Assembly: GCA_022340865.1 (NCBI GenBank)
Contig: JAJDNC010000061.1
Coordinates: 15,648 to 79,647 of the forward strand
DNA length: 64,000 nt
DNA from: Gemmatimonadota bacterium
Lineage (GTDB): Bacteria > Gemmatimonadota > Gemmatimonadetes > Longimicrobiales > Gaopeijiaceae
Reading direction: 5' to 3'
Position 1 is the stretch's first letter, and each line of letters starts with the position of its first letter. The position numbers and the translations under genes were made by a program. Positions 1 to 64,000 of this stretch are shown here, one piece after another. The notes beneath the pieces were generated by a model. It made no database searches and had not been told where the DNA came from. It saw nothing but the letters and a program-made list of their open reading frames with translations.

Positions 1-975
1 CGTGTAGTAGGGGGGCCGCTCGTCGGGAATGTGGGAGCGGTTCACGAGCTTCCAGCTCCCGCCACCGTCCTCGGACCGGAACAGCTCGGGGGTCGTGTCC
101 TCCACCAGCGCGTACACGCGCTCGGGATCGCTGGGTGCCACCTGGACGGCCACACGCCCAAGCGGGTGGTCCGCCCCGGGGAGCCCGTGGCCCGTCAGCT
201 TCTTCCAGGTGTCTCCACCGTCGTGGCTCACGTACACGCCGCTCCCGATTCCGCCGCTGTAGATGCCCCAGCGGCGGATCTGCACCTGCCACATGCCGGC
301 GAACAGGGTGTTGGGATCGTGGGCGTCCATGGACAGCTCGGAGCAGCCGGTGCTGTCGTTGACCATGAGCACCTGCTTCCACGTCTTGCCGCCGTCCAGC
401 GTCCGGTAGACACCCTGGTCGGTGGAGGGCTTGAACGTCTGGCCCAGAGCACAGGCGAACACGCGGTTCGGATCGCGGGGATCAACCACGATCCGGCCGA
501 TGTGGCCGGTGTCGTCCAGGCCCACGTTGTGCCAGGTCCGGCCCCCGTCGGTGGACTTGTAGATCCCGTCGCCCATGGCGTAGTAGGGCCGGATGAGCCA
601 CGTCTCACCGGTCCCCGCCCACACCTCGTTGTGGGCCGAAGGGGCCACGGCCAGCGCCCCCACCGGCGAGACGTCCTGGTGGTCGAAGACGGGCTTCCAG
701 GTCAGGCCTCCGTCGGTGGTCTTCCACACGCCGCCGTCCGCCGAGCCCGTGTAGGCCACGGAGGGGTCACCCGGCACCCCCACGATCGAAGAGACGCGGT
801 TCCCTGCCGGCCCCACGAACCGGAAGTGGAGCTGCGAGAGCGCGCTGGTGTCGGGCGCCGCGGACGCCTGGCCGTACAGGGCCGGAGCCCCGACGAGCAG
901 AACGCCGGTGAGCGCGGCGATGATGGACAGCGGGCGCGTGACGACAGGCGAGCGGGCGGAAGGGTCGTGGATCAC
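1..975 (-). CDS. Sortilin/VPS10-like BNR (Asp-box) repeat propeller protein, N-terminal part (3' end runs off the window)
   Basis: Not in the ORF track because there is no stop in the window. Manual translation of the minus strand from GTG (complement of 973-975) gives VIHDPSARSPVVTRPLSIIAALTGVLLVGAPALYGQASAAP... followed by repeated Asp-box-like motifs (SADGGVWKTTDGGLTW, YKSTDGGRTW, YRTLDGGKTW, VSHDGGDTW, RSEDGGGSW). A GAGGAGG Shine-Dalgarno lies about 8 nt upstream. It is a paralog of the CDSs at 22105 and 57932. Confidence 0.8.
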   Translation of the reverse strand, partial: MIHDPSARSPVVTRPLSIIAALTGVLLVGAPALYGQASAAPDTSALSQLHFRFVGPAGNRVSSIVGVPGDPSVAYTGSADGGVWKTTDGGLTWKPVFDHQDVSPVGALAVAPSAHNEVWAGTGETWLIRPYYAMGDGIYKSTDGGRTWHNVGLDDTGHIGRIVVDPRDPNRVFACALGQTFKPSTDQGVYRTLDGGKTWKQVLMVNDSTGCSELSMDAHDPNTLFAGMWQVQIRRWGIYSGGIGSGVYVSHDGGDTWKKLTGHGLPGADHPLGRVAVQVAPSDPERVYALVEDTTPELFRSEDGGGSWKLVNRSHIPDERPPYYT

Positions 976-1359
976 GGAAGCCTCCTCGGATTCCCCTCAG
1001 CAGGTGGGGGAAGAACCCGGCGGATGAGCTCGGGCCGCGTTACGGCGTGGCGGGACGGGCAGGTGACGTGGGTGCTGTCGGGTGCCGGCGCCGGTTGCCC
1101 CGGCACGGGACGGCATCGGACTCTCGAATCGCGGCAAGCTACGGATGCGTCGACGGGAGCCGCAACCCGGCTCTCGATGGATGGACGCCCCGAACGGTGG
1201 GGGTCGGGCACGGCCTTCTCCGTGCGCCGGCCTCCCCACGCCTGGGACGTCGGACGACAGCCGGGTCCGGATGAACGAGACCGCAGGAGAGACGGACCCC
1301 GCCCGGCGCCGTGGCACCGAGCGGGGTTCGCCTTCCCCGTCTGGAGGCTCGACTGCGTC

Positions 1360-2574
1360 CTAGAACGCGCCCGTGCCCTTGGGCGTGCCGTTCCCCGTCG
1401 GCCCGTCGTAGCCCGTGCCGGCGGTGCACAGATACGAGCCGCCGCAGCTGCCGTTGCTCCCCGACGTGATGTCGTTCAGCGCTGACAGGTGGGAGTACGA
1501 GAACGAGCCGTACGTGAGCGAGGCGGCGTTGCCGGCCAGCGCATACACGCCCGCGATGATCGGCGACGACACGCTGGTCCCGCCGAACACCAGCCAGCCG
1601 CCCGGATGCAGGCGGTACGTGTCGTAGACCGCCACGCCCGTGTTCGGGTCGGCCACCGCCGAGACGTCCCCCACCGTGCGGTTGGCGCAGCCGGCATCGG
1701 TCTGCCAACTCGGCTTCGAGATGTACGCGCTGCACCCGCTGCCGGCACCGCTCCAGGCCGTCTCGCTGTATGAGTTGCCGCTCTTCGTCAGCGAGGTACC
1801 GCCCACGGCCGTCACGTACCGCGAGGCCGCCGGGAACTCCACACCGTAGCCGTTGTCGCCCGTGCTCACCGTGATGGCGATGCCCGGATGGTCGTAGTGC
1901 GACTGGTCGCTGGTCTCACTCGAGTACTCGCTGCCGCCGTACGAGTTGGAGATCGCGTTGGCTCCCAGGCTCGCGGCCTCGTCCACCGCCGCCGCCAGGT
2001 TGGCGAACGAGTTCGACGACGCCTCCACCAGCACAATATTGCAGTTGGGGCAGATCGCGCTGACCATGTCGAGGTCGAGGGAGATCTCCTCCGACCAACC
2101 CGCATCGCTGCGCGGGTAGCTCGTGCCCCCGTTCTGGTCCACCTTTCTGAAGCAGCCGTTGGCCGTCGTGCACGCCGGCAGACCGAACTGGCTGCGATAC
2201 ACGGCCAGGTCGCTCTCCGCGTTCGGATCGTCGTAGGCATCGACGATGGCGACGGTCTGACCCGAGCCGGCGCTCGCCGAGGGCAGGTTGTAGGCGGCCT
2301 GCAGATCCGACGGCGTGTAGCCGCTGGGGGTGGGATTCGGCTTCGGCTTTCCACCCTTGTCCACCTGTACGATGGAGTGGCAGAGCGCAAAGCCGGCCGC
2401 CGCGGGACCTGGGCACACACGGGCGTGTAGCGCCCTCATGGCCAGCCCTGTGGCGCTTTGCGACGCAGTCACAGTTGGGGCGGTGATGGTATTCGGCTGG
2501 GTCGGCGTCTCTGAGCACGCGGCCAACGTGGCCAATGCCGCCAGGCCGAGCAGCGCTCGAGCTTTGGGGCGCAT
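1360..2574 (-). CDS. Peptidase S53 (sedolisin/kumamolisin-like serine-carboxyl peptidase), lipoprotein-type signal
   Basis: ORF 1360-2631. The likely start is MRPKARALLGLAALATLAAC (ATG at 2574, AGGAG upstream). It has a pro-domain-like region, then IVDAYDDPN and the C-terminal GGTSVSSPIIAG serine motif typical of S53. Confidence 0.8.
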   Translation of the reverse strand: MRPKARALLGLAALATLAACSETPTQPNTITAPTVTASQSATGLAMRALHARVCPGPAAAGFALCHSIVQVDKGGKPKPNPTPSGYTPSDLQAAYNLPSASAGSGQTVAIVDAYDDPNAESDLAVYRSQFGLPACTTANGCFRKVDQNGGTSYPRSDAGWSEEISLDLDMVSAICPNCNIVLVEASSNSFANLAAAVDEAASLGANAISNSYGGSEYSSETSDQSHYDHPGIAITVSTGDNGYGVEFPAASRYVTAVGGTSLTKSGNSYSETAWSGAGSGCSAYISKPSWQTDAGCANRTVGDVSAVADPNTGVAVYDTYRLHPGGWLVFGGTSVSSPIIAGVYALAGNAASLTYGSFSYSHLSALNDITSGSNGSCGGSYLCTAGTGYDGPTGNGTPKGTGAF

Positions 2575-2860
2575 GGGACGACTCCTGAGCAGAGGAGAGC
2601 GTATAGAGACGCCCATTCTATGCTCTTCCATGCTGTAGTTGCAAAGGTGGCGTCATTGGGGCCGGCATCGAATCGCCCTCGCCGTCGCCACTACAAGTGT
2701 CGTCGTTATCGGCGTTGCGGCGCCGGAACGGCGCCATAGTTGGGCGCTCCCCGCACCTTTGACGCCGGAGCAAGGCAGGCTGCTTCCGCTCCCCCCTTGC
2801 CAAGGACCGTCTACGGACGTAGATGCGGATAACCAGAGTCCGATGAAGGTGGAGGTTCTC

Positions 2861-4582
2861 ATGCGCCCATCGATCGTAGCGGCACTCGTCGCCGCAATGC
2901 TGATCGCGGCTCCGTCGTGCACTCCCAACGCCCCGGCCGGGCGCCCCGCCGTCGTCCTCATCCACGGCACGGTAGCTCCTGCCGAAGGCGGTCGCTTCGC
3001 CCTCGCCGAGGTGCGCCTCTTGCGGCCCAACTCGGCGCGTACCCTGGCCATCGCCACCGTCGCGCCCGACGGACGCTTCGCCATCGCCACCACGGAGACC
3101 GGCGAAGTCGGTCTCGCGTTCAGCGCGGTGGACCACTACTCGAAGTATGTGCCCCTCGTGGCGCCCGAGCCGGGCGACGTGGCCCTCGACGTACGCCTCA
3201 AGCACTACACCTACACACCCAGCGACAGCCTCGGCCGGGTCATGGCGATGGGGGACTTCACCGACTGGAAGAGGAGCGGAGCGCGTCCGCTCACCAAGCA
3301 GCCCGACGGCACCTATGCTCTCGACGTGGAGACCACCGCCGACTCCGTGGCGTACCAGATCCTGGGGCTGGAGGCGGGCGGTGGCCGGAGCATCAACGGC
3401 ACGGAGTCCGACTCCTGGGTCTACGACGGCGGAGGCGACTACCGCTCGGTGATCGAGGGGAAGAACGGCCACGCGAAGATCGTTCTCGATCCGAAGCTCC
3501 TGAAGCGCGACACCACCGGCCAGGCCGTCGTCCTCTTCCCCGATACCACCTCGCGGGACGCGCGCTTGAGCGCGGCGGTGGGAAGGTGGATGGACATCCG
3601 CGAGGCGTACAGGGACTCGGTCCTGGCCCGCCACGCGCGCAAGGACACCACGCACGTCGACATGACGGCGGGTGTAGCGCACCAGACGGAGGCGTTCCAC
3701 GCGGCGTCCGACCCGCTGGTCCGGCAGATCGACGCCCTCTCGCTCCTCGACGCCCTCGAGTGGGGAGCGAAGGTCGACACGTCGCTGGCGAGGGAGCTCA
3801 CCCGGGCCGTTCCGGCCGCGTCCCCGCTATGGGGGACGCTCCCCACCCAACCGGGCGCGGTGCTCCAGGCGTACCGGGCGGCCGCGGGTGACACCTTCCA
3901 CACCGCGGCCGTGGACTCGGCGGTGGGCCTCCCGACGCTCGCCTATCTCGACAGCATGATCGCGGTGCAGCACGACAGCATGCTGGTACAGGAGACGTTG
4001 ACGCAGGCGATCTACATCGCGAAGGGGATGAAGGACCAGAAGCGCGCGAACGACTACTACGACCGGCTGGTGACGGACTATCCGAACTCGCCGACCACGG
4101 ACTTCGTGAAGGCACAGCTGTCGCCCACCCGGGCGATCCAGGTGGGCAAGAAGATGCCCGAGTACTCCTTCGCCTCGCTGGGCGACTCGACGGTGACGTA
4201 CACGCGCGAGTCCATGCTCGGGAAAGTCTACCTCCTGGACTTCTGGGCGACCTGGTGCGGTCCGTGCGTCGGTGAGGTGCCGAACCTCCAGGCGGCGTAC
4301 GATACGCTCCACGCCCGAGGCCTCCAGATCCTTAGCGTGTCGCTGGACGACTCACCCAGGGACGTCGTCGAGTTCCGCGCCGATCACAGGATGCCCTGGC
4401 TCCAGGCGTTCGTCTCCGGCGAGTTCGACAACGCGGAAATCAAGCGGCTGGAGATCATCTTCCTGCCGCGCGAGGTCCTCGTCGGCAGGGACGGGACCAT
4501 TCTCGCCGCGGACAGCGAGCTGCGCGGGAAGGGCCTCATGCCGGCGTTGAGGAAGGCGCTCGGCGTCAAGAGCACGTCCTGA
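2861..4582 (+). CDS. TlpA/ResA-like thiol-disulfide oxidoreductase with a long N-terminal extension (E-set/CBM48-like module plus helical region)
   Basis: The C-terminus has FWATWCGPC (thioredoxin CxxC) in an AhpC/TSA-like context. The N-terminal region has MGDFTDWKRSGARPLTKQPDGTYALDV, resembling the AMPK-beta/CBM48 glycogen-binding fold. I chose the start at ATG 2861 (MRPSIVAALVAAMLIAAPSC) because GGAGG sits 8 nt upstream. The longest ORF starts at 2639. Confidence 0.75.
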   Translation: MRPSIVAALVAAMLIAAPSCTPNAPAGRPAVVLIHGTVAPAEGGRFALAEVRLLRPNSARTLAIATVAPDGRFAIATTETGEVGLAFSAVDHYSKYVPLVAPEPGDVALDVRLKHYTYTPSDSLGRVMAMGDFTDWKRSGARPLTKQPDGTYALDVETTADSVAYQILGLEAGGGRSINGTESDSWVYDGGGDYRSVIEGKNGHAKIVLDPKLLKRDTTGQAVVLFPDTTSRDARLSAAVGRWMDIREAYRDSVLARHARKDTTHVDMTAGVAHQTEAFHAASDPLVRQIDALSLLDALEWGAKVDTSLARELTRAVPAASPLWGTLPTQPGAVLQAYRAAAGDTFHTAAVDSAVGLPTLAYLDSMIAVQHDSMLVQETLTQAIYIAKGMKDQKRANDYYDRLVTDYPNSPTTDFVKAQLSPTRAIQVGKKMPEYSFASLGDSTVTYTRESMLGKVYLLDFWATWCGPCVGEVPNLQAAYDTLHARGLQILSVSLDDSPRDVVEFRADHRMPWLQAFVSGEFDNAEIKRLEIIFLPREVLVGRDGTILAADSELRGKGLMPALRKALGVKSTS

Positions 4583-4734
4583 AGAGCGCGCCGGTGGGGC
4601 CCTGAGACGGCGGCCGCGGCATCACGAGGGTACCCCCCGCCGCGATCGTCACCCAGTCGACAGGGCGGCCGGATTCCCTATCCTTCTGGGACATTTCGCG
4701 GAGGGAGGACACCCTGATCGCCAAGATCATAGCC

Positions 4735-5328
4735 ATGCTGGCAACGGCCATCGTCGCCGTCATCTCCGATCTCGGCTACGGCGGTGTCGTGCTGATGATG
4801 GCCATCGAGAGCGCCTGCATCCCGTTGCCGTCCGAGATCATCATGCCGTTTTCCGGCTACCTCGTGTTCCAGGGGACCATGAGCCTGTTCGGGGTGGCGG
4901 TCGCGGGTGCCGCCGGCTGCCTGCTCGGTTCATGGGTAGCCTATGCCGTGGGCGCCTGGGGCGGACGGCCGCTCATCGAGAGATACGGCAGATACGTGCT
5001 CATCTCCCACCACGATCTCGATCTCGCGGACCGCTGGTTCACCCGCCACGGGGACATCACCGTCTTCACCGCCCGCCTGCTGCCGGTGGTGCGCACCTTC
5101 ATCGCCTTTCCCGCCGGCGTGTCGCGCATGCGGCTGTGGCGCTTCAGCGTGTACACCTTCGCCGGCTCGCTGATCTGGTGCTGGGTCCTGGCCTGGATCG
5201 GCAAGAAGCTCGGCGAGAACTGGGATACGCTCGGCGTCTATTTCCATCGCTTCGACGCCCTCATCGGCATCGTGCTGCTGGCGGGCATCGTCTGGTACGT
5301 GCGCCGTCATCTGCGGCACATGCGCTGA
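4735..5328 (+). CDS. DedA/SNARE-associated family inner-membrane protein
   Basis: The sequence is typical of DedA (LGYGGVVLMMAIESACIPLPSEIIMPFSGYL ... FTARLLPVVRTFIAFPAGVSRM). The ATG at 4735 has no SD. An in-frame CTG at 4714 lies 5 nt after GGAGGGAGG, so the true start may be 21 nt upstream. Confidence 0.8.
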   Translation: MLATAIVAVISDLGYGGVVLMMAIESACIPLPSEIIMPFSGYLVFQGTMSLFGVAVAGAAGCLLGSWVAYAVGAWGGRPLIERYGRYVLISHHDLDLADRWFTRHGDITVFTARLLPVVRTFIAFPAGVSRMRLWRFSVYTFAGSLIWCWVLAWIGKKLGENWDTLGVYFHRFDALIGIVLLAGIVWYVRRHLRHMR

Positions 5329-5432
5329 CCCGCGAGCGCGTTGCTCCGCCCGCCGCCGGCATGGAGCGGCACGGGCCGGCGCTTCGAGAGCGAGGCGTTC
5401 CGGCCGCAGGGAGGGAAGCCCCCCCCCGCCGC

Positions 5433-6737
5433 TCACCGGAAGCTCATGAGGCTCGTGTTGCCGAGATAGCCGAGCTGCATGGCCCGCATGTAGTCGATGG
5501 CCACCTTGCGGATGTCCTTGGGATGGACGTGCCGCAGTCCCGCCACGTACTGGTCCGCGAGACGGTAGTCACCGAAGTAGAGCTCCGCCCGCGCCAGAGC
5601 CTGCGCCTGGGCGTCGTTCGTGAGGTTCTGCGTCAGCTGATCGAGGACGAACTGATCCAGATAGTGGTTCAGGGCCCACCCCGGTACCTGGGACAGCGAC
5701 TGCAGCCACTCCACCTGATCGATCATCAGGCTGAATACCTTGGCCGGGTCGGCGCTGGTCGCGTACACGGCGGCGGTGGGTATGGCATCCTCCTGGAATG
5801 AAGCGTACACGGCGTACGACAGCGAGTGCTGCGTCCTGATGACGTCGTGCAGCCGCCCGGACAACAGGTTCGTGGCCACCTCGAAGGCGAAGTACTCGGG
5901 ATTCGTCGGCGGCGGGCCGACGATGTAGCCGAGGATGTAGTTGGTGGGCAGGGACCTGTCCTCGAACGCCCAGGTGTTGGGGCGCGCCGGCACCGGCGGA
6001 GGGAGCGTCCACGTGTAGGTCCCGGCAGGCAGCTTGCCCAGCGTACCCGCCACCAGCTGACGGACGCTGTCCTGCGCCACGTTGCCCACCACGACGAGGA
6101 GCATCCGCGACTTGACCATCTGGTCGCGGGCGTACCGGCGGAGCTGCGTCCCCCACAGCCCCGAGATGGACTGCACGGTCCCGTACGGGTCGAACCGGTA
6201 CGGGTGGTTCCGGAAGAGGTTCTGCCACGCCAGCGTCTCCACCCGGGCGTCGGGATCGCCGTAACGCCGGCGCGCTTCACTCAGCATCTCCCCGCGCGCC
6301 TGGCCGACTGCCGCACCCGAGAGCTCCGGCGCGGTCACCCCGACCACCCAGGCATTCCAGGCCGATGTCACGTTTCGACGCAGCGTCTGGAAGCCCGTTA
6401 CAGTCCAGTCGCGTCCCACCTCCAGGATCGAGTGCGCGCCGGCCGCGGCCAGCGCGTCCGCCCGCTCGATCTGCGACGTGCGCATCAGCAGCGCCTCGAT
6501 CCCCTCGGTGCCGTGCTTCAGCTGGCGGGACCCACCGAGGAGGTAGAGTCGGACGGAGACGATGTCGTTGCGGTCGGTGATCCGCTGGATCACCCGCACT
6601 CCCGACACCTCGTACTTCGTGGTGATGGTGTCCGCCTCCGCTCCGCCCGTCGCCGCGGGCACGGCGCAGCCGGCGCTCGACGGGATGGCCGCCGCCAGGG
6701 CGACGACGGCAGCGAGGGCACGTATCGTCGCGTTCAT
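5433..6737 (-). CDS. M16 (pitrilysin/insulinase) family protein, non-catalytic partner subunit
   Basis: The likely start is MNATIRALAAVVALAAAIPSSAGC (ATG at 6737), which overlaps the stop of the upstream M16 gene (ATGA). It has M16 fold-like sequence but no HxxEH motif. Confidence 0.7.
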   Translation of the reverse strand: MNATIRALAAVVALAAAIPSSAGCAVPAATGGAEADTITTKYEVSGVRVIQRITDRNDIVSVRLYLLGGSRQLKHGTEGIEALLMRTSQIERADALAAAGAHSILEVGRDWTVTGFQTLRRNVTSAWNAWVVGVTAPELSGAAVGQARGEMLSEARRRYGDPDARVETLAWQNLFRNHPYRFDPYGTVQSISGLWGTQLRRYARDQMVKSRMLLVVVGNVAQDSVRQLVAGTLGKLPAGTYTWTLPPPVPARPNTWAFEDRSLPTNYILGYIVGPPPTNPEYFAFEVATNLLSGRLHDVIRTQHSLSYAVYASFQEDAIPTAAVYATSADPAKVFSLMIDQVEWLQSLSQVPGWALNHYLDQFVLDQLTQNLTNDAQAQALARAELYFGDYRLADQYVAGLRHVHPKDIRKVAIDYMRAMQLGYLGNTSLMSFR

Positions 6738-8140
6738 CGCCGTCCCTCCCCGGCCTGGATCTTGGTCCGAACCTGCTCCGCCAGAGGTCCCGGCACGGTG
6801 ACGCCGATCACCCGGGGTCTGCCTTCCAGGTACTTCCGCGCCGCGCCGAGCACGTCGGCGGCCTTCGACTGGTTGCTGTCGTAGGGATGCTCGAGGTCCA
6901 GGAATTCCCCTCTTCCCCACAGCTTCGCCAGGTACGGCGCCAGGGTGGCTCCCTCCTCGAGGGTGAGCGCGAGATCCAGGTCCTCCAGGTTCCTCACGCG
7001 GCCCGAGGCGCTGTCACCACCCGCGAGGTACGCCGTGAGGTCGTTCAGCGTATCGGACAGCGTCCTGGCCGCTTCGGTGACACGGGCCAGGTCCGCTGTG
7101 CCCACGAAGACGACGGTGCCCGCGGACCGACCCTTGTCGAAGTCGCACTCCAGCTCGCGGAACGGGCCGTTCCCCACCATGTCCCGCCGGAAACGGGAGC
7201 CCGGGTCGTTCAGGATGTCCACGAGCCTGGCCATGGCCTCCGCGGCCGTCGGGTCCCGGTCGAGGCCCGGTCCCTGGAACTCGATGCGGACCGTCGCCTC
7301 GGGCGCTTCGGAGGTCACCACGACGACCTGCGACGCCGCCAGCGGCGTCATGGGTGGGAGCGTGTCGCCGGCGAAGGGATCGTTCCCCCGATGCCAGCCG
7401 CCGAAGTGGTCCGCGGCGGCGTGGAAGACGTCCTCCGCGTCCACGTCCCCCGTCACGAAGAGCGCGGCGTTGTTCGGCACGTAGTATCGCTTGGAGTACT
7501 CCTCGAGGCGCGTCAGCGTCACGTGCTTGAGCGACGTGCTGTCACCTCCCGGGTCCTTCAGATACCAGCTGTCTCCCCACAGCACGCGGTCCTCCTTCCG
7601 CGCCAGCCGTCCGTCGGGGTCCGCGGCGTCGCGGGCCAGCTCGTTCAGGATCACGGGCAGCTCTTCGTCGAGATCCTTGTCCCTGAAGTGTACCCGGGTC
7701 ACCAGGTATGCCAGCTGGGCGATGGCCTTGTCCGTGTTCTCCGATGGCAGAAGCATGTAGTACGAGACGTTGTCCTCGTTGGTGACGCCGTTGTAGACCG
7801 CCTTCAGCTCGGCGGCATCCTCGTCGAACTTCGACGGATCCAGCTTGTAGGTCCTGAACAGCATGTGCTCGTACACGTGGGAGAGCCCCGCCTCGTCCGG
7901 CCGCTGCGTGAAGGCACCGGTTCGTGCGGTCACCAGCACCGTGGCGAGGGGGGCCGAGTGGTCTTCGAGAACCTTCACCTCGAGGCCGTTGGCCAGCGTG
8001 GTGTCTCTCGTCCCGCGGGAAGCCTGCTGAGCACCCGCGGGCGTGGAGGGCAGGACCAGGGCGGCAGCGCACAGGGGCACAAGCATGACCATGCGCAGGG
8101 GCGTGCGGTGGAGTGGGGGATCGAGCATGGACGCCGTCAT
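6734..8140 (-). CDS. M16 family zinc metallopeptidase (catalytic subunit)
   Basis: It carries the inverted zinc motif HVYEH (HxxEH) and the signal peptide ...MVMLVPLCAAALVLPSTPAGAQQ. I chose the start at ATG 8140 (MTASMLD). The longest ORF extends to 8251. Confidence 0.75.
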   Translation of the reverse strand: MTASMLDPPLHRTPLRMVMLVPLCAAALVLPSTPAGAQQASRGTRDTTLANGLEVKVLEDHSAPLATVLVTARTGAFTQRPDEAGLSHVYEHMLFRTYKLDPSKFDEDAAELKAVYNGVTNEDNVSYYMLLPSENTDKAIAQLAYLVTRVHFRDKDLDEELPVILNELARDAADPDGRLARKEDRVLWGDSWYLKDPGGDSTSLKHVTLTRLEEYSKRYYVPNNAALFVTGDVDAEDVFHAAADHFGGWHRGNDPFAGDTLPPMTPLAASQVVVVTSEAPEATVRIEFQGPGLDRDPTAAEAMARLVDILNDPGSRFRRDMVGNGPFRELECDFDKGRSAGTVVFVGTADLARVTEAARTLSDTLNDLTAYLAGGDSASGRVRNLEDLDLALTLEEGATLAPYLAKLWGRGEFLDLEHPYDSNQSKAADVLGAARKYLEGRPRVIGVTVPGPLAEQVRTKIQAGEGRR

Positions 8141-8445
8141 GACGTCACCTGTCCTGTGGTGAGAATCGGAGATGCAACGGCGATGGCACAACTCGGCCGG
8201 AAGGCCATGGGGGGCGACGCAGAGCGTACGGTCCCCGTGCCACGACGGCAAGAGAGAAGCCGATCATGCGGTTTGAGGCCGGCCTACCGTCTCGCCCGGT
8301 CGCGCTTGCCGCCCAGGGAGCCGGGGTCTACCGTCTCTGAGAGCCCCATGGGGAGCCCGTGATCCCCATCCTGTCTTCACTCTCCTCCACAAGCCGAGCC
8401 GACGTGCGACGGAGCCGTCTGGACAGCCTGCCCGGCAGCGCTCCC

Positions 8446-11184
8446 ATGGCGGGCGACGAGACCGCGGAGGCCGACGACCCGCCGGTCGGCCATCCGCGAC
8501 CGGTGGATGTCTCCATCGTCCTCCCGGCGAGGAACGAGGCCGGCATCATCGCGAACGCGGTGCATCGCGTCTCGGAGGTCCTGGACCGCGTGGGTCGATC
8601 CTGGGAGATCGTCGTCGTGGACTCCGCCTCGGAGGACGGAACCGGCGAGCGGGTCCGGGAGCTCGGATCGAGACGGGTGCGGCTCGTCCGGGTGGAGCAG
8701 CCCGGAAAGGGTGCCGCCATCGGGGCGGGACTCCACGCCGCCCGCGGCCGCTACATCGGCTTCCTGGACAGCGACCTGGAGATCGATCCCGCCGAGCTGC
8801 CGCGCTTCATCCACGCTCTGGACGACGGTGCCGACGCTGCCATCGCAGCCAAGACGGATCGCGCCGGGGAGCGCGCGCTTCGGCGCCAACTCTCCACGGT
8901 CGTGTACAACCGCTTCGCGCGGATCCTCCTCGGTACCCCCTACGCCGACCACCAGGGAGGGATGAAGCTGTTTCGCGGCGACGCGGCCGCCATCGCCAGA
9001 AGCGTCGAGTGCACGGGGTGGTTCTGGGACACGGAGGTCCTGGTCGGCCTGGCCCGCCACCGCTGCACGGTCCGGGAAGTGCCCGTGACCGTGGAAGCGC
9101 GCCGCGAAGCGCGACTGTCCATGGTCCCCGTCACGCTCGAGCTGCTGCGAGGGCTCGTCCGCCTGCGCGGCAGGAGGCTCTTCAGGGGCGATGCCGCGGA
9201 CGCGAGCGGCAGGCCGCATGCACAGCAAGGCGACCACGCACAGGCACCCGCGGGGGGACCCGTGGGAGCACGCCCCCCGGGGCGCCCCTGGGGACTCCTT
9301 GCCGCCCTCGCGTGCGCCGTGGCGATCCTGGCCCTCCTCCACCCCCGGCTCCTCCTCACGGACACCACCCCTGCGGGCTATGATCTCAGCGGCCACGTTT
9401 ATCCCCTCTGGGTAGCGGTGCAACGCCTCCTCCACACGGGCCGGACGCACGGATGGAGCGACGGATGGTTCGCGGGCTTCCCCCTCTTCTACTTCTACTT
9501 TCCGCTCCCGGCATACGTCGCCGCGGCTCTCACACCGCTGCTCGGCTTCGCTCCCGCGTTCAAGGTGATGTCCGTGTGCGGCGTCGCCGCCTTCCCGCTG
9601 ACGGCCTACTGGCTGCTGCGCGAGATGCGGATGGGGGAGGCAGCCACGGCCACAGCGACGGTGGTGGCCTCGGGCTTCCTCTTCACCCGCTACGTCGACC
9701 TCGGCGGAAACATCCCTTCCACGATGGGCGGCGAGTTCGCGTACGGGCTCTCCCTCTCGTTGTCGCTGGCGTACGTCGCGGCCCTGCTCCGCGCCGTCCG
9801 GCGTCCGCGGGATCGAGTCGCGATGGGGCTGGCCGCCGTCTTCCTCGCGGCGACGGCCCTCTCGCACACCCTCACGACGGTGGCGGTGGTGCTGGGCGTC
9901 GCCCCCCTCCTTCTCCACCGGCGCGGCCGCGTGCCCGTGCTGGTGTCCTGGGCCCTGGGATTCCTGCTGACGGCCTTCTGGTCCGTCCCGTTCGTCGTGC
10001 GCTCGGGCCTCATGTGGGCCCCGTTCCCGGGGACGACTCCCACGTGGCCCCGCGTGCTTCCACTCACCGTAGCGGTGGTCGCGCCGTTCGCGTTGGCAGG
10101 GTTCTGGGTCATGCGCCACTCGCGCGCCGCCATGACCATCGCGTGGCTCGGGCTCGTGAGCCTCCTGGCCGCCGCCGTTCCACAGCGCGCGTTCCTGGCG
10201 TTGCGGTTCCTCCCCTACTGGTACCTGGCGCTCTTCCTCTTCGCCGGCGTGGCGGCGGGCCTCCTGGTGGAGGCCGCGCTGCGACGGCGCTCGGCGGCAC
10301 GAATGGCCGCGGCCGTCTTCCTGATCGTGATCCCCCTTCACGGTCTCCTCCGCGTCGGCTACCTGCACGGCTGGGCGGGCACCGAGTACGGCGGGCTGGA
10401 GCGAGGGCCGACCTGGCCGGTGCTCAGCCGCCTGGCCGGCGAGCTTCGCCGACTACCGCCCGGACGAGTCTACTGGGAGGACGACGCCCGCCTCTTCAGC
10501 CGTCTGGGATCGAGGCACATCCTCACCCTGATTCCGTACTGGGCGCCGGGCCACGACGCCCTGGGCGGCCTCTGGGTGGAGTCGTCACCGACCTCCGCCA
10601 CCGTCGCCGCCCTGCATCGGGAGATCGCCGGTGCCGGCGGAGTCGCCGGGGACGGGGCGCTCTGGCCGGCCATCGTCTCCAGGATGAGCTCGCTGGGAGT
10701 ACGCTACTTCATCGCCGTGCATCCCGAGTCGGTGGCCGCGCTGAGCACCTTGCCCGGCGTCAGGCTCGTGGGCTCGTCAGGACCCTTGATGCTGTTCGAG
10801 ATCCCGGCCGCTCCCCTGGTTCAGGCTCCCGCGGGTATGCCACCGGCCCGTGCCATCCGCATCTCCGACACGGAGATCCGATTCCATGCGGACACCCTGG
10901 GTGTCCCCTATCGCATCGTGGTGTCGTACTTCCCGAACTGGCGGGCGGAGGGGGGGACAGGCCCCCGGCGGGCCGGGACGCTCATGAGCGTGACCCCTAC
11001 CCGTCCCGATGTGCAGCTACGCTTCGGCACGACCTGGGCGGGATGGCTCGGCACCAGCTTGAGCATTCTGGCGGTGGTGGTCCTCGGCTTCATGGTCCTC
11101 GGTGGTCCTGGTCGAGCGAGGTACGGTCGGGAAAGCGCCGCGCAAGACGTCACTCCGGTCCCCGGGGAAGAGTCGAACGATTGA
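8446..11184 (+). CDS. Fusion protein: N-terminal GT2 polyprenyl-phosphate glycosyltransferase domain plus a large polytopic GT-C-like membrane domain
   Basis: The N-terminus has VSIVLPARNEAG...VVVDSASEDGT...FLDSDLE (GT2 DxD-type). About 13 predicted TM helices follow, with WSDGWFAGFPLFYFYFPLPAYVAA in the first loops, then a soluble C-terminal region and a final TM. The start is uncertain (ATG 8446 versus the ORF start at 8359). Confidence 0.7.
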   Translation: MAGDETAEADDPPVGHPRPVDVSIVLPARNEAGIIANAVHRVSEVLDRVGRSWEIVVVDSASEDGTGERVRELGSRRVRLVRVEQPGKGAAIGAGLHAARGRYIGFLDSDLEIDPAELPRFIHALDDGADAAIAAKTDRAGERALRRQLSTVVYNRFARILLGTPYADHQGGMKLFRGDAAAIARSVECTGWFWDTEVLVGLARHRCTVREVPVTVEARREARLSMVPVTLELLRGLVRLRGRRLFRGDAADASGRPHAQQGDHAQAPAGGPVGARPPGRPWGLLAALACAVAILALLHPRLLLTDTTPAGYDLSGHVYPLWVAVQRLLHTGRTHGWSDGWFAGFPLFYFYFPLPAYVAAALTPLLGFAPAFKVMSVCGVAAFPLTAYWLLREMRMGEAATATATVVASGFLFTRYVDLGGNIPSTMGGEFAYGLSLSLSLAYVAALLRAVRRPRDRVAMGLAAVFLAATALSHTLTTVAVVLGVAPLLLHRRGRVPVLVSWALGFLLTAFWSVPFVVRSGLMWAPFPGTTPTWPRVLPLTVAVVAPFALAGFWVMRHSRAAMTIAWLGLVSLLAAAVPQRAFLALRFLPYWYLALFLFAGVAAGLLVEAALRRRSAARMAAAVFLIVIPLHGLLRVGYLHGWAGTEYGGLERGPTWPVLSRLAGELRRLPPGRVYWEDDARLFSRLGSRHILTLIPYWAPGHDALGGLWVESSPTSATVAALHREIAGAGGVAGDGALWPAIVSRMSSLGVRYFIAVHPESVAALSTLPGVRLVGSSGPLMLFEIPAAPLVQAPAGMPPARAIRISDTEIRFHADTLGVPYRIVVSYFPNWRAEGGTGPRRAGTLMSVTPTRPDVQLRFGTTWAGWLGTSLSILAVVVLGFMVLGGPGRARYGRESAAQDVTPVPGEESND

Positions 11185-11303
11185 TGGCTTGGCGAGGGTC
11201 GCCCTCCTCGCCGGCGTTGTTGCGCTCCGCCGTCCGCGCTATGGTGCCGAGAACAGGGTGCCCGACACGGACGCGCGTGTCCGACCCTCCCAGAGGTCCG
11301 ACG

Positions 11304-13157
11304 ATGCCCAGTCGATCCATCCTCGCGCTCGCCGCCCTGGCGGCCGCGGCCGCCCCATTGGCTGCTCAGAAGCCGGTGATCACCAGCTCCGACCAGCTCC
11401 CGGTGCACACGTATCCCGTCACCGAGCCCGCGTCAGGCATGCTGCAGGACAGCGCGGCCATGGACCGGCTCTGCAGCGCGCTCGAGCGTGACCTGACCCA
11501 CGACCTGAGCCACTACCACATCGAGGACCAGGCCACCCGGCGCGACGACTACGCGGCCCTCTCCGATATCGCCGTCCTCCAGGGCCGCTACGCGGACGCT
11601 CTCGCCTACGCCGACAGCGGCCGGGCGCTCGAGAGCAAACCGGCAGCGCGTCTGTTCGACGGGGTCATGCTCCGGGCGTTCGTGGCGGCGGCGGAGGCCC
11701 CGCCGGCCCGAGCCAAGGAGACGTTCTCCGCGACGCTGGGGCGCGAGCTCGACGCACTACCCTACGATTCGGTGCAAGAGCAGTTGAAGTCGACCACGGG
11801 CAACCTTGCCTTGTTCACGCCGACCATGGTCACCGGCCTCGTCCACGGCCAGTACGACCCGGCCGCGGCGAGCGGCCATATCTCGCAGGACATCGCCGTC
11901 GCGCTGGTGCAGATGGCCGCAGGCCTCCGTCTCGCCTCACGCTATCGCGACGAAGCCATCGCCCAGCTCAATCGGGTGATCGACGCCCATCATGTGGAGA
12001 AGGCGGACATCTGGGCGGCCCGCGACGTGTCCCTGGACGGGGCCAGCGGGCTCACACCCGTGGTGGTTGCCATCAACGACGTGGGTACGGACGTCAGCCT
12101 CTTCCCGGGCCGCGTTTGGACGAATCGCCAGGAGATTCCGGGCAACGGCGAGGACGACGACCACGACGGCTACGTCGACGACGTCCACGGCATCGGTTGG
12201 AGTTGGAATGGCACCGAAGTGACGGGGTCGCTTCGTCCGCTCGCCCCGTTCAGCGCCGCGGAGATGAAGGCCGCCGAGGCCCAGATGGAGGGATTCCACG
12301 ATCTGCAGGCTCATCTCAACACGCCGGCCGCCCGGGCATTGCGGTCGAGGATGGCTTCGCTCAAGGCGGCCGAGGTGAAGCCGCTGTACGAGCGACTCGA
12401 GTTCTACGCGAACTATGCGCACGGGACGCACGTGGCGGGGATCGCGGTCCGCGGCAATCCGGCCATCCGGTTGCAGGTGGATCGGATGGAGTTTCCCTAT
12501 CAGATAATCCCGCCGGCGCCCACCGAGCAGTGGGCCGACGGCTTCGCCTCGGTCCTGCGCCGCACGGTCGCCTACTACGAGCGGACCGGGGTGCGCGTCG
12601 TGAACATGAGCTGGGGCTTCAGCCAGGATGACCTGCAGCAGTGGCTCGAAGCCAATCGCGTGGGCAAGTCGGATCAGGAGCGGAAGGCCATGGCGGCCCG
12701 CTACTACAACACGGTCGCGGACACCTTCCGCAACGCCATGGCGGGCGCGCCCGGGGTCCTCTTCGTCTCCGCGGCCGGAAACAGCAACAACAGCAACGCC
12801 TTCACCCGGACCGTCCCGGCGTCCTTCGATCTGCCGAACAGCATCACGGTGGGCGCGGTCGATCAGGCCGGCGACCAGGCGGCGTTCACCAGCTTCGGCA
12901 AGGTCGACGTGTACGCGGACGGCTACGAGGTCGAGAGCGTGCTCCCCGGCGGAGAGCACCAGAAGTGGAGCGGCACCAGCATGGCCGCTCCGCAGGTGGT
13001 GAACCTGGCCGCGAAGCTCCTCGCCGCCCATCCGCGGCTCAGCACCGCCGATCTGCGGCGGCTGATCATCGACGGAGCGGACACCAAGGTGGTGGGCGGA
13101 CGGACGATTCGCCTGCTCAACGAGAAGAAGTCGTTCGCGCTGGCGGGAGGCGAATAG
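11304..13157 (+). CDS. Peptidase S8 (subtilisin-like serine protease) with N-terminal helical domain
   Basis: Only the last third of listed ORF 9453-13157 is real. The start is MPSRSILALAALAAAAAPLAAQ (signal peptide). The catalytic motifs are VVAINDVGTD (Asp), HGTHVAGIA (His) and SGTSMAAPQVVN (Ser). Confidence 0.85.
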   Translation: MPSRSILALAALAAAAAPLAAQKPVITSSDQLPVHTYPVTEPASGMLQDSAAMDRLCSALERDLTHDLSHYHIEDQATRRDDYAALSDIAVLQGRYADALAYADSGRALESKPAARLFDGVMLRAFVAAAEAPPARAKETFSATLGRELDALPYDSVQEQLKSTTGNLALFTPTMVTGLVHGQYDPAAASGHISQDIAVALVQMAAGLRLASRYRDEAIAQLNRVIDAHHVEKADIWAARDVSLDGASGLTPVVVAINDVGTDVSLFPGRVWTNRQEIPGNGEDDDHDGYVDDVHGIGWSWNGTEVTGSLRPLAPFSAAEMKAAEAQMEGFHDLQAHLNTPAARALRSRMASLKAAEVKPLYERLEFYANYAHGTHVAGIAVRGNPAIRLQVDRMEFPYQIIPPAPTEQWADGFASVLRRTVAYYERTGVRVVNMSWGFSQDDLQQWLEANRVGKSDQERKAMAARYYNTVADTFRNAMAGAPGVLFVSAAGNSNNSNAFTRTVPASFDLPNSITVGAVDQAGDQAAFTSFGKVDVYADGYEVESVLPGGEHQKWSGTSMAAPQVVNLAAKLLAAHPRLSTADLRRLIIDGADTKVVGGRTIRLLNEKKSFALAGGE

Positions 13158-13188
13158 AGGCGAACGTCCGGGTCCGCCGAAGAAGTCT

Positions 13189-13434
13189 CTAGCCCGGCGG
13201 CGCCCGATAGTCCGACGACGTGCGGTACACGATCATCGACGGCATCGGATACCGAAGCCAGATCGCGCCGGGGACCGGGCAGACGTCCACGCAGCCGTTG
13301 AAGTGGACACACTCCCGCGGGTAGGTGATGACCGGCGTCTCGTGCTTCTTCGAGCCGAAGAAGACGTCCTCGGTGCAGATGTTCACGCACCGGTCACACT
13401 TGATGCACAGGTCCGGGTTGATGATGGGTGGCAT
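13189..13434 (-). CDS. Small [4Fe-4S] ferredoxin-type subunit (AprB-like partner of the adjacent flavoprotein)
   Basis: The start is MPPIINPDLCIKCDRCVNIC (a CxxCxxCxxxC motif). The second motif, ECVHFNGCVDVCP, has only three Cys. The start overlaps the stop of the upstream gene (TGATG). Confidence 0.7.
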   Translation of the reverse strand: MPPIINPDLCIKCDRCVNICTEDVFFGSKKHETPVITYPRECVHFNGCVDVCPVPGAIWLRYPMPSMIVYRTSSDYRAPPG

Positions 13435-15071
13435 CAGTAGCTCCTCCAATCCGTGACCGGCCGGTCCCCTTCCATACGGACGATGTGGGCCTGGCTGAGG
13501 AGGGGGTTCTTGAACGGATAGTCGGGGCGGTTGTGCAGGCCGCGGCTCTCCCTGCGATCCAACGCGGCGTGGAAGGTCAGCTCACCCACATCGAAGAGGT
13601 TGTGTACCTCGAGGCATCGGCCGAGCTCGTGCTGGTTACGCGCCATAAGCTCGGTGTCGACCTTCTGCCTGAGCCTCCGCAGGTGGGCCAGCCCCTGGAG
13701 CAGGCGGGCCTCGTTCCTCACCTTGCCGGCGTAGTCGGTCATGACCTGCTGCAGGGCGATGTTGGCCTCCTCCCAATCGGGACCGTTCCCGCGTCCACGC
13801 AGCTCGTCGATCCTCGACTCGAGGGCGGCGATGATGGGCCGCGTGACCTCCACATCCCCGTGCTCGACGGTCCGTGCGTACGCCACGGCGGTGTCACCGC
13901 TGATCCATCCGAAGGTCGCGGCCGCCGAGATGTCCCCCATCGCCTCGTCACCGGCGGCATACAGACCCGGGAGGCTGGTCTCGGCCTTCTCGTTGGCGAC
14001 GATGAGCCCACCGCCTCTCAGGGGATACGTGGAGAACTCGATGGGGTGCTTCCGGGGATCGATCCCCTCAGCGTCCATGTGGTCCACCAGCGAGACGTTC
14101 CCCTCGTGGATGTGCCAGTGCCGCATGTAGGCTGCGTCCTTGTCGGAGATCCCCGTGCAGTCCATGTAAACGGGGCCCCGGCCGCGCTCGCCGTACTGCT
14201 CCGGCGCGAGCTTGTTGACCTCCATGACGATGTCGCCGTAGCGGCGATCCGGCTCGCTCACGAAGGGGCCCACCGGCTTGCCCTCGGCGTCCCTCAAGAC
14301 GCCCACCCACGTCGCCTGACCAAACTTGGCGAAGTACTTCGGCCCGATGTGGCGCTGGGGCATCTCGACGTTCATGAGCTCGGCGCCGGCCCGGTACGCC
14401 ATCGCCCGACCGTCCCCCGTCTGAACGCCGCCATGGCCGTCGTTGAACATCATGCCCGGCGTGAGACCCTGATAGAGGCGGGAGCACTTGCCGGTGCCGA
14501 GGATCACCGCCTTCGCCTGGAAGACGAAGACCGTGTCCTCTCGCGTGTGGACGCCGACCGCGCCGATGACGCGGTCACCGTCGCGCAGCAGCTCGTCCAC
14601 CATGATGCGGTCCATGATCCTGGCGCCGCGCTTCCGCGCCTGCTGCACCAGGACGGTCTTCTGAAAGCGACCCTCGTACTTGATGTGGGTCATCATCCGT
14701 CCCGGGAAGGCATGGCCGGCGAACTCCCACTTGCCCTTCTGACGCATGGGGATGCCCCACTCGTCCCAGAGCTCGACGATCTCGTGGGCCTTGCCGAACT
14801 GGGCCCGCAGGATGTCACGGCCGATGAGGATCTCCCCCTTCGCCGTCTTGAGGAGCTCGTCGATGAACTTCTCCTTGTCGGCGCCGTGGACCTCCGGAAT
14901 CCAGGTCTCGAAGTGGTCGTTTCCGCGACGGCCGCAGCCGCTGTAGTGGGGGTTGCCCTTCTCCGCGACGACGACGTTCGCGCCGAGCTCCGAGGCGCGG
15001 ATCGCCGCCATGAGGCCCGCGATCCCACCCCCCACGCAGAGCACGTCACACTCGATGAGCTGTTCTTCCAT
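13434..15071 (-). CDS. FAD-dependent oxidoreductase of the fumarate reductase/succinate dehydrogenase/AprA flavoprotein superfamily
   Basis: The start is MEEQLIECDVLCVGGGIAGLMAAIRASELGANVVVAEK (Rossmann GxGxxG). The C-terminus has SLPGLYAAGDEA and RRESRGLHNR motifs typical of this superfamily. The longest ORF (to 15305) adds an implausible extension. Confidence 0.75.
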   Translation of the reverse strand: MEEQLIECDVLCVGGGIAGLMAAIRASELGANVVVAEKGNPHYSGCGRRGNDHFETWIPEVHGADKEKFIDELLKTAKGEILIGRDILRAQFGKAHEIVELWDEWGIPMRQKGKWEFAGHAFPGRMMTHIKYEGRFQKTVLVQQARKRGARIMDRIMVDELLRDGDRVIGAVGVHTREDTVFVFQAKAVILGTGKCSRLYQGLTPGMMFNDGHGGVQTGDGRAMAYRAGAELMNVEMPQRHIGPKYFAKFGQATWVGVLRDAEGKPVGPFVSEPDRRYGDIVMEVNKLAPEQYGERGRGPVYMDCTGISDKDAAYMRHWHIHEGNVSLVDHMDAEGIDPRKHPIEFSTYPLRGGGLIVANEKAETSLPGLYAAGDEAMGDISAAATFGWISGDTAVAYARTVEHGDVEVTRPIIAALESRIDELRGRGNGPDWEEANIALQQVMTDYAGKVRNEARLLQGLAHLRRLRQKVDTELMARNQHELGRCLEVHNLFDVGELTFHAALDRRESRGLHNRPDYPFKNPLLSQAHIVRMEGDRPVTDWRSY

Positions 15072-15321
15072 TGGGATTGCCCACAACCGCCCGAGGAACT
15101 CCTGACCCCTTCGAGGACGTCTCTCCCCGCACCTCGACGGGCGGCTCCGAACTTGGGGGCCCTCCTTGCTCGGTGCCAGTATGGCCTCCCGGAGCGGCGC
15201 AGGCGCGCCACCCCCGGCGCTCGGGAGTGCCGCTCCCTGGCTTTCGGGGGACGGCCCCAGGCCTCCGGTTGTGCGGATGCATCTGCTGGCCGGAGACGGC
15301 TCCAAGCCTCAGCTTGTGCGG

Positions 15322-16665
15322 ATGCAGGAACGGCCGGAGGGGACACGGCTCGAGCGTGCGATGACGCTCAACCACGCCACGGCGATGGTCGTCGGCACGA
15401 TCATCGGCGCGGCCATCTTCGTGCAGCCCTCGGAGATCACGGGCCAGGTGCCGTCCGTATCCCTGGTCTTCGCGGTATGGGCGGCTGCCGGCGTCCTCTC
15501 GCTCTTCGGTGCCCTGGTCTGCGCCGAGCTGGCCTCCACGTTTCCCGCGTCGGGCGGAGTGTACGTCTACCTGCGCGAGTCCTTCTCGCCCGCGCTCGGC
15601 TTCCTGTGGGGCTGGGCGATGTTCTGGACGATGCACACCGGGATCATCGCGGCGATCTCGGTCATCTTCGCCCGCTACCTGGGGTTCTTCGTGCCCCTCG
15701 GCGGCGGCGGCACGCGGATCGTGGCGATGGCCGCCGTCCTGCTCCTCTCCTGGGTCAACTATCGGGGCGTGCGCCACGGAAGCGTGCTGCAGGCGGCGTT
15801 CACGTGGACCAAGGTCGGTGTGATCCTCGTCATCATCGCCGTGGGCCTCGCCATGGGCGGCCACGCGCACCAGGCGGTGGTGGCGAGCGCCGCACCTCCG
15901 CGGGTGGGCGGCATGAGCGTATCCGCCTTCGGGGTGGCCCTCGTGGCGGGCCTCTTCGCGTTCGGCGGTTGGCACATGGTCACCTACACCGCCGAGGAGA
16001 CGCAGAACCCGCGGAAGACGCTTCCACGGGCGCTCGTCCTCGGCATGGTGCTGGTCACCGCCCTCTACATCGCGCTCAACGCGATCTATCTGTACCTGCT
16101 GCCCTTCCACGCGGTAGCGACGTCCACGCGAGTGGCGGCCGACGCTGCGGACGCGGTGTTCGGAAGAGGAGGCGGAGGCGTCATGTCCGCGGTCGTGCTC
16201 TTCTCGACCCTCGGAGCCGTATCCGGGATCATCCTCACCGGCCCCCGCGTCTACTACGCCATGGCCCAGGACGGTCTGCTCTTCCGGTGGGCCGGAGAGA
16301 TCCACCCCAGGTACCACACACCTCACAAGGCCATCGTCGCACAGGCGCTCTGGGCCTGCGTCCTGGTGGCCACCGGCACCTATCGGGCGCTCTTCACGCG
16401 GGTGATCTACACGGAGTGGATCTTCTTCGGCCTCATGGCCGTCGGGCTCCTCATCATCCGGCGCCGCGACGACGTCACCAGGGAGTACTCGATCTGGGGA
16501 TATCCCTGGGTGCCGCTCGTCTTCTCGCTGGCGGCCTTCGGCATCGCCGTGAACCAGGTGATCGCCGACCCGGTGGGCAGCGCGGTCGGGTCGGGGCTCG
16601 TCCTCGTCGGCCTGCCGGTCTACTACTACTGGTCGCGGGGGCGGGAGGCGCGGAAGCAGGCATAG
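15322..16665 (+). CDS. APC-superfamily amino-acid permease
   Basis: It has ATAMVVGTIIGAAIFVQPSEI and about 12 TM segments, with a GGVYVYLRE motif. The start is either ATG 15322 or ATG 15361. Confidence 0.8.
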   Translation: MQERPEGTRLERAMTLNHATAMVVGTIIGAAIFVQPSEITGQVPSVSLVFAVWAAAGVLSLFGALVCAELASTFPASGGVYVYLRESFSPALGFLWGWAMFWTMHTGIIAAISVIFARYLGFFVPLGGGGTRIVAMAAVLLLSWVNYRGVRHGSVLQAAFTWTKVGVILVIIAVGLAMGGHAHQAVVASAAPPRVGGMSVSAFGVALVAGLFAFGGWHMVTYTAEETQNPRKTLPRALVLGMVLVTALYIALNAIYLYLLPFHAVATSTRVAADAADAVFGRGGGGVMSAVVLFSTLGAVSGIILTGPRVYYAMAQDGLLFRWAGEIHPRYHTPHKAIVAQALWACVLVATGTYRALFTRVIYTEWIFFGLMAVGLLIIRRRDDVTREYSIWGYPWVPLVFSLAAFGIAVNQVIADPVGSAVGSGLVLVGLPVYYYWSRGREARKQA

Positions 16666-16708
16666 CGGCGCGCACGGCGTCGCACGTCACGTTGCAGGGC
16701 GGTGGGGG

Positions 16709-16739
16709 GCCGTGCACCATTTCCACCGGGGGGCACGGC
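16709..16739 (+). terminator. Candidate hairpin downstream of the permease gene
   Basis: A perfect 7-bp inverted repeat, GCCGTGC ... GCACGGC, lies about 45 nt after the stop. There is no U-tract. Confidence 0.3.
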
Positions 16740-16960
16740 ACCGTCCGGCGGTGCGGTGCAGCCGACGTCTGAATCCGCGAACGGGAAGGACCGCTCACGC
16801 ATGGAGGACAGACCGTGGCAGGACGAGCGGGAGCTCATCCCACCTCCGGCGTCCAACTGGCAGGTATCCCCGGGATGGCCGCGGCAACGCCTTTCGTCGT
16901 GGTGAGCATCATACTCGTATAGATGCTCTACATAAGGGACACTGAGTCTCGGGAGGCTCC

Positions 16961-18196
16961 TTGAAACTCCTGTCCCATCGGACCCCGGCCACGGCGGTGG
17001 TCGCCTGCCCGGACTGCGGCGCGGTGCAGCGGATCCCGGCCCTCGATCTGGGGGACCTGGCCGAGTGCCGCCGGTGCGGCCGGACCCTGGAGCGGTCCGC
17101 CGACCTCAGCCTGACGGTCGCCCTGGCCTGGTCCACGACGGTGCTGCTCCTCCTCTTCCCGGCCAACATCTTCCCCCTCATGAGCGCCTCGGTGCCGGGT
17201 CGCGTCCACGAAGCGACGCTCGCCTCGGCCATCAGCGCGGTCTGGTCCGACGGCTGGCCCGTGATGGCCCTGATGCTGGGGGCCTTCATCCTCGTCCTGC
17301 CCTTCGTGTGGGCTGCTCTGCGAACGCTGGTCCTGGCGATCGTACACACCGACTGGCGCCCGCAGTGGCTCGGTCCCGTCTTCCGGATCGAGCAGGCGAT
17401 CCAACTTTGGGCCATCCCCGAGGTGCTCGTCGTGGCCGGCTTCGTGGTCTACATGAGGACGGCCGCACAGACGTCGGGACACGTGGAGACGGGAGGATGG
17501 TGCCTCATCGCCGCCGGCATCATCTCGACCATCGGCCGCCGCATCTTCACGGCGGAGACCGTCTGGCAGGAGATCCTACCCGAGCGCGAGGTCCCGGTGG
17601 GTGCCAGTCCGGTATCCTGCGAGGTGTGCGAGATGATCCTCCCCTCCTCCCACGAGGGCGAGCCGTGCCCCCGCTGCCGACGCCGACTGCGTCTGCGGAA
17701 GACGGACTCCCTCAGTCGGACCGGCGCGCTCGTCGTGGCCGGCTACGTCCTCTACTTCCCGGCGTACTACTATCCGATGAGCTATACCGTCAGGATGGGA
17801 AGCGTGCAGGAGCGGACGATCATGGACGGCGTCAAGCTGCTCTTCCAGGCGAATTTCTGGTACCTGGCCGTCATCGTGATCATCGCGAGCATCTGCATAC
17901 CGTTCCTCAAGCTGGTGGGGATGAGCTGGCTCATCGTGAGCGTCCATCGCCGGGCCGACACCCACATGGCGCTCAAGACGCGGGTCTACCGGGCCATCCA
18001 CAGCATCGGCCGCTGGTCCTACGTCGACCCCCTCATCGTTGCGCTCAGTATTCCGCTCCTCTCCTTCTCCGGGTTCGTCTCGGTCCACATGGATATCGCC
18101 GCCCTGCCGTTCGCGCTCGTCGTCGTCGTCACCATGCTGGCCGCCCGCACCTTCGACCCCCGGCTCCTGTGGGACGTGGCGGAGGGACGCACATGA
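16961..18196 (+). CDS. pqiA: Paraquat-inducible protein A (PqiA) family membrane protein
   Basis: It has a TTG start. Two tandem halves each begin with a zinc-ribbon-like CxxC...CxxC motif (CPDCGAV...CRRCG and CEVCEMI...CPRCRRRL) followed by TM helices. Confidence 0.8.
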   Translation: MKLLSHRTPATAVVACPDCGAVQRIPALDLGDLAECRRCGRTLERSADLSLTVALAWSTTVLLLLFPANIFPLMSASVPGRVHEATLASAISAVWSDGWPVMALMLGAFILVLPFVWAALRTLVLAIVHTDWRPQWLGPVFRIEQAIQLWAIPEVLVVAGFVVYMRTAAQTSGHVETGGWCLIAAGIISTIGRRIFTAETVWQEILPEREVPVGASPVSCEVCEMILPSSHEGEPCPRCRRRLRLRKTDSLSRTGALVVAGYVLYFPAYYYPMSYTVRMGSVQERTIMDGVKLLFQANFWYLAVIVIIASICIPFLKLVGMSWLIVSVHRRADTHMALKTRVYRAIHSIGRWSYVDPLIVALSIPLLSFSGFVSVHMDIAALPFALVVVVTMLAARTFDPRLLWDVAEGRT

Positions 18197-19821
18197 GCGT
18201 GGAGGAGGAGGTCCGTGACGTGGCGGAGGCGACCGTCCGCAAGGCCGCGTGGAAGGGATGGGTATGGTCCGTCCCCATCGCGGCGCTCATCCTCATCGTC
18301 TACCTGGTCCTGCGCACGATTCTGACGGGCGGCACGTCCATCACCATCACCTTCCCGTCGGCCCAGGGAATCACGGGAAAGGCCGAGACGCCCGTTCTCT
18401 ATCGGGGGCTCCAGGTGGGAGCGGTCCAGAGCATCGAGCTCCGCAAGGACCTCGGAGGCGTGGTCATGCACGTGTCGATAGACCGCGACGTGACGCACGC
18501 GCTGAGGACGGGGACCCGCTTCTGGATCGTGCATCCGAGTCCGCTCGCCGGGAACTTCTCGGCGCTCCTGGCCGGCCCCACCCTGGCCATGGAGCCCGGA
18601 CCGGGGAGCCCCCAGCGACACTTCACGGGGCTCCTCCAGCCCCCGCCGGGGCAGCCTCCGGGCCCCGGCGTGACGGTGGTGGCGTACGCCCCGAGCTCGG
18701 AGGGGGTGAGCCAGGGGGCGCCGGTGATGTTCAGGGGCCTCCACGTCGGCCACGTCCTCGGGACCACGTTCGATTCCGCCGCGGGGCACGTCCGGATCCA
18801 CATCTTCGTGCGGGCTCCCTACGATCGGCGTGTCGGCCGCGACGCCCGCTTCTGGAGCTGCGGGGGCGTGCAGCTCACGAGGGCGGGCGGCGGCGTGGGG
18901 CTCCACATCCCGTCCCTCCAGGGGCTCCTGCAGGGCTGCGTTGGGTTCGACACCTTCGCCAAGGCGGCCGCCGGGACCGGGCCGGACGGCTCGTACCGTC
19001 TCTACGCCGACGAGGAGGAGGCGAGGAGCGCGTTCACGGCGACCCCCGTTCCGGTCCGGATCTGGGCGCCGGGCTCCATCGAGGGACTCGAGGCGGGTGC
19101 GCCCGTGATCCTGGAGGGGAAGCGCGTGGGCGTGGTCCGCCGGGTGCGCCTCGAGGTGGGGCGGAACGGCATCTCGACCCCCGTGGACCTCGAGATCGAC
19201 CCGGGAGCGTTCGGGATCTCCGGCGCCGCCTCCGCCGCGGACTCCGCGAAGGCCGTGTACCGGGTTCTCGACCGCCTCGTCCACGACGGCCTGCGCGCGC
19301 AGCTCGTCTCCAGCAGCCTGGTCCTGGGAGGCCAAGAGATCAGCCTGACCATGACCGGCCGGAGGACCGGCGCCCGGCTGGACCGCTCCGCCGACCCGCC
19401 CGTGCTCCCGGCCATCGGAGGCGGCGACCTGCAGAGCGTCGTCGCGCGGATCGGGGAGGTGGCCGACGCCATCGACTCCATCCCGTTCGCCCGGCTCGGG
19501 GAGGACGCGCGCCGCGCCTCGCCCAAGCTCGTGGAGAGCCTCGACCACCTGAACCAGGCCCTGGTCGCGCTGGACAGCGTGACGGCGGCCGCGCGTGCCC
19601 AGGTGGGGCCGACCCTCGCGCAGACGCGGCAGACCGTGGACGAGTTCGAGTCGGCGGTCCGGGCCCTGAACGGGATCGCGGGGGGATCGCTCCGCAACCA
19701 GGAGAGCTTGCCGGACCTCGTGAGGGAGATGACGCAGGCCGCCCGCTCCCTGCGGGAGCTCGGCGACTACCTCTCGGAGCATCCCGATGCACTCATCTGG
19801 GGGAGGTCGAAGGGGAGATGA
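18193..19821 (+). CDS. pqiB: PqiB-like multi-MCE-domain protein
   Basis: The start is MSVEEEVRDVAEA... with an N-terminal TM (WVWSVPIAALILIVYLVL). It has repeated MCE-like segments (YRGLQVGAVQSIEL, FRGLHVGHVLG, LEGKRVGVVRRVRL) and a C-terminal helical region. The ATGA overlaps the pqiA stop. Confidence 0.8.
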   Translation: MSVEEEVRDVAEATVRKAAWKGWVWSVPIAALILIVYLVLRTILTGGTSITITFPSAQGITGKAETPVLYRGLQVGAVQSIELRKDLGGVVMHVSIDRDVTHALRTGTRFWIVHPSPLAGNFSALLAGPTLAMEPGPGSPQRHFTGLLQPPPGQPPGPGVTVVAYAPSSEGVSQGAPVMFRGLHVGHVLGTTFDSAAGHVRIHIFVRAPYDRRVGRDARFWSCGGVQLTRAGGGVGLHIPSLQGLLQGCVGFDTFAKAAAGTGPDGSYRLYADEEEARSAFTATPVPVRIWAPGSIEGLEAGAPVILEGKRVGVVRRVRLEVGRNGISTPVDLEIDPGAFGISGAASAADSAKAVYRVLDRLVHDGLRAQLVSSSLVLGGQEISLTMTGRRTGARLDRSADPPVLPAIGGGDLQSVVARIGEVADAIDSIPFARLGEDARRASPKLVESLDHLNQALVALDSVTAAARAQVGPTLAQTRQTVDEFESAVRALNGIAGGSLRNQESLPDLVREMTQAARSLRELGDYLSEHPDALIWGRSKGR

Positions 19822-20429
19822 CAGGCACCCTGCACCGGACCCTGCTCGCGATGTGCGTGGCGGCCACCGCCGCGGCGTGTGCGTCGAGCCCGCCCACCCG
19901 TTTCGTCACGCTCGATGCCGCGCCGGGCCCGCCTCGCGCGGCCCGCGCCTCCGGCCTGCCCGTCGCGCTCGGAAAGGTGACGCTCCCCCCCGAGCTGGAC
20001 CGTGCCCACCCGGTGCGCCGCGAGGGCCACAGCAGCCTCGACATCCCCATGGGGGTCCGGTGGGCCGCGCCGCTGGACGAGCTCGTCCACCGGACCCTGG
20101 CCCTCGACCTCGCCTCCCGCCTGCCGAAGGGAGAGGCGGTGCTTCCCGGGCAGGCCGAACCGTCCGGGCCCATGCGGCTCGTCGTCGTGACCTTCCGTAC
20201 CTTCTCCGCCGACTCCGCCGGGACCGTGACGCTGGACGCCCACTGGAGCTCCGTGGAGCAGCCGAGCGGACGGATCGAGATCTCGCGCGACGCCACCGTC
20301 ACTGTACCGGCGCACTCGATGAGCTGGGACGACGTGGCAGGCGCGATGAGCGAAGCCCTCGCGCGGCTCGCCGACCGGATCGCGTCGTCGCTCCCGGAAG
20401 GCCAGGCGCCGGCCGGGAGCTACCGGTGA
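19818..20429 (+). CDS. pqiC: PqiC/YmbA-like (DUF330) lipoprotein
   Basis: The start is MTGTLHRTLLAMCVAATAAACASSPP (lipobox). Its size and its position after pqiB, with an ATGA overlap, fit PqiC. Confidence 0.65.
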   Translation: MTGTLHRTLLAMCVAATAAACASSPPTRFVTLDAAPGPPRAARASGLPVALGKVTLPPELDRAHPVRREGHSSLDIPMGVRWAAPLDELVHRTLALDLASRLPKGEAVLPGQAEPSGPMRLVVVTFRTFSADSAGTVTLDAHWSSVEQPSGRIEISRDATVTVPAHSMSWDDVAGAMSEALARLADRIASSLPEGQAPAGSYR

Positions 20430-20477
20430 CGTCACACCGATTCGGGGCCGTCGAGGTCGCTGGATCGGTGGGAGAGC

Positions 20478-21902
20478 CTATGCGTGGGTGTCCGGCAGCC
20501 CTGGCCCGCGCAGCACCGAGCCGTGCGGCGCGAAGCCGGCCCGGCGCAGGACGGTCCAGCCCACCAGCGCGCCGGCCGCCTGCACGAGAAAGTCGGTGGA
20601 GTCGAGGAGGCGTCCCTGAACCAGGACCTGGGAGAGCTCCGTGCCCACCGCCAGGTACACGGCCGGCCAGAAGTCCGCGAGCCAGCCCCGGCGGACCATG
20701 GGCCACACCGCGAGCAGGCCGCCGAGCGGCAGATAGAGGAAGAACGGGGAGACGACGTCCACCACGCTGAACAGATCCACGCGCTGCCCAAGGAAGCGTA
20801 GCGGAATCCACCAGTCGTCGGTCAGCTTCCCTACGATGGCGGCAAGCGAGGTCTCCGGCGCGAAGGGACGCAGAGCCCAGAGGAGAAGTACTCCGCCGTA
20901 GGCCCACAAGAGCATCCTGGGACGCGCCCGTCCTCGAAGGCGGCGCGTCAGGCGGGGCAGCCCCCAGGCGGCCGCGACCGCCCCGCCCCCCACGCCCGCG
21001 GCGTGCGCCAGGACCGCACCGGCGTCGATGGGAAGGCCCAGAAGCCCGTGGCCCACCTCGGCGAGCACGGCGAGGCCGGAGCCGATTCCCGCGACCAGCC
21101 AGGCGGCCCTTCGATAGTCCTTGCCCGCCTCCACCAGCGCCGCCACGGCGAACGCCCCGGCGGGAGCGAAGAGGAGGATGTCGGTGAGGGGGACATGTCC
21201 CAGCGAGCTCCACGTGAACATTCCCCACGCCAGCCGGAAGCGCCCCAGAGGTCCTCCGTACAGGTTGGGCAGGGTGGTCTGTCGGAAGAGGGGAATCAGC
21301 GCCTCGGCGAAGGCCGACACGCCGTAGGACATCGCGAACACCATGGCCGGAAGGCCCACGAACGATCGGAACGTCCGCTTACGGGCCACCGCCATCACCA
21401 ACGCGACCAGGACGGCGGCCCCCAGGAAGGAGCCCAGGGTGTTCGTGAGGATGTCCAGGACGCTTGCGGTGCGCGTGGTGGAAAAGAGCTGAGCGGTCTC
21501 CACGAACGCGCTTATGCCGGCGCCGCTCAGCACCGCGTTCCGGAAGCTAACGAGCGAGCGCCCGGGCCGGGCGGTGATCATCCAGACGAGCCCCCACCCG
21601 GCAAACAGCACCACGTTGCGGGCACCGTCGATGACGTCGCGGGGCGAGACGGAAGGGTCGAGCATGCGCCCGAGGCCGTGCAGCCCCGGCCCGCCCGGCC
21701 GAAACGACGAGAGCGTCGCGAGGAGCAGGACCGCGAGGTAGGCTCCGCGCGTAAGGGGGCGGCTCCGATCGAGCTGACCGGCGAGATCCGTGGGCTCCTC
21801 CTTCGCCTGGCGCGGTTCCGCAAGCCGAGACGTCGGCTCCGGCATCCGGGAATCTACCACACGAGCGCGTGCAGCGCGGACGGGCCCGCCTTGCCCCGCC
21901 AC
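20478..21902 (-). CDS. Polytopic membrane protein with two VanZ-like domains
   Basis: Repeated VanZ-like signatures are present (NVVLFAGWGLVW ... ETAQLFSTTRTASVLDILTNTLGSFLG, and a second copy ending DSTDFLVQAAGALVGW). A GTG start at 21902 has GAAGGTGG upstream. The alternative is ATG 21845. Confidence 0.6.
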   Translation of the reverse strand: MAGQGGPVRAARARVVDSRMPEPTSRLAEPRQAKEEPTDLAGQLDRSRPLTRGAYLAVLLLATLSSFRPGGPGLHGLGRMLDPSVSPRDVIDGARNVVLFAGWGLVWMITARPGRSLVSFRNAVLSGAGISAFVETAQLFSTTRTASVLDILTNTLGSFLGAAVLVALVMAVARKRTFRSFVGLPAMVFAMSYGVSAFAEALIPLFRQTTLPNLYGGPLGRFRLAWGMFTWSSLGHVPLTDILLFAPAGAFAVAALVEAGKDYRRAAWLVAGIGSGLAVLAEVGHGLLGLPIDAGAVLAHAAGVGGGAVAAAWGLPRLTRRLRGRARPRMLLWAYGGVLLLWALRPFAPETSLAAIVGKLTDDWWIPLRFLGQRVDLFSVVDVVSPFFLYLPLGGLLAVWPMVRRGWLADFWPAVYLAVGTELSQVLVQGRLLDSTDFLVQAAGALVGWTVLRRAGFAPHGSVLRGPGLPDTHA

Positions 21903-22104
21903 CCACCGCTCGCCACCTTCCCGGCTCAGGCCCGAAGCCCTTGGATCGTTTGCGCTTACGCTGCTCCGTAGGCCGACCGAACAGTTGCATTTCCTGTCCC
22001 TCGGCGCACGGAGTACCGGTGCGTCGGTGCGGCCTTACGCGTTTGCCGACCTCTCGGCGCCATGAGGGCGTCGCGTCCGTTGTTTCCCGGAATGAGGTCG
22101 AATC

Positions 22105-25100
22105 ATGATACGCCGCCCCGCTTTTCGCCGGTCACGCCTCGGGTTCGCTCACGTGATCATCGTGACGCTCACTGCGATCGCACTCCCCGCCGGTGTGCGC
22201 GCACAGAATGCGACGACCCCTGCGCCCCTCAACGCGCTCCGCTGGCGGAGCATCGGCCCCTACGTCGGCGGTCGGGTGGTCGCCGTCGCCGGCGTGCCGG
22301 GCAAGCCGAAGCTCTTCTACATGGGCGCAGTGGACGGAGGGGTCTGGAAGAGCACCGACTACGGCAACGTGTGGACGAATATCTCCGACAGCACGCTGGG
22401 CGGCTCGAGCAACAGCATCGGGGCCATCGCGGTGGCGCCGTCCAACCCTCAGGTGATCTACGTGGGGACGGGCGAGAGCGACATCCGGGGCACCATGATC
22501 ACCGGGGACGGTGTGTTCCGGTCGGCGGACGGAGGAAAGACGTGGCACCAGGCGGGCCTCGAGGACACGCACACGATCAGCAATCTGATCATCGACCCCA
22601 GGAATCCCGACGTGGTCTATGCCTCCTCGTTGGGGCATGTGTTTGCACCCGGCTCCCATCGCGGCGTCTTCAAGACCACCGACGCCGGCAAGACCTGGCA
22701 GCGGGTACTCTTCGTGAACGACAGCACGGGGGTGGCGAACCTGGTCATGCAGCCCGGCGACCCCGACGTGCTCTACGCGGCGACCTGGCAGGCGTATCGG
22801 ACGCCGTGGTCTCTGTGGAGCGGCGGCGCGGGCAGCGGCATCTACAAGTCCATCGACGGCGGCGAGCACTGGACGGACATCTCGCGCAGTCCCGGGCTGC
22901 CTCAGGGATTGTTGGGCAAGATCGGGATCGCGGTCGCCGCCAGCGAGCCCAACGTCGTCTACGTGACGATTCAAGCCAAGGACGGCGGCGTCTTCCGGTC
23001 GGACGACGGCGGCAACACCTGGGCGCGCGTGAACAAGGAGTGGAAGGTCCGCCAGCGCGCGTTCTACTACATGGCGATCTTCGTGGATCCCACGGATGCG
23101 AACACCGTCTACATGCCACAGGTCGACGCGCTCTACGTCTCACACGACGGCGCCAGGACCTTCACCGGGCTCCACACGCCGCACGGCGACAACCACACGC
23201 TGTGGATCAACCCCGACGATCCGAACATCCTACTCGAGGGAAACGACGGCGGGGCCACGGTCTCGGTCGACAGGGGCAAGACCTGGAGCACGGAGGACAA
23301 CCAACCGACCGGGCAGTTCTACAGCGTCAACATCGACGACCGTTTCCCGTTCCACGTCTACGGCGCGCAGCAGGACGAGGGCGCGACCGAAGGGCCGAGC
23401 GCATCGCCCTGGGGGGAGATTCCCCTGCGCGAATGGAAGCTGGCGGCCGACGGGGAGAGCACAGTGAGCGTGCCCCAGCCCGGACATCCGGAGATCACGT
23501 TCGGGAGCGACTACTACACCCTGTTCATGATGTACGATCAGACGACCGGCGAGTGGAAGGGCATCAGCCCGTGGCCCTATTATCGGGACGCCGCGTCGGC
23601 GGGTGAGCTCAAGTATCGCTGGGGCTGGACGCATCCCATTCTCTTTTCACCGAACGACCCCAACGAGCTCCTGGTCGGGTCGCAGTACGTGATGCGAAGC
23701 GACGATCACGGTGCGACGTGGAAGACGATCAGTCCCGACCTCACGCGGAACGATCCCGCCACCGAGGCACCGAGCGGGGGGCCCATCGATCTCGATCAGT
23801 CGGGCGCGGAGATCTTCCCGTACGTCTCCGCCATCGCGGTCGTGCCCGGCGCCGACAGCTTGATCTGGGCGGGTTCGTCCGACGGCCTCGTGCACCTGAC
23901 GACCGACGGCGGTGCACACTGGGCGACGGTGACGCCGCCTGACCTGCCCAAGTGGTCGCAGGTCAGCTCCATCGAGGCTTCGCACGTGGATCGTAACACG
24001 GCGTATCTCACCGCGCGGCGTTATATGTGGGATGACTTCACGCCCTATGTCTACAAGACCACCGACCTCGGCCGGCACTGGACGCCGATCACCACCGGGC
24101 TGCCCAAAGACGAGTACGTGTTCCAGATCGTCCAGGATCCCGCCGACTCGAGCCTGTTCTTCCTCGGTACGAAGAGCACGGTGTACGTGAGCCTCGACGG
24201 TGCGGCGACCTGGCGGCCACTCGCGCTCAACCTTCCCCCGGTACAGGTGCGGGGCATCGCCATCGACAGGCGGCAGGGCGACGTCGCCATCGCGACCCAC
24301 GGGCGCGCGTTCTGGATCCTCGACAACCTGACGTTGCTGGAGCAGATGACCGGACGCGCCGCGCCGCCCACCGACAGCGCGGCGCTGTTCGCTCCGGAGC
24401 GCGCCTGGCTGACCCACGCGTACGGCGGACCGACGGACGAGGCCGCTCCGCATGACGCCGGCGAGAACCCGCCCTTCGGCGCGCGCGTCTTCTTCCAGAT
24501 TCCCAAGAGCTACGACGGCTCGACGCCGGTCACCCTCTCCATCACCGATCCGTCCGGCTCCCTGATCCGCGAGTACCACCTGCACGTCAAAAGCACGTCC
24601 GCAAAGAAGTCGACGGCCGCCAGGGAAGCGGAGACGACGGGCGAGCGGCGGGCCGACGCCCTCGAGCGCCTCACGGCCATCGAACCCGGCATGAACCACC
24701 TCCAGTGGGACCTGCGCTACGCCGACGCGACGGAGGTGAACGGATTCGACGCGCCGATGGACGGCGATGTGGACAACGACGCGAAGGGCCCGGTCGTGGT
24801 GCCGGGAAGCTATCGGGTCGTGCTCGACTACGGCGGAGAGAAGCTGACGGCACCGTTCCAGGTCTCGCTCGATCCACGGATTCACGTGGGCCCCGAAGCG
24901 CTCCGGCAACGGCTGACGTTCAGGCTCCAGATTCACCGAACGCTCGATTCGCTGGACGTCGCGCTCAACCGGGCGATCGCCGCGCGCGATAGCCTCGCCG
25001 GGGCCGGCCGCGATTCGACGACGCTCGCCCCGCTCACCGGCGCCATCGATTCGCTCGTCCAGCTGGCGATCCATTCCAGCGAGGGCGACCTCGCATTCGA

Positions 25101-25266
25101 GCCGAAGCTGCGGACGCATCTCGGGCTCCTCGCGGGAGAGGTCGACATGGCCTATGCCGCGCCGACTGCCGCCGAGGTGGCGGTCTACAAGGTGATGGCG
25201 CAGAAGGCGCAGGAGGGCAAAGCCGAGCTGCGCGCGGCGATGGCGAGACTCGGCGTCGCGCGGTAG
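22105..25266 (+). CDS. Sortilin/VPS10-like BNR repeat propeller protein (~1050 aa), secreted
   Basis: It has a signal peptide (...ALPAGVRAQ) and many Asp-box motifs (WKSTDYGNVW, RSADGGKTW, KTTDAGKTW, KSIDGGEHW, RSDDGGNTW, VSHDGARTF, SVDRGKTW, RSDDHGATW, TTDGGAHW, KTTDLGRHW, SLDGAATW). Confidence 0.85.
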   Translation: MIRRPAFRRSRLGFAHVIIVTLTAIALPAGVRAQNATTPAPLNALRWRSIGPYVGGRVVAVAGVPGKPKLFYMGAVDGGVWKSTDYGNVWTNISDSTLGGSSNSIGAIAVAPSNPQVIYVGTGESDIRGTMITGDGVFRSADGGKTWHQAGLEDTHTISNLIIDPRNPDVVYASSLGHVFAPGSHRGVFKTTDAGKTWQRVLFVNDSTGVANLVMQPGDPDVLYAATWQAYRTPWSLWSGGAGSGIYKSIDGGEHWTDISRSPGLPQGLLGKIGIAVAASEPNVVYVTIQAKDGGVFRSDDGGNTWARVNKEWKVRQRAFYYMAIFVDPTDANTVYMPQVDALYVSHDGARTFTGLHTPHGDNHTLWINPDDPNILLEGNDGGATVSVDRGKTWSTEDNQPTGQFYSVNIDDRFPFHVYGAQQDEGATEGPSASPWGEIPLREWKLAADGESTVSVPQPGHPEITFGSDYYTLFMMYDQTTGEWKGISPWPYYRDAASAGELKYRWGWTHPILFSPNDPNELLVGSQYVMRSDDHGATWKTISPDLTRNDPATEAPSGGPIDLDQSGAEIFPYVSAIAVVPGADSLIWAGSSDGLVHLTTDGGAHWATVTPPDLPKWSQVSSIEASHVDRNTAYLTARRYMWDDFTPYVYKTTDLGRHWTPITTGLPKDEYVFQIVQDPADSSLFFLGTKSTVYVSLDGAATWRPLALNLPPVQVRGIAIDRRQGDVAIATHGRAFWILDNLTLLEQMTGRAAPPTDSAALFAPERAWLTHAYGGPTDEAAPHDAGENPPFGARVFFQIPKSYDGSTPVTLSITDPSGSLIREYHLHVKSTSAKKSTAAREAETTGERRADALERLTAIEPGMNHLQWDLRYADATEVNGFDAPMDGDVDNDAKGPVVVPGSYRVVLDYGGEKLTAPFQVSLDPRIHVGPEALRQRLTFRLQIHRTLDSLDVALNRAIAARDSLAGAGRDSTTLAPLTGAIDSLVQLAIHSSEGDLAFEPKLRTHLGLLAGEVDMAYAAPTAAEVAVYKVMAQKAQEGKAELRAAMARLGVAR

Positions 25267-25274
25267 ATGGCGCC

Positions 25275-26054
25275 ATGGAGACCACCCCACGCGTCGCTGG
25301 CCTCCTCCTCGACCTCGACGGCACACTGTACGAGGACGACGCCCTGATTCCCGGCGTCGCCGAAGCCATCGCTGCGTTCCGGGACGGCGCCGTCCCGATC
25401 CGGTTCGTCACCAACACCACCCGGGTGCCCAGGGCCACCATCGCCCGGTGGCTCGATGGGTACGGCATCGCGGCCGGGGCGAACGACATCTTCACCCCCA
25501 CCTTCGCCGCGGTGAGCTGGCTTCGAGAGCATGGTATGCGCCGGGTATCCGTATGCCTGCCCGAGGGATCGCTGGACGAGTTCGGGGAATTCGAGCTGGT
25601 GGAGGACGCGCCCGAGGCGGTGGTCATCGGCGACCTGGGCGCGGCGTGGACGTTCGAGCGGCTGAACCGGGTCTTCCGCCGGCTGCTGGACGGCGCCGGC
25701 TTCGTCGCGCTGCACCGTAACCGCTACTGGAAGACCGGCGGCGAGCTGTTGCTGGACGTGGGCGCGTTCGTGGCGGCGCTCGAGTTCGCCACGGGCCGGG
25801 AGGCCACGCTGGTGGGGAAGCCCAGCCGTGCCATGTTCGAGGCCGCCACCCGCTCCATGGGCCTGGCGCTGGACCAGGTGGCCATGGTGGGAGACGATCT
25901 CCAGGCCGACATCGCCGGGTCGCAGGCGCTGGGCTGCCGGGCCTTCATGGTCCGGACGGGCAAGTTCCGTGCGGAGGAGCTCCAGGCGTCGGCTATCGAG
26001 CCCGACGTGGTGGTCGACTCGCTGGCGGCGTTGCCGGGGTTGCTCCTGGGCTGA
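25275..26054 (+). CDS. HAD-superfamily hydrolase, subfamily IIA-like phosphatase
   Basis: It has LLLDLDGTLY (motif I), FVTNTT (motif II) and MVGDDLQADIAG (motif IV). The gene starts 9 nt after the preceding stop. Confidence 0.8.
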   Translation: METTPRVAGLLLDLDGTLYEDDALIPGVAEAIAAFRDGAVPIRFVTNTTRVPRATIARWLDGYGIAAGANDIFTPTFAAVSWLREHGMRRVSVCLPEGSLDEFGEFELVEDAPEAVVIGDLGAAWTFERLNRVFRRLLDGAGFVALHRNRYWKTGGELLLDVGAFVAALEFATGREATLVGKPSRAMFEAATRSMGLALDQVAMVGDDLQADIAGSQALGCRAFMVRTGKFRAEELQASAIEPDVVVDSLAALPGLLLG

Positions 26055-26130
26055 TCCCGACCCGCGTCACGCGTCCCCGGGATGTCAGCCCGTGCCTGCG
26101 AGCGCATGGGGGCAAAGCCGAATGGTCGAT

Positions 26131-27492
26131 CTACTCGCTCCCTGCGGACGCCTCGCGCACCAACGTCCTCTTCCACGACCCTCTTCTGAACCACACGGCA
26201 GCCACCAGAAACGTCACCGAGTCGGCCAGGGGGAAGGCCCACCATATGCCGTGGGGTCCACGGTTCAGGGAGTAACCGACGACGTAGGCCAGTGGGAGCA
26301 CGATGACCCAGCGGTCCAGGTACGACAGTGCCATGGCCCGCGCGGTGCGCCCCGCGCCCCGAAAAGCCCCCTGCAACACGATCAAGCCGCCCCAGAAGCC
26401 GATGAACCAGCCGTAGGTCCGCAGGTAGACGGTACCCTCGGCGATGGTGGCCGGATCATCGATGAAGAAGCGCACCAGGTGGGGTGCGAAGATGGCCGCC
26501 AGAAAGCCGACAGAGGTCATCAGGGCGGCCGCCAGGCCCACCGACATCCAGGCCACGTGCTCCGCACGGTCGCTCTGCCGCGCCCCCAGGTTCTGCCCGA
26601 CACCCGCGTTGGTGGCCTGCCCGATGGCCCCGGACACGCCCCACACCACGGACATCACGCGAACCCCGATGGCGTAGGCCGCCGTGACCACCGCACCAAA
26701 CCTGGTGACCAGCGCCATGATCGCCACCGACGAGAAGCTCCGGCCCGCTGCATCGGCCGTGGCCGGTGCACCAAGGAAGAGAATCTCCCGCATCACCGCG
26801 AGGTCGGGCTTGAAGTGAGCGAGGCGGATCTTGATCCCCTTGCTGCCCTCGAGCAGGTAGAAGACGCCCACCGAGGCCGCGAGGAACCGCGCGACCAGCG
26901 TGGCGATCGCGGCACCCTTGATTCCCCAGCGCGGGATCGGGCCGATACCGGTAATGAAGAGCGGATCGAGAACGATGTTGGTCAGGCTCGCCACCAACAT
27001 CAGCTTCATCGCCGTGAGCGTGTCTCCCGAGCCGCGCAGCGCCGCGCTGAAGGCCATGAACAGGTAGCTGAACGGCACGCTGATGAAGATCACGGACACA
27101 TAGCTGAGGGCCAGCGGAAACACCGCGCCCCGCGCGCCCATGAAGTGCAGCAGCGGAACCCGAACCGCCTCGCCTATGGCCGCGAGGCCCAGGCCCAGGC
27201 CGGCGGACATCATGATGCCCTGGGCGGCGTAGTAGCCGGCGCGGTCGTGGAGCTCGGCTCCCGTGTACTGCGCGGTGAACGTGGCGATGGCGATGGTGAT
27301 CCCGGTGCCGATGGAGATCAGCACCCAGGCCGTGGGGAAGACGATCCCGACAGCTGCCACCGCGCTGGTGGAGTGGAGTCTCTGGCCCACCCAGAACATG
27401 TCAGCCAGGTTGTAGATCGTTTGCAGCGTATTCGCTAACACCAACGGCCAGGCCAGTTGGACGATCCGCGGCAGGATCGGTCCGACGGTCAT
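26131..27492 (-). CDS. MATE family multidrug/toxin efflux transporter
   Basis: It has ILPRIVQLAWPLVLANTLQTIYNLADMFWVG and 12 TM segments. The start is ATG 27492 or ATG 27579, the latter overlapping the upstream MFS gene. The longest ORF (to 27699) is implausible. Confidence 0.8.
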   Translation of the reverse strand: MTVGPILPRIVQLAWPLVLANTLQTIYNLADMFWVGQRLHSTSAVAAVGIVFPTAWVLISIGTGITIAIATFTAQYTGAELHDRAGYYAAQGIMMSAGLGLGLAAIGEAVRVPLLHFMGARGAVFPLALSYVSVIFISVPFSYLFMAFSAALRGSGDTLTAMKLMLVASLTNIVLDPLFITGIGPIPRWGIKGAAIATLVARFLAASVGVFYLLEGSKGIKIRLAHFKPDLAVMREILFLGAPATADAAGRSFSSVAIMALVTRFGAVVTAAYAIGVRVMSVVWGVSGAIGQATNAGVGQNLGARQSDRAEHVAWMSVGLAAALMTSVGFLAAIFAPHLVRFFIDDPATIAEGTVYLRTYGWFIGFWGGLIVLQGAFRGAGRTARAMALSYLDRWVIVLPLAYVVGYSLNRGPHGIWWAFPLADSVTFLVAAVWFRRGSWKRTLVREASAGSE

Positions 27493-27562
27493 GTTCACGC
27501 GGTGCCCACGCCGATGCGGATATGCCTTTGTCGTCACGGCGCTCTCGCTGTCACGCTCCCGA

Positions 27563-28888
27563 TCATCGATCAAGTCCATTCCACCGGGGATCGACCGGCT
27601 CCGTGAGTCGAGGGGATCCCGGCTCATGGTGGGTCCTCCGCCCGCGCCCGTGCACGTGCCGGGCTGCCGCCAAGCCGAATGCCGCAGCCCCGAGCGCACC
27701 GAGGCCGCCCACGACGACGGCCGCGCGCGCGCCCAATGTATCGGTAATCGCTCCCAGAATCGGGCCGCTGATCGGCTTCGTGCCCGCGAACAACACGGCC
27801 TGTATCGAGAGCACGCGCCCGATCATCCGCTGGTCGGCGCGGATCTGGACGATGGCGGAGGTCGCGGTCATGTAGGCGACGCTGGCGCCTCCGACCGCGA
27901 CGGCCAACACGATCGCGATGGTGACGTCGGGGGCGGCCGCGAGGACGAGCATCGCCACCCCGAGCCAGAGGGCGCCCACCGCGACGGTTCGGATGCGGAT
28001 CGTGGTCCGTCGGGCCACGAGCACCGCACCGGCCACCGCGCCCGCGCTGAAGGCCGAGTAGAGGATCGTGTAGGCGACGTCACTCCCGCCCAGCCCCTTC
28101 TCGACGAAGAGGGGGAAGAGCACCGAGAAATTGTAGCTCACGGTACCGACGATGAGGAGCATGCCGAACGGAGCCCAGAGCTCGGGGATGCCGGCGATGT
28201 ACCGGAGGCCGGCGCGGATCTGTCCCCTGCCCCGCGGCGCCGCTTCCAGTCGGCGCAGCTCGGCCGTGCGCATCATGGCAAGCGCGACGAGCACGGTCGT
28301 GTAGGATGCCGCGTCGATGGTGAAGCACCATCCGTATCCGACGGTCACGATGAGGACGCCGGCCAGGGCCGGGCCCGCGATGCGGGAGATGTTCACCATC
28401 GCGCTGTAGACGGTCACGGCGTTGGGAACGTCCTCGAGCGCCACCATCTCGTTGACGAACGTGCGCCGGACCGGATTGTCGAAGGCCAGCATGACGCCGC
28501 CCGCCACGGCGGTGCCGTAGAACGCGAGGAGGGGCGCGTCGTGCATGAAGGCGAGCGCGGCCAGCGCGAACGACTGGCACATCTCCAGCGTCTGTGTGAC
28601 GAAGAGGAGCGTGCGCTTCTCGGTCCGGTCGACGACGACGCCCGCCCAGGGCGCGAAGAGCAGGATCGGGCCGAACTGGCATGCCGACAGCACGCCGACC
28701 GCCACGCCGCTCCCCGTGCGGTGGAGCACGAGCAGGGTGAGGGCGATCCGGGTGAGCCAGTTGCCGGTATTGGAGACGGTCTGCCCGAAGAAGAAGAGCC
28801 GGAAGTTCCGCCACCGCAGGGACGCGAGCGTGCGGCGGACGAAACCGGGCTCGGGCACGGGAGACCTCCGGCTGGGCTGGTGCGGCAC
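27563..28888 (-). CDS. MFS transporter (EntS/MFS_3-like exporter)
   Basis: It has WRNFRLFFFGQTVSNTGNWLTRIALTLLVL and 12 TM segments. Confidence 0.8.
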   Translation of the reverse strand: MPHQPSRRSPVPEPGFVRRTLASLRWRNFRLFFFGQTVSNTGNWLTRIALTLLVLHRTGSGVAVGVLSACQFGPILLFAPWAGVVVDRTEKRTLLFVTQTLEMCQSFALAALAFMHDAPLLAFYGTAVAGGVMLAFDNPVRRTFVNEMVALEDVPNAVTVYSAMVNISRIAGPALAGVLIVTVGYGWCFTIDAASYTTVLVALAMMRTAELRRLEAAPRGRGQIRAGLRYIAGIPELWAPFGMLLIVGTVSYNFSVLFPLFVEKGLGGSDVAYTILYSAFSAGAVAGAVLVARRTTIRIRTVAVGALWLGVAMLVLAAAPDVTIAIVLAVAVGGASVAYMTATSAIVQIRADQRMIGRVLSIQAVLFAGTKPISGPILGAITDTLGARAAVVVGGLGALGAAAFGLAAARHVHGRGRRTHHEPGSPRLTEPVDPRWNGLDR

Positions 28889-28896
28889 GGAGCGCT

Positions 28897-29334
28897 TCAG
28901 AGGTGCTGAGCCAGTCGCTCGATGAGGGGAGCTGCGGCCGCCAGCCGCTTGAGCTCCGCTTGCGTGAACCCACTCGACAGCGCGCGCGTCAACCGCTCCG
29001 TGCGTGCGGCGCGGCGGCTGCGCAGCATGCGGAGCCCCTCGCCCGTGACGGAAAGGATCATGCGCCGCCCGTCGTCCGGATCGGGCCGGCGCTGAATCAG
29101 GCCGCGACGCTCGAGGGCGGCGAGCGTCGCGCCCATCGACTGGGGGCTGATCTGTTCGAGCCTGGCAAGGGCCGCCGCGGTGCTCGGGCCGCCACGATCC
29201 AGCCAGGCCAGGGCCGAGGTCTCGGGCAGCGTGAGCTCGCCGCCCGCTTCCGTCTGCCGAATCCGCCGCCGCAGCAGACCGATGCTCGTACGAAGGGCTC
29301 CCGCGATTTCCTGGACATCCAGATCCTGGTGCAT
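28897..29334 (-). CDS. MarR family transcriptional regulator
   Basis: It shows the winged-HTH pattern: LTLPETSALAWLDRGGPSTAAALARLEQISPQSMGATLAALERRGLIQRRPDPDDGRRMIL. It is the first gene of a marR-MFS-MATE operon. Confidence 0.85.
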   Translation of the reverse strand: MHQDLDVQEIAGALRTSIGLLRRRIRQTEAGGELTLPETSALAWLDRGGPSTAAALARLEQISPQSMGATLAALERRGLIQRRPDPDDGRRMILSVTGEGLRMLRSRRAARTERLTRALSSGFTQAELKRLAAAAPLIERLAQHL

Positions 29335-29400
29335 ATAATCAGGCTAAACTGATAAGGCTGAACTTGCAAGCACACCTAGGTTGGATTGCCGACCTCACGT
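29335..29400. promoter_or_regulatory. AT-rich divergent promoter/operator region upstream of marR
   Basis: This is a local GC drop directly abutting the marR ATG. It contains a tandem AGGCT repeat (ATCAGGCTAAACTGATAAGGCTGAA) and the perfect palindrome CTTGCAAG (29363-29370). On the minus strand a TTGCAA -35-like hexamer sits 17 nt before TAGCCT. Confidence 0.35.
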
Positions 29401-29693
29401 ACCGGTGCATGGCAGAGGCCGTTGTGCAGATCGTGGAAGCCTACCTCGACGGCTCCTACGACCGAGCGATCAACCCGGAGGCCGTCGATCATCGGAGCGG
29501 CGGGTAGCGACGCGCGGCACGCCCAGGACCTCCGGCCGCTTGCCTCGGGTATCGACTGTCGCCTAATACGTAGCACCTCGCCCCGTGACCGGCTGCCCGC
29601 CTGCCCGCCTCCTTTGAACGGTCATGACTCGCGCCGGCCACGGCCATTGCACGTCGGAAAAGGCCGGCAGCTCGAGGCTCGAAGGGAGGATCC

Positions 29694-31265
29694 ATGTCGC
29701 TGCGCGCTCGTGCGACGCTGCCCGACCGCTTCAACGCGGCCGAGTGGTTCGTGGGCCGGCACGTCCGGGAGAACCGTGCAGACCGCACGGCCGTCGTCTC
29801 GGACGAGGGCACGCTCGATTACGCCGGCCTGGACGAGGCGGTACGGCACCGCGCCGCGGCGCTCCTCCAGGCAGGCCTGCATCCGGGTGATCGGGTGGCC
29901 CTCCTGCTGCCGGACGGACCGGAGCTGCTGTCGCTGTTCTGGGGCGTTCTCGCGGCCGGCGGCGTGGCCGTGCCCTTGAACACGCTGCTCGGCGAGGACG
30001 AGATCTCCCGCATCCTCGATGACTGCGATCCGCGGATCGTGGTGGCGGATCCCGCACTCGCCGACGCCCATCGTCTTGCGCGCGAGGGCACCGTCTTGTG
30101 GTCTCCCGCGGAGTCGGCGGACCGCGCCGCCTTGGTGCCGCCGGTCACCGCGTACGCCTCGACCCGACGCGACGGGGTGGCCTTCTTCCTGTATTCGAGC
30201 GGGACGACAGGGGAGCCCAAGGGAGTCGTCCACCTCCACCACGACATGTGGGTATGCTGTGCGACATACGGAGAGCAGGTGCTCGGGATCCGGCCCGACG
30301 ACCGCTGCCTGAGCCTGGCCAAGCTGTTCTTCGCGTACGGCCTCGGAAACTCCGGCTACTTCCCCGCCCATGAGGGCGCGGCCACGGTGCTCTTTGCGGG
30401 GCGCCCCACACCGGCGGCCATGTTCGAGCAGGTGGCCCGCCACAGGCCCACGCTCTTCTTCGCCGTCCCGACGGCCTACGCCCAGATGCTCGACGCCATG
30501 GAGCGCGGCGAAGATGCCGACTTCTCGAGCGTGCGGCTGTGCGTGAGCGCCGGGGAGTCGCTGCCCGCTCCGATCTTTCGGCGATGGCTGGAGCGCACCG
30601 GAACCGAGATCCTGGATGGCATCGGCTCGACGGAGATCTGCCACATCTTCCTGTCGAATCGGCCCGGCGCGTGCGCCCCTGGCACCACGGGTCGTCCCGT
30701 CCCGGGATACGACCTGCGCCTCGCCGACGAGGACGGGCGCGACGTGCCAGCCGGTCAACCCGGCGACCTCTTCGTGTGCGGCGACTCCACCATGGCCTTG
30801 TACTGGAACCGCCACGAGGAGACCAAACGCACTCTCGAGGGCGACTGGATCCGCACCGGCGACAAGTATCTCGTGGACGAGGACGGCAACTGGAGGCACG
30901 CCGGCCGGAGCGACGACATGCTCAAGGTCGGAGGGATCTGGGTCTCGCCGGTGGAGGTCGAAGCCACTCTGGTGGCGCACGAGGCGGTGCTGGAGTGCGC
31001 GGTGGTGGGCGAGAGAAACGCGGAGGGACTCGTGAAGCCCGCGGCATTCGTGGTGCTGAAGAACGGGGCGACAAGGGCGAGTGTCGAGGGTGCGATGGGA
31101 AACAGCGTCGATGGGATCGCTCGCGAGCTCCAGGACTTCGTCAAGGAGCGGCTGGCTCCCTACAAGTACCCCCGCCACATCCTGTTCCGGGATGCGCTCC
31201 CCAAGACCGCCACCGGCAAGATCCGACGCTTCTTGCTGCGCCAGGAGTTGGAGGCGAACCCCTGA
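29694..31265 (+). CDS. Benzoate-CoA ligase family aromatic acid-CoA ligase (AMP-forming adenylating enzyme)
   Basis: It has FNAAEWFVGRHV..., YSSGTTGEPKGVVH (AMP-binding P-loop), KLFFAYGLGN (characteristic of the benzoate/4-hydroxybenzoate/2-aminobenzoate-CoA ligase clade), GDKY and PKTATGKIRRF. A GGGAGG SD is present. Confidence 0.8.
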   Translation: MSLRARATLPDRFNAAEWFVGRHVRENRADRTAVVSDEGTLDYAGLDEAVRHRAAALLQAGLHPGDRVALLLPDGPELLSLFWGVLAAGGVAVPLNTLLGEDEISRILDDCDPRIVVADPALADAHRLAREGTVLWSPAESADRAALVPPVTAYASTRRDGVAFFLYSSGTTGEPKGVVHLHHDMWVCCATYGEQVLGIRPDDRCLSLAKLFFAYGLGNSGYFPAHEGAATVLFAGRPTPAAMFEQVARHRPTLFFAVPTAYAQMLDAMERGEDADFSSVRLCVSAGESLPAPIFRRWLERTGTEILDGIGSTEICHIFLSNRPGACAPGTTGRPVPGYDLRLADEDGRDVPAGQPGDLFVCGDSTMALYWNRHEETKRTLEGDWIRTGDKYLVDEDGNWRHAGRSDDMLKVGGIWVSPVEVEATLVAHEAVLECAVVGERNAEGLVKPAAFVVLKNGATRASVEGAMGNSVDGIARELQDFVKERLAPYKYPRHILFRDALPKTATGKIRRFLLRQELEANP

Positions 31266-31303
31266 GCCAACGTTCGTGGCGGCGTGGTCGGGCCTTCCTC
31301 GAC

Positions 31304-32053
31304 GTGGGCGGCGCTCACCTGGAGGTTCGCCGCTTCGGCCCGCCACCGTCGGAAGCGCCGCCCATCGTCTTCCTTCACGAGGGGCTCGGATCGGCCCGGC
31401 AGTGGCGTGACTACCCGGCGCGGGTGTGCGACGCGCTCGGGCGGAGCGGCCTCGCGTACAGCCGGGTCGGCTATGGCGCCTCGGACCCGGTCGAGCTTCC
31501 ACGCCCCGTCTCGTTCATGCACCTGGAGGCGTACGATGTCCTTCCAGTGCTCCTCGACGCCGCCAGCATCGGGAGAGTGGATCTGTACGGTCACTCGGAC
31601 GGCGCCTCCATCGCCCTGTTGTTCGCGGCGCGCCACCCGGAGCGGACGGGCGCCATGGTGCTGGAGGCGCCGCACGTGTTCGTGGAGGAGGTCACCACGC
31701 GGAGCATCGCCCGCATCGGCAAGGTGTACCGCACCACGAATCTGCGCGAGAAGCTGGCCCGGTGGCACGACGACCCCGACGGCGCCTTCCGCGGCTGGAA
31801 CGAGGTGTGGCTGGACCCGGCGTTCCGCTCCTGGGACATCCGTCGGGAGCTCCCCGGTGTCCACGCTCCCGTGCTGATCCTCCAGGGCGCGGACGACGAG
31901 TACGGGACCTGGGCCCAGGTAGACGCGGTGGAACGGGGCGTGGCCGGCTCGGTCCGCTCGGTCCGGATCCCGGTATGTGGCCACGCTCCCCATCGGGACC
32001 AGCCGGACCGGGCACTCACGGAGGCCGTGGCGTTCCTGGCCGCGACGGCCTGA
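31304..32053 (+). CDS. Alpha/beta-fold hydrolase
   Basis: Only the 3' third of listed ORF 30539-32053 is real. It has IVFLHEGLGS, the nucleophile elbow GHSDGA, and C-terminal GHAPH. The proposed GTG start at 31304 is the first in-frame start after the ligase stop. Confidence 0.7.
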   Translation: MGGAHLEVRRFGPPPSEAPPIVFLHEGLGSARQWRDYPARVCDALGRSGLAYSRVGYGASDPVELPRPVSFMHLEAYDVLPVLLDAASIGRVDLYGHSDGASIALLFAARHPERTGAMVLEAPHVFVEEVTTRSIARIGKVYRTTNLREKLARWHDDPDGAFRGWNEVWLDPAFRSWDIRRELPGVHAPVLILQGADDEYGTWAQVDAVERGVAGSVRSVRIPVCGHAPHRDQPDRALTEAVAFLAATA

Positions 32054-32060
32054 CCACCCC

Positions 32061-33086
32061 TCAACCCGCCTTCCGGCCCTCCGCGAAGCCACTCAGCAGG
32101 CGGTGGACGCAGGTGCCGAGGACCTGGACGTTGTAGCCGCCTTCCTGGCAGAGGAGAACGGGACAATCGATGCGCGCGATACGCCGACCGATCTCCTCGT
32201 ACACCTCGGTCGTCAGGGCGAAGCCGCCGATGGGATCGTCGGCGTGGGTATCGAAGCCGGCCCCTACGACGAGGGCGTTCGGCCCGAATCGGCGTATCGC
32301 CTTCAGAGCGCGATCCAGGGCCTTCAGGTACGCCGCATCGCCGCTGCCCAGCGCGAGCGGGAGATTCAGGTTCGTTCCCGCCGCCTGGCCCACACCGCGC
32401 TCCGAGCCGTACCCCCAGAAGTATGGATACTCGCGCTTCGGATCGCCGTGGATCGAGCAGGTGAAGACGTCCTTGCGCTCCTCGAAGAACTCCTGGTTGC
32501 CGTTTCCGTGGTGGTAGTCGATGTCGAGCACCGCCACGGTCCCCGCGGCCGCAAGGATCTCGACGGCCGCAGCGACGTTGTTGAAGTAGCAGTATCCGCC
32601 GAAGACGCGCGGGCCGGCGTGGTGGCCCGACGGCCGGCAGAGCGCGTAGACCTCACGCTCGCGGCCGTCGAGCAGAAGCTGTGCGCCGGTCATGGCCGCC
32701 TCCGCCGAGCCGCGTGCCACCTCGTAGGTGCGGCCCATGATCGGGGTCACGGCGTCGGTGCAGTACAGGCCGCCCCACAGGGCGTCGAGCTTGCGGGGAA
32801 GTCGCGCTCCCTCGCCCGGAAAGAGGTCCGGGTAGATCTCCTCGCCGGCGCGGCGCGCCACCCTCGACGTCTTCTTGATGAAGTCGTGGTACGGATGGAG
32901 TCGCGAGAGGTTGGCTTCGGGAAAGCGTCGTGCCTTGCGGAAACGGAAGCGCGAATCGGCGGCGAGCGCCTCCCGGATCACCTCCACGCGCCGCGGGGTG
33001 TCCTTGGTCTCGTAGGTCTCGGGCCCGAGCGTGAACTTCCAGCTCGGGTTGTGCAGGCCGAAGTTGGTCTTCTCAATGATGAGCAC
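32061..33086 (-). CDS. Histone-deacetylase-family (HDAC/acetylpolyamine amidohydrolase-like) zinc amidohydrolase
   Basis: It has CRPSGHHAGPRVFGGYCYFNN, VLDIDYHHGNG, GFDTHADDP and QEGGY motifs. The GTG start at 33086 is preceded by GGAAGGGA and overlaps the upstream gene by 14 nt. The listed ORF extends implausibly to 33524. Confidence 0.8.
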   Translation of the reverse strand: MLIIEKTNFGLHNPSWKFTLGPETYETKDTPRRVEVIREALAADSRFRFRKARRFPEANLSRLHPYHDFIKKTSRVARRAGEEIYPDLFPGEGARLPRKLDALWGGLYCTDAVTPIMGRTYEVARGSAEAAMTGAQLLLDGREREVYALCRPSGHHAGPRVFGGYCYFNNVAAAVEILAAAGTVAVLDIDYHHGNGNQEFFEERKDVFTCSIHGDPKREYPYFWGYGSERGVGQAAGTNLNLPLALGSGDAAYLKALDRALKAIRRFGPNALVVGAGFDTHADDPIGGFALTTEVYEEIGRRIARIDCPVLLCQEGGYNVQVLGTCVHRLLSGFAEGRKAG

Positions 33087-35223
33087 GGATATCCCTTCCG
33101 TTGCGCAGGAGCTCGATGACGGTGTCCAGCGGCAGGGCCGGAGCCCGCCGGTCGAGGCGGCCGTCCATCCCGTTCGAGCAGAAGATGGCGTTGAGCACGG
33201 CCTCCTCGGTGGCCTCCACGGCCGCCTCGTAGAGCACGTCGATGTGCCCGTCGGGGACGTAGCGCAGTGATCGGAACTTGCTGGTCTGTGTCGCGGTCCG
33301 TGGAACCCGGTTCGCGGTCGTGAAGGCGAGGACGATCTCGCCGCTCGTGGAGGCGGCGTACGATCCCACGCGGCCCAGACCCAGAGCCGCGCGCTTTGCG
33401 ATGCGCCCGAGCTGATGGCTGAGCAAAGGGACGTCGGTGGCCACCACCACGATGGCCGAGCCGTAGCTGTTGTGGCGACGCCCCTCGTCCGCGTACTGCG
33501 AATCCAACTCCCGGCCGACGACACGGCCGTCCACGGTCAGGTTGACCAGTCGACCGAAGTTCGAAAGGACGAGCACCCCGAGGGTAAAGCTGGTCTCCTC
33601 GATGGGGAAGATGCGCGAGGCCGTGCCGATCCCCCCGGCGAAGTCACAGGTCATCATCCCGCAGCCGGCACCGACGGACCCCTGGGCCACGGGTCCGTCC
33701 CGCGCCGACTCGATCGCTTTCAGTGTGTCCTGTCCCGAAGCGACGCCCACACGAGCGTCGTTGAGGAACGAGTCGTCCGCCTCTCCGACCACCGGTAGCA
33801 CCACGTCCTCGGCGTCGCCGATCTCCGGGTGGCGTCGGGCCATGTAGGAGTTCACTCCGTTCAGGACCCGGCCCACAGACAGCGAGTTGGTGAGCAGGAT
33901 CGGTGTCTCGATTAGACCCCACTCCATCGCCTGTGTGAGGCCGGCCATCTCGCCGACCCCGTTCAGCACGAAGGCACCCGCGACCATACGTCGCCGGAAG
34001 ACGTCTCCAGCCCCGGGGATGACGGCAGTGACCCCGGTGCGGACGCGCGTGGTGTCGCTCGTGCCCGGTACCGGAGCGTCGTCTTCGAATCGCGTGACGT
34101 GCCCGACACGGACGCCCTTCACGTCGGTGATGGCGTTGTTCAGGCCCGCGTCCAGTCGTCCGATGGTCACGCCGAGCTGTCGCGCCGTGGGGCGCGCCTC
34201 CCCTTCGCCGTCGCCCTCCCTCCGACCCGGTGTTCGCACAGGCAGTCTGTGGCGCCGGGCGGCCGAACGCACGATGAGCCGCATCACGTCCTTGAACTCC
34301 AGTCCACAGGTTCTGGCCGCGGTCATCAGCGACGCCTGCGGATGCAGGCTGGGCAGCGGATTCAGCTCGATGAAGTACGGATCTCCATTGTCGTGGAGGC
34401 GGATGTCCACACGTCCCAGATCGGGACAGTGCATGACCTCGAAGAGGTGACGCGCCATCTCCACCACCCGTTCACGCTCGTCGGCGGTGAGCTCGGCGGG
34501 ACAGACCACGTTGACGGCCCGCGCCCTGTCTCCTCCCTGCTTCATGTCGTAGTCGTAGATGTTGTACTTGCCGCCGACCGCGGCGAGGTCGAACGTGTGC
34601 TCGACGACGGCGAGGATCTTGCCCGGATAACTCTCCAGAAGCGGAATGCTCAGCTCGCGGCCCGGGATGAACTCCTCCACCACCAGACCGGCCGGATAGC
34701 GCGCGAGCATCTTCTCGGCCAGGGCTTCGAAGGCTTCCCGGCTCTCGACCACCGAGTCCTGTGTGACCCCCTTGCTCGACCCCTCGGCGTTGGGCTTCAC
34801 CATCAGCGGGAACTCGATGCCCGTCGGGATGTCTCGCCGCGTGGGCGTGATCACCCCTCCTCGAGGGACCCGGATGCCGCGAGCGGCCACCACGGTCTTC
34901 GCAAGGTGCTTGTCCAGGTTCATGTGCAGCAGCGAGGGATTGCCTCCGCTGAACGGAAGGCGGAGCTGCTCGTAGAGACCGGGATAGAAGGCTTCCCGCG
35001 ACGTGCCGATCGTGCCCTCGGCGAGGTTGAAGATCAGGTCGGGGTCACTGTCCAGGAGCCGCTCGACGACGTCATCGGGCTGACCCGTCACCTCCACCGG
35101 CGTCACCTTGTGGCGGAGTTGGCGCAGCGCCGAGCAGATTCGGTCGATGTCCTCCGCAGTCAGGAGCTCGGCCGTCTCCTCCGAGGCATCGGTGCGCAAG
35201 TTGTGGGCGACGGTGATCCGCAC
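33073..35223 (-). CDS. Fusion protein: D-alanine-D-alanine-ligase-like ATP-grasp domain (N-terminal) plus peptidase S58/DmpA-BapA (P1) aminopeptidase domain (C-terminal)
   Basis: A GTG start at 35223 lies 5 nt after AAGGAGG. The N-terminal half has ATP-grasp motifs (FPLMVKPNAEGSSKGV, VVEEFIPGRELSIPLL, GRVDIRLHDNGDPYFIELNPLPSL). After an Arg/Gly/Glu-rich linker, the C-terminal half begins NAITDVKGVRVGHVT and contains GSVGAGCGMM...GGIGTASR and YGSAIVVVATDVPLLSHQLGRIAKRAALGLGRVGS. The last resembles the Gly-Ser self-cleavage site and following strand of DmpA/BapA-type enzymes. Confidence 0.75.
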   Translation of the reverse strand: MRITVAHNLRTDASEETAELLTAEDIDRICSALRQLRHKVTPVEVTGQPDDVVERLLDSDPDLIFNLAEGTIGTSREAFYPGLYEQLRLPFSGGNPSLLHMNLDKHLAKTVVAARGIRVPRGGVITPTRRDIPTGIEFPLMVKPNAEGSSKGVTQDSVVESREAFEALAEKMLARYPAGLVVEEFIPGRELSIPLLESYPGKILAVVEHTFDLAAVGGKYNIYDYDMKQGGDRARAVNVVCPAELTADERERVVEMARHLFEVMHCPDLGRVDIRLHDNGDPYFIELNPLPSLHPQASLMTAARTCGLEFKDVMRLIVRSAARRHRLPVRTPGRREGDGEGEARPTARQLGVTIGRLDAGLNNAITDVKGVRVGHVTRFEDDAPVPGTSDTTRVRTGVTAVIPGAGDVFRRRMVAGAFVLNGVGEMAGLTQAMEWGLIETPILLTNSLSVGRVLNGVNSYMARRHPEIGDAEDVVLPVVGEADDSFLNDARVGVASGQDTLKAIESARDGPVAQGSVGAGCGMMTCDFAGGIGTASRIFPIEETSFTLGVLVLSNFGRLVNLTVDGRVVGRELDSQYADEGRRHNSYGSAIVVVATDVPLLSHQLGRIAKRAALGLGRVGSYAASTSGEIVLAFTTANRVPRTATQTSKFRSLRYVPDGHIDVLYEAAVEATEEAVLNAIFCSNGMDGRLDRRAPALPLDTVIELLRNGRDIRAHH

Positions 35224-35404
35224 GTGTTCCTCCTTGTTTCGATCTCGCCGACGCAACGGGTGTCCGGCCTCTCCCCGGCGCGAGGAAGGGCCTGGAGACA
35301 AGATCGGAACGTCCCGTGGATAGGTATCGAACCGCAAGCACAGACGTCAAACGAGGGCATGGGCGGCAGCGCCGCCGCCCTCTGGGGTAGGCGCGGTCGG
35401 TCCG

Positions 35405-36118
35405 CTACCCGGGTAGCGACGCGACCACCACCGTGGACGGCCCCTCCTGCCAGTCACAGCGCGCGTCGAAGCCCGCCGCCCGGAGAAGGCGGAGCTCCTC
35501 CTCCAACGGGAAGTAGGTGTCCTCCGACGCCCACTCCGCGAAGTGCTTCCACGCCCGCGCCTCTGGGATGCCCGACGACACGAGATGGTCGGCCCAGCCG
35601 CGGAACGCCATGTCGCGATCCGGGCCCTCCGCCGGCATGGTGACGTCCGCGTTCACCAGGACGCCGCCGGGTCGGAGCGCCGTCGCCACCCTCCGGAAGA
35701 TCTCCGCCTTGGCGTCCAGCGTCGCGATGTGGTGGAGGGAGAGGGATGCGGCGACGGCGTCGCACGAGGGGATGGGATCCGCGAAGGACCGAAGCGTGAA
35801 GCGCACCCGGTCGCCGTGGTCCTTCAAGCGGACGCGAGCCTGAGACAGCATCTCCGGGTCCACGTCCACCAGCTCGACCACGCCTACGCCCTCGTGCCAC
35901 AGGATGGCCTCCGAGAGGGCGCCTGTCCCGGCACCGAGATCGAGGACGAGGGCCGGGGCGACGGACGCCACCGCGGCGGCCGCCCGGACGAGCATGGTGT
36001 CGTACCCGGGAATGAACTGTCGGATGGCGGCGTCGTATCCGACGATGTCCACCCGGAGGTGGCGGCGAACGCTGTGGCTCAACGGGGTGGCCGTGCCATG
36101 GGAGTCAGCGGAGGGCAT
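35405..36118 (-). CDS. Class I SAM-dependent methyltransferase
   Basis: It has motif I VLDLGAGTGALSE and the downstream acidic VELVDVD. It overlaps the 3' end of the upstream peptidase gene by 14 nt. Confidence 0.75.
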   Translation of the reverse strand: MPSADSHGTATPLSHSVRRHLRVDIVGYDAAIRQFIPGYDTMLVRAAAAVASVAPALVLDLGAGTGALSEAILWHEGVGVVELVDVDPEMLSQARVRLKDHGDRVRFTLRSFADPIPSCDAVAASLSLHHIATLDAKAEIFRRVATALRPGGVLVNADVTMPAEGPDRDMAFRGWADHLVSSGIPEARAWKHFAEWASEDTYFPLEEELRLLRAAGFDARCDWQEGPSTVVVASLPG

Positions 36119-38675
36119 CCTCCGCCTGCTTCAGAGCCGCGGTCGCGTGGTCGAACCGCGACGCCAGGTCCGCGATCTCGCGCCCGGTCCGGGCCTCGTC
36201 GCCCGCGCGGATGGCCTCCTTCACCGATGGGAACACCATGGTCGCGTAGCCGTTGTCCTCGTCGGCGACGTACACGAGGTTGCGGAACCAGGAGCGCCCT
36301 ACCAGCCCATGCGGCCGCGTGAGGGCACGCTCGACCCGGAGCAGCGCGGCGTTGGTCTTCTCGAGCGTGCTCCCGGACGGCTCCTTGCCCGCCAGGGCCG
36401 CATCCCGCGTCGCGGCGAAGGACTTCGCCCGGGCCTCCATACGATCGATGGCGGCCGAGAGCGCGCTCGTGTCCAGCGTCCAGCCGTGCTCCGAGAGGGA
36501 CTTGCCGAGAGCCGGGAGGTATCCGCGCATCGTCTTCGCATACTCGACATAGTCGTAGGGGAGCACGTCGGCGTTGGCGATGCGCAGCGCGATGGCCGCC
36601 CCGAGCTGCGCGGCAGCGATGTGCTCTCGGTACCCCGGGTCGCCGAAACGTGACATCCATGCGGGGTCGTCGTACTGCGAGTGGTAGATCCCCTGAGCGC
36701 CGCCGAAGCCCCACTCGAGGATCGGGATGCCCAGGTGGTTGTAGAAGCCGGCGTAGTCGGAGCCGCCGCCCGGGTCGCCCATGCGCGGCTTCTGCCCCTC
36801 GGGCGTGTGCGACTGGGCCATCCACGCGTCCCAGAGCGACCCTTCGTTGGGCGTGTCGGGGGTGTCCGGCGCCGGCACCTCTTCGGCCGCCGAGCGCAGC
36901 ACCGCCCGTAGCGAGGGCGAGCCGCCGCCGCCGAAGGTCGGGCCGGACGCGATCATGTCCTGGTTCAGATAGGCGACGCCGCCCTTCTCCAGCCGCAGCG
37001 AGTCGTCCTCCACGTACTCCACCGAGCCCACCAGCCCCCACTCCTCCGCGTCCCATGTGGCGAAGACCATGGTACGCTTCGGCCGCTTCCCCGCCTTCAG
37101 CTCGTCGGCCACCGCGTGTGCGATCTCCATAACGCTGACCGAGCCGCTCACGTTGTCGTCGGTGCCCGGGCCCCAGGCATCGCGGTGCCCACCGACCACG
37201 ACGATCTCGTCCGGGAACTCGCTGCCCCGTACCACCCCGAAGGTGTCCCAGATGTGCTTGTACGGCGCCGTCTCCTCATCCGTCTTCACCGCGACGCGCG
37301 CCACGACGGGGCCCGGCCCGACGTGGTACCGGAACGGGAGGCCACCCTGCCAGTAGTCGGGGATGTCGGTGCCGCGCACGCCTTCCAGGAGCTCCTGGGC
37401 GTTGCCATAGGAGATCGGGACGACCGGGATGTGCGGGATCACCGAATCGGGGGAGACGCGCGGCGCGTCCTCTTTGCTCGGGTAGCCCGGCGTAGTGGGG
37501 TCGCCATCGACGTTCAGCACGCTGCCGCGCTGGACGCCGAACTTCGGGCGCATGGGGCCCTCGGGGTAGACATCGCCCTGGTCGTAGCCGTCATCGGCCG
37601 GGTCGCTGTAGATGAGGAGCGCCGCCGCGCCGTGCTTCTCCGCCTCGCGCGCCTTGATGCCGCGGAACGAGCGGCCGTAGCGGGCGATCACGATCTTGCC
37701 CTTCACCGACACGCCCAGCGAGTCGAGCTTCGCGTAGTCCCCGATGAGCCCGTAGTTCACGTAGACGACGGGCGCGGTCACGTCCCCCGCCGCGCTACTG
37801 CCGTTCACAGTCGGGTACTGCGGCTCGGCGCTCACCCGGTCGCCCGGCACCGGCGGCTCCGCCAGTGAGAGCTCCTCGGGGTCCGGGCTCACGCGCCAGA
37901 CGTGTACCGCCGTCGCGTGCGGGAGGTAGACCTTGTACGTGCGGTACGAGGTGGACAGACCCCACGCCTTCATGCGCCCGAGCACGGTGTCGCGCGTCAT
38001 CGCCTGTGCCGGCGTGCCGGCCACGTGGATCTCGCTGCTCAAGGCGACGGATTCCGCCCGCGCCTCACCGGTGTCGGGCCGCGTCACCGCGTCCGCCTCG
38101 AGCGCTCGCTCGCGCACCGACGCGGCAGGGGTGTAACCGGGAAGCTGCTGCGCCGCCAGCGGGGCCGCGCAGATCCAGAGCGCCGGCGCCAGCGCCGGCA
38201 GGAGGGAGGATCTCATTCCGATGTCCGTCCAGGTCTTCCCCGCGTCCGTGGACCTGTACATGCCGTCGCCCCAACTGGACGACTGGCCGCGTGGCTCCGA
38301 CTCGCCCATCCCGGCATACACCACGTTGGGATCGCTGGGCGCGACGGCGAGCGCGCCGATGGAGCCCATGCGAATCTGGTTGTCGGACACGTTGTTCCAG
38401 GTGATGCCGGCGTCGGTGGTCTTCCAGATGCCGCCGCCCGTAGCACCCATGTAGAAGGTCTTGGGCTGCTGTGGTATTCCGGTGACGGTGGTTACGCGAC
38501 CCCCGCGGTAGGGGCCGATGCTGCGCCAGTGCAGTCCGCCGAAGAGCGTCGAGTCGAACGTCGAAGCGCCCGTGACCAGCTCGGGCGGTGTCTGGGCGGT
38601 GGCGGACGGGGCCGTCAGGGTCAGCGCGACGACGACGAGGGCGCCGGTCGCGAACGGAATGCGGGCAGATCGCAT
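36105..38675 (-). CDS. M28 family metallopeptidase of the glutamate carboxypeptidase II/transferrin-receptor-like type (PA + M28 + TfR-like dimerisation domains). The ORF is extended at its 5' end by a duplicated sortilin-like gene fragment, and the native start is probably ATG 38216.
   Basis: The PA domain has VVYVNYGLIGDY...GKIVIARYGRSFRGIKAREAEKHGAAALLIYSDP. The M28 metal ligands are GGHRDAWGPGTDDNVSG and ATWDAEEWGLVGS. A C-terminal helical dimerisation-like domain follows. Residues 1-153 of the ORF are near-identical to the N-terminus of the CDS at 57932-61105. Residue 154 onward (MRSSLLPALAPALWICAAPLAAQQ) looks like the peptidase's own signal peptide. Confidence 0.75.
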   Translation of the reverse strand: MRSARIPFATGALVVVALTLTAPSATAQTPPELVTGASTFDSTLFGGLHWRSIGPYRGGRVTTVTGIPQQPKTFYMGATGGGIWKTTDAGITWNNVSDNQIRMGSIGALAVAPSDPNVVYAGMGESEPRGQSSSWGDGMYRSTDAGKTWTDIGMRSSLLPALAPALWICAAPLAAQQLPGYTPAASVRERALEADAVTRPDTGEARAESVALSSEIHVAGTPAQAMTRDTVLGRMKAWGLSTSYRTYKVYLPHATAVHVWRVSPDPEELSLAEPPVPGDRVSAEPQYPTVNGSSAAGDVTAPVVYVNYGLIGDYAKLDSLGVSVKGKIVIARYGRSFRGIKAREAEKHGAAALLIYSDPADDGYDQGDVYPEGPMRPKFGVQRGSVLNVDGDPTTPGYPSKEDAPRVSPDSVIPHIPVVPISYGNAQELLEGVRGTDIPDYWQGGLPFRYHVGPGPVVARVAVKTDEETAPYKHIWDTFGVVRGSEFPDEIVVVGGHRDAWGPGTDDNVSGSVSVMEIAHAVADELKAGKRPKRTMVFATWDAEEWGLVGSVEYVEDDSLRLEKGGVAYLNQDMIASGPTFGGGGSPSLRAVLRSAAEEVPAPDTPDTPNEGSLWDAWMAQSHTPEGQKPRMGDPGGGSDYAGFYNHLGIPILEWGFGGAQGIYHSQYDDPAWMSRFGDPGYREHIAAAQLGAAIALRIANADVLPYDYVEYAKTMRGYLPALGKSLSEHGWTLDTSALSAAIDRMEARAKSFAATRDAALAGKEPSGSTLEKTNAALLRVERALTRPHGLVGRSWFRNLVYVADEDNGYATMVFPSVKEAIRAGDEARTGREIADLASRFDHATAALKQAEDALR

Positions 38676-38754
38676 GGGGAGGGCAGGGGGTGCGAGGCAC
38701 GAGAACCTGGAATCGACGGACCCGATTATACGGCTCGACCACCGGGTGTGCGAG
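38214..38754. repeat. Copy A of a ~540-bp segmental duplication (partner at 60644-61178)
   Basis: Direct base-by-base comparison shows roughly 90% identity across the first ~460 nt of the sortilin-like coding sequence plus ~80 nt of upstream leader, including the shared block GAATCGACGGACCCGATTATACGG. Confidence 0.9.
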
Positions 38755-39143
38755 CCGGTGCCGCCTGCCGTCGGCCAACCCTTCCGAGTGACGGGCGCTG
38801 CCCCTCCTGCTGCACCCGGCGCACGGCCGAGTCGGCGGTCTTCCCACGGCGAGCCTCGAGGAGCTCGAGTTCCCGGGATCCAGCCAGGAGAGCGTCACGT
38901 CGGCCGCTCACCTGAACGAAACGTTCCAGCGGCGCGACGCGCTGTTGCAATGCGTTGCACCGCGCGACGGACGCTTTGAGGACGAATGTCCGCGGAAGTC
39001 GTTGCAGCGTCATGCGTTGTGCACTCGGCGCGGGTTTGGCCCCATCCCTGCTCAGTGGGCTCGCGCGAGACTTCCTCACCAAGTCCGAAGGTGCTGAGAC
39101 ATCGTCACATACTGATGCGGGCCCGGCGCCCGCTGGAGGATAA

Positions 39144-40643
39144 ATGAATACGTTGAGCCGTGTCGGCTTCGCCGGCCTGCTCCTCGGGCTGGCCGCGGGG
39201 CCGATCCACGCCCAGACCAACGGCTTCGAGCTGCAGTGCATGTCGGCTCGGGCGGCGGGGCGCGGATGCGTCACCCGTGCCCAGCCGGATCTTCCCACCT
39301 CGCTCTTTCGTGATCCTGCGGGGATCGCGGTCTTCACGCGTCCCGTCCTGGAGGTGAACGCGGCACCCTTCATGCCGACGCTCACCTTCCAGAACGCCGT
39401 GAACGCCCGTACGGAGGGCGCCCGTCATGCCTACCCGCTCTTTTCCGCGGCGTACGTGGGCCGTCCCATCGGGGAGCGCCTGCACTGGGCGGTGGGGCTC
39501 GAGCCCATCGGCGGCTTCGGCTCCGACTTCAGGCTCCAGAACGCGCTGCTCAGCGGAGCGAGTGGAACGCCCGTCGACTACAAGAGCTTCTTCATGGCGG
39601 TCAAGGTCGGACCCACTCTGGCCTACGAAGTCCTTCCCGGACTCAGCGTCGGCGCGAGCGTGAGCGGAGTCTACGCGCAGATTCGCGAGTTCCAGATGCC
39701 CTTCACCATGGCGCCCTCCTTCGCGCAGGGCATGGCCGCCATCCCGCAGCTCGACCCGGCCGTGTACGGACCGCTCTTCCAGCAGTTCACGGAGATGACG
39801 GCGTACGGGGACTCGAAGGGGTTCGCCGGGCTCACCTGGGCCGCCGACGCGGGCGCGGCGTATCACGCCCCGTCCGGATGGGCGGTGGCGGCATCATGGA
39901 GCCCGAAGCGGACCATCAGGCTGGACGGCGGTACCGCCTCCATCGACATGAGCGCCCAGTTCCAGCAGATGCTGGGAGCAATGGTGGCCGCGCGTGCAGC
40001 GGCGTACAACGAAACCCTGCAAGTGGCCCAGGGCGTGGTCATGGGACAGCTCGCGGCGGCGGGGCTCGACCTCACGGAGGGAATGAGCGCCGTCTACGCC
40101 GCCTCGACCGATCTGACCCTGCCCATGACCATCGGGGCGGGTCTCCACGCTCCCGTCCGGTCCTGGTGGGCCCTTTCCGCCGAGGTGGAGTGGCGCCAGT
40201 GGTCCAGGGCGGAAGCCACCATGCCCTTCCGCCTGACGGGAGGCGACAACACCAACCTGAATCTCCTGGTGAACGGAAGTCCGACGAACGGCTCGTTCGC
40301 CTACCCCTTCCCCTTGAACTGGAAGGACACCTGGTCGTGGAAGGTGGGGAGTGAGTTCACCGTCCCGGGTGGGTACGTGCTCCGGGCCGGATTCCTCTCC
40401 GGGGCGGATCCCGTGCCCGCCAACACGGTCTTCATCGCGTTCCCGGCCATCGCCACCCGAGCGGTCACCCTGGGTGTGGGTACGCAGATCCTCGGCTTCC
40501 CCCTCGACATCGCGTACGTGCACGCGCTCTCCCAGGAGCTCGAGGGGAACTCGGTGCACTCTCTCATGGGGGCGGAGTACGTCGGGAGCCGCACGACCAT
40601 GCGCCAGGATGTCCTGACCCTGGGGACGACGTTCCACTTCTGA
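39144..40643 (+). CDS. FadL/TodX/OMPP1-family outer-membrane hydrophobic-compound transporter
   Basis: It has a signal peptide ending HAQ, alternating beta-strand patterning and a terminal aromatic residue (...TLGTTFHF). A GGAGG SD is present. The family call is made by overall resemblance only. Confidence 0.6.
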   Translation: MNTLSRVGFAGLLLGLAAGPIHAQTNGFELQCMSARAAGRGCVTRAQPDLPTSLFRDPAGIAVFTRPVLEVNAAPFMPTLTFQNAVNARTEGARHAYPLFSAAYVGRPIGERLHWAVGLEPIGGFGSDFRLQNALLSGASGTPVDYKSFFMAVKVGPTLAYEVLPGLSVGASVSGVYAQIREFQMPFTMAPSFAQGMAAIPQLDPAVYGPLFQQFTEMTAYGDSKGFAGLTWAADAGAAYHAPSGWAVAASWSPKRTIRLDGGTASIDMSAQFQQMLGAMVAARAAAYNETLQVAQGVVMGQLAAAGLDLTEGMSAVYAASTDLTLPMTIGAGLHAPVRSWWALSAEVEWRQWSRAEATMPFRLTGGDNTNLNLLVNGSPTNGSFAYPFPLNWKDTWSWKVGSEFTVPGGYVLRAGFLSGADPVPANTVFIAFPAIATRAVTLGVGTQILGFPLDIAYVHALSQELEGNSVHSLMGAEYVGSRTTMRQDVLTLGTTFHF

Positions 40644-40649
40644 GCGCGA

Positions 40650-40691
40650 GCCGGGACGCGTCGCGACAGTGGTTCGTCCGCGCGTCCCGGC
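40650..40691. terminator. Bidirectional hairpin between convergent genes
   Basis: A perfect 11-bp inverted repeat, GCCGGGACGCG (40650-40660) / CGCGTCCCGGC (40681-40691), fills almost the whole gap between the FadL-like stop and the MoaD-like stop. Confidence 0.5.
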
Positions 40692-40692
40692 C

Positions 40693-40920
40693 TCACCCCC
40701 CGCCGAGCGGCGGGAAGAAACCCACGGTATCACCGTCCCGCAAAACCGTGTCCGGCTGCCGGTGGACGTTGTTCACGAAGATCAGCGACGCGCCGCCTTC
40801 GGGGACCCTCAGGCGCTCCATGACACGAGCCACCGTCTCCCCGGGAGCGATGGGAAAAGCACCCGCGTTCTTCGGCTGGAGTGGGGCCAGCGACGCGAAG
40901 CACTTCACGGTGATAGTCAC
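40693..40920 (-). CDS. MoaD/ThiS-family ubiquitin-like sulfur-carrier protein
   Basis: It is 75 aa and ends in the diagnostic ...FFPPLGGG. It has the beta-grasp-like pattern (MTITVKCFASL...DGDTVGFFPP). Confidence 0.8.
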   Translation of the reverse strand: MTITVKCFASLAPLQPKNAGAFPIAPGETVARVMERLRVPEGGASLIFVNNVHRQPDTVLRDGDTVGFFPPLGGG

Positions 40921-40931
40921 GTCGGTCTCCG

Positions 40932-41441
40932 TCAGGCCAGCGTCACGGCCACGAGAACCCAGCCGTCGACCTCCGCCTCCGTACCCGGGCCGTCGAGGGC
41001 GTCTCCGGGCACGAGAAGCGGGCGTTTCGCCAGGGTCTCGGCGAGGTCGGCGAGGGTGCGGTTGAACAGCTTGACGATGACGACGCCCTCCTCGGCGCTC
41101 CCGTCCGTCCCATGGGCCCCGGCGTGGGTGATGCCCTCCCGCATGCGGGCATAGTAGCCGCCCCGGCGCATGGTGGCGCCGGCCAGCCCCGGCATGGCAC
41201 CGGAGAGGGCCAGCACCGCCCCGGGGCGGACTCGCGCGCGGTCGAAATCGTCCACCGGATGGCCGTCCAGGAAGACCGTCTGCAATTGCTCTTCCACATA
41301 GGCAGGGTCGATACCCAGAGTGCGCTGCAGGAACTCCCGCACGCTGGTGCCGGTGCCGTCGGGGATCCCGATCCCCCGCTGCAGCAGGGCCTTGAACGCG
41401 GGCCGCGACAGCGTCACTCGAACGGTGGGTGCCTCGCCCAT
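40932..41441 (-). CDS. Hypothetical protein (169 aa), possibly with an N-terminal beta-grasp-like domain
   Basis: Only the 3' part of listed ORF 40932-42554 is plausible. The start MGEAPTVRVTL is preceded by GAGGAAGGGAG. I recognised no catalytic motif. The segment TVFLDGHPVDDFDRARVRPGAVLALSGAMPG resembles the end of a ThiS/MoaD fold but lacks a terminal GG. Confidence 0.5.
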   Translation of the reverse strand: MGEAPTVRVTLSRPAFKALLQRGIGIPDGTGTSVREFLQRTLGIDPAYVEEQLQTVFLDGHPVDDFDRARVRPGAVLALSGAMPGLAGATMRRGGYYARMREGITHAGAHGTDGSAEEGVVIVKLFNRTLADLAETLAKRPLLVPGDALDGPGTEAEVDGWVLVAVTLA

Positions 41442-41500
41442 CGCTCCCTTCCTCTCCCCGGATTCTTCGAACCCGGTCCTTGCCGGACCCGCCTTCTCCC

Positions 41501-43234
41501 CTACCCGAACACCGAGTCCAGCTCGGCGTCGGATACGTCGAAGGTCACGTTGTGGGGCGCCAACGGCTCCCGCTTGAAGTAGCGGGGCAGACGGTCGTCG
41601 GCGCTGGTGAACCCGGCCCGCTGGTTGAAGTCCCGCTCGAAGGCCAGGATCTTGCTGCCGTAGGCGGCCACGCCGGCGGCGTCGAGGTTCCATCCGTAGT
41701 AGGCGTTCAGCAGGTCCACCAGGGCCTGGAACGTGTCGGGCTGATCCAGCACGGCGAACGCGATGAACAGACACATGCCGGTGGCGTCCACGGCGGCGGT
41801 GGCGATCTGGAGGTTCTTCGACAGCTCGGCCTGCCCCTCCGCCTTCAGCGGGTCCACGTCGCCGCCCACCTTCAGGATGTTGGTGGCCACGGCGTAGCCG
41901 GCGGTGTGATCGGCCCCCATGGGGGAGGTGGCATAGGTGACGCCTATGCCCTTCACTGCGCGAGGATCGTAGGCCGGCATGGCCTGTCCCTTGACGCAGG
42001 GCGCGTGCTCGATGCCGTACACCCGGGCCGTCGTGGCCGTGCCCGAACCGAGGATACGGCCCAGGGGCGTGCCCTTGCCGACCTCGCGCACCAGCTCGAT
42101 GGCGGCCTGGCCGTCGCCGAACTTCGCCACCCCCGCCTCCATCGCGACGGCGATGGTGGCCCCCATCTCGATGGTGTCGAGGCCGTAGTCGTCGTCCAGG
42201 CGGTCCAGCTCGGCGATGACGTCCAGGTCGTCGATGCCGCAGTTGGCTCCGTGAGCCCAGACGGTCTCGTATTCGGGCTGTTTGGTGACGTACCTCCCGT
42301 CCTTGTTCACGAAGGTGCCGGAGCACTGGATGATGCACCCCCGGTGGCAGCCGTGGGTGGCACTCCCACCCCGGGCCACCTCCAGCTCGGCCTGGGTCTC
42401 GCCGCTGATCTTGGAAGCGCCTTCGAACTGGCCGGTGGCGAAGTTGCGAGTCGGCAGCCCCCCGGCCTCGTTGATGACGTTGGTGAGAACGTTGGTGCCG
42501 TAGGCCGGCAGGCCCTCGCCCGTCACCGGATGCTTCTCCAACCCCTCCACCCATGCCTTGCTTGCCGCCTTGAAGGCCTCAGGGTCGGCGGGCTTGCGTG
42601 ATTTCGCACCTTTGGCGTCGATGAGGATGGCCTTGATCCCCTTCGACCCCATGACGGCACCTACCCCCCCACGCCCGGCGTGACGGGTCGGGCGACCCTC
42701 CATGTCGGTGATGCTGACGGTGGAGTTGCCGTATCCCATCTCCCCGGCCGTGCCGATGGCGATCATCGCCCCGGTCTTGTCATACTCGCCCAGGAACTTG
42801 TCCATGAGCTGGTAGTTGGTGGCACGGCGTACGGACGGGTCCGCAGTGATGGTGACCCCGTCCTTGCTGATGCGAACGACGTACAGATCATCGCCCTGAC
42901 GCGCGCCTTCCAGCACGATGGCGGCATAGCCCAGACGGGCCAGGAGCTGCCCCGCCTGGCCCCCGGCGTTGGCCTCCTTGATCCCCCCGGTAAGGGGGCT
43001 CTTGCACCCTACCGAGATGCGGCCACTCATGGACGCGGCGGTTCCGGAGAGGAGTCCCGGCGCGATGACCAGCTTGTTCTCGGGTCCGAGGGGATGGGCG
43101 TCGGCCGGGACCTCGGTGGCTACGATGGCCGAGGTCAGCCCCCGCCCGCCGAGGCCGGCGTAGTCACCCACGGGCGTTGGCGTCGCTTTGGGTCCGCCGG
43201 CCGCTCCAACGTCGATTCTCAGAATCGTGTCCAT
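41501..43234 (-). CDS. Aldehyde:ferredoxin oxidoreductase (AOR) family tungsto/molybdopterin enzyme
   Basis: It has the typical AOR N-terminus MDTILRIDV...GGRGLTS...NKLVIAPGLLSG...GRISVGCKSPLTGGIKEANAGG, and AOR domain 2/3 motifs (DxxGLD: DDYGLDTIE; CxxxC-containing region HGCHRGCIIQC; KGQAMPAYDPR). Confidence 0.85.
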   Translation of the reverse strand: MDTILRIDVGAAGGPKATPTPVGDYAGLGGRGLTSAIVATEVPADAHPLGPENKLVIAPGLLSGTAASMSGRISVGCKSPLTGGIKEANAGGQAGQLLARLGYAAIVLEGARQGDDLYVVRISKDGVTITADPSVRRATNYQLMDKFLGEYDKTGAMIAIGTAGEMGYGNSTVSITDMEGRPTRHAGRGGVGAVMGSKGIKAILIDAKGAKSRKPADPEAFKAASKAWVEGLEKHPVTGEGLPAYGTNVLTNVINEAGGLPTRNFATGQFEGASKISGETQAELEVARGGSATHGCHRGCIIQCSGTFVNKDGRYVTKQPEYETVWAHGANCGIDDLDVIAELDRLDDDYGLDTIEMGATIAVAMEAGVAKFGDGQAAIELVREVGKGTPLGRILGSGTATTARVYGIEHAPCVKGQAMPAYDPRAVKGIGVTYATSPMGADHTAGYAVATNILKVGGDVDPLKAEGQAELSKNLQIATAAVDATGMCLFIAFAVLDQPDTFQALVDLLNAYYGWNLDAAGVAAYGSKILAFERDFNQRAGFTSADDRLPRYFKREPLAPHNVTFDVSDAELDSVFG

Positions 43235-43676
43235 GAGATCTCTCCTGGGATCGCAGCCCTTCCGTTCCCCCTGGACACACGGTCACCCTCACCGTGCGCG
43301 AGACGGAGCGGTTTCCGGTCGCGGTGGTCTGTTGGATTCTCGACGGGATGCGGGAGGGAGATCCAGGCGCAGGGGGACGGCATGCGGGTCCAAGCCATCG
43401 CCGGATTCTCGTCCATCTCAGCCTCCCGGGCACGCCATGGTCGGCGTACCAGAACCCTACGCCACGGCTGCCCGCCCGTCAATCGGATTCGCAGGAGCCC
43501 GCAGCTTAACTACGCTGCGGCATCCTCGCCCACCGTCTGCCCACGATCGGCCCGGCTTGCCGCTCGTCGACCCACGGTCTACCGTGCCCCTCGGGTCAAG
43601 ACGGCGGTTGGACTTCCGATAACAGGTGGCCCGAGAAGCCTGCGTGCGGCGTGGTGCTGCCATGAAGGAGACGTCG

Positions 43677-44570
43677 ATGAAACTGCAGATGGCGTTGGCC
43701 GCGGGGGTGTTGGCTGCTTGCGCGAGCGGGGTCGCCGCGCAGGCTCCATCCCTGAGCGAGATTCTCGCGAAGTCGCCGGCTTCGGATTGGCGGGCCCTCG
43801 ATCCGAACAACACGCTCTACATGGAGATGCCCGGCGGCCGGGTGGTCATCGAGCTCTCCCCGGACTTCTCGCCGCGCCACGTCGCCAACGTGCGCGCCCT
43901 CGCGCATGCCGACTACTGGGACGGCGCCGCCATCGTGCGCGTCCAGGACGACTACGTGGTTCAGTGGAGTCGGGCCGAGGGCGACCAGCACGACCTGGGT
44001 ACGGCCGCCGCCAGGATCGCCGTGCCCGAGTATGATCGTCCCGTCGGCGATCTGCCCTTCACGCGATTGCCGGATCCGGATTCATATGCGCCCGAGACCG
44101 GCTTCACGCACGGCTTCCCTGCCGGCCGCGACGGACACGGCAGGACCTGGATGCTCCACTGCTACGGCGTCGTCGGCGTGGGGCGTGACAACCCACCGGA
44201 CAACGGAAACGGCACGGAGCTCTACGTCGTCATCGGACAATCGCCGCGGCACCTCGACCGCAACGTCGCCATGCTGGGACGGGTCGTGCAGGGGATGGAG
44301 CTGCTCTCCTCGCTCAGGCGGGGTACGGCTCCCATGGGGTTCTACCGGACGCCGGCGGACCGCACGCCGATCCGGTCCATCCGTCTGGCCGCGGACGTGC
44401 CGCCGGAGCAGCGCACCGACCTCGAGGTCCTGCGCACGGACAGCCGCACCTTCAAGGCCGTCATCGAGTCGCGGCGCTTCCGGCGCGAGAGCTGGTTCGT
44501 GCGACCCACCGGCCACATCAACGTCTGCAACGTGCCGCTGCCGGTGCGGCCGGTGCCTCACGGCGGTTGA
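43677..44570 (+). CDS. Cyclophilin-type peptidyl-prolyl cis-trans isomerase family lipoprotein
   Basis: The start MKLQMALAAGVLAACASG (lipobox) lies 6 nt after AAGGAG. It has cyclophilin-like segments: VVIELSPDFSPRHVANVRALA...IVRVQDDYVVQ and GTELYVVIGQSPRHLDRNVAMLGRVVQGMELL. Confidence 0.7.
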   Translation: MKLQMALAAGVLAACASGVAAQAPSLSEILAKSPASDWRALDPNNTLYMEMPGGRVVIELSPDFSPRHVANVRALAHADYWDGAAIVRVQDDYVVQWSRAEGDQHDLGTAAARIAVPEYDRPVGDLPFTRLPDPDSYAPETGFTHGFPAGRDGHGRTWMLHCYGVVGVGRDNPPDNGNGTELYVVIGQSPRHLDRNVAMLGRVVQGMELLSSLRRGTAPMGFYRTPADRTPIRSIRLAADVPPEQRTDLEVLRTDSRTFKAVIESRRFRRESWFVRPTGHINVCNVPLPVRPVPHGG

Positions 44571-44603
44571 TCCCGTCCGGGTGAGAGACGGGGAGATCGG
44601 CAC

Positions 44604-46943
44604 GTGAGCCAACCCGAGTCGCACGGGGAAGGCCTCTATCCGGTCTGGCTCGTCGTGGCGTTCGGAGCGGCGGTCGCCCTCGGTGCGCTGCTGGCTCCAC
44701 ACTTCTCCTACGACCGGTTCGACAATCTGCAGTACTTCACGCCGACAATTCTCCAGGCGCATCTCCGCTGGCTTCACGGGCACCTTCCACTCTGGACATC
44801 ACACCAGAATCTGGGCGAGCCCCTGCTCGCCAACGGACAGCCCGGCGTGTTCTATCCCGTCTATACCGCGGCGGTGGGGATCGTCGCGCTGCTGGGCCGG
44901 CCGGGCTGGCTGATGGGCGTCGTGGCCGCCTTCCATTTCGCCCTGGGGGTCGTGGGGTGGTTCATTCTGTTCGAGGCCGTGGGCCTCCGTCGGTGGCTCG
45001 CGGGGGCGGCCGCCTTCTCGGTCGAGGGCGGAGGGTTCGCGGCGCTCATCGTTCCGCTCTGGACGTTCATGGGCGGCGTCCTCTGCTGGATGCCGTGGAT
45101 CCTGTACGGAACCCTCCGGGCTCTACGCGATCCGAACGATCCTCGCGGGCTCTGGGTTCCGGCGGGTATCCTGCTCGTCGCGGCGATCGGTCACCCGCAG
45201 ATGCTGGCGTACGCGTGGATCTGGATCCTGGTCACGGCTGGGCTCTTCGGCTGGGCGGAACGCGCCGCGGCCCGAGCCTGGAGGCGCTGGGCCGGTCTCC
45301 TGGCTTCGGGGGCCTTGCTGAGCGCTCCCGTCCTCCTGCCCATATACCTGGAGAGCCGAGTCTCGATGCGGGCGGCCGAGCTCTCATACGCGAACTACGT
45401 CGCCCGGAGCGTCGCTCCCTCGGAGCTGGTGAGTCTCATCGCTCCGGTCCTGCGCTCCGCACACTCGTATATGCGAACCAGGGGGACCCTCTCCTTCTAT
45501 CAGGGCTCGTGGATCATCCTGGCGCTGGGGGCGGGCGCGCTGAGCGTAGGAGCCGGGCTCGTGGCGTCGAGAACGACCTCGCCCCGGGGGGCGCGAAAGA
45601 GGGCATCGCCCGAGCTCCTGTTTCTGTGCGCCGGTGCGAGCGGACTCCTCTTCGTGCTCCTCGCGCTCGGCCGCTGGGGCGGCCTGATGCGGCTGTCCTA
45701 CGGGATTCCACTCTGGTCGTCCTTCCGTACCCCCTTCAAGTTCCTGCTCTTCGCCGGCGCGAGCATCACCCTCGCCGCAGGGCTGGGCGCGGAAGCGTGG
45801 CTCCGACGGCTCCCCGGCTCGGGCTCCGGCCTCCGCCTGGGCCTGGCCCTGTGGGCCGTTCTCCTGGTGGCGGCCGCGGACGTTGCCGGCTGGATCGGGC
45901 GCCATCCACTGTACTCCCTGGCGTTCGTACTGCTCTTCGTTCTAGCCGTGGCAGCCCTCATGGTAGCCGACCGGCGCCTGGGTGCCATGCTGCTCATGGG
46001 ATGCGCGTGGAGCGGCGTAGCGCTCGTTCAAGGCTTTGCTCAGGTGTCCGACATCAGCCGTTACGACGAGCCGATTGCCGCGTTCGGACCCTCCGTCCTG
46101 GGAATCGACCCGGCCGACCGGGTGCTTCCAGTGTCATCTGATCTCCGGTTGGCCGGCATGCAGCAGATGGCCCTGTGGGACTCGCCGACGCTCAACGGAT
46201 ACGACGGAGCCACCGGTACCTGGAACCCGCTGACTCCCACATGGCTTCTCGAGTTCTTCCCTTCGTACAGGGCCGGTCTCCTCCCCAGGGCTTCCTATGA
46301 AGAGTTGCTGGGGAGTCGCTTTCTCAAAGCGCTGGACGTTCGGTACGCGATCGTCCCGGACACCGACGCCGAGGCTGCGCGATGGGTGGAGCGCGGCGGC
46401 TTCCACCTCATCCGGCGCCTGAGGGAGTCGAGCGTCTACGAGCAGGACAGCGTTCTGTCGCGCGTGTATTTCGCTCGGGAGGTGCGACCCTACTCACTGG
46501 CCCGTGTGAAGGAGGGCCTGATGAAGAACCGGGTCCCGGTCCGCACAGCCTACCTGAAGGGGAGCACGGCCGCAGCGCTCCCCGAGGCGCGAGTCCTCTC
46601 CATCGAGCGGCGGCCGAACGGGGTCCGGGCGGAAGTCGACGCGCCGGCCGGCGGGCTCGTGGTCTTTTCCTCGACGTATTATCCGCAGTGGCGAGCCTTT
46701 GCCGACGGGAGGGAGGTACCGGCGCTTCGGGTGAACGGACTCGTCACGGGTGCGAGAATCCCCCCCGGCACGAAGACCGTGGAGTTTCGATTCGGCTTCG
46801 CGGGCCTCGGCATCTCCCTTCTGCTCTTCGCTGCCGGGCTCTTGGCGCTGGCGTTGTGGCTGGTGACGCGCAGACGGCCCCGGGCGGAATCGCCACGGCA
46901 AGGGGGCTCCGCCCTGTCTGAGCGTGCGGACTCAAGTTCCTGA
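44604..46943 (+). CDS. YfhO-like polytopic GT-C-type membrane glycosyltransferase
   Basis: It has a GTG start and a first-loop signature LPLWTSHQNLGEPLLANGQPGVFYPVY. There are more than 12 TM helices, then a soluble C-terminal domain and a terminal TM. This architecture is typical of YfhO family proteins. Confidence 0.6.
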   Translation: MSQPESHGEGLYPVWLVVAFGAAVALGALLAPHFSYDRFDNLQYFTPTILQAHLRWLHGHLPLWTSHQNLGEPLLANGQPGVFYPVYTAAVGIVALLGRPGWLMGVVAAFHFALGVVGWFILFEAVGLRRWLAGAAAFSVEGGGFAALIVPLWTFMGGVLCWMPWILYGTLRALRDPNDPRGLWVPAGILLVAAIGHPQMLAYAWIWILVTAGLFGWAERAAARAWRRWAGLLASGALLSAPVLLPIYLESRVSMRAAELSYANYVARSVAPSELVSLIAPVLRSAHSYMRTRGTLSFYQGSWIILALGAGALSVGAGLVASRTTSPRGARKRASPELLFLCAGASGLLFVLLALGRWGGLMRLSYGIPLWSSFRTPFKFLLFAGASITLAAGLGAEAWLRRLPGSGSGLRLGLALWAVLLVAAADVAGWIGRHPLYSLAFVLLFVLAVAALMVADRRLGAMLLMGCAWSGVALVQGFAQVSDISRYDEPIAAFGPSVLGIDPADRVLPVSSDLRLAGMQQMALWDSPTLNGYDGATGTWNPLTPTWLLEFFPSYRAGLLPRASYEELLGSRFLKALDVRYAIVPDTDAEAARWVERGGFHLIRRLRESSVYEQDSVLSRVYFAREVRPYSLARVKEGLMKNRVPVRTAYLKGSTAAALPEARVLSIERRPNGVRAEVDAPAGGLVVFSSTYYPQWRAFADGREVPALRVNGLVTGARIPPGTKTVEFRFGFAGLGISLLLFAAGLLALALWLVTRRRPRAESPRQGGSALSERADSSS

Positions 46944-47681
46944 GACGAAACGAGCGTACACCAGATGGGACGACCCGACGGGGAGCCGCCATCCCCTGCC
47001 TACCCAACGCCGCTCGGCTGCAAAGACCGTCTCCAGGAGCGCGTTCACGGGCGACGGAGGCCTGGACGGAGGAGCCGGCGGTTCGGCAGCGAGACGCGAG
47101 AGCCACCGTTGGGTCACGAAGGCCGGCAACAGGAGCGTCTGGAACGGGGTGGCGAACTCGACGCGGAAGCCGGCCCCCTCCAGGCGTGACTCCAGCTCCC
47201 CCGGCCGATAGCGGCGGAAGTGCCCGTGGACCTCGTCGTGACCCGACCAGAGAGAAGGATGCGCGGGAACCGTCCCCAGGAAGTGGCCGCCGTGACGAAG
47301 GACCCGTGCCAGCTCACATACGGCCGCGACGTCGTCCTCGATGTGCTCCAGCACGTCGAATGCGGTCACGAGGTCGAATGTGCCAGAGCGGAACGGGAGC
47401 GACGGCAGCCGTCCTGCCACCGCCGCCAGTCCTTCCCGCTGGCATAGCCGCTGCATCGCCTCGGGCGCGCTCTCTACGGCGACGATACGTCCGAAACGTC
47501 CCAGCCTCTCGCTCAGAGCGCCGCCTCCGGCCCCGACGTCCAGAAGCGTGCGGGGCGGGGAGCCCGCAGCAGCCGGTCCCAGACGCGCCTCCAGCACGTC
47601 CATCACGATGCGGCGCCGCGCTCTGAACCACCAATGGCGCTCCTCGGTATCCAGGAGGCTCCGGTACGCCTCGGGCTTCAC
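46932..47681 (-). CDS. Class I SAM-dependent methyltransferase
   Basis: Only the 3' half of listed ORF 46932-48356 is real. The GTG start (VKPEAYRSLLDTEERHWWF...) overlaps the upstream stop (TAGTG). It has motif I LLDVGAGGGALSE and motif FDLVTAFDVLEHIEDD. Its 3' end overlaps the convergent YfhO-like gene by 12 nt. Confidence 0.75.
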   Translation of the reverse strand: MKPEAYRSLLDTEERHWWFRARRRIVMDVLEARLGPAAAGSPPRTLLDVGAGGGALSERLGRFGRIVAVESAPEAMQRLCQREGLAAVAGRLPSLPFRSGTFDLVTAFDVLEHIEDDVAAVCELARVLRHGGHFLGTVPAHPSLWSGHDEVHGHFRRYRPGELESRLEGAGFRVEFATPFQTLLLPAFVTQRWLSRLAAEPPAPPSRPPSPVNALLETVFAAERRWVGRGWRLPVGSSHLVYARFVSGT

Positions 47682-48742
47682 TAGCTTACGCCGAGGTTCC
47701 CGGAGGCCGTGTCGGGCGGCAGGGTATCCGCTCCACGCACCTCCTCGGAGTGATCTCCGAAGGCGCCCTGTTCCGCCACGAAGTAGATGGGCCTGCGCTG
47801 GGTGTCGACGAAGATCCTTCCAACGTACTCGCCGATCATCCCGAGCATGAGGATCTGCACGCCGCCGAGGAAGAACACACCCGTCACCAGGAAGGCGTAG
47901 CCCGGAATCGGGATGCCCAGGAACAGCTTCTGGAACACAACGGTGGCCGCGCCGAGGAGGCTCAACCCCGTCACGACGAGACCCGCGACGCTGACCAGAT
48001 GGAGGGGCGCCGCCGAAAACGAGGTCATGGCGTCCAGAGCCAGCACCGTGAGCCTCCACCAGGAGTACTTCGTCACGCCGCCGTGGCGGGAGGACCTGCG
48101 GAAGGTCACCGCCGCAGAACGGAACCCGGACCACGCGACCATCCCGCGCACGAAGCGGTTGCGTTCCGGCATGCGCAGGAAGGCGTTCACCGCGGAGCGG
48201 CTCATGAGTCGGAAGTCGCCCACGTCCGCGGGCAGGTCGAAAGCGGTGATGCGCGCCATCATCCGGTAGAACAGCCGGCTGGTCCAGCGCTTGAGCACGT
48301 TCTCCCCGTCGCGCGCGGTCCTGCGCGCGTAGACCACGTGGAAGCCCTGACGCCACAGACCCACCATGTCGGGGATGATCTCGGGTGGGTCCTGGAGGTC
48401 TGCGTCCATGAGCACGACGGCATCGCCCTTCGCGTGCTCCAGGCCCGCGGTCGTAGCCGCTTCATGCCCGAAGTTCCGGGTCAGCGCCACATAGCGGACC
48501 TCCGGGCGGGAGCGCGTGAGACGTCGAAGGCGCTCGAGGGTTCCGTCCCGGCTGCCATCGTCCACGAAGACCACTTCCCAGGGCAGCTCGAGGGGTGACA
48601 GCGCCTCCTCGAGCCGCTGGACGAGCACGTCGACATTCTCCTCTTCGTCGTGGCAGGGCACCACGATGGAAAGGACCGGCGGTGACGACTCGCCTCGGGC
48701 CTCCCGGGACGATGGTGGCCTCCGGGCCGTGGAGTCAGCCAT
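47681..48742 (-). CDS. GT2 polyprenyl-phosphate glycosyltransferase (GtrB/CsbB/ArnC-like) with two C-terminal TM helices
   Basis: It has LSIVVPCHDEEENV, VFVDDGSRDGT, VLMDADLQDPPE, and C-terminal hydrophobic helices. Confidence 0.8.
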   Translation of the reverse strand: MADSTARRPPSSREARGESSPPVLSIVVPCHDEEENVDVLVQRLEEALSPLELPWEVVFVDDGSRDGTLERLRRLTRSRPEVRYVALTRNFGHEAATTAGLEHAKGDAVVLMDADLQDPPEIIPDMVGLWRQGFHVVYARRTARDGENVLKRWTSRLFYRMMARITAFDLPADVGDFRLMSRSAVNAFLRMPERNRFVRGMVAWSGFRSAAVTFRRSSRHGGVTKYSWWRLTVLALDAMTSFSAAPLHLVSVAGLVVTGLSLLGAATVVFQKLFLGIPIPGYAFLVTGVFFLGGVQILMLGMIGEYVGRIFVDTQRRPIYFVAEQGAFGDHSEEVRGADTLPPDTASGNLGVS

Positions 48743-48858
48743 GGACGTGGCTGCTCTGTCTCAGCGTCGTCATTCAGAGAAGTTGCCCGCGATTCCCGGG
48801 TCGCGGCAAGGTAGATCGACGTCAGGCTCTCCCGGGAGCGGGTCGCAGCCATACGCGC

Positions 48859-48897
48859 GAAGCCCCCCGAACGCCGAGTCGGCGCCCGGGGGGCTTC
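48859..48897 (-). terminator. Strong GC hairpin downstream of the cold-shock gene
   Basis: A perfect 11-bp inverted repeat, GAAGCCCCCCG / CGGGGGGCTTC, with a self-complementary loop, lies 16 nt after the csp stop. There is no U-tract. Confidence 0.5.
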
Positions 48898-48913
48898 GGT
48901 CGATCAGCTCGAC

Positions 48914-49120
48914 TCAGACCTTGACCACGTTCTCCGCGGCCGGGCCCTTCTGGCCCTGGGTGATGTCGAACTCCACCGTGTCACCCTCGTTCAAGGACTT
49001 GAAGCCCTCGGCCTGGATGGCTGAGTGGTGGACGAAGCAATCCTTGCTACCGTCCTCGGGCGTGATGAACCCGAAACCCTTCTGATCGTTGAACCACTTC
49101 ACGGTTCCCCTGCTGCGCAT
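48914..49120 (-). CDS. Cold-shock protein (CspA family, CSD)
   Basis: The sequence is [35 protein letters not shown]... (RNP1 KGFGFI, RNP2 VFVHH-like). It is 68 aa with AGGAG upstream. The listed ORF extends implausibly to 49234. Confidence 0.9.
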
Positions 49121-49236
49121 CTTCCAACTCCTGTCAATGACTCGGTCCTCGGTCGGAGTCTTCGGAAGATCCGTAGCTACCGACTGTTGACCCGCGCGGT
49201 TGAACCCCCGCGCCGGGTAGTGGCAACGTGCCACAG

Positions 49237-49268
49237 AAAAAAATCGGGACGGCCCCGGGGGCTTCCCG
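49237..49268 (-). terminator. Canonical intrinsic terminator (GC hairpin followed by U7)
   Basis: The minus strand reads CGGGAAGCCCCCGGGGCCGTCCCG A TTTTTTT. A 7-nt T-run is highly unusual in this GC-rich window. Confidence 0.65.
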
Positions 49269-49419
49269 ATGGCATCCTGACGGATGCTGCACTAGTCCTC
49301 TTGTGTGCCTCTCAATCAGCCCAAAAATCGCAGCAAACGTCCTTCCCGTCAAACCCCTTCGAGTCGGCGGTGTGGATTCGCACCCCGGGCGGGTGGGAAA
49401 CGGCGTGGCCACGCCGGAC

Positions 49420-50505
49420 TCAGGGACAGCGATATACCAGGGAGTTGACGTTCATCCCGGCCCCCACGGCGGCGAAGACCAGCACATCACCGGAGGCGAG
49501 CCGGTGGCCGTCCATGGACTCCTTCCGGATCAGGTCGAAGAGGGTGGGGAGGGTCGCCACCGAGCTGTTGCCGAGCCAGGAGATGGTCATGGGCATGATG
49601 TGCTCGGGGATCTCGGCGACGTCGTAGAGCTTGAACAGCCGCCCCAGAATGGCCTCGTCCAGCTTGGCGTTCGCCTGGTGGATGAGGACCTTCGCCACAT
49701 CCATGAGCGCGAGACCGGCGCGCTCGAGGCTCTCCTTGACGACGGCGGGGACCGTCTGCACCGCGTATTGGTAGAGTTGCCGGCCCCGCATCTTCAGGTA
49801 GCGGCGGTCCTCACCCAGCGTGGGATCGTAGGACTTCCCCATGGAGAGGAGCCCGGTGAACCCCAGAGCGTCGGACCGGGTGGCGTGGCTCAGGACTCCC
49901 AGCGGCGTCTCGTTCTCGGTGGCTTCCAGCACGACGGCCCCGGCCCCGTCGGCGTAGAGCATGCTGTCGCGATCTCCCGGGTCGCACACCCGCGAGAGCG
50001 TCTCCGTCCCCACGACCAGGGCTCGGTGCGTATCTCCCGAGCGCAGGAAGTAGTCGGCGTGGATCACGGCCTGGAGCCATCCGGGACAGCCGAACGGAAG
50101 GTCGTACGCGACGCATCGCGAGTTACGGATCCCCAGGCGCTCCTTGATGCGTGCAGCCAGGGTCGGCACGAGATCGAGACGGCCGTTCGTGGGGTCGACG
50201 TCGCCGAAGTTGTGGGCGACGATGATGTGGTCCAGGGTCTCCCGGTCGATGCCGGCGTCCCGGATCGCGGCTTCCGCCGCTGTGGCGCCAAGACACGAAG
50301 CCGCCCGGTTGTCGACGGCGTAGCGGCGGCCCGAGATGTCCGTGATCTGCCGGAACTTGTCGATCACTGCCGCGTTGGCCCCCGGGTCTATCGGTTGCCC
50401 GTAGTCCCGGAAGAACGCGTTCGTGAGGAATGCCTGGTTGTCCACCACCCTCGTCGGGAGGAAGCTGCCGGAGCCGGTGAACCTCGAGTACCGCCGTGCG
50501 CTCAT
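49420..50505 (-). CDS. 3-oxoacyl-ACP synthase III (FabH/KAS III) family condensing enzyme
   Basis: It has the Cys nucleophile in LPFGCPGW, His in LIHQAN and Asn in WLGNSS. The start overlaps the upstream stop (ATGA). Confidence 0.8.
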   Translation of the reverse strand: MSARRYSRFTGSGSFLPTRVVDNQAFLTNAFFRDYGQPIDPGANAAVIDKFRQITDISGRRYAVDNRAASCLGATAAEAAIRDAGIDRETLDHIIVAHNFGDVDPTNGRLDLVPTLAARIKERLGIRNSRCVAYDLPFGCPGWLQAVIHADYFLRSGDTHRALVVGTETLSRVCDPGDRDSMLYADGAGAVVLEATENETPLGVLSHATRSDALGFTGLLSMGKSYDPTLGEDRRYLKMRGRQLYQYAVQTVPAVVKESLERAGLALMDVAKVLIHQANAKLDEAILGRLFKLYDVAEIPEHIMPMTISWLGNSSVATLPTLFDLIRKESMDGHRLASGDVLVFAAVGAGMNVNSLVYRCP

Positions 50506-51161
50506 GTGCTCCTTGGAGGGTGGGGCCCTGGGTGCAGGCTAGGGCCCCGGGAGGGAGATGTCCAGGAACCGGTCGCGTGACCGACGGAATTTCCGACGCC
50601 CGGCCCCGTCAACTCGGGGGACGCCACGGCCGCGGACCACCAGAAGGGGATCGCGGTGAGCAATCCCACCACCACCGCGGTACAGAGCGCGGCGACGCAC
50701 TCGGCTGCCGCCGGCTTCGCGGCCATCACGAAGACCACGGCGACGAACAGCGTCAGCGTGGTCATCTTCGCGCTCCATGCCAGCGGATCGCGGAGCAGGC
50801 GACGGGCTCGTGGTGACATCCCCGACGACTCGAGCTCGCGCTTGAGCGCGCGGGAGCGGCCGCCCTCGACGCCCTTCCCGAGGGCCACGATCATGACCAG
50901 CCCCGCCATGGCCGCGTCGATCCACGAGATCGAGAAGGCCCAGCGTACGTGGGTCATGTAGACGCCGGTGCCCAGAAGGCCCAGGGCGGAGACGGGGAAC
51001 GCCAGGACGACGCGCTCCGTGAAGGCGATCCACGACATCGCTTCCCGGGGACTGTCGGTATCCCTCAGCCGCAGAGCCGCGAAGGTCGAGAGGGACGTCG
51101 CAACGCACGCGAGGAGCAGGGACAGGAGGTGCCCGAAGAGGGCCAGCACATATCCGTTCAC
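50502..51161 (-). CDS. Small polytopic membrane protein of unknown function
   Basis: It has a GTG start (VNGYVLALFGHLLSLLLACVATSL) and 4-5 hydrophobic helices. It is co-transcribed with the FabH-like gene. The family is unknown. Confidence 0.5.
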   Translation of the reverse strand: MNGYVLALFGHLLSLLLACVATSLSTFAALRLRDTDSPREAMSWIAFTERVVLAFPVSALGLLGTGVYMTHVRWAFSISWIDAAMAGLVMIVALGKGVEGGRSRALKRELESSGMSPRARRLLRDPLAWSAKMTTLTLFVAVVFVMAAKPAAAECVAALCTAVVVGLLTAIPFWWSAAVASPELTGPGVGNSVGHATGSWTSPSRGPSLHPGPHPPRST

Positions 51162-51237
51162 GGGTCTTCTTTCGCGGGAGGGTGGGATCTGCCATAATTG
51201 GAGTGAACAGTATTCATTAGATATACATACAGTCAAT
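51162..51237. promoter_or_regulatory. AT-rich divergent promoter/probable TetR operator region
   Basis: This is the lowest-GC stretch in the area (CCATAATTGGAGTGAACAGTATTCATTAGATATACATACAGTCAAT). It contains the imperfect inverted repeat TGAAcagtaTTCA. Confidence 0.4.
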
Positions 51238-51876
51238 ATGACGCACATCAAACGCCCCTACCGTTCACCCCGACGACGCGAGCAGGCGCAGGAGACCCGG
51301 CGGAAGATCCTGGCCGCGGCCCGCGAGCTCTTCGTGAAGCGCGGATACGGAGGATCGACGATGGACGCCATCGCCCAGGGGGCCGGCGTGGCCGTGCAGA
51401 CCGTCTACGCGTCCCTGGGATCCAAGAAGGGCATCCTCCTGGCGCTCCTCGACGAGATGGCGGAAGACGCGGACCTCTCGGGGATGAGGGCAGCGGTGGC
51501 GGCCGCTGCGGGTGACCCGCCGCGTCAGCTGCGTGAGCGTCTGGCCTTCACCACCCGGTTCTTCGCCGGCGGCGCGGACATCATCGACATCGCCCGCACC
51601 GTCTCCGGCGTGGAGTCGGACCTGAAGGAGATGTGGAACGAGGGCGAAGGCCGGCGGCACGAGCGCACGGAAGCCCTCGTCGCCGAATGGGAGGCGGCCG
51701 GAGCATTGGCGCCCGGCGTCGCGGCCCGGGAGGGCACCGACCTGATGTGGGCGCTCTGCGGACCGGACGTATTCCGACTTCTCGTCACAGAGCGGGGGTG
51801 GAGCCAAGAGCAGTTCCAGGAACGGATCGCCTCCATTCTGGAGTCGGTGCTCTTCGCCTTTCTCCACGAACCCTGA
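51238..51876 (+). CDS. TetR/AcrR family transcriptional regulator
   Basis: The sequence is MTHIKRPYRSPRRREQAQETRRKILAAARELFVKRGYGGSTMDAIAQGAGVAVQTVYASLGSKKGIL (classic TetR N-terminal HTH). Confidence 0.85.
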   Translation: MTHIKRPYRSPRRREQAQETRRKILAAARELFVKRGYGGSTMDAIAQGAGVAVQTVYASLGSKKGILLALLDEMAEDADLSGMRAAVAAAAGDPPRQLRERLAFTTRFFAGGADIIDIARTVSGVESDLKEMWNEGEGRRHERTEALVAEWEAAGALAPGVAAREGTDLMWALCGPDVFRLLVTERGWSQEQFQERIASILESVLFAFLHEP

Positions 51877-51896
51877 CCCCGGAACACCGATTCCCC

Positions 51897-53003
51897 ATGC
51901 CACTGCAGACCACTCTGGAGTCCGGCGTGGCCAGGGCCACCACGCCCCTTCCCCGGCGGGCAGCGCTGGCGGTATGCGCGCTCGTCCTCTTCAGCATGAT
52001 CTTCCTGGATCGGCATGCGGCCCTCGCCGGCGGCCATACCGCCCATCGTGCGCTCGTGGACTCGGCCGCCGCCCTGGATCTCACTGTGGGCGCTTCCCTG
52101 GCCTCCTGGTGGGTGCTCCGCGGCGACTTCCAGTGGAGGGCGTGGGCGCTCCTCCCCCTCTTCTTCGTGTCCCTGGTCCTCGCTCCCGTGGCACTGCCCC
52201 ACGGGCACAAGGATGGCTTGAGGCTCGCGCATGGCCTGGCGGCTCCGCTCGAGCTCCTGAGCCTCGCCTTCCTGGCCCGAAGGGCCGCAGCGGGCCGACG
52301 GGCTCTTCGGCGCTCGTCGTCGGCCCCGGATGAGTGGGACATCTGTACGGCCCTGCGGTGCGGAGCGACCGAGGCCTTCGGGCCGGGTCGATTCGCCGAT
52401 GCCATCGCGTACGAGGTGTCCGTGCTCTACTACGGTCTCTTCGCCCGAAAGCGCGCAGTGTCGAGCGCCGCGGCGTTCACGTATCACCGCAAGACGGCCT
52501 ACGGCACCATCGTCCTGGCTCTCCTCATGGTCACCGCCGCGGAAGTCGTGTCCGTCCATCTCCTCGTGCGCCTGTGGAGCCCTCGCGTGGCCTGGCTGCT
52601 CACCGGCGTCGGGCTCTATGGTGCGCTCTGGCTCTACGGGGATTGGCGCGCGTGCCGTCTGCGTCCGGTCACGGTGGACGGTGAGACGCTGCGGGTCCGC
52701 TTTGGCCTTCGGTGGCAGCTCGACATCCCCATCGACGCGATCAGGAGCATCCGCGCCCCCACGACCCCGGAGCGGGCGACGCGTGGTGGTGTGGATCTTC
52801 GCCTGACTCTGCCCGGTGCTCCCTGGAGGGTCCTGGAGCTGAATCGACCCGTCGAGGCGAACGGCATCTACGGACGCACCCGCCGCGTGAGTGTGCTCGG
52901 CCTGGCCCTCGACGACTTCGATGGCCTGAGCGCCGCGCTGGAGGCGGAGGGCGTGCCCGTTGCACCTTCCCGCACCTCGTCCCTCGAGAGAGAGCACGGG
53001 TGA
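51897..53003 (+). CDS. Membrane protein of unknown function with a soluble C-terminal domain (bacterial PH-like?)
   Basis: The start is MPLQTTLESG.... It has about 6 TM helices, then the beta-rich domain DGETLRVRFGLRWQLDIPIDAIRSIR. Only the downstream part of listed ORF 51633-53003 is plausible. Confidence 0.5.
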   Translation: MPLQTTLESGVARATTPLPRRAALAVCALVLFSMIFLDRHAALAGGHTAHRALVDSAAALDLTVGASLASWWVLRGDFQWRAWALLPLFFVSLVLAPVALPHGHKDGLRLAHGLAAPLELLSLAFLARRAAAGRRALRRSSSAPDEWDICTALRCGATEAFGPGRFADAIAYEVSVLYYGLFARKRAVSSAAAFTYHRKTAYGTIVLALLMVTAAEVVSVHLLVRLWSPRVAWLLTGVGLYGALWLYGDWRACRLRPVTVDGETLRVRFGLRWQLDIPIDAIRSIRAPTTPERATRGGVDLRLTLPGAPWRVLELNRPVEANGIYGRTRRVSVLGLALDDFDGLSAALEAEGVPVAPSRTSSLEREHG

Positions 53004-53008
53004 TTTCC

Positions 53009-53095
53009 ATGGAGGTGCTCGAAGCGATTCGCACGCGCCGTTCCATCCTGCGGCGCCCACACGGAGGAACATCCCGGCAGACCTGTGGTTCATAG
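53009..53095 (+). pseudogene. Remnant of a nitroreductase-family gene (N-terminal ~15 codons recognisable, then decayed)
   Basis: ATG 53009 encodes MEVLEAIRTRRSI..., the hallmark N-terminus of nitroreductase family proteins (..LEAIxxRRSxR.F). The frame then degenerates and stops after 28 codons. No full-length ORF follows before the MFS gene at 53216. Confidence 0.4.
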
Positions 53096-53215
53096 GGCGT
53101 CGGGTTCGCGCGGGCGGAGAGCCCCGGGGCCACACGGAGATAGGCAGCAGACCAGACCGGTGCGAGGTGTACGCTCGGCGCCGGCCCCGCCGAGGCTACG
53201 GAGAAATGGGAGCGC

Positions 53216-54469
53216 ATGAAGGCTGAGCGAACGCGGCTGAACCGTCAGGAATGGTGGGCCGTCGGCACATTGAGCGGCGTGTTCTTCCTGCGCATGCTCG
53301 GGATCTTCCTCGTGCTGCCGGTGCTGGGCCCGTATGCGAGCAAGCTTCCCGGAGCCACCCCGCTGCTGGTCGGGCTGGCCTACGGCGCGTTCCCCCTCTT
53401 GCAGACCGCGTTCCAGGTGCCGTTCGGCTGGATGAGCGACCACATCGGCCGCAAGCCGATGATCGCCGTTGCGCTGTGCATGTTCACCGCCGGCAGCGTG
53501 TGGGCGGCCTTCGCGCACTCCATCTGGACGCTCATCGGCGCCATGGCTCTACAGGGCTCCGGAGCCGTCGCCGCCGTGATCCTGGCCCTCGTGGCCGATC
53601 TGACGCGACCGGAGGTCCGCACGCGCTCCATGGCCATGATCGGCAGCAGCATCGGGCTTGCCTTCGGCGTGGGCTTCGTGGGCGGTCCGCTTCTGGCCGG
53701 CCACCTGGGCGTCGCGTCGATCTTCGAGGTGTTGGCTGTGCTCACGCCCATCGCGCTGCTCGTCGTGCTGTTCATCGTGCCAGCCCCCGACAAGCAGCAG
53801 CACCCCGACGAGATCGAGGGCTCCGTCGGCGGGTTCAGGGACGTGATCACGAACCCCGACCTGCTGCGGATGGACAGCGGGATCTTCGTGCTCAACGGCA
53901 CGCTGCGCGGACTCTTCCTGGTGGCGCCGTTTCTCCTGTCCACAATGGTGGAGAAGCAGCACGAGTGGCTGGTCTACCTGGGCGCGCTGCTGGTCGCAGG
54001 CGTCGTGATGGTGCCGGTGATCATCTTCGCCGAACGCGACGGGTACATGAAGGAGGCGCTGTACTTCTCGCTGCTGTCGCTCGGCGCGGGGCTGCTCCTG
54101 TTCACGAGCGGCGGCCACAGCGTGACCTGGTTCTTCCTGGCCATCGCGCTGTACTTCATCGGCTTCAGCCTGCTGGAAGCCATCATGCCTTCGCTGTTGA
54201 CGCGGCTGGCCCCCGCCAGCAACCGCGGCAAGGCCACCGGCGTGTTCAACATGAGCCAGTATCTCGGCTCGTTCGGCGGAGCCCTGCTCGGAGCCCTGTT
54301 CCTCGGAGGCGGCAATGGCAGGGAGATCGGGGTGGGCTCCCACTACGGTCTCTTGTTCGTGGTCCTGGCCTGCGGCGTCGCGATCTGGGCCTGGATCGCG
54401 TGGAAGCTCCCCATGCCCACACGCCGACCAGCCGCCGCCGACGGTCCGGTTGTCGACGTGGAGAATTAG
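53216..54469 (+). CDS. MFS transporter
   Basis: It has 12 TM segments and MFS loop motif GWMSDHIGRKPMI between TM2 and TM3. Confidence 0.8.
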   Translation: MKAERTRLNRQEWWAVGTLSGVFFLRMLGIFLVLPVLGPYASKLPGATPLLVGLAYGAFPLLQTAFQVPFGWMSDHIGRKPMIAVALCMFTAGSVWAAFAHSIWTLIGAMALQGSGAVAAVILALVADLTRPEVRTRSMAMIGSSIGLAFGVGFVGGPLLAGHLGVASIFEVLAVLTPIALLVVLFIVPAPDKQQHPDEIEGSVGGFRDVITNPDLLRMDSGIFVLNGTLRGLFLVAPFLLSTMVEKQHEWLVYLGALLVAGVVMVPVIIFAERDGYMKEALYFSLLSLGAGLLLFTSGGHSVTWFFLAIALYFIGFSLLEAIMPSLLTRLAPASNRGKATGVFNMSQYLGSFGGALLGALFLGGGNGREIGVGSHYGLLFVVLACGVAIWAWIAWKLPMPTRRPAAADGPVVDVEN

Positions 54470-54781
54470 GCCGCGCCAGGATCAGGCGGCCTGGGCGGGC
54501 GGCAGCTTCCCTGGACAGCACGCGTAGACAGTATCCCCGACGCAAGACGCCCTCCCGGCGCCAGCAGGCGCCAGATGGCCCTGGCGGGATTTCGATGTCG
54601 AGGTGCGTGCCCCTCGCGTGCCCTTGATGAGGCTGCCGCCAAAGCGATGCGCCATGGGCGAGGCGGGCAGCGCGTCGAGCCGCGGTGCGCGCTCCCCTTG
54701 CTCCCTCGGCACCCGCATCCTACGGTGCTTCCAGTCCCCCGGGGTTCTCGGACGTCCTTTCCCTCTTCCGGTCGGCTGCTG

Positions 54782-56764
54782 ATGGAATTACCGACGATCC
54801 TGAAGCGCGGTGCCAGGCTGCTGGCGGACTTCAACCCCGACTCCCGCACCGTACGCCTGGTCCTCGGCGCGCTGGCGGTCGGAGCTTACGCCATCACCTT
54901 CGCGGAGCTCTACGACATTTACGGCAGCGGATCGCTGTACCTGGCGGCAGCCCTCGTTCTCATCCTGGGCTGGCTCTTCGGTTTCGCCGTCGGCGTCATC
55001 TCGGCCGTTCTCACATTTCCGCTCAACGCCCTGCTGCTCACGCTGCTCAAAGTCCCGGGCTGGAGCACCGTCACGACGCCCGACGCGCTGCAGGCTGCCG
55101 TGCTGGTCATCGTGCTCGGCGCCATCATCGGTGGACTGCGCGACATCGGCGAGCGCATGGAGCACGAGACGGAGACGCGCCGCCGCGCGGAAGCCGCGCA
55201 CCGGGAGAGCGAAGAACGCTACCGCATCGTCGTCGAAGGCGCATCCGAGGCGATCCTCACCATCGATGAGGACAATCTGATCGTCTACGCCAATCCCGCG
55301 GCGGAGCGGATCTTCGGCCACGCCGTCAGCGACCTGATCCAACACCACTTCAACATGCTCGTGGCCGAGAACGAGGGCCGTGTCGACGCCCTGGCCTTCC
55401 CGCCGCCGCCGGAACTCCTCAGCGGTAAGGGCCAGCGCGCCGTCGAGATCGACGGGCGCCACCGTGATGGCGCCCGCATTCCGCTCGAGGTCTCCTTCGG
55501 CGAGTACTACCGCGGCCGCGAGCACGCCTACATCGGGATCGTTCGGGACATCACGGAGCGCAAGGCGGTGGAGAGGGCGCTGAAGACGGCGAAGGAAGCG
55601 GCGGAGCAGGCGAACACCGCCAAGAGCGAGTTTCTGTCGCGGATGAGCCACGAGCTGCGCACGCCGCTGAACGCGGTCCTGGGCTTCGGCCAGCTCCTGG
55701 AGATGGACGAGCTGAACGAAGAACAGCGCGAGGGCGTGGACCAGATTCTGAAGGCGGGCCGCCACCTCCTGGACCTCATCAACGAGGTGCTGGACATCGC
55801 ACGCATCGAAGCCGGACGTCTGGCGCTCTCGTTGGAGCCAACCCCCCTGAGTGAAGTCGTGCGCGAAGCTTGCGAGCTTGTCCGCCCCATCGCCGGCCAG
55901 CGCATGGTCAGCCTTGATTCCGACCCGGTGGATGCGTCCGGAGCGCACGTCCTGGCAGATCGACAGCGACTCAAGCAAGTCATGCTCAACCTCCTCTCCA
56001 ACGCCGTGAAGTACAATCGCGAGGGCGGCTCGGTGAGCGTGACCACGGAGACCGACGGCGGTGAGGTCAGCATCCACGTGGAGGACAGCGGCTTCGGCAT
56101 CCCGGGCGACAAGCTGGAAGCACTCTTCACGCCCTTCGAGCGCCTCGACGCGGACCGCACGGGTATCGAGGGCACGGGCCTCGGCCTGGCTCTGTCGAGG
56201 CGTCTGGTGGAGGCCATGGGCGGTCGCATGCTGGTGGCGAGCGAGGTCGGCACCGGAAGCACCTTCACGGTCATTCTGCCCGTGGCGGAGAAGCCGGTGG
56301 AAGATCTCGAGCGGCGCGTCGTCGAGGCCGGTGGTGCAGGCCAGCCGGACATCGAGCGAGAGGCGGCCATCACGCGGACGGTGCTCTACATCGAGGACAA
56401 CATCTCCAACTTCAGGCTGATCGAGCGCGTCCTCGCCCATCGGCCGGGCGTTGGCCTGCTCCCCGCCATGCAGGGTCATCTGGGTCTGGAGCTCGCCCGC
56501 GAACATCACCCGGACCTGATCCTGCTCGACCTGCATCTCCCGGACATGCGTGGCAGCGAGGTCCTGGCCGAGTTGCACGAGGACGACCGCGTGCGTGACA
56601 TTCCTGTCGTCGTGATCAGTGCGGATGCGACGCCCGGCCAGATTCAGCGCCTGCTCGACGCGGGAGCACGGGACTACCTGACCAAGCCCTTGGACGTGCA
56701 GCAGTTCCTTTCGGTGCTGGACGAGACGCTCGTGGAGGCCGGAAAGGCGAACGATGGACAGTGA
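54782..56764 (+). CDS. Hybrid sensor histidine kinase (membrane sensor domain - PAS - HisKA - HATPase_c - receiver)
   Basis: The start is MELPTILKRG... with about 4 TM helices. The PAS segment has ERYRIVVEGASEAILTIDEDNLIVYANPAAERIFG. The H-box is FLSRMSHELRTPLNAV, the N/G boxes are NLLSNAVKYN and DSGFGIP...GTGLGLA, and the C-terminal receiver has VLYIEDN...LILLDLHLPDMRG. Confidence 0.85.
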   Translation: MELPTILKRGARLLADFNPDSRTVRLVLGALAVGAYAITFAELYDIYGSGSLYLAAALVLILGWLFGFAVGVISAVLTFPLNALLLTLLKVPGWSTVTTPDALQAAVLVIVLGAIIGGLRDIGERMEHETETRRRAEAAHRESEERYRIVVEGASEAILTIDEDNLIVYANPAAERIFGHAVSDLIQHHFNMLVAENEGRVDALAFPPPPELLSGKGQRAVEIDGRHRDGARIPLEVSFGEYYRGREHAYIGIVRDITERKAVERALKTAKEAAEQANTAKSEFLSRMSHELRTPLNAVLGFGQLLEMDELNEEQREGVDQILKAGRHLLDLINEVLDIARIEAGRLALSLEPTPLSEVVREACELVRPIAGQRMVSLDSDPVDASGAHVLADRQRLKQVMLNLLSNAVKYNREGGSVSVTTETDGGEVSIHVEDSGFGIPGDKLEALFTPFERLDADRTGIEGTGLGLALSRRLVEAMGGRMLVASEVGTGSTFTVILPVAEKPVEDLERRVVEAGGAGQPDIEREAAITRTVLYIEDNISNFRLIERVLAHRPGVGLLPAMQGHLGLELAREHHPDLILLDLHLPDMRGSEVLAELHEDDRVRDIPVVVISADATPGQIQRLLDAGARDYLTKPLDVQQFLSVLDETLVEAGKANDGQ

Positions 56765-57833
56765 TTCCCTGAGCGGCGCGCGGGTCCTCATCGTGGACGA
56801 CGAGAACGCCAACGTTCTCCTGCTCCAGAGGATCCTCCAACGCGCCGGATTCGAGGAGTTCAAGAGCACCACGGACTCGCGGCACGTCCTTCCGCTCTTC
56901 ACGGAGTTCAAGCCGGATCTGGTCCTGCTCGACCTGCACATGCCGCATCTGGACGGCTACGCGGTCATGGACCAGCTCCACTCACGCATCGGACCCTCCG
57001 AATACCTGCCGATCCTCGTGTTGACGGCGGACGTGACAGCCGCGACCAAGCAGCGAGCTCTCTCGGCCGGAGCCCGTGACTTCCTGACGAAGCCGCTCGA
57101 CGCCACGGAAGTGGTGTTGCGTATCCGGAACCTGCTCGAGACCCGCTCCCTGCATCAGGTGCTCCAGAACCAGAACGTCAGGCTCGAGGAGAAGGTGCGC
57201 GAGCGCACGGCCGCGCTCCAGGAGGCGCAGCTCGAGATCCTCGCCCGCCTCGCCTCTGCGGCCGAGTATCGCGACGACGACACCGGCGAGCACGCGCAGC
57301 GCGTGGGCAGCCTCGCGGGCTTTCTCGCTGGCGCGATCGGCCTCTCAGAGGAGCAGAGCGAGCTGATCCGCCTGGCCGCGCCGCTGCACGACGTGGGCAA
57401 GATCGGCATTCCGGACGCGATCCTGCTCAAGCCGGGTGCGCTGACCGCCGACGAGTACGAGGTCATGAAGACGCACACGACCATCGGCGCCCGCATCTTG
57501 TCCGGCAGCCGGTCACCGATGCTTCAGCTCGCCGAGGAGATCGCGCTCTACCACCATGAGAAATGGGATGGAACGGGCTACGCCGGGCTTCGCTCCGACG
57601 GAATTCCCGTTCCCGCCCGTCTCGTGGCCGTGGCCGATGTCTTCGATGCGCTCACCCACGAACGGCCCTATCGGAACGCCTTGTCCATGGAGGATGCGAT
57701 CACGTACGTCCGGGATCAGAGCGGGCGTCACTTCGACCCCTCGATCGCGGAGCTCTTTCTCGACGCCCCCGGGAACGTGGTCAGCTCCGCGCGGGGTTAT
57801 CCAGGGCATGAAGAGGGTGTTCAAGGACCCTGA
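56754..57833 (+). CDS. Response regulator with HD-GYP-type (RpfG-like) output domain
   Basis: The receiver has VLIVDDENAN...LVLLDLHMPHLDG. The HD domain has HAQRV...PLHDVGKIGIPD and YHHEKWDGTGYAGL (GYP degenerated to GYA). It overlaps the kinase gene by 11 nt. Confidence 0.8.
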   Translation: MDSDSLSGARVLIVDDENANVLLLQRILQRAGFEEFKSTTDSRHVLPLFTEFKPDLVLLDLHMPHLDGYAVMDQLHSRIGPSEYLPILVLTADVTAATKQRALSAGARDFLTKPLDATEVVLRIRNLLETRSLHQVLQNQNVRLEEKVRERTAALQEAQLEILARLASAAEYRDDDTGEHAQRVGSLAGFLAGAIGLSEEQSELIRLAAPLHDVGKIGIPDAILLKPGALTADEYEVMKTHTTIGARILSGSRSPMLQLAEEIALYHHEKWDGTGYAGLRSDGIPVPARLVAVADVFDALTHERPYRNALSMEDAITYVRDQSGRHFDPSIAELFLDAPGNVVSSARGYPGHEEGVQGP

Positions 57834-57931
57834 GGGACATGTGCCAGGCATACGGGCCGGCGACTGCGCCTCCGGTCGGAGCTCGTCGCGGTCTCCGGAT
57901 GCGAGACCCGATTCGACGCGCACACGCATTC

Positions 57932-60900
57932 TCAGCGTGGCCGGGAGCCGGATTTCGGGACGGGTCTGTAGGCGGGCGTAGGTACGATCACGGCCGCCTT
58001 CCCCTCGAGAAGGGCGTTGAACGCCTGCACCCCGGGGCCGAGGAGGGCGTCGATCCGGGCCTGGACGGGGGGCCACTGCGCCTGGAGATCCGACAGCCGC
58101 TGCTTCATGCCCTGCGTGACGGGCATGTACGAGCCGTCCATGTTGCTGGCGAGGTAGACCCACTGGTCCACGATGCCGTTGTGGAAGTTGATGATATCCT
58201 GGCCGTTGGTGTGCTTGGGCTGCACCAGGCTCACGCTCATCGAGTCCAGGCGGGCCGCCAGCGTCTTGCCGGTGGACCTCACCTTCTCGGTGTTGGGCAG
58301 GTCCTCGGCGTGCGCCACGATCGCCTTCACCTGGTCGGCCACGTCGTTCAAGCGTTTGGCGTCCTGGAAGATGGTGTTGGCGCCGCTGTCCACGGCAGCG
58401 ATCATGCGCTGCTCCTGGGCGATCTGCTCGGCGGTCAGGTGGACGCGCGGATCGAGCTTCACGGTGAGCGGCGCCGTGTGCTCCTTGCCGCCCACGGTGA
58501 GCCGCACGGTGTACCTTCCCGGGGCCACGAGGTACCCGGCGGTGGAGCCGAAGAACGTGATACCGCGCGGGGCGTCGAGTCGGGCGGTGCGCAGATTCCA
58601 GACCGCGCGGTGCATCCCCGGTGCTCCATCCATGGCCTGTCCGCCCGGTTCGTGTCCGGTGTGATAGCTGCGGACGACGGCGCCCTGCGCATCGAGAACG
58701 GTGAGTGAGACCTTGGTAGAGTCGGTACCGGCCGCGATGTGGTAGTACAGAGTGGCTCCGCTTGGCGGGTTCTGACCGGCGTCGGCACCGCGGCCGCCCC
58801 CCCACTCGGTGAGGTACGCGGCGCGCGGGCGGAACAACATGGTCTCGCCCGAAGCCACGCTGTCCGCGCCCTGTTCCAGGGGGGACAGGTCGTCCAGGAT
58901 CCAGAAGGCGCGCCCCTCGGTGGAGGCCACCAGATCGCCGTCGTGCACCTTGAGGTCGGTCACCGGCACGCTGGGCAGGTTGGCCTGCAGGCTCTGCCAG
59001 TTCCGGCCGTCGTCGAACGACACGTACGCGCCGGTCTCCGTGCCGGCGTACAGCAGCCCGCGACGCACCGGATCGGCGCGCACGACGCGCACCTGGTCCC
59101 CGGCCCGGATGCCATGCACCAGCTCCGTCCACGAGCGACCGTAGTCGGTGGTCTTGTAGATGTGCGGCGAGCGGTCGTTCCACTTGTAGCCGTCGTACGT
59201 GATGTACGCCGTGCCGGCGACGAACGGTGAGACCTCGATGGCGTTCACGAAGCCGGGCCCGACGCCCTTGGGCGTCACGTTCGACCACGTCTTCCCGCCG
59301 TCCCGGGTGAGCTGGACGAGGCCGTCGTCGGTACCCACCCAGATGGTGCCGGAGTCGTGCGGAGAGGGCTCGATGTAGTAGATGGTGTTGTACACCTCAC
59401 CACCCGCGCCCTCGTTGGTGATGGGCGCACCGCCCCAGCCCTGGTGGGCCTTCTCGTTCCGTGTCAGGTCGGGGCTGATCACGCTCCACGACTGCCCGCG
59501 ATCGGACGTCTCGAAGAGGACGTTGCCGCCCCAGTAGATCACGTGCGGATCCTGCGGCGATACGGCCATCGGCGCGCTCCAATTGAAGCGGTAGCGCGTG
59601 GAATCGGATGGCTCGTTGAGGTTCATCGCCGCGTATGCCTGGATGTTCCGGCCCATCCGGGTCTCGCGGTCGAATTCGCTGACGATTCCCTGGTAGCAGT
59701 CGCCGTAGATGTAGCGCGGATCGTTGGGGTCGAACACCAGATGCGAGCTCTCGCACCCGGCGACGGGGTACCAGTCGGCGGCCGTGATGCCGCCGGGCGC
59801 GGCGCTGGGCGTGGCGATGGAGGTGTTGTCCTGCTGCGCGCCGTACACCCAGTACGGGTACATGTCGTCGGTGTTCACCCGATAAATCTGGGCCGTGGGC
59901 TGATTGTCCTGCGTCGACCACGACTTGCCTCCGTCGAGGGTGATGGTGGCACCCCCGTCGTTGCCGTTGATCATGTCGTCGTGGTTGCGCGGGTTGATCC
60001 ACAGATCGTGGTTGTCGCCGTGCTTCGCCCGCAGCACCTGGAAGGTCTTGCCGCCGTCGATGGACTTGAGAATCGGGGAGTTCATCACGTAGACGACGTT
60101 CTCGTCCTGCGGGTCGGCGATGATGCTGGTGTAGTACCAGGCGCGCGAGCGGATATTGCGTTGAGCGCTGTAGTGACGCCAACTCTGGCCACCGTCGTCC
60201 GAGCGGTAGACGCCGCCGGTGTCGCCACGGGCCTCGAAGATGGCGTAGACGCGGTCCGGGTTCGCGCCCGACACGGATACGCCGATCCGACCGACGAGAC
60301 CTGTGGGGAGCCCGTGTCCGACGAGCCGCGTCCAGCGCGCACCCCCGTCGGTGGTCTTCCAGATGCCGCTCCAGGGGCCGCCGCTCCTGATCTGCCAGGG
60401 CGTGCGCTGAAAGTCCCACATCGCCGCGTACAGGATGCGCGGGTTCGACGGATCCATGCTCAGGTCGATGGCCGAGGCGCTGTCGCTGGGGTGCAGGATC
60501 TGCGTCCAGTGCGCGCCCCCGTCCGTGGTCTTGTAGATGCCGCGATCGGGACCGGGTGCCCACTTGCTTCCCTCCGCCGCGATGTACGCCACGTCGGGAT
60601 CGCGCGGGTCGACGCGCACCTTCGCGATGGAGATCGAGCTCTCCATCCCGATGTGCGTCCAGGTCCTCCCCGCGTCCGTGGACCTGTACATGCCGTCGCC
60701 CCAGCTGGAGGACTGGCCGCGCGGCTCCGACTCGCCCATCCCGGCGTACACCACGTTGGGATCGCTGGGCGCGACGGCGAGCGCGCCGATGGAGCCCATG
60801 CGAGTCTGGTCGTCGGACACGTTGTTCCAGGTGATGCCGGCATCCGTGGTCTTCCAGATGCCGCCGCCCGTCGCGCCCATGTAGAAGGTCATGGGCTGCT

Positions 60901-61105
60901 GCGGTACTCCGGTGACGGTGGTGACGCGGCCGCCCCGGTAGGGGCCGATGCTGCGCCAGTGCAGTCCGCCGAAGAGCGTCGAGTCGAACGTCGAAGCGCC
61001 CGTGACCAGCCGGGGCGGGGTCTGGGCGGTGGCGGACGGGGCCGTCAGGGTCAGCGTGACGAGGACGAGCGTGCCGGTCGCGAACGGAATGCAGGTAGAT
61101 CGCAT
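57932..61105 (-). CDS. Sortilin/VPS10-like BNR repeat propeller protein (~1057 aa), secreted
   Basis: The start is MRSTCIPFATGTLVLVTLTLTAPSATAQ (ATG 61105). The longest ORF (to 61360) adds an implausible Arg-rich extension. It has many Asp-box motifs (KTTDAGITW, RSTDAGRTW, KTTDGGAHW, KTTDGGARW, RSDDGGQSW, KSIDGGKTF, TLDGGKSW, ETSDRGQSW, TRDGGKTW, KTTDYGRSW, SFDDGRNW). Confidence 0.85.
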   Translation of the reverse strand: MRSTCIPFATGTLVLVTLTLTAPSATAQTPPRLVTGASTFDSTLFGGLHWRSIGPYRGGRVTTVTGVPQQPMTFYMGATGGGIWKTTDAGITWNNVSDDQTRMGSIGALAVAPSDPNVVYAGMGESEPRGQSSSWGDGMYRSTDAGRTWTHIGMESSISIAKVRVDPRDPDVAYIAAEGSKWAPGPDRGIYKTTDGGAHWTQILHPSDSASAIDLSMDPSNPRILYAAMWDFQRTPWQIRSGGPWSGIWKTTDGGARWTRLVGHGLPTGLVGRIGVSVSGANPDRVYAIFEARGDTGGVYRSDDGGQSWRHYSAQRNIRSRAWYYTSIIADPQDENVVYVMNSPILKSIDGGKTFQVLRAKHGDNHDLWINPRNHDDMINGNDGGATITLDGGKSWSTQDNQPTAQIYRVNTDDMYPYWVYGAQQDNTSIATPSAAPGGITAADWYPVAGCESSHLVFDPNDPRYIYGDCYQGIVSEFDRETRMGRNIQAYAAMNLNEPSDSTRYRFNWSAPMAVSPQDPHVIYWGGNVLFETSDRGQSWSVISPDLTRNEKAHQGWGGAPITNEGAGGEVYNTIYYIEPSPHDSGTIWVGTDDGLVQLTRDGGKTWSNVTPKGVGPGFVNAIEVSPFVAGTAYITYDGYKWNDRSPHIYKTTDYGRSWTELVHGIRAGDQVRVVRADPVRRGLLYAGTETGAYVSFDDGRNWQSLQANLPSVPVTDLKVHDGDLVASTEGRAFWILDDLSPLEQGADSVASGETMLFRPRAAYLTEWGGGRGADAGQNPPSGATLYYHIAAGTDSTKVSLTVLDAQGAVVRSYHTGHEPGGQAMDGAPGMHRAVWNLRTARLDAPRGITFFGSTAGYLVAPGRYTVRLTVGGKEHTAPLTVKLDPRVHLTAEQIAQEQRMIAAVDSGANTIFQDAKRLNDVADQVKAIVAHAEDLPNTEKVRSTGKTLAARLDSMSVSLVQPKHTNGQDIINFHNGIVDQWVYLASNMDGSYMPVTQGMKQRLSDLQAQWPPVQARIDALLGPGVQAFNALLEGKAAVIVPTPAYRPVPKSGSRPR

Positions 61106-61178
61106 GGGAGGGAGTGGGAGGCAGGAGAACCGGGAATCGACGGACCCGATTATACGGTCCGACCCCCGGGTGTGCGAA
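60644..61178. repeat. Copy B of the ~540-bp segmental duplication (partner at 38214-38754)
   Basis: See copy A. This copy covers the 5' ~460 nt of the sortilin-like CDS and ~75 nt of its leader. Confidence 0.9.
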
Positions 61179-61298
61179 CTCGTGACCCCGGCTGTCTGAG
61201 TCGCCTCACGCTGGGCGACGGTCGAGAGGATACATTGCCTTCGACGCCTTCGACGATCGCACGTGTTCGCCTCTTCGCACCCTCTTCGAGGAGATCCC

Positions 61299-63005
61299 AT
61301 GGACCGCCGCGCTCTCGGCCTTGCCGCCGTGCTGTGTGCTGTGCTGTGTGCCGCGCCCATGGTGGCGACGGCTCAGCAGGCCGCCTCCGCCTACGACCTG
61401 ATCATCAGGAACGCCCACATCATCGACGGCACCGGCTCGCCGTGGTACCGCGGCGACGTGGGGGTGCGCGACGGGCACATCGCGGCCGTCGGTGACCTCG
61501 TGAACGCAACCGCCGAGACGGTGATCGACGCAGGCGGCGACGTGGTGGCGCCGGGGTTCATCGACATGCTCGGGCAGTCGGAGCTCACGATGCTCGTGGA
61601 CCCGCGCGTGCCCTCCAAGATCTTCCAGGGGATCACAACCGAAATCACCGGCGAAGGCGAGTCCATCGCGCCGCTCGACAGCGCGATGATCGCCGAGAAC
61701 ATGCCCGCATATCGCCACTACGGCATCACCCCCGACTGGCACACTCTCACCGAGTACTTCGCCAGGCTGAGGAAACAGGGGATGGGGATCAACATGGGGA
61801 CCTACGTGGGTGCGGCCTCCGCTCGGGAGATGGTGCTGGGATACGGCGACGTCACGCCGACCGCGGCACAGCTCGACAGCATGAAGGCGATCGTCGCCCG
61901 CGCGATGCGCGAGGGTGCCCTCGGCGTCTCGACGGCGCTCCAGTATCCGCCGGCGCCCTACGCCCGGACCCCGGAGCTCATTGCGCTGGCGGGCGTCGCG
62001 GCCCACTTCGGCGGGATCTACGCCACCCACATGCGGAGCGAAGGCGACGCCGAGATGCAGGCGATGGACGAGGCGTTCCGCATCGCACGCGAGGCGGACA
62101 TTCCGGTGGAGATCTTCCACCTCAAGACCGCCGGGAAGACCAACTGGGGGAAGATGCCGCACGTGGTGAGCCGCATCGACTCGGCGCGTGCGGCCGGACT
62201 CGACGTCACGGCCGACACGTATGCGTACACGGCGTGGGAGAACAGCTTCTCGGCGTTCGTACCGCCGTGGGCGCACGACGGGGGAAACGCCAAGCTGGTC
62301 GAGCGGCTGAAGGATCCGGCAATGCGCGCCCGCATCCGGAAGGACATGCTGACCCCGTCCACGTCATGGGACAACGAGTGGCAAGAGATTTCCGGGCCGC
62401 ACGACGTGCTGATCACGTCGGTCAACAATCCGGATCTCCTGCCTATCGAGGGCAAGCGTCTGGACGAGATCGCGAAGTCGTGGCACGAAGATGCGATCAA
62501 CACGCTCTTCGACATTCTGATCAAGGATGACGCGCAGACCTATGTCGCCGTCTTCGGCATGTCGGAGCCGGACGTGGAGCTCGCCCTCGAGCAGCCCTGG
62601 GTGTCCATCGACAACGACGCTTCCGGGACATCACCCGAGGGGATCCTCGGCAAGGAGCATCCGCACCCGCGAGCCTATGGCACCTTCCCGCGCATTCTCA
62701 GGAAGTTCGTGCGCGAGGAGCGTCTGCTGACGTTGCCGGATGCCGTTCGCAAGTTCTCCGCACTCCCCGCCCAACGCGAGCATCTCACCGACCGCGGCGT
62801 GATCAAGCAGGGGATGTGGGCCGACCTCGTGGTCTTCAACCCCGATTCCATCACCGACGTGGCCACGTACGAGAAGCCGAATCAGTTCTCGGTCGGCATG
62901 CGCTACGTGCTGGTGAACGGCGTGCCGGTCATCGCCGAAGGAAAGATGACGGGGGCGCTGCCGGGGAGGGTCCTGTACGGGCCTGGCTACGAGGGGAAGC
63001 GCTAG
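61299..63005 (+). CDS. N-acyl-D-amino-acid deacylase (D-aminoacylase) family amidohydrolase, secreted/periplasmic
   Basis: The start is MDRRALGLAAVLCAVLCAAPMVATAQQ. It has YDLIIRNAHIIDGTGSPWYRGDVGVRDGHIAAVGDL and VVAPGFIDMLGQSE, with C-terminal DRGVIKQGMWADLVVFNP. This pattern is typical of D-aminoacylases. Confidence 0.8.
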   Translation: MDRRALGLAAVLCAVLCAAPMVATAQQAASAYDLIIRNAHIIDGTGSPWYRGDVGVRDGHIAAVGDLVNATAETVIDAGGDVVAPGFIDMLGQSELTMLVDPRVPSKIFQGITTEITGEGESIAPLDSAMIAENMPAYRHYGITPDWHTLTEYFARLRKQGMGINMGTYVGAASAREMVLGYGDVTPTAAQLDSMKAIVARAMREGALGVSTALQYPPAPYARTPELIALAGVAAHFGGIYATHMRSEGDAEMQAMDEAFRIAREADIPVEIFHLKTAGKTNWGKMPHVVSRIDSARAAGLDVTADTYAYTAWENSFSAFVPPWAHDGGNAKLVERLKDPAMRARIRKDMLTPSTSWDNEWQEISGPHDVLITSVNNPDLLPIEGKRLDEIAKSWHEDAINTLFDILIKDDAQTYVAVFGMSEPDVELALEQPWVSIDNDASGTSPEGILGKEHPHPRAYGTFPRILRKFVREERLLTLPDAVRKFSALPAQREHLTDRGVIKQGMWADLVVFNPDSITDVATYEKPNQFSVGMRYVLVNGVPVIAEGKMTGALPGRVLYGPGYEGKR

Positions 63006-63255
63006 TGTGGTGTGGCGCAAGTCCCTTGGCATTCGGGCGTCGCTGCATCCGCCGGACGCCTCGTTGCGCCTCGTGCGCCGGCTCCTCCGACGGTCGCGAG
63101 AACCTCTGGGCGAAAGGGCAGCATTCCCGAGGCCAGACCTGGGCGTAGAGACGGGGGCGACGTGCCACCCAGGTCTACTGTCGTCGACCATCCTGGAGTC
63201 CTAGACTGTCGTCTCGTATCAGGGGTCGGATCAGGAGAACGAGGGGGTCGCGTCA

Positions 63256-64000
63256 ATGCCGGACGAGAAGCTACCTGAGCATACCCGCGTCGTGATCATC
63301 GGCGGCGGCGTCATCGGATGTTCCGTGGCCTACCATCTGGGCCACCTCGGCTGGACCGATGTGGTCCTGTTGGAGCGCGACCAGCTGACCAGCGGAACCA
63401 CCTGGCACGCGGCGGGCTTGATGACCTCCTTCGGCTCGACGTCGGAGACCCAGGTCAAGATCCGCATGTACACGCGCGATCTCTGGGCGCGCCTCGAGGA
63501 GGAGACCGGGCTCTCGACCGGCTTCGACCGCCTGGGTTTCATCGAGATGGCGACTGACAGGGACCGTCTGGAGGAGTATCGCCGGGTGGCAGCCTTCAAC
63601 CGGTTGCTCGGCAACGACGTCGAGGAGATCGGACCCGAAGAGATCAAGAGGCGCTTCCCGCTCGCCAGGGTGGACGACATCGTGGCGGGCTTCTACGTGC
63701 CGCAGGACGGGCGTGTCAATCCGGTCGACGCGACGATGTCGCTGGCCAAAGGCGCTCGTCAGCAGGGTGTCAGGATCATCCAAGGCGTCTCTGTCACCGG
63801 CATCACCACCGCGAACGGCCGCGCCACCGGCGTGAGCACGACCGAAGGCACCATCGAGGCGGAGTTCGTGGTCAACTGCGCCGGCATGTGGGCGCGACAG
63901 CTCGGCGCCCTCAACGGGGTCTGCATCCCGAATCAATCCACCGAGCACTACTACCTGATCACCGAGCCCTTCGAGGGCATGACGCGCGAGCTTCCGATCA
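63256..64000 (+). CDS. FAD-dependent oxidoreductase of the dimethylglycine/sarcosine dehydrogenase (DAO) type, N-terminal part (runs off the window)
   Basis: Not in the ORF track because there is no stop. Manual translation gives MPDEKLPEHTRVVIIGGGVIGCSVAYHLGHLGWTDVVLLERDQLTSGTTWHAAGLM... (GxGxxG plus the TSGTTWHAAG motif of DMGDH/SARDH-like enzymes). AGGAGAACGAGGGGG lies upstream. Confidence 0.75.
   Translation, partial: MPDEKLPEHTRVVIIGGGVIGCSVAYHLGHLGWTDVVLLERDQLTSGTTWHAAGLMTSFGSTSETQVKIRMYTRDLWARLEEETGLSTGFDRLGFIEMATDRDRLEEYRRVAAFNRLLGNDVEEIGPEEIKRRFPLARVDDIVAGFYVPQDGRVNPVDATMSLAKGARQQGVRIIQGVSVTGITTANGRATGVSTTEGTIEAEFVVNCAGMWARQLGALNGVCIPNQSTEHYYLITEPFEGMTRELPI

Follow-up and report, generated by a model that had tools for sequence, protein, structure and literature searches.

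A widespread bacterial gene joining a Ddl-like ATP-grasp domain to a DmpA/BapA-type aminopeptidase domain, with an APAH-like deacetylase gene downstream

The fusion gene and its surroundings

Positions 33073–35223 of the window (the whole 64,000-nucleotide stretch of DNA that was analysed) hold a single polypeptide of 716 aa, as an earlier sequence-only reading had proposed: translation gives 716 codons without an internal stop, and the coordinates take in the TGA stop. The gene lies on the minus strand, on which that reading was silent. The features of the locus are as follows:

33073..35223, minus strand: fusion gene, 716 aa plus stop, encoding a Ddl-like ATP-grasp domain, a linker and an S58/P1 aminopeptidase domain (ORF, translation, Pfam, relatives)
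35229..35235, minus strand: ribosome-binding site AAGGAGG, with a 5-nt spacer to the GTG at 35223 (sequence reading)
34249..35223, minus strand: ATP-grasp (Ddl-like) half, aa 1–325 (Pfam, NCBIfam, DdlB alignment, invariance, fold)
34186..34248, minus strand: variable Arg/Gly/Glu/Pro-rich linker, aa 326–346 (low pLDDT, family alignment, start of the PH0078 alignment)
33076..34185, minus strand: S58/P1 (DmpA/BapA/PH0078-like) half, aa 347–716 (Pfam, solved-structure alignments, fold, invariance)
33457..33462, minus strand: predicted autoproteolytic site Gly588-Ser589, Ser589 being the predicted N-terminal nucleophile of the beta chain (DmpA/BapA alignment, invariance)
32061..33086, minus strand: APAH-like deacetylase gene (HDAC fold, PF00850), 341 aa (Pfam, PDB matches, orthologue alignment)

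The start codon of the fusion gene is the GTG at 35223. A longer, TTG-started ORF reaching 35337 was rejected as the gene because the AAGGAGG box precedes this GTG and homologues share the MRIT... start with the window protein. The GC3 of the gene (0.84) is typical for coding ORFs of the window. All six motifs quoted in the sequence-only reading were located in the translation, three in the ATP-grasp half (KPNAEGSSKGV, aa 143–153; EEFIPGRELSIPLL, aa 183–196; RVDIRLHDNGDPYFIELNPLPSL, aa 271–293) and three in the S58 half (NAITDVKGVRVGHVT, aa 363–377; GAGCGMM..GGIGTASR, aa 518–537; YGSAIVVVATDVPLLSHQL, aa 587–605). The Arg/Gly/Glu-rich linker lies between the halves at about aa 326–346, where most columns of the family alignment have no consensus residue. 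It is also the least confident stretch of the AlphaFold model (pLDDT <50 at aa 331–341), and the alignment with the stand-alone S58 protein PH0078 begins directly after it, at aa 347.

Domain composition and predicted structure

Both domain assignments, Ddl-like ATP-grasp and DmpA/BapA-type S58, hold by HMM search, by sequence match to solved structures and by predicted fold. Pfam recovered PF07478 (Dala_Dala_lig_C) at aa 132–318 (101.8 bits, 4.7e-29, gathering cut-off 24) and PF03576 (Peptidase_S58) at aa 363–691 (350 bits, 1.8e-104, gathering cut-off 23.9), the latter over model positions 1–304 of 307 and both far above the curated cut-offs. In the AlphaFold model of the full chain (mean pLDDT 78.5), Foldseek matched the ATP-grasp half to the Ddl fold (TM about 0.78) and the S58 half to the alpha-beta-beta-alpha, Ntn-type DmpA fold (target-normalised TM 0.84–0.93 to 2DRH, 5TZB, 1B65 and 3N2W); with a pTM of 0.55, the model does not fix the mutual placement of the two domains. 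In each half the catalytic residues are present on alignment, intact and invariant across the family (48 sequences).

The ATP-grasp half has the same three-domain fold as E. coli DdlB (PDB 2DLN/1IOW) and VanA-type ligases, with about 24% identity to DdlB and a 10-residue insertion past the EEF(I) strand. Its ATP, Mg2+ and catalytic residues are K105, K143, S149, E183, K228, R271, D273, E286 and N288, plus E15. In the DdlB alignment K97, K144, E180, K215, R255, D257, E270 and N272 correspond to K105, K143, E183, K228, R271, D273, E286 and N288, and the amino-group site Glu15-Ser150 is retained as E15 and S149; all of these residues are invariant across 48 family members. Other positions of DdlB have changed: Tyr216 is replaced by an invariant Gln229 (48 sequences), His63 by an invariant Glu69 (E19 is invariant as well), and the counterpart of Ser281 is ambiguous (A297/S298). 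The NCBIfam Ddl models score under their curated cut-offs (NF002378/TIGR01205; 142.7 bits vs. 243 for the Ddl subfamily model, and 115.4 vs. 245.65), and all equivalog models fall far short of theirs. Hence, although this half is Ddl-like, a D-Ala-D-Ala product should not be assumed, given the missed NCBIfam cut-offs and the replacement of Tyr216 by Gln.

The closest solved relative of the S58 half is PH0078 of Pyrococcus horikoshii (2DRH; 1.4e-83, 42% identity, TM 0.93), an archaeal, stand-alone protein lacking an ATP-grasp domain that was deposited merely as a “hypothetical D-aminopeptidase” and for which we know of no characterised function. DmpA (the Ochrobactrum anthropi L-aminopeptidase D-Ala-esterase/amidase, 1B65) and BapA (the Sphingosinicella beta-peptidyl aminopeptidase, 3N2W), both of MEROPS S58/P1, share with it the fold (TM 0.84–0.90), about 36–37% identity and the autoprocessing position, but these are stand-alone proteins of ~375 aa, whereas the alpha chain of the fusion bears a 345-aa N-terminal ligase plus linker. 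The key residues E481, N555, S589, S627, G628 and E629 are invariant across the family; E481, S589, S627 and E629 correspond to BapA Glu133, Ser250, Ser288 and Glu290, N555 and G628 to DmpA Asn218 and Gly289. The DmpA Glu/Asp290 position is also E629, and DmpA Tyr146 is Asp484 in the fusion. The Gly-Ser site (YG/SAIVVVATD, with the slash at the predicted cut) aligns exactly with the autoprocessing sites of DmpA (Gly249/Ser250) and BapA (Asn/Ser250), and neither G588 nor S589 varies among 48 sequences. Cleavage there would indeed leave the ligase attached to the alpha chain, with computed masses of 63.6 kDa for this chain and 13.8 kDa for the beta chain.

Distribution and gene forms of the family

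The fusion was matched in 416 of 185,579 species genomes, from which 80 loci were kept as a genome sample. Each of the 80 matches both halves on a single strand; in 73 the alignment with the window protein starts at residue 1 and extends to residue 702 or beyond, the others being cut by a contig end or aligned in several pieces. An independent sample of 50 metagenome loci likewise gave a full-length, two-half match on one strand wherever the gene is not truncated by a contig end. The best 120 database relatives are mostly 708–742 aa long with both domains present, and relatives from many phyla carry a continuous chain of ~715 aa at 61–73% identity. The phyletic survey that the sequence-only reading had proposed thus finds a tightly conserved family in many phyla, and the architecture is neither rare nor peculiar to this genome.

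The possibility raised with that reading, of two neighbouring genes merged through a sequencing or assembly frameshift, is refuted, since relatives conserve the ORF as one continuous frame, and we give it practically no credence: separate neighbouring ATP-grasp and S58 genes do occur in other organisms, but the 716-codon frame is uninterrupted here, and the same continuous chain is found in >100 database clusters and >100 independent contigs from different projects.

No PDB chain covering both halves was found by sequence or structure comparison, literature searches found no publication on a ligase-peptidase fusion of this architecture, and the source-database names of the family (“P1 family peptidase” or “D-alanine--D-alanine ligase”) are automatic. 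This is therefore an uncharacterised, widespread bacterial gene, in keeping with the earlier impression that the architecture is not that of a characterised enzyme.

The two activities are also encoded in unfused and expanded forms. ATP-grasp and S58 domains occur as neighbouring separate genes at one locus (L092), a tandem double ATP-grasp protein is followed by an S58 gene at two others (L086 and L091), and at locus L066 such a tandem protein lies directly upstream of a fusion, which makes three ATP-grasp modules per one S58. These recurrent fused and adjacent-gene forms support a functional coupling of ligase and peptidase, from which we infer that both may act on the same bond.

An APAH-like deacetylase as downstream partner

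The gene directly downstream begins with a GTG that overlaps the last codons and stop of the fusion by 14 nt. Its product matches PF00850 (224 bits) and, over nearly its full length, APAH structures at 1.5e-62 to 3.8e-58, including 6PHR (1.5e-62) and the Mycoplana ramosa enzyme 3Q9B (3.6e-60); no NCBIfam model claims it. The APAH active site is conserved: the Zn ligands, the His-His pair and the catalytic Tyr (H155, H156, D190, H192, D279, Y318) are invariant in 54 orthologues. Where the fusion is at least 60% identical and downstream sequence is present, 70 of 71 genome loci have this APAH-like gene downstream, 60 of them within about 70 nt and often with the 14-nt overlap, as does every metagenome locus with room for one. 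A minority clade of 50–57% identity mostly lacks it. The deacetylase is translationally coupled to the fusion, a setting that distinguishes it from known APAHs, and in our preferred explanation, which we hold at slightly less than even confidence, it would act as a unit with the fusion. The sequence-only reading had overlooked both this partner and the recurrent neighbours described below.

HDAC-fold enzymes also deacetylate protein lysines, and ATP-grasp families other than this one include protein-modifying enzymes. One could thus imagine an ATP-grasp half that adds amino acids to a protein in the manner of RimK/TTL, an S58 half that removes them and a lysine deacetylase as partner, a scheme to which a faint TTL Pfam match in one tandem homologue would lend itself. 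We regard it as very improbable: the partner is nearer to small-molecule APAHs than to protein deacetylases, relatives of the S58 half act on small peptides and amides, and no conserved candidate target gene lies nearby.

Recurrent abl neighbours

AblA (lysine 2,3-aminomutase) and AblB (beta-lysine N-epsilon-acetyltransferase) together make N-epsilon-acetyl-beta-lysine, a compatible solute and osmoprotectant of methanogens; the described pathway consists of these two enzymes and, to our knowledge, includes no ligase, peptidase or HDAC-type deacetylase. Here, ablB (TIGR03827) and/or ablA (TIGR03820) are neighbours of the fusion/deacetylase pair at 9 genome loci out of 80 (about 12%) and at 4 of the 50 independent metagenome loci (8%), with scores above the NCBI equivalog cut-offs wherever scanned. 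The genome loci concerned come from Psychromonas, Lentisphaerales, Bacteroidales, Desulfobulbales/delta, Bdellovibrionota and Syntrophales and show at least three gene orders. Amino-acid transporters sometimes accompany the abl genes. In Desulfobulbales-type loci, ablB, fusion and deacetylase form one string; elsewhere the fusion/deacetylase pair sits between ablB and the Na+/solute symporter with which an abl cluster normally ends (L042), an ablA-ablB-HDAC-ATP-grasp cluster contains a homologue of the ATP-grasp half as a protein of its own (L085), or fusion and abl modules lie 7 kb apart on one contig (L093).

This association concerns a reproducible minority of loci. In about 88–92% of loci, this window included, the flanks examined are free of abl genes; tblastn over the whole 64 kb found none, and in Carboxylicivirga no fusion lies within 10 kb of the abl cluster. 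When 65 putative operon neighbours were classified by Pfam, no other function recurred.

The gene context is not a cell-wall one, and a D-alanine--D-alanine ligase has no peptidase attached. A true D-Ala-D-Ala ligase paired with a D-aminopeptidase that trims D-Ala peptides might be suspected, as the top-scoring characterised relatives of the N-terminal half are Ddl enzymes and DmpA cleaves N-terminal D-Ala. Such a cell-wall role is nevertheless highly unlikely given the sub-threshold Ddl scores, low DdlB identity and invariant Gln described above, as well as the restriction of the fusion to so few species genomes, the lack of any mur/ftsQ context among the loci examined and the nearly constant coupling to a deacetylase, an activity that D-Ala-D-Ala synthesis does not involve.

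Proposed function

Our preferred, though still tentative, interpretation is that the fusion protein is a cytoplasmic bifunctional synthetase/aminopeptidase for an aminoacyl-amide conjugate, working with the deacetylase most likely on beta-lysine or N-epsilon-acetyl-beta-lysine. The ATP-grasp half, which keeps the Glu15 equivalent, would activate the carboxylate of an amino acid with a free amino group as acyl-phosphate and join it to an amine other than the D-Ala of a true Ddl, as the invariant Gln and Glu in place of Tyr216 and His63 suggest. The S58 half is predicted to cleave itself at Gly588-Ser589, with Ser589 as nucleophile, and its BapA-like Glu481/Ser627/Glu629 set would allow it to strip an N-terminal residue with a free amine from an amide. 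The bond cut would then be of the same type as the bond made, which points to a synthetase/aminopeptidase pair for one aminoacyl-amide class. The APAH-like enzyme would deacetylate an N-acetyl amide to give an aliphatic amine. We regard beta-lysine and N-epsilon-acetyl-beta-lysine as the likeliest substrates since ablA/ablB and amino-acid transporters are the only other recurrent neighbours, and N-epsilon-acetyl-beta-lysine is a plausible APAH-type substrate as it amounts to N-acetylputrescine whose distal amine carbon bears a carboxymethyl group. The deacetylase may thus interconvert the acetylated solute and beta-lysine, and the fusion may form and split a corresponding amide conjugate, so that the module would control the compatible-solute pool or convert the solute to a derivative.

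A precedent for such logic is the E. coli glutathionylspermidine synthetase/amidase (Gss), in which a single polypeptide both makes an amide bond with ATP and hydrolyses that bond. The likeness is one of logic only, not membership: the Gss hydrolase is an N-terminal CHAP-type cysteine amidase, its synthetase belongs to a different ATP-grasp-like family, neither is related in sequence to either half of the fusion, and Gss has no self-processing. Pfam shows only Ddl-type ATP-grasp and S58 domains in the fusion, and no GspS-type synthetase or CHAP amidase domain. If one chain both made and hydrolysed the same bond, the result would be a futile cycle in the absence of regulation, and an element that might regulate it was not identified.

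A direct functional analogue of Gss would be a polyamine-conjugate synthetase/amidase, in which the ligase aminoacylates putrescine, cadaverine or spermidine, the S58 half hydrolyses the conjugate and the APAH-like enzyme frees the polyamine from its N-acetyl form. The closest solved relatives of the deacetylase are polyamine deacetylases, bona fide APAHs whose catalytic residues it keeps intact, and a polyamine substrate fits it equally well; DmpA-type enzymes hydrolyse aminoacyl amides, and the invariant acidic E69 and E19 might suit a cationic substrate. We nonetheless consider this unlikely, as no gene for polyamine biosynthesis, acetylation or transport recurs beside the 80 genome loci, where the recurrent neighbours are ablA/ablB instead.

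Somewhat less likely still is a biosynthetic role for the pair. The S58 half would then tailor the ligase product as an acyl-transferase or maturation enzyme, not degrade it as a peptidase, and the acetyl group, put on by AblB and taken off by the HDAC-like enzyme, would be a temporary protecting group while a beta-lysine-containing dipeptide or oligomer is made. Precedents are the ArgJ/DmpA superfamily and BapA-catalysed aminolysis, and peptide-forming activity is known for BapA/DmpA. One report describes a DmpA-type aminopeptidase as an L-carnosine-synthesising enzyme (PMC9235088). The several ATP-grasp modules per S58, in the tandem proteins and at L066, suggest stepwise peptide assembly over simple turnover, and the Desulfobulbales-type strings of ablB, fusion and deacetylase would also fit. 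However, the whole hydrolytic BapA residue set is kept, with no feature that distinguishes a transferase, and there is no known candidate product.

Returning to the solute-directed synthetase/aminopeptidase, the downstream APAH-like gene, the split and tandem gene forms and the ablA/ablB neighbours are new here, and the first and last of these give a testable lead to a pathway not yet described. It is tempting to speculate, though we hold this to be a long shot, that fusion and deacetylase form an unrecognised branch of compatible-solute metabolism in which the ATP-grasp half condenses beta-lysine or its N-epsilon-acetyl form into a dipeptide or oligomer. This product could be a novel solute or serve as an osmotically “silent” store, and the self-processing beta-aminopeptidase half would release monomers from it without ATP. 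If so, a two-gene cassette would have spread among anaerobic sediment bacteria of many phyla and would give them a fast, reversible buffer of osmolyte concentration.

Gene structure and domain content

Translation of the minus strand of the window at 33073-35223 yields 716 codons and a terminal stop, the plus strand there being crowded with stops. A mechanical ORF list runs the frame on to a TTG at 35337, but this longer gene was ruled out: AAGGAGG precedes a GTG at 35223 with a 5-nt spacer and all homologues share the starting residues M-R-I-T, which supports the GTG start and the 716-aa product. The GC3 of the gene (0.84, in a 68% GC window) is similar to that of the window's other real genes. 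A scan of 31200-35500 found no promoter or terminator, so that operon limits rest on gene spacing only. The fusion and its downstream partner are:

33073-35223, minus strand: fusion of a Ddl-like ATP-grasp half and an S58 aminopeptidase half
32061-33086, minus strand: APAH-like deacetylase (341 aa, HDAC fold, PF00850)

A sequence-only reading had described the fusion from motifs that could all be located (aa 143-153, 183-196, 271-293, 363-377, 518-537 and 587-605), and the claims that bear on its reality held. Both domains (PF07478 and PF03576) were found by every criterion tested, the catalytic residues of both halves are present on alignment and invariant in 48 sequences, and neither frameshift nor merged genes are seen, the 716-codon frame being uninterrupted and the same chain recurring in database relatives and genome loci.

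In the N-terminal half, Pfam Dala_Dala_lig_C matches aa 132-318 (4.7e-29), and the only solved structures (PDB) matched are Ddl and Van ligases. Aligned with E. coli DdlB, this half keeps Glu15, Lys97, Lys144, Ser150, Glu180, Lys215, Arg255, Asp257, Glu270 and Asn272, but carries Gln229 for Tyr216, Glu69 for His63, and a 10-residue insertion; in a 48-sequence family alignment the residues named here for both halves, Gln229 and Glu69 included, are invariant. In Ddl, the acyl donor is bound through its amino group by Glu15 during carboxylate phosphorylation, and the pocket that receives the attacking nucleophile is shaped by Tyr216 and the Ser281 region. The alignment thus indicates a Ddl acyl-donor amino site that is kept, a nucleophile site that is altered, and extra invariant acidic residues. 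Although it matches PF07478, the fusion falls outside the true Ddl equivalogs and scores far under the cut-offs of the NCBIfam Ddl models (142.7 bits against 243), so that its N-terminal half is Ddl-like but should not be named a D-Ala-D-Ala ligase, and these scores make a cell-wall Ddl role unlikely. None of the NCBIfam equivalog or subfamily models accepts the fusion or the deacetylase.

The C-terminal half matches Pfam Peptidase_S58 over aa 363-691 (1.8e-104, model positions 1-304 of 307) and, among solved structures, PH0078 (2DRH, 1.4e-83), DmpA (1B65), a Burkholderia beta-aminopeptidase (5TZB) and BapA (3N2W). Counting along pairwise alignments places the cleavage sites of DmpA (Gly249/Ser250) and BapA (Asn/Ser250) on Gly588/Ser589 of the fusion (NSYG/SAIVVVATD); Asn555 and Ser627-Gly628 correspond to DmpA Asn218 and Ser288-Gly289, and Glu481 and Glu629 to BapA Glu133 and Glu290. 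In DmpA and BapA, the substrate is anchored through its free N-terminal amine by the Glu133-type residue, and its first amide bond is attacked by Ser250, which self-cleavage lays bare. A cut at Gly588/Ser589 would give computed fragments of 63.6 and 13.8 kDa, the larger comprising the ligase and the S58 alpha chain, in agreement with the earlier suggestion that the ligase would stay tethered to the alpha chain.

In an AlphaFold2 model of the full chain (mean pLDDT 78.5, pTM 0.55), both halves take the expected folds, with target-normalised TM of 0.84-0.93 against PH0078, BapA and DmpA, and about 0.78 against Ddl structures. The linker (aa 331-341) is disordered in the model, and we drew no domain-domain geometry from it given the pTM and the low-confidence linker. 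By sequence or fold, every PDB chain matched is confined to one half of the fusion (query-normalised TM at most 0.47).

Distribution of the family and its split forms

More than 1,600 relatives of the fusion were found in a collection of 5.8 billion proteins. The best 120 of these are mostly 708-742 aa long, carry both Pfam domains at 63-98% identity, bear automatic names only, and derive from Acidobacteriota, Kiritimatiellia, Bacteroidota, Planctomycetota, Spirochaetes, Bdellovibrionota and others; the closest named relatives among the matches listed are from Thermoanaerobaculia/Acidobacteriota. A genome scan (one genome per species) identified relatives in 416 species, and the best 80 loci were analysed. 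All 80 match both halves on a single strand, which makes an artefactual fusion unlikely, and in 73 the alignment starts at residue 1 of the window protein and reaches residue 702 or beyond. These loci come from Thermoanaerobaculia, Kiritimatiellae, Lentisphaerae, Planctomycetota, Marinilabiliales, Desulfobulbales (including cable bacteria), Calditrichota, Sumerlaeota, Psychromonas, Ignavibacteria, Gemmatimonadota and more. Isolates or finished genomes with a species or strain name that carry the fusion include Marinilabilia salmonicolor JCM 21150, Draconibacterium halophilum and Psychromonas sp. MB-3u-54. Between phyla, identity remains at 61-66%, a level that suggests strong constraint or horizontal spread, if not both.

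The architecture is already present, unnamed, in public databases. Full-text searches of the open-access literature found no paper on an ATP-grasp/S58 fusion, and neither paper nor solved structure covers it, in line with the initial impression that this is not a characterised enzyme. The architecture is not rare, given 416 species genomes from many phyla.

In a 50%-identity representative library the family collapses to a single full-length representative. The assumption that all ~650-720-aa relatives are fusions was wrong, all but one representative being tandem double ATP-grasp proteins. These are ~600-725 aa long, each Ddl-like module being 30-40% identical to the N-terminal half of the fusion.

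Tandem double ATP-grasp proteins
Locus L066, 3797-5890: directly upstream of a fusion
Locus L086, 670-2697: ~680 aa, followed by an overlapping S58 gene
Locus L091, 2505-4598: ~680 aa, followed by an overlapping S58 gene
Further relatives: P0125-P0128, P0132, P0133, P0135

Wherever context is visible, an S58 gene or a fusion follows the tandem gene. In L092, likewise, a gap of 20 nt separates a stand-alone Ddl-like ATP-grasp gene from the gene downstream of it, which encodes the stand-alone S58 protein closest to the C-terminal half (P0124, 57% identity). Because the pair recurs in fused and split forms, classical evidence of joint action, the two activities probably work together. S58 domains with other fusion partners were also observed among P0244, P0235 and P0159, two with a Beta-lactamase/S12-type domain (PF00144) placed before or after S58, and the third with an Rce1-like CAAX protease domain.

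A conserved deacetylase partner

The GTG start of the deacetylase gene overlaps the fusion stop by 14 nt. Among solved structures the protein is closest to acetylpolyamine amidohydrolases (6PHR, 1.5e-62; 3Q9B, 3.6e-60), and 54 orthologues share, without exception, the Zn ligands, the catalytic Tyr and the His-His pair. In the first three contexts examined, the deacetylase follows the fusion in all three and all other neighbours differ. Overall it follows the fusion, mostly with the same overlap, in 70 of 71 genome loci (fusion at least 60% identical, some downstream sequence available), and in every metagenome locus with room for a downstream gene. A divergent fusion clade (50-57% identity) mostly goes without it. 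Two genomes hold one fusion of each clade (L053/L082 in PVC bacterium CSSed11_89, L065/L083 in Phycisphaerae D1M07_5); in both, the ~64%-clade copy has the APAH-like gene downstream and the 50-52%-clade copy does not.

Genes of the window around the pair

22105-25266, plus strand: 1053-aa Sortilin-Vps10/BNR-repeat protein
26131-29334, minus strand: MarR regulator, MFS_3 "transmembrane secretion effector" type transporter and MatE efflux pump in a row
35405-36118, minus strand: SAM-dependent methyltransferase, 181 nt upstream of the fusion
36105-38675, minus strand: 856-aa protein, PA + Peptidase_M28 + TFR_dimer (glutamate-carboxypeptidase-II/PSMA architecture), with an N-terminal sortilin/BNR-like region
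39144-40643, plus strand: FadL/TodX outer-membrane channel
41501-43234, minus strand: tungsten-type aldehyde:ferredoxin oxidoreductase

The stop end of the GCPII-like M28 peptidase gene overlaps the methyltransferase start by 14 nt. NAAG-type peptides are made by ATP-grasp enzymes, hence the suggestive look of these two neighbours, but neither gene is conserved beside the fusion elsewhere and both were rejected as parts of the system. The window thus holds two sortilin-like proteins; the 26131-29334 row looks like an efflux/resistance cassette, and the oxidoreductase and outer-membrane channel suggest an anaerobic, diderm host.

Association with beta-lysine genes

Flanking ORFs of the genome loci were clustered, and a Pfam census was made of 65 putative operon members (clusters 3 and 4 were discarded, greedy longest-ORF clustering having produced antisense shadow ORFs in high-GC loci). 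The only further recurrent function is a GNAT plus a radical-SAM/LAM_C protein, identified by NCBIfam as ablB (TIGR03827, 269-343 bits, cut-off 205) and ablA (TIGR03820, about 760 bits, cut-off 525), respectively. These two enzymes produce the compatible solute N-epsilon-acetyl-beta-lysine. Nine genome loci have one or both of them beside the fusion; these loci represent at least five phyla, and the gene order takes at least three forms.

abl genes adjoining the fusion
ablB only: L031, L044, L045, L047
ablA and ablB: L025, L042, L071
ablA only: L037
ablB and a remnant of ablA, apparently deleted: L012

In Psychromonas sp. MB-3u-54 (L012, 9604-9812), ablA is reduced to its first ~48 and last ~39 residues, beside an intact ablB and downstream of the fusion-deacetylase pair, which looks like an internal deletion; another Psychromonas (L071) has an intact ablA. 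The gene strings of L025 and L031 also hold a fused binding-protein/permease and an ABC ATPase of polar-amino-acid type, and in L042 the pair has ablB on one side and, on the other, the Na+/solute symporter with which the abl cluster of Marinilabiliales ends. An ablA-ablB-HDAC-ATP-grasp cluster (L085) includes a stand-alone homologue of the N-terminal half (47% identity); directly after this homologue, a 434-aa protein with no Pfam match (7204-8508) may replace the S58 partner. On one metagenome contig, reached via a protein search for ablB (L093), the pair and the abl module are 7 kb apart; between the pair and this MarR-ablA-ablB-MarC-SSF cluster lie KaiB, a KaiC-like ATPase and a PAS histidine kinase/response regulator (2387-7250).

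In an independent metagenome set, ablA/ablB again adjoin the fusion in 4 of 50 loci. Adjacency by chance alone would be expected at well under 1%, even with abl genes in all genomes, an order-of-magnitude argument rather than a computed statistic, assuming ~12-20 kb examined per locus and genomes of several Mb. Most fusion loci have no abl gene in their flanks and tblastn found neither ablA nor ablB in the 64-kb window, so the link is a lead, not a demonstration.

Possible function and implications

With the Ddl acyl-donor site kept and the amine-binding Glu of DmpA/BapA present, both halves would thus seem built for the same type of amide, one with a free-amine amino acid as its acyl part, as expected if the peptidase cuts the ligase product. 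The reaction of the APAH-like partner would be deacetylation of an acetamide to a primary aliphatic amine. A credible substrate is N-epsilon-acetyl-beta-lysine, whose structure is that of N-acetylputrescine bearing a carboxymethyl branch. Our proposal is thus that the module interconverts N-epsilon-acetyl-beta-lysine, beta-lysine and a putative beta-lysine amide conjugate, and would thereby control the solute pool. We offer this whole package tentatively, as something that may or may not prove right, with high confidence in the enzyme architecture and coupling and lower confidence in the substrate.

Two main alternatives were weighed. The first, a polyamine conjugate, would recall glutathionylspermidine synthetase/amidase, which the fusion resembles in logic only, the folds being different; no polyamine gene recurs among the fusion neighbours in the loci examined, and we consider this reading rather unlikely. 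The second, a biosynthetic role in which S58 would act as a tailoring or transfer enzyme and the acetyl as a protecting group, seems somewhat less probable still. Beyond these two, a protein-modifying role is unlikely.

Ddl is an antibiotic target, and BapA and DmpA are biocatalysts for beta- and D-peptides. Both families are well studied, yet their fused form is more than 60% identical across many phyla and nearly always accompanied by an APAH-like deacetylase. To our knowledge, the N-epsilon-acetyl-beta-lysine pathway is a two-enzyme biosynthetic route whose catabolism is not known, and full-text searches of the open-access literature found no paper on an HDAC-type acetyl-beta-lysine deacetylase. 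Should the beta-lysine lead be true, these would be the first turnover or derivatisation enzymes of that pathway, and a new small-molecule amide would be implied for bacteria of anaerobic and saline sediments; the polyamine reading would instead mean that the logic of glutathionylspermidine synthetase/amidase was invented a second time, by non-homologous proteins. On either reading, biocatalysis could readily draw on the family for an ATP-dependent ligase that comes naturally coupled to a beta/D-aminopeptidase, and the family offers a clean case for asking how a cell avoids a futile cycle within one polypeptide. For the enzymologist this may be a moderate surprise, and a concrete entry into the metabolism of a classical compatible solute.

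Follow-up and report, generated by a model that had tools for sequence, protein, structure and literature searches.

An ATP-grasp/S58 fusion gene and an APAH-type deacetylase gene form a conserved, uncharacterised pair with a tentative link to beta-lysine metabolism

The DNA analysed here (the window) is a 64,000-nt stretch of contig JAJDNC010000061.1 from a Gemmatimonadota bacterium (GCA_022340865.1), in which four minus-strand genes occupy positions 32061-38675. In the direction of transcription, these are an 856-aa ORF with an M28 peptidase region (36105-38675), a gene for a 237-aa class I SAM methyltransferase (35405-36118), a gene for a 716-aa ATP-grasp/S58 fusion protein (33073-35223, starting with GTG at 35223), and a gene for a 341-aa HDAC-like protein (32061-33086, GTG start). 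The first two genes overlap by 14 nt (36105-36118), as do the last two (33073-33086), and a 181-nt spacer (35224-35404, minus strand) lies 5' of the fusion gene. The spacer holds a ribosome-binding site, read from the sequence as AAGGAGG at 35235-35229, and gave no match in an Rfam search or in a scan for promoter and terminator consensus. The four genes, their families, both overlaps and the gap all agree with the original prediction when compared with gene calls and Pfam matches.

The M28 region carries PA, Peptidase_M28 and TFR_dimer Pfam domains, and its best solved match was human GCPII (1z8l, E 1e-95). Treating the 856-aa ORF as a plain M28 gene was rejected, as the ORF is a chimera with a truncated sortilin/BNR 5' end. 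Its first 153 codons (38217-38675, minus strand) encode the N-terminal fragment of a sortilin/BNR-type protein with a signal peptide (Sortilin-Vps10 and BNR matches); the fragment shares 47% identity with residues 10-154 of the 1056-aa BNR protein of the window (22096-25266). This fragment is joined in frame to the GCPII-like peptidase proper (36105-38216, minus strand), which has its own Met (ATG at 38216) and signal peptide, and this chimera also occurs in two contigs of the same species, L067 and L068. The methyltransferase had generic Pfam and NCBIfam matches only, all under equivalog cut-offs, and its homologues in other Gemmatimonadota (60-82% identity) stand alone in unrelated contexts. 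A signal peptide precedes the M28 protein, which is similar to the GCPII ectodomain, and the other three proteins begin directly with their catalytic domains; judging from these sequences, the M28 enzyme would draw on a different substrate pool from theirs.

We then compared 98 non-redundant loci containing a fusion-gene orthologue of at least 58% identity. The M28 and methyltransferase genes were found in none of these loci except L067 and L068 (98% identity), and in close relatives from the Gemmatimonadota (80-92% identity) the fusion gene is preceded by PadR, cytochrome b or other genes. Upstream of the spacer, synteny was gone in every relative outside the species, and the spacer is the probable 5' boundary of a two-gene unit. 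The M28 and methyltransferase genes are chance neighbours that a local rearrangement in this species placed beside this unit. Of the non-redundant loci, 77 had downstream DNA; in all but one of these (76 of 77), the HDAC-like gene lay immediately 3' of the fusion gene and in the same orientation, with a gap of -10 to +678 nt (median ~2). The tight packing originally noted does exist in this sequence, but the fusion/HDAC junction is the one part of it retained across genomes. Pairing of these two genes is nearly obligate, and they are probably translationally coupled through their 14-nt overlap.

Fusion homologues 60-92% identical occur in at least 12 phyla, the pair being found, as named in the sequence records, in Acidobacteriota, Gemmatimonadota, Bacteroidota, Desulfobacterota, Planctomycetota, Verrucomicrobiota/Lentisphaeria, Kiritimatiellota, Sumerlaeota, Riflebacteria, Spirochaetota, Calditrichota, Cyanobacteriota and Myxococcota. 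The mean column identity of the fusion-protein alignment (A3) was 74%, and the ATP-grasp, S58 and deacetylase active sites were all intact and invariant in the alignments. Among 52 upstream and 49 downstream neighbours, no recurrent third family was found except GNAT (4 loci) and lysine 2,3-aminomutase. On these comparisons, the predicted functional unit is a two-gene cassette with three catalytic domains, made up of the fusion (33073-35223) and the deacetylase (32061-33086). The pair, for which literature searches gave no description, is uncharacterised; together with the pairing in 76 of 77 loci, this backs the earlier idea of an uncharacterised N-acyl/peptide system around these two genes.

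The ATP-grasp domain of the fusion protein covers roughly aa 1-330 (34234-35223, minus strand) and matched Dala_Dala_lig_C at 101.7 bits, with Ddl and VanA as its PDB matches (E 1e-20 to 1e-12). It missed all Ddl and Van cut-offs, scoring 142.5 bits against a cut-off of 243 with the NCBIfam Ddl models, and is therefore not an orthodox Ddl. K143, E147-S150, K228, Gln229, R271, D273, E286 and N288 were invariant in A3. From an alignment to E. coli DdlB, we take these residues, apart from Gln229, to be the Ddl ATP/Mg and acyl-phosphate residues; Gln229 presumably occupies the position of DdlB Tyr216, and R271 with the S298-L299 region presumably corresponds to the residues holding the acceptor carboxylate. 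The AlphaFold model of the fusion (mean pLDDT 65) was too poor for use.

The S58/P1 (DmpA/BapA-type) Ntn-hydrolase domain extends over aa 347-716 (33073-34185, minus strand) and matched Peptidase_S58 at 349.8 bits; its nearest solved structures were 2drh (E 6e-84), DmpA (1b65, 3e-58) and BapA (3n2w, 7e-52). Gly588-Ser589 (codons at 33457-33462, minus strand) aligned exactly with DmpA Gly249|Ser250 and is the predicted autoprocessing site with the Ser nucleophile, while N555, S627 and G628 aligned with DmpA N218, S288 and G289. All of these residues were invariant in A3. BapA and DmpA remove beta- or D-amino acids from the N-terminus of their substrates, and S58 enzymes are known as small-peptide aminopeptidases.

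The HDAC-like protein matched Hist_deacetyl at 226 bits, and no NCBIfam model gave it a name. Its closest solved relatives were the acetylpolyamine amidohydrolases (APAH) 6phr, 3q9b, 9gkz and 3men (E 1e-58 to 1e-62), and by sequence it is nearest to these small-molecule enzymes, not to protein deacetylases. RPSGHH (H155, H156), D190, H192, D279 and EGGY (Y318) were invariant in 16 partner deacetylases. The RPxGHH and EGGY motifs, which have been ascribed to acetyl-specific polyamine deacetylases (PMC11532494), are both present. Val occupies the position of Glu117 of M. ramosa APAH, a difference that is uninformative on substrate.

The only recurrent third partner was ablA/ablB, adjacent (within 10 kb) in ~10 of ~100 loci and in five or six gene orders. 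These neighbours are true ablA (TIGR03820, 668-779 bits, cut-off 525) and true ablB (TIGR03827, 272-347 bits, cut-off 205), and the linked loci fall into at least four separate sequence clusters of the fusion protein. The orders were ablA-ablB-fusion-HDAC-SSF (L023, L083, L057), ablB-fusion-HDAC (L024, L082, L117), ablA-MscS-ablB-fusion (L134), fusion-HDAC-ablA-ablB (L062) and fusion-HDAC-kaiBC-HK-MarR-ablA-ablB-MarC-SSF (L159). The usual abl locus of Marinilabiliales is MarR-ablA-ablB-MarC-SSF, and in L023 and L083 the cassette lies within an abl locus of this type. Three observations count against a functional link: the low share of loci with ablA/ablB nearby, their absence within 10 kb of L017 and L080, the nearest relatives of ablAB-linked loci (93% identical to L023), and the lack of either gene in the 64-kb window. 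KamA-family genes also accompany split and duplicated relatives: one lies ahead of an ATP-grasp gene that stands by itself and faces a separate S58 gene (L112), and others precede a double ATP-grasp gene (L135, L136); elsewhere a double ATP-grasp gene is followed by an S58 gene (L119, L110). In Methanosarcina, ablA and ablB are described as making the compatible solute N-epsilon-acetyl-beta-lysine (Pfluger et al. 2003, cited in PMC3543383), and no deacetylase, ligase or peptidase of this pathway turned up in our literature searches. A deacetylase in one operon with the acetyltransferase AblB looks futile unless regulated, or unless the final product differs.

We tentatively propose, at a confidence somewhat short of even, that the deacetylase yields beta-lysine from N-acetyl-beta-lysine, or acts on a comparable N-acetyl amine, and that the fusion both forms and breaks a beta-aminoacyl amide. 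The APAH-type deacetylase would strip acetyl from a small N-acetylated primary amine, the likeliest substrate being N-epsilon-acetyl-beta-lysine, chemically a carboxymethyl-substituted N-acetylputrescine, and the product beta-lysine. The Ddl-like domain would use ATP to form an amide bond between a beta-amino acid (beta-lysine) and a second partner of amino-acid type; carnosine synthase, whose product is a beta-alanyl dipeptide, is also an ATP-grasp enzyme. The fused S58 domain, putatively a Ser-nucleophile hydrolase that processes itself and belongs with the DmpA/BapA beta-/D-aminopeptidases, may cleave or transfer the N-terminal beta-aminoacyl residue of the ligase product. The pair would thus control a pool of beta-lysine-derived solutes, likely in osmoadaptation, as a synthetase/amidase couple fed by the deacetylase, and its logic would be analogous to that of glutathionylspermidine synthetase/amidase (GspSA).

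The same enzymes could serve polyamine conjugates, the deacetylase acting on N-acetylputrescine, N-acetylcadaverine or N-acetylspermidine and the fusion making or breaking an aminoacyl-polyamine amide as a GspSA analogue, with ablAB adjacency reflecting only a shared osmotic- or amine-stress regulon. We regard this as rather unlikely. The characterised APAH structures nearest to the deacetylase, its polyamine-deacetylase motifs, and flavin amine-oxidase-type genes downstream in 2-3 of 49 loci are consistent with it, but no polyamine biosynthesis or transport genes recur beside the pair; what does recur is ablA/ablB and other KamA-family aminomutases, also in the HDAC-less split versions, and R271 and S298-L299, presumed from the DdlB alignment to hold a carboxylate, suggest an amino-acid acceptor. 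Salvage of D-amino acids or cell-wall peptides, by a D-Ala-D-X ligase, a D-aminopeptidase and a deacetylase of an N-acetylated amino acid or amino sugar, appears improbable. D-Ala-D-Ala ligases and DmpA-type D-aminopeptidases (2drh, 1b65, 5tzb) are the top-scoring named families, yet the scores fall well under every Ddl cut-off, the invariant Gln229 presumably replaces Ddl Tyr216, murein, alanine racemase and van genes are not among the recurrent neighbours, and the deacetylase belongs to the APAH type and not to the sugar or amino-acid deacetylases. It is very improbable that the pair modifies proteins, combining protein-lysine deacetylation with an amino-acid tag added or removed by ATP-grasp/S58 in the manner of RimK or tubulin tyrosine ligase (TTL): the ligase is Ddl-like (the dipeptide-forming type), not RimK- or TTL-like, S58 enzymes act on small peptides, and no candidate target-protein gene is conserved beside the pair, although a GshB-like ATP-grasp gene and a QEGLA-motif gene recur near it in L004, L005 and L062, and some bacterial APAH-type enzymes have side activity on acetyl-lysine peptides (PMC11532494). 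Least credible is the four-gene operon originally predicted to build, trim, de-acylate and methylate one N-blocked acidic peptide, which is refuted by the test proposed with it, co-localisation of the orthologues in other genomes. Co-directional packing with two overlaps in the window, L067 and L068 speaks for it, but the M28 and methyltransferase genes are missing from all other fusion loci, the methyltransferase occurs alone elsewhere, the M28 protein alone is predicted to be exported, the truncated BNR gene marks a rearrangement scar at the M28 gene, and the spacer with its strong ribosome-binding site parts the two halves. The accompanying glutamate/acidic-peptide chemistry is displaced by the better-supported link to beta-lysine/N-acetyl-beta-lysine, and the 'D-aminoacylase' ORF (61200-63005, Amidohydro_3), invoked for a D-/N-acyl-amino-acid theme, lies ~23 kb off on the opposite strand with no evidence of linkage to the cluster.

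Compared with known systems, the ATP-grasp domain shares the Dala_Dala_lig_C fold with the Ddl/Van family, but has the N-terminal motif NLR...E..AEL where Ddl has GGxSxE, Gln at what we take to be the Tyr216 position, and linkage to KamA-family aminomutases, not murein genes. The S58 domain keeps the Gly|Ser autoprocessing site and the N218/S288/G289 equivalents of DmpA/BapA (MEROPS P1, formerly S58), whereas here it is fused C-terminal to an ATP-grasp ligase, so that self-cleavage would leave the ligase on the alpha chain. GspSA, in which an ATP-grasp amide synthetase and an amidase act on the same bond type, is a precedent for a fused synthetase/amidase; its amidase is an unrelated CHAP domain, its domains run in the opposite order and it acts on other substrates, making this an analogy only, with no amidase homology. 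The deacetylase matches APAH enzymes (M. ramosa 3q9b, Marinobacter subterrani 6phr, P. aeruginosa PA0321/PA1409; 'cluster 4' of PMC11532494) over its full length (E ~1e-60), with identical Zn ligands, His-His pair, catalytic Tyr, RPxGHH and EGGY, but belongs to its own tightly conserved subfamily, which has RPS in place of RPP, invariant YPDLFPG, LWGG..CTDAVTPI and EYPYFWGY blocks, and a constant gene position behind the ATP-grasp/S58 fusion. Bona fide ablA and ablB, from a pathway that as described consists of two enzymes only, flank the pair in ~10 loci.

The four open reading frames (ORFs) of the region, in a window of about 69% G+C, are co-directional on the minus strand. They comprise an 856-aa M28-containing ORF (36105-38675; PA, Peptidase_M28 and TFR_dimer domains), a 237-aa ORF with class I SAM methyltransferase domains (35405-36118), a 716-aa ORF that joins Dala_Dala_lig_C to Peptidase_S58 (33073-35223; the fusion) and a 341-aa ORF with a Hist_deacetyl domain (32061-33086; the HDAC-like gene, or deacetylase). 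These Pfam results upheld the four family assignments of the original prediction, and the gene calls reproduced exactly its two 14-nt overlaps and 181-nt gap. The fusion starts with GTG at 35223, and AAGGAGG lies ahead of it at 35235-35229. A promoter and terminator scan of 31700-39200 gave nothing informative, no riboswitch or other known RNA was found upstream of the fusion in the window region, and a search for known RNAs across 15 loci returned tRNA and tmRNA only. The window also holds a MarR-MFS-MATE efflux set (26131-29334, minus strand), a FadL/TodX-type outer-membrane channel gene (39144-40643, plus strand) and a tungsten-type aldehyde:ferredoxin oxidoreductase gene (41501-43234, minus strand), none of which recurs beside the fusion and deacetylase genes elsewhere.

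We fetched 62 genome and 80 metagenome loci encoding fusion relatives, each with as much as 10 kb of flanking DNA per side, and searched 146 fetched loci by tblastn with all four window proteins; after deduplication, 98 loci encoded a fusion orthologue sharing at least 58% identity. The HDAC-like gene was found 3' of the fusion on the same strand in 76 of the 77 loci with enough downstream DNA, the sole exception to this order being a split version (L112). The two genes usually overlap or abut, with a tblastn offset of -10 to +15 nt in most loci. Judged by record titles, carriers of the pair belong to at least 12 phyla; Draconibacterium halophilum, Marinilabilia salmonicolor and Tangfeifania diversioriginum are cultivable examples. 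Fusions are 60-73% identical between phyla (74% mean column identity in the alignment), the deacetylase has a mean column identity of 71% over 16 partner sequences, and across phyla the pair retains 60-90% identity with all catalytic residues fixed. One fusion cluster, defined at a threshold of 75% identity, brings together contigs labelled Bacteroidales, Desulfobulbales, Planctomycetaceae, Spartobacteria, Calditrichaceae and Melioribacteraceae, and its fusions (L008-L025, L080-L094) are 75-90% identical to each other. This points either to recent movement of the cassette between phyla, provided that the bin taxonomy is right, or to mis-binned contigs. At 52-55% identity, three loci (L100, L101, L114) form a full-length ATP-grasp/S58 sister clade with no deacetylase in the available downstream DNA, and in L105, whose fusion is 52% identical, the HDAC-like neighbour is only 37% identical.

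The deacetylase gave a Hist_deacetyl score of 226 bits, and its zinc ligands D190, H192 and D279, the tandem H155-H156 and Y318 are invariant in the 16 partner sequences, so that by sequence it is assigned to the Zn-dependent HDAC/APAH family. Its nearest solved relatives are acetylpolyamine amidohydrolases (E 1e-58 to 1e-62), not protein deacetylases, and it carries the RPxGHH and EGGY motifs, which have been tied to acetyl-specific polyamine deacetylases (PMC11532494). These features favour the strongest rival explanation, in which the pair acts on polyamine conjugates. Glu117 of the M. ramosa APAH binds the internal amine of the acetylpolyamine substrate, and alignment places Val113 of the deacetylase at this position, where specificity is not readable from sequence. 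N-acetyl-beta-lysine amounts to N-acetylputrescine with a carboxymethyl branch and is therefore a plausible APAH-type substrate.

In the S58 domain of the fusion, Gly588|Ser589 aligns with the autoprocessing site and nucleophile of DmpA (1b65), Gly249|Ser250, while Asn555 aligns with DmpA Asn218 and Ser627-Gly628 with DmpA Ser288-Gly289; all five fusion residues are invariant in the fusion alignment. The autoprocessing site and aligned residues place the domain in the P1/S58 family (DmpA, BapA), and self-cleavage is predicted. BapA- and DmpA-type enzymes take off N-terminal beta- or D-amino acids. The first domain was matched by PF07478, PF02655 and PF13535, and K143, D273, E286 and N288 (the Lys and Mg-binding residues) are invariant, with an Arg also kept, which supports its assignment to the ATP-grasp superfamily. 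A predicted structure of the fusion (22-sequence alignment) reached a mean pLDDT of 65 and a pTM of 0.46, too weak for fold-search or domain-packing claims. Salvage of D-amino acids or cell-wall peptides by the pair, an unlikely rival, would suit the D-aminopeptidase activity of DmpA-type enzymes and a Ddl-like ligase domain. Against it, the fusion scored far under all Ddl and Van cut-offs (best NCBIfam/TIGRFAM Ddl scores 142.5 bits against a cut-off of 243 and 115.3 against 245.65) and does not class as a D-Ala-D-Ala ligase proper. The present annotations 'P1 family peptidase', 'D-alanine--D-alanine ligase' and 'histone deacetylase' are likely misleading. Protein modification by the pair is a further and still less likely rival.

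To find conserved neighbours of the pair, we clustered the ORFs of 62 loci all-against-all and scanned 52 upstream and 49 downstream neighbours with Pfam. The only recurring neighbours were ablA/ablB, together with a GshB-like/QEGLA gene pair and an SSF symporter (three loci each); all other surrounding genes were variable. The GshB-like ATP-grasp gene (PRK12458, just below cut-off) and the QEGLA-motif gene (TIGR02421), a second ligase and a putative hydrolase, lie a few kb downstream of the fusion/deacetylase pair in two phyla (L004:15286-18356, L005:16890-18931, L062:15375-18390). The third partners ablA (TIGR03820) and ablB (TIGR03827), which make N-epsilon-acetyl-beta-lysine, both scored above curated cut-offs. 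Methanogens and some anaerobic bacteria use this compound as a major compatible solute, and we found no enzyme described in the literature for its removal or further conversion.

The abl genes flank the pair in about 10 loci, in several gene orders: ablA-ablB-fusion-HDAC-SSF symporter (L023, L083, L057), ablB-fusion-HDAC (L024, L082, L117), ablA-MscS-ablB-fusion (L134), fusion-HDAC-ablA-ablB (L062) and fusion-HDAC-kaiBC-kinase-MarR-ablA-ablB-MarC-SSF (L159). By fusion sequence, the abl-linked loci belong to at least four separate clusters. The usual Marinilabiliales abl locus is MarR-ablA-ablB-MarC-SSF, and the cassette sits inside it in L023 and L083. Three Marinilabiliales-type contigs (L155, L156, L157) conserve a MarR-ablA-ablB-two small ORFs-MarC-SSF layout. 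The SSF symporter gene comes after the cassette in L023 and L083 as well, a hint that the solute or its precursor may have a transporter of its own. In L159 (13649-18512), the pair is separated from MarR-ablA-ablB by KaiB, KaiC and a PAS histidine kinase/response-regulator hybrid, with every gene on one strand. One contig, reached via named AblB homologues, carries both systems about 6.8 kb apart. About 90% of loci had no abl genes within 10 kb, and neither ablA nor ablB was found within the 64-kb window.

Distant relatives repeat a theme of KamA, ATP-grasp and S58 genes without the deacetylase; KamA-family enzymes produce beta-amino acids. In L112 (897-3362), a KamA-family gene stands ahead of an ATP-grasp gene of its own, whose product shares 31% identity with the domain in the window, and a stand-alone S58 gene (62% identical to the window's S58 domain) faces the two. 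A KamA-family gene precedes a double ATP-grasp protein in L135 (1806-5199) and L136, and a double ATP-grasp gene precedes an S58 gene in L119 (8921-13057) and L110 (3144-7154). With L142 (304-2420), these loci make up a wider family at 31-52% identity, arranged as double Ddl-like ATP-grasp plus separate S58, KamA plus double ATP-grasp, tandem ATP-grasp or fully split KamA/ATP-grasp/S58; none of the six has an adjacent deacetylase.

We tentatively favour a three-step mechanism as the most likely reading of these sequences, at a little short of an even chance. The deacetylase would convert N-acetyl-beta-lysine, or a like acetyl-amine, to free beta-lysine. The ATP-grasp domain would ligate a beta-amino acid to an amino-acid-type partner, and the fused S58 domain would cleave or transfer the ligated beta-aminoacyl unit. 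Overall, the pair would act as a synthetase/amidase couple supplied by a deacetylase, which probably tunes solute pools.

The original prediction had joined all four genes in a single N-acyl/short-peptide system. Among the 98 non-redundant loci, the M28 and methyltransferase genes accompany the fusion in L067 and L068 only; at 97-98% identity to the window, these two contigs come from its own species. In relatives within Gemmatimonadota (80-92% identity; L049, L063-L066), the upstream genes are PadR, cytochrome b or others. Methyltransferase homologues (60-82% identity) are common in Gemmatimonadota, where they occur alone in unrelated contexts with no M28 gene nearby; an M28-methyltransferase pair was rejected as a conserved unit, with an M28 gene in none of eight methyltransferase contexts (three Gemmatimonadota homologues). 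The M28 protein is predicted to be exported, and the other three proteins start straight at their catalytic domains. The cluster was to be taken as an accidental juxtaposition if its orthologues never co-localised elsewhere, and this is what we found for half of it, because in these loci the M28 and methyltransferase genes lie with the fusion in one species only and methyltransferase homologues elsewhere lie in unrelated contexts. The HDAC-like gene is kept beside the fusion and the other two are not. The distant 'D-aminoacylase' (61200-63005), once counted in the same theme, was dropped for want of any link to the cluster. The four-gene model is the weakest rival and unfit to carry forward as an operon-level functional prediction; what stands is a well-supported, widespread orphan enzyme pair that is open to experiment.

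The M28 ORF itself proved to be a chimera. Its M28 part (36105-38216) has the GCPII/M28B architecture, with PF02225, PF04389 and PF04253 each above cut-off and human GCPII (1z8l) as the best solved match (E 1e-95, residues 64-669). The GCPII-like assignment thus holds for this part and not for the first 153 codons of the 856-aa ORF (38217-38675, minus strand), an N-terminal piece of a sortilin/BNR-type protein, signal peptide included, that is 47% identical to the start of the 1056-aa BNR protein of the window (22096-25266). At the junction (38216), the BNR piece runs in frame into the M28 gene, which retains a Met of its own and another signal-peptide-like segment, so that translation may start at 38675 or at 38216. 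The same chimera occurs in the near-identical metagenome contigs of the same species, L067 and L068, and is therefore a real rearrangement scar rather than an assembly error; it looks like a deletion scar. In other Gemmatimonadota (L151-L154), a full-length sortilin/BNR gene and an Asparaginase_2-Amidase-UDG-AMP-binding block flank a methyltransferase homologue. In the window (29694-38675), the corresponding flanks are the BNR fragment and an AMP-binding gene (29694-31265, 43% identical). Comparison of the two layouts points to insertion of both the M28 gene and the fusion/deacetylase cassette into an ancestral region that had been rearranged.

The deacetylase/ligase/S58 reading makes the pair a concrete, testable candidate for the missing N-acetyl-beta-lysine step, because strong conservation is combined with an acetyl-amine deacetylase, an amide ligase, a beta-/D-aminopeptidase and repeated embedding in abl loci. 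A stronger version, which we consider possible but rather unlikely, is that the pair supplies the branch still missing from N-epsilon-acetyl-beta-lysine metabolism, by which the solute is turned over or elaborated: a first dedicated deacetylase and a self-processing bifunctional enzyme interconverting beta-lysine and a beta-lysyl amide. If so, the amide could be a dipeptide or epsilon-linked beta-lysine oligomers that resemble the side chain of streptothricin. Cells could then shift a solute from an osmotically active form to a condensed or different one and back, and sediment bacteria from more than a dozen phyla would exchange the cassette horizontally. Whatever its substrate proves to be, the fusion family is large: of 8000 candidates scored, 1619 database clusters reached E 1e-10 or better.

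Each domain of the pair is a member of a known enzyme superfamily. Our literature search found no description of this gene combination, and the fused ligase-peptidase with an obligate APAH-type partner, like the link to abl loci, appears to be undescribed. The Glu15-Ser150-Tyr216 triad of Ddl was mapped onto the fusion by a provisional alignment to DdlB; by this mapping the Ser is kept (S149/S150) and the Tyr216 position is an invariant Gln229. The equivalent of Glu15 is uncertain in the N-terminal motif of the fusion, which differs from that of Ddl. By the same mapping, the fusion keeps the Lys, Mg-binding and Arg residues of Ddl.
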